Positions 1 through 18,505 are shown, counted from the first letter of the stretch. The stretch: 18,505 bases of DNA from Arcobacteraceae bacterium (GCA_048268245.1 JBLWVX010000041.1:1-18505), one strand, 5' to 3'. Translations and numbers: made by a program. The notes: a model not told the origin generated them from the letters alone.

Positions 1-1092
1 GGTATTTCATTCCCAGCTGGTTCTGGTCTTATTGCATTCGCAGGTGTTACTGGTATGATGCCATTAACTATGCCAGAGTCTGTATTAGTTAAATTCAAAG
101 GTGAAATGCAACCAGGAATTACTTTAAGAGACTTAGTAAATGCTATTCCTTACCAAGCTATCCAAGATGGATTATTAACTGTTCCTAAGAAAAACAAAAA
201 GAACATCTTCGCTGGTAAAATTATTGAGATTGCTGGATTACCAGATCTTAAAGTTGAGCAAGCATTCGAATTATCAGATTCAGCAGCAGAAAGATCAGCA
301 GCAGCTTGTTCTGTACAATTAGATAAAGAACCAATCATTGAGTACTTAGAGTCTAACATTGCTTTAATTGAAAAAATGATTGAAGAAGGTTACGAAGACG
401 CTAGAACTCTTCAAAGAAGAGCTGACAAAATGAAAGAATGGTTAAAGAACCCTGAGTTAATTCAACCAGATGAAGATGCAGAATATGCAGCTACTATCGA
501 AATTGATTTAAATACAATTACTGAGCCAATCTTAGCTTGTCCAAACGATCCAGATGATGTTGATACTTTAACAAACATCTTAGCTGATGAAAACAGAATC
601 CACAAAATTGACGAAGTATTCGTTGGTTCTTGTATGACTAATATCGGATTATTCAGAGCTTTAGGTGAAGTTCTTAAAGGTGAGGGTGAAGTTCCTACTA
701 AATTATGGGTTGCACCACCAACAAAAATGGATGAAGCTCAATTAACTGAAGAAGGATACTACGCTACATTTGCAGCAGCAGGTGCTAGATTAGAAATCCC
801 TGGATGTTCTTTATGTATGGGTAACCAAGCACAAGTATCTGAAGGTGCAGCAGTATTCTCTACATCTACAAGAAACTTTGATAACAGACTTGGAAAAGGT
901 TCTCAAGTTTACTTAGGATCTGCAGAAGTTGCAGCTGTAGCAGCACTTCTTGGAAGACTTCCATCTAAAGAAGAGTACATGGAAATCGTACCTAAAAAAA
1001 TTACTGAACAAAACAAAGATGGAGTTTATAAATACTTAAACTTCAACCAAGTTTCTAAAGAGCACTTAACTACTTTAGTTACTTCAAGATAA
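1..1092 (+). CDS. acnB: Aconitate hydratase B (bifunctional aconitase/2-methylisocitrate dehydratase), 5'-truncated by the window edge
   Basis: Frame is open from base 1 ([34 protein letters not shown]). AcnB motifs include [45 protein letters not shown] (Fe-S cysteines) and [12 protein letters not shown]. The ORF-track start at 55 is internal. Confidence 0.97.
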
Positions 1093-1100
1093 TCTTGAAT

Positions 1101-1130
1101 TAAAACAAAGAGCTTTGTCTCTTTGTTTTA
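1101..1130 (+). terminator. Rho-independent terminator after acnB (possibly bidirectional)
   Basis: Perfect 12-bp stem TAAAACAAAGAG-ctttgt-CTCTTTGTTTTA, 8 bp after the stop codon. Confidence 0.85.
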
Positions 1131-1215
1131 TTATAACTACTAATTACCAAATCTCAAAACCTGTCTTAATTTTATTTTTATAGTGTATAATTCAAAAAAT
1201 AAAAAAGGTTTTTAC

Positions 1216-2094
1216 TTGCCATATATCTTAAAAAAGATTAATGTATCAAAAGCTACGAAAATAGAAGAATTTTTACTAGAAAATACAAACTTAGATGAAA
1301 ATACAATTAATAGTTTAGTATCAAAGGGAAAAATTCTTAATGATAAAAACAAAAGATTACAAAAAAACCAAATAGTTAAAGATGGATACATAAATATATA
1401 TGTATTTGAGCCTAAAAGCAAGGGATTAAAACCTTTATTTGAAACTTTTCATTTTGCAATTTTTGATAAGCCCTCTGGTTTAAAAGTTCATCCAAGTGCT
1501 ATTGATGAAGAGTATACTTTACTTGATGAAATAGAGTTTTATTTGGGTAAAGATGCTTCATTAGTTCATAGAATTGATGCTGAAACATCTGGTTTAGTTT
1601 TAGTTTCAAAAAATCCATATAGCCAAATGGTTTTAAACTTAATGTTTGAAGAAAAGAGATACTCAAAAAAATATTTAGCTTATGTAGAAAATGAAATTAA
1701 AGAGAATTTAGTTATTGATAGTAAGATTGGTAACTCAAAGGGTTTAATCAAATTGAAAATGCAAGTTTGTGATAATGGAAAAGAATCTCTTACAAAAATT
1801 AAGCCAATATCATATAATAAAGATACAAATACAACTTTAGTTGAAGCTTCTCCTATTACTGGTAGACAACATCAAATAAGAGTACATTTAGATTCTATTG
1901 GACATAGGATTATAGGTGATCCAATTTATGGAATAGATGAAAAACTTTGTAATAAATTTCTTAGAAAAAATATGGATGAAAAAGAAAGATTAGAAGTAAC
2001 AGGTAAGAGTAGGTTAATGCTACATGCTTATTCTTTAGAGTTTACATTTTTAAACATAAAATATAAAATATCTTCAAAGCAAGAATTTAAGTAA
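1216..2094 (+). CDS. RluA/RluD-family RNA pseudouridine synthase
   Basis: Motifs DKPSGLKVHP, HRIDAETSGLVL (catalytic Asp), ITGRQHQIRVHL, IIGDPIYG and RLMLHA. Start placed at TTG 1216 behind AAAGG. The ORF-track GTG at 1183 abuts a TATAAT at 1186-1191 and is probably promoter DNA. Confidence 0.92.
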   Translation: MPYILKKINVSKATKIEEFLLENTNLDENTINSLVSKGKILNDKNKRLQKNQIVKDGYINIYVFEPKSKGLKPLFETFHFAIFDKPSGLKVHPSAIDEEYTLLDEIEFYLGKDASLVHRIDAETSGLVLVSKNPYSQMVLNLMFEEKRYSKKYLAYVENEIKENLVIDSKIGNSKGLIKLKMQVCDNGKESLTKIKPISYNKDTNTTLVEASPITGRQHQIRVHLDSIGHRIIGDPIYGIDEKLCNKFLRKNMDEKERLEVTGKSRLMLHAYSLEFTFLNIKYKISSKQEFK

Positions 2095-2120
2095 AAAGAG
2101 ACTTTTTAAAGTCCCTTCTT
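2093..2120 (-). terminator. Terminator between the convergent genes, best on the minus strand
   Basis: Minus strand reads AAGAAGGGACTTT-aa-AAAGTCTCTTTTT, a stem with G-U pairs ending in a U-run. Confidence 0.65.
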
Positions 2121-2125
2121 AGTAT

Positions 2126-3196
2126 TTATTTTTCTTTACTTATTAAAGGAAGTTTATTAAGTAGATTTTCACAATACTCCCATTGATCCAATGTTTCTTT
2201 CCATTCTTTAGGAATAGCATTTACTCCTTTATATGCTCCTAAAACCATCCCAATAGCAATACCTCTTGAAGCATTATCTCCTCCAACCATTGCATTTGCT
2301 TGTAAGGCTCTTTTTAAGCCATTTTCTTTATCTGAATATTTTAATATAAAATAGACACTTGCAGGTAAAGTACCTTCTGTTGGACTAGCTTTTCCAACTT
2401 TTATAGGCTCACTTCTTCCTATATCCCAAAGTCTAGCCATACTAGTAATTGCTAAATCATCACTAAATTGCTCTTTTGAAAGTGCAGAATTAGGGTCTTT
2501 TTCTTCTTCATATTTTGCAATTGCTTGCTTTACTTTATCTTCATAAAATCCACCCATTAAGATTGCAACATCTTCTATGGCACTTCTTGGTGTTTCACCT
2601 CTTAAAACTCTATGTGTCACTCTTGCAAAAAACTCACCTCCACCTAGTGCATAGGTATTTTGATGAGTAAACATAGTTTTTCTTGCTACATCAACTACTT
2701 CTTCTTCAGTTTCATAATAAGAATGAGCAGCAACATGTCTAATCGCTGTTGCATTTGATGCACCACCTAGATATTGAACTTGTACTCCTTGTTTGACTTG
2801 ACCATATGTCTCTTTTGTCATTGTACAAATCCATGAACCCCAACCATTTTCAAGTCTATTCATCCAATGTGGAATTAATTTTGATACTTCAAAAGCTCTT
2901 GGTGGATTTGAAATCATTGCTAAATGCTCTAGAACTAAAATATTGTAATCTCCATAGTCCGTAGTACCTCCTGCTTTTTTCCCAGGATGATAGTTTCTTT
3001 GTCCCCAACCAATTCCATGAGTTTCACCTCCCATATATTCACCAGGATTCATAAATCTATCTATTGGTTTTTGACCATAAGCATTATAGATTTTTTTAGC
3101 ATCGTATTCATAATGTGTACCTAAACATAATGCATCTGCGACAATAGCTCCAAAAAATGTACCTTTTAAATTTTCTTCTTTTAATAGTTTATTCAT
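2126..3196 (-). CDS. ADP-ribosylglycohydrolase (DraG/ARH) superfamily protein with divergent metal-binding motifs
   Basis: N-terminal GTFFGAIVADALCLG, TTDYGD, and C-terminal ANAMVGGDNASRGIAIGMVLGAYKGVNAIPKEW match the family pattern. AAGG RBS lies upstream on the minus strand. Confidence 0.85.
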   Translation of the reverse strand: MNKLLKEENLKGTFFGAIVADALCLGTHYEYDAKKIYNAYGQKPIDRFMNPGEYMGGETHGIGWGQRNYHPGKKAGGTTDYGDYNILVLEHLAMISNPPRAFEVSKLIPHWMNRLENGWGSWICTMTKETYGQVKQGVQVQYLGGASNATAIRHVAAHSYYETEEEVVDVARKTMFTHQNTYALGGGEFFARVTHRVLRGETPRSAIEDVAILMGGFYEDKVKQAIAKYEEEKDPNSALSKEQFSDDLAITSMARLWDIGRSEPIKVGKASPTEGTLPASVYFILKYSDKENGLKRALQANAMVGGDNASRGIAIGMVLGAYKGVNAIPKEWKETLDQWEYCENLLNKLPLISKEK

Positions 3197-3325
3197 ATTT
3201 TATAACCTTTTAGTTTTAATGGCTATATCTTAGGGAAATTTACATTAATACGCAGAAGAAATATTGATAGTTCTTTATTAAATGTTATAAAGCTATGTTA
3301 ATATCACTTACATACACTTTAATGG

Positions 3326-3345
3326 AGTAAATGAAGATTCATTTT
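3326..3345. promoter_or_regulatory. Palindromic operator candidate upstream of tetR
   Basis: AGTAAATGAAGATTCATTTT, 19/20 identical to 6457-6476 upstream of hydA. The core AAATGAA-ga-TTCATTT is palindromic. Confidence 0.7.
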
Positions 3346-3398
3346 CTCTTAACCATAAATATACTATTATTAGAAAAACATTATTTCAAGGATCTATC

Positions 3399-3995
3399 AT
3401 ATCTACTGCAAAAGAAACTAAAAAGAACAATATTATTGAAAACTCTTTAAAGCTTTTTTCTCAAAAAGGGTTTTATAATACAACTATTCCAGATATTGCA
3501 AAAGCCATGAAAATGAGTGTTGGAAATATGTATAATTACTTCTCTTCAAAAGAAGAGCTAGCAAAATATGCTATTAAATACTCTACAAATATTTTAGCAG
3601 CAGAATTAAGAGAAATAAATCAAATGGATATATCTTCAAAAGATAAAATATATTTATTTGTAAAGAACTATTTTGAAAATGTTAAAAATTCTCCTGAAGT
3701 AGTTGAGTATTTTTTAAGGGTTTACTTATCAAATAGAGAGGTATTTAAACAAGGTTGCGAAGGCTTTTTATGTGTAGGAGAGTTTGTAACAGAAGTTATG
3801 ATTCTTTTAGATGAAGGTGCTCAAAACAGAGAGTTTAGAGAACAAGAGTTTTTCCCAGCATTTGCCATGATTATGGGTTGTTTAGGTGGTTTTGCTTTTC
3901 TTTCAGGAGAAGCTGTACTTGACAAAGATTTATTAGAATATTCAGATGCAATTGCTGATAATATCTACAGAGCCTTAAAGTATGAAGAGTCATAA
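3399..3995 (+). CDS. TetR/AcrR-family transcriptional regulator, probable non-canonical ATA start
   Basis: In-frame sequence upstream of ATG 3507 encodes KETKKNNIIENSLKLFSQKGFYNTTIPDIAKA, continuing into MKMSVGNMYNYFSSKEEL to give a complete TetR HTH. There is no in-frame ATG, GTG or TTG between the TAA at 3288-3290 and 3507. AAGGA at 3388-3392 sits 6 nt before ATA 3399. Confidence 0.9.
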   Translation: MSTAKETKKNNIIENSLKLFSQKGFYNTTIPDIAKAMKMSVGNMYNYFSSKEELAKYAIKYSTNILAAELREINQMDISSKDKIYLFVKNYFENVKNSPEVVEYFLRVYLSNREVFKQGCEGFLCVGEFVTEVMILLDEGAQNREFREQEFFPAFAMIMGCLGGFAFLSGEAVLDKDLLEYSDAIADNIYRALKYEES

Positions 3996-4869
3996 GCCAA
4001 CAATTGTATGGTATCAAGCAGTTACTTGTAATGGCAATACACATTCACTTTTAAGTGCAAACTCTTCAAGATTAGAGCTATTTTTAAATAGCTTTGATCT
4101 TATATATCATCCATCACTTACAATTGACACAACTTTAGATGATATTTTAAAGTTAAAAAATATTGATTTTTTATTAGTTGAAGGAGCTATTACTTCTGAT
4201 GAAAAGTACTATTCAATTAATCAAAGCTCAACAAAAAATATTTTAGAAAAACTATCCCAAAAAGCAAAATATATAATAAGTGTAGGTTCATGTGCTTCTT
4301 ATGGAGGTGTTCATAAAAAGTTTGAACAAAATAATGATATTTTAGGTGTTGAAGAAATTATAGATACAAAAAAATATAAAAACTTAAAACATGAGATAGT
4401 AAATCTTACAGGTTGTCCTGTGCATCCTGAGTGGATACTTCAAACTGTTTTTTCTTTAAATAGTTTTGGAAAAATGAGTTTAGACTATGAAAAAAGACCA
4501 ACTGAACTTTATAGTAATTTAGCTCATCATGGATGTACTAGAAATGAGTACTTTGAATGGAAGATTGAAGGTGATTTTGGTCAAAAAGAGGGATGTTTAT
4601 TTTATGATCAAGGTTGTAGGGGACCCATGACTCATAGTTCTTGTAATAAGATTTTATGGAATGATGTGAGTTCTAAAACTAGAGCAGGTATGCCATGTAT
4701 TGGCTGTACTGAGAAAGATTTTCCAAGAGAAAATATGCTTGAAACAAAGAAAAATATTGGTATTCCTTTAGATGTACCACTTGGTATTCCTAAACGTGCA
4801 TATTTATCTATAACAGGTGTTGCTAAAACTTTTAAAATAGATAGACTAAATAAAAAACTAATGGACTAA
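3982..4869 (+). CDS. huaS: Cytoplasmic [NiFe]-hydrogenase small subunit, group 2 (2d-like; HuaS/HupS type)
   Basis: TCNGNTHS, LLVEGAI, VGSCASYGG, LTGCPVHP, HHGCTRNEYF, GCLFYDQGCRGPMTHSSC and SSKTRAGMPCIGC. No Tat signal and no membrane anchor. Overlaps the tetR end by 14 bp. Confidence 0.9.
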   Translation: MKSHKPTIVWYQAVTCNGNTHSLLSANSSRLELFLNSFDLIYHPSLTIDTTLDDILKLKNIDFLLVEGAITSDEKYYSINQSSTKNILEKLSQKAKYIISVGSCASYGGVHKKFEQNNDILGVEEIIDTKKYKNLKHEIVNLTGCPVHPEWILQTVFSLNSFGKMSLDYEKRPTELYSNLAHHGCTRNEYFEWKIEGDFGQKEGCLFYDQGCRGPMTHSSCNKILWNDVSSKTRAGMPCIGCTEKDFPRENMLETKKNIGIPLDVPLGIPKRAYLSITGVAKTFKIDRLNKKLMD

Positions 4870-4871
4870 TT

Positions 4872-6224
4872 TTGAAAACAGTAGATATAGTTGAAAGAAT
4901 AGAGGGTGAAGCTAGGCTTAATTGTACTTGGGAAAATGGCTTTGTCAAAGATACCCAAATAGATTTTTTAAATTTTAGAGGTTTTGAGTATATCTTAGAA
5001 GGTAAACCAGCTTTAGATGCACTTGTATACACTCCAAGAATTTGTGGAATTTGTGGTCAGGCTCATTTAAAAGCTACAGTTGAAGCTTTGGAAAATATCT
5101 ACAAAAGTGTAAATGAAGAACTAGTTGTTACAAATAAAGCTAAGATTTTAAGAGAAATTGGTTTAAATATTGAAATAATTGATTCACATATAAAATGGTT
5201 TTATATGTTTATTTTACCTGATGTAATTAAACTTAAAGAAAATGATTTAAAAGAGTACTCACCATTAAAAGGTAAAAGGTGGTTAGAAGCTTGTAAAACA
5301 GCTAGTGAAACTATAAAAGCTTTAGCAATTATAGGAGGGCAATGGCCTCATACTTCGTATATGATACCAGGTGGAGTAGTTAGTGACCCAACTCTACTTG
5401 ACTTAACTTCAATGATGAACTATTTGGATTTAGCAATTAACTTTTTTGAAAACTCTATTGCAGGAGTTAGTTTTGATAGGTATTTATCTTTTAATAGTGT
5501 AGATGATTTAAATATTTTAAATGGTGATTTAAAATATTTTACAAACTTGAGTTTTGAATACTCACTACAAAAATACGGAACTTCATATGATAGACATTTA
5601 GCTCTAAGTGATTCTTCTATTTCTAAAAGGGGAAAAATTAGACAAAGACTTACAGATAAACTTGACTTAAATAAAATAAAAGAGAATACTGATAAAACAT
5701 TTACAGTCAACCAGAGTCAAAATAAACACAAACATACTTGGTCTAAAGCAGTTACTTACAATTCAATATTTTATGAAACTGGACCTTTATCTAGGGCGAT
5801 GGTGTCAAATAGAGAGTTTATTTATGATCTTCATAAATCATATAAAGACTCAGTATTTACAAGAGTAATGGCACGAGTTGATGAAATAGCTCACCTTTTA
5901 CATAGTACAAAAGAGTTAATAAAACAAGTAGATATAAGTGAAGAGTCTTATATAAAACCCAAAATATCACTAAAAGATATACCAAAAGCTAATGCTAAAT
6001 CAGTAGTTGAAGCTTGTAGAGGTTCCCTATATCATAATGTATCAATTGAAAAAGGAATTATTACAAAATATGATGTAATCACTCCAACGGTTTGGAATTT
6101 AGGTCCTGCTATAAAAGATGAAAAAGGAGTGGCTCAAAAAGCAATAATTGGCTCACCTTCACTAGATATTGCAAAAATAGTTCTTAGAAGCTTTGATGTT
6201 TGCTCTGTTTGTACAACTCACTAA
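4872..6224 (+). CDS. huaL: Cytoplasmic [NiFe]-hydrogenase large subunit, group 2 (2d-like; HuaL/HupL type)
   Basis: RIEGEA, FRGFEYIL, L1 motif PRICGICGQAH, GGQWPH, VEACRG, and L2 motif RSFDVCSVCTTH ending at the stop. TTG start. Confidence 0.92.
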   Translation: MKTVDIVERIEGEARLNCTWENGFVKDTQIDFLNFRGFEYILEGKPALDALVYTPRICGICGQAHLKATVEALENIYKSVNEELVVTNKAKILREIGLNIEIIDSHIKWFYMFILPDVIKLKENDLKEYSPLKGKRWLEACKTASETIKALAIIGGQWPHTSYMIPGGVVSDPTLLDLTSMMNYLDLAINFFENSIAGVSFDRYLSFNSVDDLNILNGDLKYFTNLSFEYSLQKYGTSYDRHLALSDSSISKRGKIRQRLTDKLDLNKIKENTDKTFTVNQSQNKHKHTWSKAVTYNSIFYETGPLSRAMVSNREFIYDLHKSYKDSVFTRVMARVDEIAHLLHSTKELIKQVDISEESYIKPKISLKDIPKANAKSVVEACRGSLYHNVSIEKGIITKYDVITPTVWNLGPAIKDEKGVAQKAIIGSPSLDIAKIVLRSFDVCSVCTTH

Positions 6225-6312
6225 GTAAAATAAACTGTTACCTTTTTAAACATAAGAAAAAATATTTTATAAATAATAATTCTATTATAAAAGCCAACTT
6301 TAAACTTTATAT

Positions 6313-6368
6313 ATGAATAATCATTCATTAAATAACCATTTGATGGTTACTTGATGAATATCTATTCA
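6313..6368. promoter_or_regulatory. Cluster of palindromic sites upstream of hydA
   Basis: TGAAT-N4-ATTCA at 6314-6327 and 6355-6368 flank TAACCAT-ttg-ATGGTTA at 6333-6349. TTGAT-gaat-ATCTA at 6351-6364 is 9/10 to the FNR consensus. Confidence 0.55.
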
Positions 6369-6456
6369 GAAAACTTGACTTTAAAGCTATTTTATTGCTA
6401 GAAAACCTTAAATATTATTAAGTAAACAATAAGTTTCATATTGTTAATTTTACAAT

Positions 6457-6476
6457 AGTAAATGAATATTCATTTT
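6457..6476. promoter_or_regulatory. Palindromic operator candidate upstream of hydA
   Basis: Perfect 16-bp palindrome AAATGAATATTCATTT (6460-6475) between a candidate -10 TACAAT (6451-6456) and RBS AGGAG (6478-6482). Confidence 0.75.
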
Positions 6477-6489
6477 TAGGGAGAAATAT

Positions 6490-7731
6490 ATGATAGATTC
6501 TACAGAGATGGTAAAAAAAGTTTTTACCCAAAAATCAGGTAGAGTGGATACAAATAAAGGTGACGAATATTATAACTCTTTATTTGAGAAAGCTAAAAAT
6601 AGATTATCAACTTTAAGAGCGCAAGAGCCACTTAAAGATATTGATATGATGGATGTAATTGAGAGTGAAGGTGTAAATAGAAGAGATTTTATGAAGTGGG
6701 TTAGTGCTACAACTGCAACACTTATGTTACCTCCTATGTTTGCTCCTTTAGTTGCTGAAGCAACTGAACTTATGAATAGAGTTCCTGTTGTTTGGCTTGA
6801 ATTACAAGACTGTGCTGGTAATACAGAAGCACTTTTAAGAAGTAGTGCTCCAACAGTTGATGATTTATTATTTGATGTATTAAGTTTAGAGTTCCACCAT
6901 GCTTTAATGGCAGGTGCTGGACATGATGCTGAACATCAATTAGATGAAGCAATTGAGCACTTTAAAGATAACTACTTATTATTTGTAGAGGGTTCTATTC
7001 CTATGGGAATGAATGGAAACTATGGAACTATTGGACCATCAGGTGAGACTTTCCATGACCACTTACAAAGAATCTCTAAACATGCAGCAGCTGTTGTAGC
7101 TGTTGGTACTTGTGCAACATTTGGTGGAGTTCCTGCTGCATCTCCAAATCCAACTGGAGCTGTTGGTGTTATGGATATTGTAAAAGGGAAGCCAATTATT
7201 AATATTCCTGCATGTCCTGCAAACCCTGCAAATATGGTTGGTGTTGTTTTACACTATATCTTAACAGGTCAAGTTCCAGAACTTGATTCTCTTCTTAGAC
7301 CTAAGTTTGCATTTGGATATAGAATTCATGATAACTGTGAAAGAAGAGCACACTTTGATGCAGGTGAATTTGTAGAAGAGTGGGGTGATGTTGGAGCTCA
7401 AAATAACTGGTGTTTATATAAAGTTGGTTGTAAAGGTCCTATGACATTTAACAACTGTTCAATTATTAGATATAACGAGGGAACAAACTGGCCTATTGGT
7501 GCAGGTCATGGATGTATTGGATGTTCCGAGCCAGACTTCTGGGATAAATATGCTTATCAAAGACCAATGGCAAGTGCAAATATAAAAGCTCCAACAGGTG
7601 GAGTTGAAAAAACAGTTGATGAGTTTGGATTAGGATTATTAACAGCTACAACTGTAGGTATTGGTGTTCATGCAGTTGCAAGTGCAGTTGCTGGTAAAAA
7701 ATCAGGTGAAGTAGAAGGAGAAGATAAATAA
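6490..7731 (+). CDS. hydA: Membrane-bound uptake [NiFe]-hydrogenase small subunit (group 1b), Tat-exported
   Basis: Tat motif NRRDFMK at residues 63-69, FVEGSIP, VGTCATFGG, IHDNCERR, WCLYKVGCKGP, WPIGAGHGCIGC, and a C-terminal TM helix with conserved His (GIGVHAVAS). Strong RBS. Confidence 0.95.
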   Translation: MIDSTEMVKKVFTQKSGRVDTNKGDEYYNSLFEKAKNRLSTLRAQEPLKDIDMMDVIESEGVNRRDFMKWVSATTATLMLPPMFAPLVAEATELMNRVPVVWLELQDCAGNTEALLRSSAPTVDDLLFDVLSLEFHHALMAGAGHDAEHQLDEAIEHFKDNYLLFVEGSIPMGMNGNYGTIGPSGETFHDHLQRISKHAAAVVAVGTCATFGGVPAASPNPTGAVGVMDIVKGKPIINIPACPANPANMVGVVLHYILTGQVPELDSLLRPKFAFGYRIHDNCERRAHFDAGEFVEEWGDVGAQNNWCLYKVGCKGPMTFNNCSIIRYNEGTNWPIGAGHGCIGCSEPDFWDKYAYQRPMASANIKAPTGGVEKTVDEFGLGLLTATTVGIGVHAVASAVAGKKSGEVEGEDK

Positions 7732-9473
7732 TGGCAAAAAAACACTTAGTAATTGACCCAATTACAAGAATTGAAGGACATCTTAGAATTGAGGCAATCA
7801 TAGATGAAAACAATGTTGTAACAGATGCATACTCTTCTTCTACTATGTTTAGAGGAATTGAAGAGATTTTAAAAGGAAGAGACCCAAGAGATTGCGGTTT
7901 ACTAGCAATGAGAATTTGTGGTGTATGTACAGGTACTCACTATCAAAGATCTATTGAAGCAGTTGAGCATGCTTTTAATGTTACTATTCCAAAGAATGCA
8001 AGGTTAGTGAGAAACTTAATTCAAGGTGCACTTTATGTACATGATCATATTGTTCACTTTTATCATTTACATGCTCTTGACTGGGTTGATATTACAGAAG
8101 CACTTAAAGCTGACCCTAAAAAAACTGTAGCAGAAGCTCAAAAATGGGCAAAAGTAGCAGGCGATAAACCATGGAATGCAAGTGAAGATAACTATAAAGC
8201 TGTACAAGAAAGAGTTGAAAAGTATATCAAACAAGGAAGATTAGGTATTTTTGGAAATGCTTACTGGGGATCAAAAGGTTTTAAACTTACTCCTGAGCAA
8301 AACTTAATTGGTTTATCTCATTACCTTGATGCTCTAGAAATCCAAAGAGAATTAGGTAAGATGATGGCTATCTTTGGTGGTAAAAATCCTCACCCTCAAT
8401 CATTTGTTGTTGGTGGTGTAACTTGTGTTCAAGATATTAAAAACCCTGCAAGAATTGCTGAGTTTAAACAAATACTAAAAGCTGGAAGAAAGTTCACTAA
8501 GCAAGCATATTTACCAGATGTTTACATGGCTGGAACTATGTATGCTGATGAAGCACTTGAAGGAATTGGTGGAGGTTTAGGAAACTTCATGTCTTATGGT
8601 GATTTCAACATGGATGATTTACCATTCTATGAATCTTCTAAATTATTCCCATCAGGTATTGTAAAAAATAAAGATTTATCTAAAGTATATGAAGTAAATC
8701 AAGAAAAGATTACAGAAGATGTTACTCATGCTTGGTATGAAGGAAATACAAATCTTCACCCATACGATGGTGAAACTAAACCTAACTTTACAGGTTTTGG
8801 TAAAAAAGAAGATAACATCGCTTACTTAGATACTGAAAATAAATACTCTTGGATTAAATCACCATTATATGATGATGAGAGAATGGAAGTAGGACCACTT
8901 GCTAGAATGATTGTAGGTGTTGCAAAAGGTGATGAGAGAATCTCTAAATATGTAACTACTTTCTTAAAAAATGGTAACTTACCAACAAAAGTTTTATTCT
9001 CAACAGTAGGAAGAACAGCAGCAAGAGCTATTGAAACAGAACTTATGTGTGATGTTATGATGGAATGGTGTGATGAATTAGCATCAAATGTTGCTCATGG
9101 AGACTTATCTACATGGACTGAGTTTGACTTTGACTCTGTATCAGGTGACGCACAAGGTTATGGTATGGCTGAAGCTCCAAGAGGAGGATTAGGTCATTGG
9201 GTTAAAATCAAAGATGGAAAAGTTGCAAATTATCAAGCAGTAGTTCCTTCAACTTGGAATGCAGCTCCAAGAGATTATAAAGGTAGACTTGGTGCTTATG
9301 AAGCTTCACTTGTTGGAACAAAAGTAGCAAACCCCGATCAACCATTAGAAATTTTAAGAACTGTTCATAGTTTTGACCCTTGTATTGCTTGTGCTGTGCA
9401 TATTATTGATACAAATGGTAAAGAGTTAGGTGTTTATAAAGTAGATCCAATAGGAGGAACTAGCTGTGCCTAA
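7731..9473 (+). CDS. hydB: Membrane-bound uptake [NiFe]-hydrogenase large subunit (group 1b)
   Basis: DPITRIEGHLRIE, L1 MRICGVCTGTH, HFYHLHALDWVD, GGKNPHP, EAPRGGLGHW, and L2 HSFDPCIACAVH followed by a 23-aa cleavable extension. Confidence 0.97.
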   Translation: MAKKHLVIDPITRIEGHLRIEAIIDENNVVTDAYSSSTMFRGIEEILKGRDPRDCGLLAMRICGVCTGTHYQRSIEAVEHAFNVTIPKNARLVRNLIQGALYVHDHIVHFYHLHALDWVDITEALKADPKKTVAEAQKWAKVAGDKPWNASEDNYKAVQERVEKYIKQGRLGIFGNAYWGSKGFKLTPEQNLIGLSHYLDALEIQRELGKMMAIFGGKNPHPQSFVVGGVTCVQDIKNPARIAEFKQILKAGRKFTKQAYLPDVYMAGTMYADEALEGIGGGLGNFMSYGDFNMDDLPFYESSKLFPSGIVKNKDLSKVYEVNQEKITEDVTHAWYEGNTNLHPYDGETKPNFTGFGKKEDNIAYLDTENKYSWIKSPLYDDERMEVGPLARMIVGVAKGDERISKYVTTFLKNGNLPTKVLFSTVGRTAARAIETELMCDVMMEWCDELASNVAHGDLSTWTEFDFDSVSGDAQGYGMAEAPRGGLGHWVKIKDGKVANYQAVVPSTWNAAPRDYKGRLGAYEASLVGTKVANPDQPLEILRTVHSFDPCIACAVHIIDTNGKELGVYKVDPIGGTSCA

Positions 9474-10179
9474 AATAAAAAAGGTTAAAAGAATGACTGT
9501 AGCCATGCGAATTATACACTGGGTAACAGTGTTAAGCATGATTATTGCAGTTGTAACCGGTCTTTATATAGGTCACCCTTATTACCAAACTTTTATTGCT
9601 GATCCTGCTGTGGATAAGTATGTTATGGCTTGGAATAGATGGGGGCATTTTATTGTTGCAATTATCTTTGATGTAACTGCAGTTTTAGTTGGGTATTTAT
9701 ACTTTTTCTCAAGGTTTGAAAAGCCTTATAAGAAGTTGATTCCAAATAAACAAAACCTTGTAGAGTTTTGGGAAGTTTTTTTAAATTTAATTACTTTAAA
9801 TAGAAGAAAGAAGTTTGATTCAACTTATAGTGATAGTTTTAATACTGTATTCTTTACAGTATTTCACTTATTATTAGTATTTATGTTATTTACAGGTTTA
9901 CAGTTATATGTACACGCACTAGCTTCTGGAACATCTTCAATTGGTGCTTGGTGGCCTGCAATGCTTCACTTAGTTACTGATTGGACACTATATGTATTTG
10001 GTGGAAATATGGGTGTTAGATACGCACACCACTTTAGTATGTATCTAATTATCATGTGGGTTATGTTCCATGTTTATTATCAAGTATGGAGAACAATCTT
10101 CTGGCAAGAAGGAGACATCGCTATTGTAGTTGGTGGTTCTAAATTTGTAAAAGAAGAAGAGGATAAAAAACAGGATTAA
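9466..10179 (+). CDS. hydC: Ni/Fe-hydrogenase b-type cytochrome subunit
   Basis: Hydrophobic helices with candidate heme-ligand His (RIIHW, WGHF, AHHF, MFHVY). GTG start behind AGGAGG, overlapping the hydB end. Confidence 0.95.
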   Translation: MPKIKKVKRMTVAMRIIHWVTVLSMIIAVVTGLYIGHPYYQTFIADPAVDKYVMAWNRWGHFIVAIIFDVTAVLVGYLYFFSRFEKPYKKLIPNKQNLVEFWEVFLNLITLNRRKKFDSTYSDSFNTVFFTVFHLLLVFMLFTGLQLYVHALASGTSSIGAWWPAMLHLVTDWTLYVFGGNMGVRYAHHFSMYLIIMWVMFHVYYQVWRTIFWQEGDIAIVVGGSKFVKEEEDKKQD

Positions 10180-10199
10180 TTCCTGTTTTTATCTTTTTT
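10162..10199 (+). terminator. Terminator or attenuating hairpin overlapping the hydC stop
   Basis: GATAAAAAACAGGA-ttaat-TCCTGTTTTTATC (one bulged A) followed by TTTTTT. Confidence 0.75.
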
Positions 10200-10267
10200 A
10201 TAAGCAGTATATAAATAGTGTTTATAAAAGGGATACACAAAAAAATAGATAACAACGGAGTTATAAA

Positions 10268-10855
10268 ATGAAGAAAAATATAGTTGTTGGTGTAGGAAAT
10301 ATGCTTTTTAAAGATGAGGGTGTTGGTATTTATGCATCTGAGTACTTAAAACAAAACTATGAGTTTGATGGGGATTTAGAGATTATAGATGGTGGAACAT
10401 TAGGTTTTAAACTAATGACATATTTTCAAGAGTATGAAAATGTAATTATTCTTGATACTGTATCTATTGAAGAGAATCCTGGGGAAATATATAGACTTCC
10501 TTCTGATGTACTTTTAGGTATGGGAAACTATAGAAAAACTGCCCATGAAGTAGAAATCGTTGAAATGCTTGAGATTGTATCTGTTTTAGACTCTCATGCT
10601 AATGTTACTATTTTAGGAATTATCCCAGAAGATATAATTTCCGTTGGTATTGGTTTAACTGAAACTATTGAGAATAAATTTGAAGAGTTTATTTTAAATG
10701 CCCTAAAAGAGATAGAATCACTTGGCGTAAAAACTAAAAAAGTAAATAATATAGCCATACCAGATATCGTAAAAAGTATGATTGGTAGTTATAATGGTGA
10801 ACACTTAAGTAGAATTCCAAACGAAGAAGATATAAGACATGCAACTAATATATAA
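10268..10855 (+). CDS. hydD: Hydrogenase maturation endopeptidase (HyaD/HybD family)
   Basis: VGVGNMLFKDEGVG, IIDGGTLG, IILDTV and TAHEV motifs. Located after hydC, with a GGAG RBS. Confidence 0.95.
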   Translation: MKKNIVVGVGNMLFKDEGVGIYASEYLKQNYEFDGDLEIIDGGTLGFKLMTYFQEYENVIILDTVSIEENPGEIYRLPSDVLLGMGNYRKTAHEVEIVEMLEIVSVLDSHANVTILGIIPEDIISVGIGLTETIENKFEEFILNALKEIESLGVKTKKVNNIAIPDIVKSMIGSYNGEHLSRIPNEEDIRHATNI

Positions 10856-12377
10856 AATAGAATTTAATACAACTAACTCATATTTTAAATACATAATAAA
10901 TAAACTAATAAAAGAAGCAAATGTAAATGCCACTTGTAAACAATACAAAGGCTTTATAATCTTAAAACTTGAAGAGAGTGCCCAAAATATTGAGAGTTTT
11001 TTCGCCTTACTTGAAAAAAAGCTTCCTGTTTCGATTTTTTTAGGAAAGTCATATGTAATAGAAGCGTTTGATGAAACAATAGAAGAGTTAGAGTGTAAAG
11101 AAATAAAACAAAATCTTACACTTTTAACAAATGATGCCATTAAAGATATTATAGAAAATAATGATATAGATTTTTTAAATGATATTGTAAAAATCTCAAA
11201 AGGTGGAATCTCAAGATTTGAAACACACAATGGTTTAAAAGACTTGTTTTTACCAAATAAAGCTTTAAGAGAAGAGTTTGAAAGCAAAGGTCATGAAGTA
11301 AAACTTTTAATCACAGACTTAAATAAAATCACAGACTTATTTGATGTAAATGCAAAAGATTTACAACTTTTATGCTCTATTGAAAGACCTTTAGTAAAAC
11401 TAAAGTTTAAACTTTTACAAAACAAAGAAAATGAGTACTCATCTACAAACTTTATTTATGCAAAGATACCAGATGATAAAGAGACAGTTTTATTTGCTCA
11501 GGCTTTAAAACAAAAAGATATTTCTCATATACTTTATGTAAATGATGATGTTTATCAAGATGGACTAAAAGTTACATACTTTAATGATGAGAACCTAATC
11601 ATACATGGAGATAAAGGTCTTTTCCCTAAATTTGACTATCTTGCAAATAAGAAGTTTAACTCTTCAAAAGAGTATTTTGATGAAAATGGTGGAGTTTATA
11701 AAGCAATTCTTGCTCAAAACAATAAAAGACTTGTTCCAAGTGCAGGAGTTTACTTCTCTTCTAACTCAAATAAAAGCTCAGTTTTAATGAACCTTCCAAC
11801 AAAGGGGTTAAAAGAAGTAATAGCAATACCAAATATAATAAACTCTTTTGAAAACTGTTTAGAAGAGATAACAGAGATTGACGAGTTTTGTGAAAGATTA
11901 GTTTCAAACTATAAAAATAAATTCCCAACATATTTTGAAGATATGAGTGTAGATAAAAATGCTCATGGATTTGAATCTATTATAAATATGTGTGCAAAAG
12001 CCTTGGGTATGAAAGGTGGAGCAAAAGAGTTTGAAGATACAGCTTTAAGTATAAATATAAAAAGTGGAATACAAATAGATATGAAACTTGTAAATTTAGA
12101 TGGGGTTAACTATCTAGATTATAGAAGAACTGTTCAATCTATCATGTCATATAAGATGGCAGATGTTGATAATGCTACGTTAGCTTACTCTTTTTATGAA
12201 AGTCTTAGTGAGTTTATCTGTAACTATACAGATGAGGTTGCAAAAGAGATAAAAGCAAAAGATGTAGTAATGAGTGGAGGTATGTTCTCAAACTCTATTT
12301 TACTTTCAAAAACACATAAAAAACTAAGTAAAAACTATAACTTTATTCTTCCTAAAGAGTATCCTTTAGATTACTAA
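10839..12377 (+). CDS. hydE: HydE-type hydrogenase accessory protein (HypF-related)
   Basis: 512 aa, overlapping hydD as in Campylobacterota hydABCDE operons. HypF-like segments LCSIERPLVKL and VVMSGGMFSNSILL. Confidence 0.8.
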   Translation: MQLIYKIEFNTTNSYFKYIINKLIKEANVNATCKQYKGFIILKLEESAQNIESFFALLEKKLPVSIFLGKSYVIEAFDETIEELECKEIKQNLTLLTNDAIKDIIENNDIDFLNDIVKISKGGISRFETHNGLKDLFLPNKALREEFESKGHEVKLLITDLNKITDLFDVNAKDLQLLCSIERPLVKLKFKLLQNKENEYSSTNFIYAKIPDDKETVLFAQALKQKDISHILYVNDDVYQDGLKVTYFNDENLIIHGDKGLFPKFDYLANKKFNSSKEYFDENGGVYKAILAQNNKRLVPSAGVYFSSNSNKSSVLMNLPTKGLKEVIAIPNIINSFENCLEEITEIDEFCERLVSNYKNKFPTYFEDMSVDKNAHGFESIINMCAKALGMKGGAKEFEDTALSINIKSGIQIDMKLVNLDGVNYLDYRRTVQSIMSYKMADVDNATLAYSFYESLSEFICNYTDEVAKEIKAKDVVMSGGMFSNSILLSKTHKKLSKNYNFILPKEYPLDY

Positions 12378-12382
12378 AAAAC

Positions 12383-12410
12383 AATAGCCTAAATATCTTT
12401 TAGGCTATTT
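12383..12410 (+). terminator. Terminator after hydE
   Basis: Perfect 11-bp stem AATAGCCTAAA-tatct-TTTAGGCTATT, 5 bp after the stop. Confidence 0.8.
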
Positions 12411-12483
12411 CACAAATAAGAACTATAAACTTACAAACACTATAAACAATAATCAATTAAAATATATAATTTAACTAGTTAAT

Positions 12484-12585
12484 TTAATAAACATAATTAT
12501 TTAATATCTATAAATAGTTTTACTTTAATAATAAATGAAGTATTTTAGTATTAAAATATAATATTTTTATGTTTATTTAAGTGAA
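12484..12585. repeat. Direct repeat R1 copy a (102 bp, non-coding, internally palindromic, promoter-like)
   Basis: 100/102 identical to 14447-14548. Inverted arms AATAAACATAA (12486-12496) and TTATGTTTATT (12567-12577). TATAAT at 12557-12562. Confidence 0.95.
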
Positions 12586-12586
12586 A

Positions 12587-12594
12587 GGGGGGGG
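12587..12594 (+). repeat. G8 homopolymer tract upstream of orfA
   Basis: GGGGGGGG in very AT-rich DNA. The equivalent position after R1 copy b is G4 (14549-14552). Confidence 0.85.
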
Positions 12595-12627
12595 TAAAAT
12601 TATTTTACTTCAACACAAGGAAATAAA

Positions 12628-13110
12628 ATGAAAAAAATGTTGTTATTAATTGGATTAGTATTTGCAGTAAATGTAAATGCTGTTAGTTATAGTGGTGAAA
12701 ACTATAATATAAATACTAGTATGTGTTATCCATACAAGTGGTCACACTCGACACAGCCATCTTCTGATAGATGTTTTGATATTAGAATGATAGGTACACC
12801 TAATGTAGGTTGGGATCCAAGACCTTATGGTTCTGCAACTTCAACAGTACTTGATCATTCAGGTAGTTATATGGTTGTTGCTGTTGATGTATTTGGTGTT
12901 CCTGCAAGTTTGCCAGAAGTAGAATTTAATTATAACAAATTAACTCCTTATAAATATGATCATATTATTAATTATAATAGCAATCCAGCTATCGTCAATG
13001 GTAAGAGATATTGGTATAAAATAACAATGCCTATTACATCAGGATATTTAAAGGTGAGAAGACCAAACAGTACAGCAATTGATTATGCAGATCAAATCTA
13101 TGTAAAGTAA
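12628..13110 (+). CDS. orfA: secreted protein, possibly DUF4879/YolA-like
   Basis: AAGGA RBS and Sec signal peptide MKKMLLLIGLVFAVNVNA. Segments IGTPNVGWD, STVLDHSGSYMVVAV, VNGKRYW and DQIYVK resemble my recollection of the DUF4879 pattern (not verified). Confidence 0.7.
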   Translation: MKKMLLLIGLVFAVNVNAVSYSGENYNINTSMCYPYKWSHSTQPSSDRCFDIRMIGTPNVGWDPRPYGSATSTVLDHSGSYMVVAVDVFGVPASLPEVEFNYNKLTPYKYDHIINYNSNPAIVNGKRYWYKITMPITSGYLKVRRPNSTAIDYADQIYVK

Positions 13111-13114
13111 AAAG

Positions 13115-13136
13115 AGAGTGAGGATTTCTTCACTCT
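13115..13136 (+). terminator. Hairpin after orfA (weak terminator or mRNA-stabilising stem)
   Basis: AGAGTGAGG-attt-CTTCACTCT stem with one G-U pair and a poor U-tail. Confidence 0.55.
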
Positions 13137-13158
13137 TGAAATATATAAAAGGGCAAAA

Positions 13159-13710
13159 ATGACAGTAAGTACTAGTAATAATTTAAATCATTTGATTCAA
13201 AAAGTTCAATCATCTAATAAAACACAAAATACAAAAGAAAGTTCTATGATTCAAAAAGAAGAGCTTGGGGAAAAAAAAGATTCTGAAAGATATAATTTTT
13301 TAACTGCAAATGGCTGGTTGGATAATTCAATAATTATGAAAGATGAGAAATTGAATGCAGAATTTAGAAATTATGTAGATAATATGAGCGAAGATGAATA
13401 TTTCTCTTTCCTTACTTCAATGGCTTGTGATTTTGCACCAGGATTTGGTAATAATATAAATAATTTGCCTCTTAACGAAGCTCCTTCAAAAAAAGACCCA
13501 AACATTGAATTTTCTTCATTATCAAGTATAAAAAAATACTTTACAGATGAATATAATGAAGTATTAACAAATACTGCTAAATGGGGTGGAGATACAACAA
13601 ATGCGATAAATACAATAACTAATCTTTTAGATTTTTTTAAAAATTATGAATCGCAAGAACAAGAAAACCAATATATTGCATTAGGACAGAGTAGTAAAAA
13701 TGCTTACTAA
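13159..13710 (+). CDS. orfB: hypothetical protein, paralog of 14557-15111
   Basis: 183-aa ORF with AAGGG RBS. Shares RYNFLxxxGWxxNSIIxKDEKL, PSxKDPxxEF, AK(W/Y)GGD and an identical LLDFFKNYESQEQENQYIALGQ tail with its paralog. Confidence 0.85.
   Translation: MTVSTSNNLNHLIQKVQSSNKTQNTKESSMIQKEELGEKKDSERYNFLTANGWLDNSIIMKDEKLNAEFRNYVDNMSEDEYFSFLTSMACDFAPGFGNNINNLPLNEAPSKKDPNIEFSSLSSIKKYFTDEYNEVLTNTAKWGGDTTNAINTITNLLDFFKNYESQEQENQYIALGQSSKNAY
13623..13689 (+). repeat. Direct repeat R2 copy a (67 bp, 3' end of orfB)
   Basis: Identical to 15027-15093; weaker similarity continues for about 33 bp. Confidence 0.95.
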
Positions 13711-14428
13711 TTATTCAAAATATATAATTGTTTGTCTTACATTAGTAGTTATTGGAACTTTTTATGTATTCTCTTATAAAGAAGAAAAAGAAATAAAAAC
13801 TACTAATGTAATAGAAACAAAAATTGCAGAAGTTGAAGTACCTAAAGAAATTCTAATCGAAAGTGTGGTTACTAAACCCAAAATCAAATATACTGAAAAA
13901 GAAAAATCAAAAGTAATTGAAGATAAAAAAACTACAGAAGTAGTGCAAAATATTATTTTAGATGAATTAGAACAAAATGTAATTACCAAAAAAGAAGAAA
14001 CTACACTTTATAAAAATAAAGATGGTTTATATAGTATAACAATGAAAAGTGATGTAAAAATAATTGATACAGCTACAGGAGCATCGTATATTGTACTAAA
14101 TGGAACATTAAATGTAGCAGGTATTCAAGAGAAATTTACAATGTCATTTAATGAATATTATGAAGAGTACCTTGATAATATTTATATAAAAGTTACAAAT
14201 AGTGAAACTAAAGTTACAGCAAAATGTGATGGAACTTTTTTAAGTGGTGTTTCTTCTGAGTATACGTATAATATCGGTCTTGATATTTCTGGAGAATTAC
14301 TATCCTGCTATGTAGTAAATGAAAAAAGAAGAACTAATCCAATAAATGAAATAAAAGGGGAAATTGGTGACACCCTAAAAAAAATTGAGAATCCTGAAAT
14401 AAATGCTTTAAAATTACCAATAAAATAG
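13700..14428 (+). CDS. orfC: hypothetical membrane-anchored protein
   Basis: N-terminal hydrophobic helix YIIVCLTLVVIGTFYVFSY, a K/E/T-rich linker, and a beta-rich C-terminal region with two Cys. Overlaps the orfB end by 11 bp. Confidence 0.8.
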   Translation: MLTNYSKYIIVCLTLVVIGTFYVFSYKEEKEIKTTNVIETKIAEVEVPKEILIESVVTKPKIKYTEKEKSKVIEDKKTTEVVQNIILDELEQNVITKKEETTLYKNKDGLYSITMKSDVKIIDTATGASYIVLNGTLNVAGIQEKFTMSFNEYYEEYLDNIYIKVTNSETKVTAKCDGTFLSGVSSEYTYNIGLDISGELLSCYVVNEKRRTNPINEIKGEIGDTLKKIENPEINALKLPIK

Positions 14429-14446
14429 ACCATTTAAGCAATTTAC

Positions 14447-14548
14447 TTAATAAACATAATTATTTAATATCTATTAATAGTTTTACTTTAATAATAAATG
14501 AAGTATTTTAGTATTAATATATAATATTTTTATGTTTATTTAAGTGAA
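14447..14548. repeat. Direct repeat R1 copy b
   Basis: 100/102 identical to 12484-12585. Runs straight into GGGG-TAAA-ATG of orfB'. Confidence 0.95.
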
Positions 14549-14556
14549 GGGGTAAA

Positions 14557-15111
14557 ATGACTATAAATTCAAACTCTGCAGCTATACATACTTATAACAA
14601 TATATCTTTAAAAAGAAAAATTGTTGAAGAAACGAAAAGCATACAAGATATACAAACTGAAAAAATTGATGATAAAAGTGAAACTGGTATAGACAGATAT
14701 AATTTCTTAGGAATTGAAGGATGGTTTAGTAATTCAATTATAGAAAAAGATGAGAAGTTAAAAGAAAATTTTGAAAGTTATTTAAATGATATGACTAAAG
14801 GAGAATATATCTCAACTATGATTTCTTTTGCACATGATTTTATGCCTCAGCTTGTTCAAAATGAAAATGGAGAAGTTATAAATGGACCATCTAGAAAAGA
14901 CCCAGATACTGAGTTTGCATCAATAACAAGTATTATTAACTACTTTCAAAATAGTATCAAAATAGCAGAAGCTAATGTAGCCAAATATGGTGGTGATGGA
15001 AAAGAGTCTCTTGACACATTAAAAGGTCTTTTAGATTTTTTTAAAAATTATGAATCGCAAGAACAAGAAAACCAATATATTGCATTAGGACAGGGTAATA
15101 AAAATGCCTAA
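14557..15111 (+). CDS. orfB': hypothetical protein, paralog of 13159-13710
   Basis: 184-aa ORF with AAGGGG RBS; shared motifs as listed for orfB. Confidence 0.85.
   Translation: MTINSNSAAIHTYNNISLKRKIVEETKSIQDIQTEKIDDKSETGIDRYNFLGIEGWFSNSIIEKDEKLKENFESYLNDMTKGEYISTMISFAHDFMPQLVQNENGEVINGPSRKDPDTEFASITSIINYFQNSIKIAEANVAKYGGDGKESLDTLKGLLDFFKNYESQEQENQYIALGQGNKNA
15027..15093 (+). repeat. Direct repeat R2 copy b (67 bp, 3' end of orfB')
   Basis: Identical to 13623-13689. Confidence 0.95.
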
Positions 15112-15148
15112 AAGTATTTCAAAATAGAACTAAAAAAAGGAGTTTATA

Positions 15149-15898
15149 ATGCAAGTAACAAATAATACATATACAAACTATTACAATCAAACAAATAACA
15201 CAACAAAAGTAGAAAAAACAGAAGAAAGCTCTTTTGCTTCAATGTTGACAGGTTCACAAAAAGAAGAGGAAGTTGGTAGATATGTAAAATATATGGATCA
15301 ATTTAATTATTTTGATTCTTTATCAGATGAAGATAGAAAAGTCTTTAGAGAAATACTAAAAGATGATAAGATAACAATGGCTGAGATGGATAGTTTGAGT
15401 TATGAGCAAGCAGTAAGATTTGAGAAAGTAGCTTTTCCTCAAGGAAATTTTTCTAAAGAACAACTTAATAATACTCCTATTGTGAACATACCAAATCAAG
15501 GAGTTCATATGTTATTTGCTACAAGAACAACAAATGATAAAACTTTTAATGAAGCTTTATATAGAACAGCAAGAGAAATAGATGACGACTCATACAGAAG
15601 GACTATTTTTAGAGAAGTAAAAACAAATGTAACACAAGTGCATTTTGGAGATCCTCTAATTGAATCATTTAACGTAATAGCATATGAAAATGCAAAAAAT
15701 CTTTGGAAAGAAGATATTGATAAGATGAATATAAACTTTGATAAATTCTTGACAGATGTAATTACATTACATGAAAAGGCACTAGCAAATCCTAAAACAC
15801 ATCCTGCGGTTATAGACCAACACCAAGAAAAACTTGATGGATATAATATAATCTTGAAACATTACAATGACATAAAAAAAGAATCAATTTATGCCTAA
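15149..15898 (+). CDS. orfD: hypothetical protein with an N/T-rich low-complexity N-terminus
   Basis: 249-aa ORF with strong AAGGAG RBS. No signal peptide or TM helix; no family recognised. Confidence 0.85.
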   Translation: MQVTNNTYTNYYNQTNNTTKVEKTEESSFASMLTGSQKEEEVGRYVKYMDQFNYFDSLSDEDRKVFREILKDDKITMAEMDSLSYEQAVRFEKVAFPQGNFSKEQLNNTPIVNIPNQGVHMLFATRTTNDKTFNEALYRTAREIDDDSYRRTIFREVKTNVTQVHFGDPLIESFNVIAYENAKNLWKEDIDKMNINFDKFLTDVITLHEKALANPKTHPAVIDQHQEKLDGYNIILKHYNDIKKESIYA

Positions 15899-16022
15899 TT
15901 TTTAAAGACTATTGTATAAATAAGAAGAATGATTTATTAATACTTTAAAACCTTCATCTAAATAATTTTACAATAAGAATTTTTTTATACAATTATAAAT
16001 AAACTTAAATATTGGATGATTG

Positions 16023-18248
16023 ATGAAAACTTTACAAATTGAGATTAAAGGTATAGTTCAAGGAGTAGGGTTTCGACCACATGTATATAATCTAGCTTTA
16101 AAACATGATATAAAAGGTTGGGTTAACAATGATGAAAAAGGAGTAAATATAGTTGTTTATTCCTTTGAAGAAAACTGCCAAAACTTCATAAATGAACTAA
16201 AAAACAATCCCCCAGTTTTAGCAAGAATAGACTCTTTAGAAATAAAAGAAATAACAAAAATAAAAGAGTATAAAAGCTTTGAGATTATACAAAGTACTAA
16301 TCAAAACAACAAAACTACAATAGTCTCACCAGATATGGCAATATGCCAAGACTGCATAGATGATATAAATGAGAAAAACAACTTTAGATACAATTATGCT
16401 TTAACAAACTGTACAAACTGTGGTCCAAGATACTCTATAATCAAAACAGTACCCTATGATAGAGAAAATACCTCAATGAGTGAATTTGAATTATGTCAAA
16501 AATGTAAAGAAGAGTATGAAAATCCAACAAATAGAAGATACCATGCCCAACCAGTTGCATGTGAGACTTGTGGACCAAATGTGATTTTGTATAATAAAAA
16601 TAAAGAAGTCTCTTCAAATATAGAAGCTATAGAACAGTGTGCAAGGTTTATAGATGATGGAAAGATTGTTGCAATCAAAGGCTTAGGAGGTTTTCATCTA
16701 ATTTGCGATGCCACAAATAGCAAAGTTGTTAAAGAATTAAGACTTAGAAAAAATAGACCAAATAAGCCTTTTGCAGTTATATTTGATAATATAGAGACAG
16801 TTAAAGATTATACAAAACTAAGCTCAAAAGAAGAAGAGTTTTTAAACTCAAAAGAGAAACCTATAGTTTTAGTCAAAAAATCTGAAAACACAAAACTATG
16901 CGAAGAAGTTGCACCAAGAATTGATAGACTGGGATGCTTTATAGCTTATACACCTTTACATCATTTACTTTTTAAATTTACAAACAAGCCTTTAGTTGCA
17001 ACAAGCGCAAATTTAAAAGATGAACCAATCATTAGATTTAAAGATGAGATTTTGCAAAAGCTAGGTCATGTGGTGGATTTTGTGCTTGATTTTAATAGGG
17101 ATATTATAAACTCATGTGATGATTCAGTTATACAAGTTGTGAACAATGATATTTTGAAGCTTAGAAATGCAAGAGGCTATGCGCCAACAGCTATAAACTT
17201 ACAAAAAAAGACAAATAAAAGAATCTTAGCACTTGGTGCAAATCAAAAATCTACTATATCATTAGCCTTTGAAAATAATCTTATTTTATCTCCTCATATT
17301 GGAGATTTAAACTCTATTGATGCAGTTGAGTATTTTATAAGAACTATTGATACTTTTAAAAGATTTTATGACTTTGAAGCTGATGTTATTGTTTGTGATA
17401 AACATCCAAATTATGAGAGTGTAAAATGGGCAAAATCACAAGATATTAAACTTGTACAAGTTCAACATCATTATGCTCATATTTTATCTACTATGGCAGA
17501 ATACAAACTAGAAAAAGATGTCTTAGGAATTGCTTTTGATGGTACAGGCTATGGTGATGATGGAAATATTTGGGGTGGTGAAGTTTTTGTTTGTAATAAA
17601 AAAGAGTATAAAAGAGCTTACCATTTAAAGTATTTTAAACTTTTAGGAGGTGAAAAGGCTGTAAAGGAGCCTAAAAGAATAGCTTTATCTCTTCTTTTTG
17701 ATATATATTCTTTAGAAGAGATATTAAAACAAAAAAATAGTGTCGTAAACGTCTTTAGTGCAAATGAAATAAAACTTTTACATACTATGTGGCAAAAAGC
17801 TTTAAATGCACCACTTACAAGCTCAATAGGAAGGCTTTTTGATGCTATTGCTAGTATTTCTGGTCTTGCACATATGCAAAGCTATGAAGGCGAGACAGGG
17901 CTTTTAATAGAACAAAATTATGATGAAAATATAGAAGATATTTATTCATATAGACTAAATGATGAAGAAATAGATATAAGTTTAATGGTAAAAGAAATGC
18001 TTGAAGATAAACAAACACAACTTATATGTAGTAAGTTTATAAATACACTAGCTCAAATAATCCTTGATATTTCAAATAGATATGATGACCTAGAAGTTGT
18101 TCTAAGTGGAGGAGTGTTTCAAAATAAAACTCTTTTAGAATTAGTAACTAAAAAGCTTGAAGATCAAAATAAAAAATACTATTACTCAAAACAAATTCCT
18201 TTAAATGATGGTGGAATTTCAGTAGGGCAAATCTATCATATAATTTAA
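16023..18248 (+). CDS. hypF: Carbamoyltransferase HypF ([NiFe]-hydrogenase maturation)
   Basis: Acylphosphatase GIVQGVGFRP, zinc fingers CQDC/CTNCGPRY/CQKC/CETCGP, YrdC-like KGLGGFHL, and Kae1-like DKHP, QHHYAH, SGGVFQN and NDGGISVGQ. ATG 16023 preferred over TTG 16020. Confidence 0.97.
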   Translation: MKTLQIEIKGIVQGVGFRPHVYNLALKHDIKGWVNNDEKGVNIVVYSFEENCQNFINELKNNPPVLARIDSLEIKEITKIKEYKSFEIIQSTNQNNKTTIVSPDMAICQDCIDDINEKNNFRYNYALTNCTNCGPRYSIIKTVPYDRENTSMSEFELCQKCKEEYENPTNRRYHAQPVACETCGPNVILYNKNKEVSSNIEAIEQCARFIDDGKIVAIKGLGGFHLICDATNSKVVKELRLRKNRPNKPFAVIFDNIETVKDYTKLSSKEEEFLNSKEKPIVLVKKSENTKLCEEVAPRIDRLGCFIAYTPLHHLLFKFTNKPLVATSANLKDEPIIRFKDEILQKLGHVVDFVLDFNRDIINSCDDSVIQVVNNDILKLRNARGYAPTAINLQKKTNKRILALGANQKSTISLAFENNLILSPHIGDLNSIDAVEYFIRTIDTFKRFYDFEADVIVCDKHPNYESVKWAKSQDIKLVQVQHHYAHILSTMAEYKLEKDVLGIAFDGTGYGDDGNIWGGEVFVCNKKEYKRAYHLKYFKLLGGEKAVKEPKRIALSLLFDIYSLEEILKQKNSVVNVFSANEIKLLHTMWQKALNAPLTSSIGRLFDAIASISGLAHMQSYEGETGLLIEQNYDENIEDIYSYRLNDEEIDISLMVKEMLEDKQTQLICSKFINTLAQIILDISNRYDDLEVVLSGGVFQNKTLLELVTKKLEDQNKKYYYSKQIPLNDGGISVGQIYHII

Positions 18249-18260
18249 AACCTAAACTTA

Positions 18261-18300
18261 GTTTGCTAAATAGAGTAGGGCTATTTAGTAAACATCTTTC
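18261..18300 (+). terminator. Hairpin or terminator after hypF
   Basis: GTTTGCTAAATAG-agtaggg-CTATTTAGTAAAC, a 13-bp stem with one G-U pair, followed by ATCTTTC. Confidence 0.65.
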
Positions 18301-18505
18301 AATAATCTTCTTTATAATTTATATAAAAAATAAACTAGAACAATAAATCTATATTTTATTTAAAAACTCGCTATTTTAAAAATACTTATACTATAACAAA
18401 ATGTCTTCTATTTATCAATCTATTTATATTAAATAAAATGTATGAAAATATTCTACAAAGACTATATATTAGCAAGATTTAAAAAAATAATTTTTTGAAA
18501 AAACC

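Follow-up and report, generated by a model that had tools for sequence, protein, structure and literature searches.

A putative TetR operator shared by a cytoplasmic [NiFe] hydrogenase module and the uptake hydrogenase operon in Arcobacteraceae

Hydrogen-sensing cascades have been described as HoxBC-HoxJ-HoxA in Cupriavidus/Ralstonia and as HupUV-HupT-HupR in Rhodobacter and Bradyrhizobium. Like HoxBC and HupUV, the enzyme HuaSL of the locus described here is a cytoplasmic group 2 [NiFe] hydrogenase that has no export signal and no C-terminal extension of the large subunit, and it is encoded beside uptake-hydrogenase genes with H2-responsive expression. In contrast to these systems, no histidine kinase or NtrC-type regulator was found in the window (the whole stretch of DNA analysed, 18,505 nt from an AT-rich genome of 2.68 Mb with 27.9% G+C), the sole regulator being of the TetR type; the enzyme, by orthology with the literature, probably falls into group 2d and not into group 2b; and control would occur by derepression at the transcription start instead of activation.

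Classical local repressors of the TetR family include TetR acting at tetO, QacR, AcrR, BetI and CmeR of Campylobacter. With these, the regulator in the window shares an N-terminal helix-turn-helix, a nine-helix fold and a 14-16-bp palindromic putative operator that overlaps promoters beside its own gene; like BetI, it is co-transcribed with enzymes. It differs from them by an invariant Cys-x4-Cys, by the unusual conservation of the whole protein across two phyla, by predicted targets that include unlinked operons (hyp, nrf), by an own operon that is mostly devoid of the operator, by half-sites in two spacings, and by weak or non-canonical start codons. Conserved cysteines are also a feature of the thiol-based redox regulators NemR (itself of the TetR family), OxyR, Spx and RsrA, and as in these proteins the cysteines of TetR could switch DNA binding with the redox state; here, however, the reductant would come from H2 via a dedicated hydrogenase. 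We know of no thiol-based regulator that is reduced from H2 in this way.

A 'TetR-like repressor upstream of hupSL' was mentioned for Sulfurospirillum multivorans by Kruse et al. 2017 (PMC5357620), citing Goris 2014. The part of that paper considered here suggests only a possible repression of hupSL; an operator, a connection to hydABC, hyp or nrf and a role of the hydrogenase in sensing are not mentioned in it. The S. multivorans gene is most likely orthologous to tetR of the window, and Sulfurospirillum loci have the order tetR-huaS-huaL-hydA with AATGAATAATCATT before hydA. Beyond this one remark on a TetR gene beside hupSL, we found nothing in print on the circuit. Since about 2003-2008 it has been debated whether the cytoplasmic group 2 (2d) enzyme found in Campylobacterota and Aquificota serves as a sensor, supplies reductant or recycles H2, and the parts of PMC6682613 and PMC4584964 considered here describe the regulation of H2 uptake in free-living members of these phyla as not known. 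By the literature naming of the A. butzleri orthologs (PMC12286921), HuaSL probably belongs to the same 'Aquificae-type' family as Aquifex hydrogenase III; the role proposed for the latter is a catalytic one, supplying reductant for CO2 fixation, whereas many hosts of the module studied here are heterotrophic Arcobacteraceae.

The tetR-huaSL module

The features of the locus are listed in Table 1; the operon extending from hydA to a hydE-like gene is the presumed target of TetR. The initial annotation had described tetR as overlapping the small-subunit gene, the group 2 enzyme as lacking an export signal, and the window as free of histidine kinases and response regulators. Each of these statements held. 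The stop codon of tetR (3993-3995) and the ATG of huaS at 3982 result in an overlap of 14 nt, the N-terminus of HuaS has no twin-arginine (RRxFxK) motif, unlike HydA with its Tat motif RRDFMKW, and a Pfam scan of the 17 ORFs of the window revealed neither regulatory domain (four ORFs matched no family, and one gave only a weak, sub-threshold match to FemAB).

The genes tetR and huaSL are inherited as a unit, with near-perfect co-inheritance: both the TetR ortholog and HuaL occur in 93 of 151 genomes of the family, and the four discordant genomes (three with TetR only, one with HuaL only) are all fragmented assemblies. Directly downstream of tetR lies huaS in 40/40 loci of the family, in 20/20 loci of the order and in 4/6 Aquificota loci; on two Aquificaceae contigs, tetR adjoins another hydrogenase operon with no huaSL in between. 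Aquificota MAGs also contain the tetR-huaSL-hydA arrangement together with the palindrome described below.

TetR is the sole DNA-binding protein of the module. It belongs to the TetR family, with an N-terminal helix-turn-helix (Pfam PF00440, 53.8 bits against a cut-off of 24, E = 1.7e-14) and an all-helical two-domain fold. The AlphaFold2 model (pLDDT 89.9) has nine helices, and Foldseek yielded TM scores of 0.72-0.80 against FadR, RutR and other TetR structures, the best match being FadR of B. subtilis (TM 0.79). Cys120-x4-Cys125 is invariant in 61/61 orthologs, and sequence identity is higher for TetR (52-61%) than for HuaS (39-54%) and HuaL (33-45%). The tetR frame contains no ATG, GTG or TTG ahead of the helix-turn-helix, and its first ATG (3507) lies inside this element. 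Most likely, translation starts at a non-canonical ATA at 3399, six bases after AAGGA; (T)AAGGA is kept ahead of I-S-T codons in relatives. A promoter consensus scan of the window gave matches no more numerous than in shuffles.

Table 1. Features of the tetR-huaSL-hydA locus, numbered from the first nucleotide of the window
Feature	Position	Strand	Remarks
Putative operator copy upstream of tetR	3329..3344	.	AAATGAAGATTCATTT, 15/16 positions palindromic
Inferred -10 box TATTAT of the tetR-huaSL promoter	3365..3370	+	Aligns with the conserved 'TGtATTATcAT'-type box of relatives
Shine-Dalgarno sequence AAGGA of tetR	3388..3392	+	6 nt before the ATA start
tetR, TetR-family regulator, 198 aa	3399..3995	+	Pfam TetR_N, 53.8 bits
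huaS, cytoplasmic [NiFe] hydrogenase small subunit, 295 aa	3982..4869	+	Pfam Oxidored_q6, NiFe_hyd_SSU_C
huaL, large subunit, 450 aa	4872..6224	+	TTG start; Pfam NiFeSe_Hases
Distal site 1, 5-4-5	6314..6327	.	TGAATAATCATTCA; kept at -176/-177 in own genus
Distal site 2, 5-4-5	6355..6368	.	TGAATATCTATTCA
Direct repeat GCTA-N7-GCTA	6386..6400	+	Tracks the module
Inferred -10 box TACAAT of the hydA promoter	6451..6456	+	Kept as TACAAT or TACATT in relatives
Main putative operator at hydA	6460..6475	.	Perfect 16-bp palindrome AAATGAATATTCATTT
hydA, hydB, hydC, hydD, hydE-like gene; membrane-bound uptake hydrogenase operon	6490..12377	+	Pfam

Conservation of the hydA palindrome and its link to tetR

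A 20-mer had been reported to occur twice with 19/20 identical positions, and we found it as AGTAAATGAAGATTCATTTT at 3326-3345 and as AGTAAATGAATATTCATTTT at 6457-6476. The hydA copy includes a palindrome with the halves AAATGAAT and ATTCATTT. This copy had been proposed to cover the likely transcription start. It follows the putative TACAAT box by 3 nt and precedes the Shine-Dalgarno sequence GGGAG (6479-6483), the position expected of a repressor site. In the hydA promoters of relatives, TACAAT or TACATT is kept 3-5 nt before the palindrome. The tetR copy is palindromic except for a single central mismatch, and it adjoins or partly covers the putative -35 region of the tetR promoter.

Phylogenetic footprinting, suggested as a check in the initial annotation, was carried out with the core AATGA-N4-TCATT, scored with at most one mismatch within ~60 nt of the hydA start. 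The palindrome was kept in 48/56 loci of module-bearing genomes (Arcobacteraceae, nine other Campylobacterales families and Aquificota) and decayed or missing in 29/29 genomes without the module, counts that overstate independence since the genomes are related; the independent contrasts number roughly four to six (within g10, within f11, families f26, g5 and g8, Aquificota). By group, the core was present in 31/37 Arcobacteraceae loci, in 14/16 loci from eight other families, in 2/2 loci of the further family f11, and also in genome G145, where a contig end leaves only a fragment of tetR, against a background of 0.075 matches per 230 nt. Among the 29 genomes lacking a TetR ortholog (11 of the family, 8 of f11, 10 of f26), the 420 nt upstream of hydA contained the exact core in none and a core with one mismatch in a single one.

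Two comparisons are particularly close. Of ten f11 (Campylobacteraceae-like) genomes sampled for hydA, only G430 and G435 have the palindrome, and a blind prediction made from this result held, as both carry tetR (55% identity) ~2.8 kb upstream of hydA. Within the genus g10, AGTAAATGAAyATTCATTTT is kept in 6/6 TetR-bearing genomes, once with one mismatch, and the aligned site is decayed in 7/7 TetR-less ones, for example to TATTAATATTTACTTTT, with the flanking ATAAGTTT and the Shine-Dalgarno sequence still in place. HydA of the TetR-less congeners is 83-87% identical to that of the window, and these strains represent natural 'knock-outs'. The pattern supports the action of a module-associated regulator at the palindrome before hydA, and the comparisons as a whole strongly support a link between tetR and the operator. 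On this basis, TetR is probably the protein that binds the palindromes, and it would likely act as a repressor of hydA.

It had further been proposed that TetR represses both its own operon and hydABCDE. The second part agrees with the conservation of the hydA palindrome along with the module. As to the first, the tetR copy is real in the window, and a site at a conserved position (-64 to -72) upstream of tetR occurs in about 14 of 41 Arcobacteraceae loci; however, among 20 loci of other families, 17 had no detectable operator before tetR-huaSL, and the remaining three displayed scattered one-mismatch matches at chance level. Being confined to part of the Arcobacteraceae, this copy indicates that autoregulation is not general. 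HuaSL is thus mostly no target of TetR, though always co-encoded with it.

A proposed circuit with HuaSL as candidate input

We propose, at slightly less than an even chance for the scheme as a whole, that TetR represses hyd, hyp, nrf and an SQR-like gene via AATGAAT repeats and is released by an H2 or redox signal derived from HuaSL. The repressor and the cytoplasmic hydrogenase would be made from one transcript, and TetR would recognise inverted AATGAAT half-sites. Bound at 6460-6475, between the -10 box and the ribosome-binding site, it would prevent hydABCD(E) from being transcribed; another strong site (3329-3344) would be occupied at the -35 edge of its own promoter, and half-sites in 5-4-5 spacing would serve farther upstream of hydA and before hypBCDEA, nrfHA and the SQR-like gene. 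The releasing signal would most likely report H2 or the reducing state of the cell, be produced by HuaSL and reach Cys120-x4-Cys125 of TetR either directly or by way of a reduced carrier. In the presence of H2, hydrogen uptake, hydrogenase maturation and nitrite ammonification would in this way be switched on with no kinase involved.

Several traits of HuaSL bear on this role. The metal-binding motifs R-x-C-G-x-C and D-x-C-x-x-C-x-x-H of HuaL are invariant among orthologs and, together with the Pfam families of both subunits, identify a [NiFe] large subunit and a small subunit of the three-cluster type. HuaL and 27 orthologs end at ...C-x-x-C-T-T-H (...CSVCTTH in the window) with no C-terminal extension, unlike HydB, which has an extension of 23 aa. 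A large subunit without a protease-removed C-terminal extension is a trait of group 2b regulatory hydrogenases. Also in common with group 2b, HuaSL is cytoplasmic, its small subunit having no Tat signal; by contrast to the HoxJ/HupT kinase and NtrC-type regulator of that group, no kinase or receiver domain was found in the window's 17 ORFs, and the conserved neighbour is tetR. In the literature, huaSL of A. butzleri is classed as group 2d (PMC12286921), and A. butzleri proteins fall into the 90%-identity cluster of the TetR encoded next to huaSL; by orthology with this enzyme, and with the same gene order present in Aquificota, HuaSL of the window is tentatively assigned to group 2d.

A role of the group 2 enzyme in H2 sensing was suggested for these bacteria long ago (Nakagawa 2007, via PMC4584964). 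That HuaSL supplies an H2 or redox signal to TetR is suggested by the co-inheritance, the invariant Cys-x4-Cys, the HuaL without C-terminal extension and the published H2 induction: in A. butzleri, H2 raised hynAB 2.3- to 6.2-fold and nrfA 4-fold (PMC12286921). Further points in its favour are the lack of a detectable operator before tetR-huaSL in most loci of other families, the stronger conservation of TetR than of HuaS and HuaL, and hupL transcripts that are very low or undetected in S. multivorans (PMC5357620). Nevertheless, we regard this step as tentative. The huaSL transcripts of A. butzleri fall, and do not rise, with H2 (PMC12286921), and in S. multivorans hydABC expression is constitutive (PMC5357620).

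Alternatively, TetR may control hyd, hyp and nrf via the palindromes with a different sensor, namely a diffusible ligand or oxidants and electrophiles acting via the cysteines, and HuaSL may be an ordinary co-expressed enzyme, for example a supplier of low-potential reductant. This is possible but in our view rather doubtful. It is common for TetR regulators to share a transcript with enzymes and to respond to small bound ligands, and the folds nearest to this TetR are those of FadR, which binds acyl-CoA, and RutR, which binds uracil. It would also suit this alternative, and counts against HuaSL as the input, that no fused TetR-HuaS protein was found (a weak test), that tetR stands beside a hydrogenase operon with huaSL not adjacent in the two Aquificaceae loci, and that catalytic roles have been proposed for the group 2 enzyme, including that of reductant supplier for the group 2d enzyme of Aquifex (cited in PMC4584964, PMC5357620). 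However, tetR and huaSL are gained and lost together, with the only four exceptions in fragmented assemblies against 93 genomes with both, and the tetR-huaS overlap belongs to an arrangement held across two phyla. Most lineages have no operator before tetR-huaSL, hence huaSL is not there as a target; moreover, according to PMC4584964, S. denitrificans transcribes the gene but showed no soluble H2-uptake activity.

A narrower version of the HuaSL-input reading appears unlikely at present. In this version, HuaSL would be a sensor devoted to H2, and its iron-sulfur chain would reduce Cys120-x4-Cys125 and so release TetR from the AATGAAT inverted repeats. Instead of the cysteines themselves, the electron acceptor could be a cluster or a metal that they bind in the TetR dimer. 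If true, this version would constitute a kinase-free hydrogenase-to-repressor pair common to Campylobacterota and Aquificota that switches on H2 uptake, hydrogenase maturation and nitrite ammonification, and it would explain what the group 2d hydrogenases, whose function has been unclear, are for. If HuaSL is the input by whatever route, the circuit would represent a second, mechanistically different and kinase-free solution to H2 sensing, and the compact hydrogenase-TetR part could serve in synthetic H2 biosensors. Even without the HuaSL step, there would be a conserved hydrogen regulon over two phyla of which we found no description in print. The circuit is testable, with one regulator gene, a putative operator with base-level coordinates and a predicted regulon.

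Half-site spacings, a predicted wider regulon and other readings of the repeats

The regulon appears wider than initially claimed, since hypBCDEA, nrfHA and the SQR-like gene carry the same half-sites in a second spacing, TGAAT-N4-ATTCA (5-4-5), which also occurs farther upstream of hydA. The genome contains seven exact sites of this type, of which five are intergenic (two at hydA, one each at hypB, nrfH and the SQR-like gene), compared to 3/19 and 1/9 intergenic sites for controls. Distal site 2 is found at -135/-136 in three of four own-genus loci examined, window included. TGAAT-N4-ATTCA is present upstream of hypB in 4/5 TetR-bearing vs 0/5 TetR-less g10 genomes, and upstream of nrfH in 5/5 TetR-bearing genomes vs 0/1 TetR-less. 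The predicted regulon thus comprises hydABC, hypBCDEA, nrfHA and the SQR-like gene. The region upstream of hydA in TetR-less genomes is partly non-homologous, probably by deletion, so that the loss of distal sites there is trivial. The abutting 7+7 and the 5-4-5 spacings are hard to reconcile with a single rigid arrangement of the dimer; both readings fit the hydA site in most other families, and either register is therefore possible.

The occurrence of two spacings, one of them the 5-4-5 type typical of CRP/FNR-type factors, would also fit another transcription factor, such as a global respiratory regulator, that binds the palindromes and is linked to tetR-huaSL by shared gene-island inheritance. 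The direct repeat GCTA-N7-GCTA, possibly the binding site of a separate activator, tracks the module as well (at -103 to -124 from the hydA start in 22/37 TetR-bearing and 0/11 TetR-less family loci), implying that whole promoter regions are co-inherited. Still, we consider such a factor improbable: the sites at the unlinked hypB and nrfH promoters vanish along with tetR, nrfH has its own separate FNR-type box, TTGAT-N4-ATCAA, right beside the site, the hydA site decays in place in TetR-less congeners with a closely similar HydA, and the mere handful of intergenic sites in the genome is a poor fit to a global regulator.

In the whole genome, exact AATGA-N4-TCATT occurs 21 times, and the only two intergenic occurrences are both window sites. 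The exact 16-mer AAATGAANATTCATTT is found at three places, the two window copies and C6:9494; as the last lies inside a 379-aa ORF and encodes N-E-D-S-F, it was read as chance. With up to two mismatches, the 16-mer showed no excess genome-wide over the reversed control (75/77 vs 75/70). The AT-rich genome and this third 16-mer in a coding region would favour a repeat arisen by chance or a hairpin formed by the leader RNA of hydA, but this reading fits the data poorly and is highly improbable: by dinucleotide-preserving shuffles of the window the pattern is expected 0.07 times, three or more matches occurred in 0/200 shuffles and none reached the observed count, both sites are the top two matrix matches genome-wide, the hairpin is weak (-2.3 kcal/mol, z-score -0.21), the six arm departures among 32 distinct sites include no compensatory one, an Rfam search gave no match, and the tetR copy is located ahead of the putative promoter. 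The 20-bp matrix was built from 44 hydA-proximal sites of relatives, the window excluded, and in the genome-wide motif scan that had been suggested it ranked 6458 first (25.0 bits) and 3327 second (20.2 bits) in 2.68 Mb. A third intergenic match, at 6309 (17.0 bits), which covers distal site 1, ranked fifth.

Candidate operator copies in the window and the site at hydA

The initial annotation had described two 20-mers, identical at 19 of 20 positions, upstream of tetR (3326-3345) and upstream of hydA (6457-6476). Both were located there and differ by a single base, and the observed count of the 20-mer pattern was reached in 0 of 200 shuffles of the window. Within the hydA copy, the 16 bp at 6460-6475 form a perfect palindrome. 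This exact 16-mer occurs three times in the genome (2.68 Mb, 27.9% G+C), of which the window is contig C41; the third occurrence, C6:9494, was rejected as an operator since it sits within a coding region. The genome-wide motif scan and the phylogenetic footprinting at hydA, both proposed at the outset, bore out the site. For the scan, we built a position matrix without the window, using 44 sites close to hydA in other genomes, and the two window sites ranked first (6458) and second (3327). A third site upstream of hydA, at 6309, ranked fifth in the genome, and lower-scoring matches such as C6:109350 fell inside ORFs.

For the footprinting, the core AATGA-N4-TCATT was accepted with at most one mismatch. 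Of 37 Arcobacteraceae loci, 31 had it no more than approximately 60 nt from the hydA start, the remaining six having degenerate versions or versions with 5-4-5 spacing (TGAAT-N4-ATTCA) in the same place; of 16 loci from other families, 14 had it at hydA. The two other-family misses are loci of family f13 in which hydA begins only 10-39 nt after huaL. Among 29 genomes without a TetR ortholog, the 420 nt upstream of hydA contained an exact core in none and a one-mismatch core in one. In ten f11 genomes that had been sampled for hydA alone, the palindrome occurred in two, and a later search revealed that exactly these two have tetR about 2.8 kb upstream. Alignment within genus g10 displayed the same pattern: the site was intact or carried one mismatch in all six TetR-bearing genomes, and its G and C positions had decayed (G to T and C to A) in all seven TetR-less genomes, which retain the flanking ATAAGTTT and the ribosome site and whose HydA is 83-87% identical to that of the window.

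The hydA site is set 3 nt behind a conserved TACAAT and 3 nt ahead of the Shine-Dalgarno sequence, a position in which transcription would start within the site (predicted at 6460-6467) and bound TetR would repress. The -10 boxes were assigned by alignment with relatives; a consensus scan of the window returned 24 promoter-like sites, where shuffles gave 20.2, and placed no terminator-like site in the huaL-hydA interval. An RNA hairpin at the palindrome was rejected, as it would be weak and scored no better than shuffles, and no Rfam match was obtained in the window. The arms are kept as sequence and not as pairs, with compensatory departures in 0 of 6 cases. Together with the weak hairpin, this suggests that the palindrome is a protein-binding DNA site. 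As judged from these sequence comparisons, TetR is likely the binder of the palindromes, and it probably represses hydA.

A direct repeat, GCTA-N7-GCTA with an 11-bp period, was also observed at 6386-6400. Among TetR-bearing family loci, 22 of 37 have it between -103 and -124 relative to the hydA start, versus 0 of 11 TetR-less loci. The repeat resembles the target of a response-regulator-type activator; the window encodes no fitting activator.

Distribution of the tetR-huaSL module and the site upstream of tetR

In 151 sampled Arcobacteraceae genomes, a TetR ortholog (E <= 2e-38) was detected in 96, HuaL (E <= 1e-50) in 94, and both in 93. The four genomes with only one of the two are fragmented assemblies; in one of them, G148, huaL starts 92 nt from the contig end. 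In all 40 family loci huaS directly follows tetR, and hydA-hydB lie downstream in 36, with a gap of 124-419 nt in 33. At the order level, TetR orthologs were present in 145 of 301 genomes, with none in 24 sampled genomes of f11 and none in 24 of f26. In 20 loci from eight other families, the order tetR-huaS-huaL was found wherever the contig extends (huaS in 20, huaL in 19, one contig being short), and hydA is next in 16. Sequence identity was higher for TetR (52-61%) than for HuaS (39-54%) and HuaL (33-45%). The C-terminal 45 residues of HuaS are conserved. Aquificota MAGs likewise contain TetR orthologs (51-62% identity). The order tetR-huaS-huaL is found in four of six Aquificota loci examined, with AATGAATATTCATT or AATGATTATTCATT in the huaL-hydA interval of three. 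On two Aquificaceae contigs, tetR adjoins a different hydrogenase operon and the motif is located ahead of that operon.

Two further features of these loci were noted. Insertions of about 1-9 kb split huaS from huaL in three family genomes, at loci L059 (genome G114), L071, and L075, the order tetR-huaS...huaL-hydA being retained. Some genomes carry two to four paralogous TetR copies, in tandem or a few kb apart, with 46-56% identity, namely a Hydrogenimonas MAG (L182, 4001-5174), G430, G435, and genomes of families f4 and f10. Such copies may be sub-specialised repressors, serving several hydrogenase operons.

In about 14 of 41 family loci, own genus included, the tetR-upstream copy occupies a fixed spot: it lies -64 to -72 from the start, at the -35 edge of a -10 box that is itself conserved. 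In the 20 loci of other families, the N0 core, with abutting half-sites, was absent upstream of tetR, and only three scattered one-mismatch 5-4-5 matches were obtained, close to the background rate (0.064 per 200 nt). The initial annotation had proposed one operator shared by tetR and hydA; this stands for the present genome and fails as the conserved core of the system. Autoregulation would thus be a local feature.

Further candidate sites and the TetR protein

The half-site of the palindrome recurs in the 5-4-5 form TGAAT-N4-ATTCA, which has seven exact occurrences in the genome, five of them intergenic, and suggests a regulon reaching beyond hydA; for control sequences, 3 of 19 and 1 of 9 were intergenic. 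The hypB and nrfH sites track TetR as well: the hypB site was found in four of five TetR-bearing and in none of five TetR-less g10 genomes, and the nrfH site in five of five TetR-bearing genomes and not in the one TetR-less genome. As hypB and nrfH are unlinked to tetR, local deletion cannot account for this loss. Whole-genome counts of TGAATNNNNATTCA in the 151 family genomes were discarded in favor of targeted promoters because chance coding matches dominate (own genome 7, control 16). The hydA-proximal site gTGAATGAtTATTCATT in most other families satisfies both spacings; the half-site AATGAAT is therefore firm, but neither its exact register nor the number of dimers is.

The nrfH site is directly followed by cTTGATctaaATCAAg (C2, approximately 26814-26829), a perfect FNR/CRP-type box that is conserved in TetR-bearing relatives (nrfH loci L228-L231). 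nrfHA may combine an FNR-type activator with a TetR site.

Genes of the window and 5-4-5 sites of the genome (G000)
Feature	Position	Strand	Evidence or remark
Aconitase fragment	1-1092		Pfam
Pseudouridine synthase	1183-2094		Pfam
ADP-ribosylglycohydrolase	2126-3196	minus	Pfam
tetR, TetR-family gene	after ADP-ribosylglycohydrolase, before huaS		Pfam TetR_N
huaS, [NiFe] hydrogenase small subunit	3982-4869		Pfam
huaL, [NiFe] hydrogenase large subunit	4872-6224		Pfam
5-4-5 sites upstream of hydA	6314 and 6355
hydA	6490-7731		Tat motif RRDFMKW
hydB, hydC (cytochrome b), hydD (protease), hydE-like gene	downstream of hydA, in this order		Pfam
hypF	last in gene order, beyond five ORFs		Pfam
5-4-5 site, hypBCDEA	G000:C44:3816-3829		locus L216, outside window; 34 nt before hypB
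5-4-5 site, nrfHA	G000:C2:26796-26809		locus L215, outside window; 69 nt before nrfH
5-4-5 site, Tat-signal FAD oxidoreductase/flavoprotein (SQR/FccB type)	G000:C4:17174-17187		locus L214, outside window; before the gene

The tetR product has a TetR_N domain, and its model displays a nine-helix TetR fold (pLDDT 89.9); in structure, the protein is a genuine member of the TetR family. It matched no specific NCBIfam family, every match being far under its cut-off, and a PDB sequence search gave matches at the helix-turn-helix level only. Named relatives occur in Arcobacter, Aliarcobacter, Malaciobacter, Halarcobacter, and Poseidonibacter. Cys120 and Cys125 lie in the loop leading into helix 7, and both are present in all 61 of 61 orthologs.

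The tetR frame is open from 3291 and contains no ATG, GTG, or TTG before the first ATG at 3507, which falls within the recognition helix. A canonical start before the helix is likewise lacking in a total of 17 of 41 Arcobacteraceae loci (including L037-L050 and L056; window 3388-3401). These loci share a conserved AAGGA, and 4-6 nt further on stands ATA (6 loci) or ATT (11 loci), corresponding to the Ile of 'ISTxKExKKN' in tetR orthologs; the remaining orthologs mostly start with TTG or GTG. Public annotations conflict, giving 198/199 aa (ATA), 185/186 aa (a later ATT), or 159/162 aa (the internal ATG). We took ATA at 3399 as the putative start, resulting in a predicted product of 198 aa. Such a weak start codon may keep the repressor scarce.

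HuaSL as a candidate input and the hydrogenase genes

In the proposed mechanism, HuaSL would make the signal that releases TetR, a step to which we give slightly less than an even chance. Several observations favor it. tetR and huaSL are inherited as an overlapping unit in two phyla, though huaSL is mostly without an operator, and TetR combines the invariant Cys pair with unusual full-length conservation. HuaL does not have the C-terminal extension that HydB has; regulatory hydrogenases have a large subunit without this extension. Where the group 2 enzyme has been studied, little transcript or activity is described (PMC5357620, PMC4584964). Finally, with H2, A. butzleri is reported to increase hynAB 2.3- to 6.2-fold and nrfA 4-fold and to decrease huaSL (PMC12286921); the induced hynAB and nrfA are operons that carry the site in relatives. 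The supplement of that paper contained no match to TetR and no tetR fold-changes. Counted against HuaSL input are the two Aquificaceae loci without adjacent huaSL, the catalytic roles proposed for the enzyme, and, as a weak test, the finding that no fused TetR-HuaS protein occurred among longer proteins at E <= 1e-20.

The functionally closest system is the HoxBC/HupUV sensor cascade, which is defined by its kinase and NtrC-type partners. As first annotated, the window encodes neither a histidine kinase nor a response regulator: a Pfam scan of its ORFs revealed no kinase or receiver domain. Lacking these defining partners, the present system is not a member of that group. The only printed mention that we found is one sentence on S. 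multivorans, stating that hupSL might be repressed by a TetR-like repressor encoded upstream of it (PMC5357620, Kruse 2017). In the full texts searched, which leave out many subscription papers, we found no TetR-hydrogenase operator and no hydrogenase-to-TetR signaling, nor was such a regulator connected with hydABC, hyp, or nrf. If real, the HuaSL-to-TetR step would represent a new type of H2 sensor.

The hydE-like ORF (10839-12377, 512 aa) and hydD share 17 nt. A Pfam match of this ORF, to the Kae1-like C-terminal subdomain of HypF, is confined to the last ~110 residues; the preceding ~400 have no assignment. Between this gene and hypF, five ORFs (12628-15898) belong to no Pfam or NCBIfam family except for one weak, sub-threshold FemAB match; their position in the hydrogenase cluster suggests accessory roles. 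Standard [NiFe] small subunits carry C-x-G-C at the first cluster motif. Both small subunits of the window have C-x-G-N at this position (TCNGN in HuaS, DCAGN in HydA); their proximal cluster may have an unusual ligand. Among HuaS orthologs, CNGN occurs in 25 of 28, the others having CNAN, CNGD, or CYGC.
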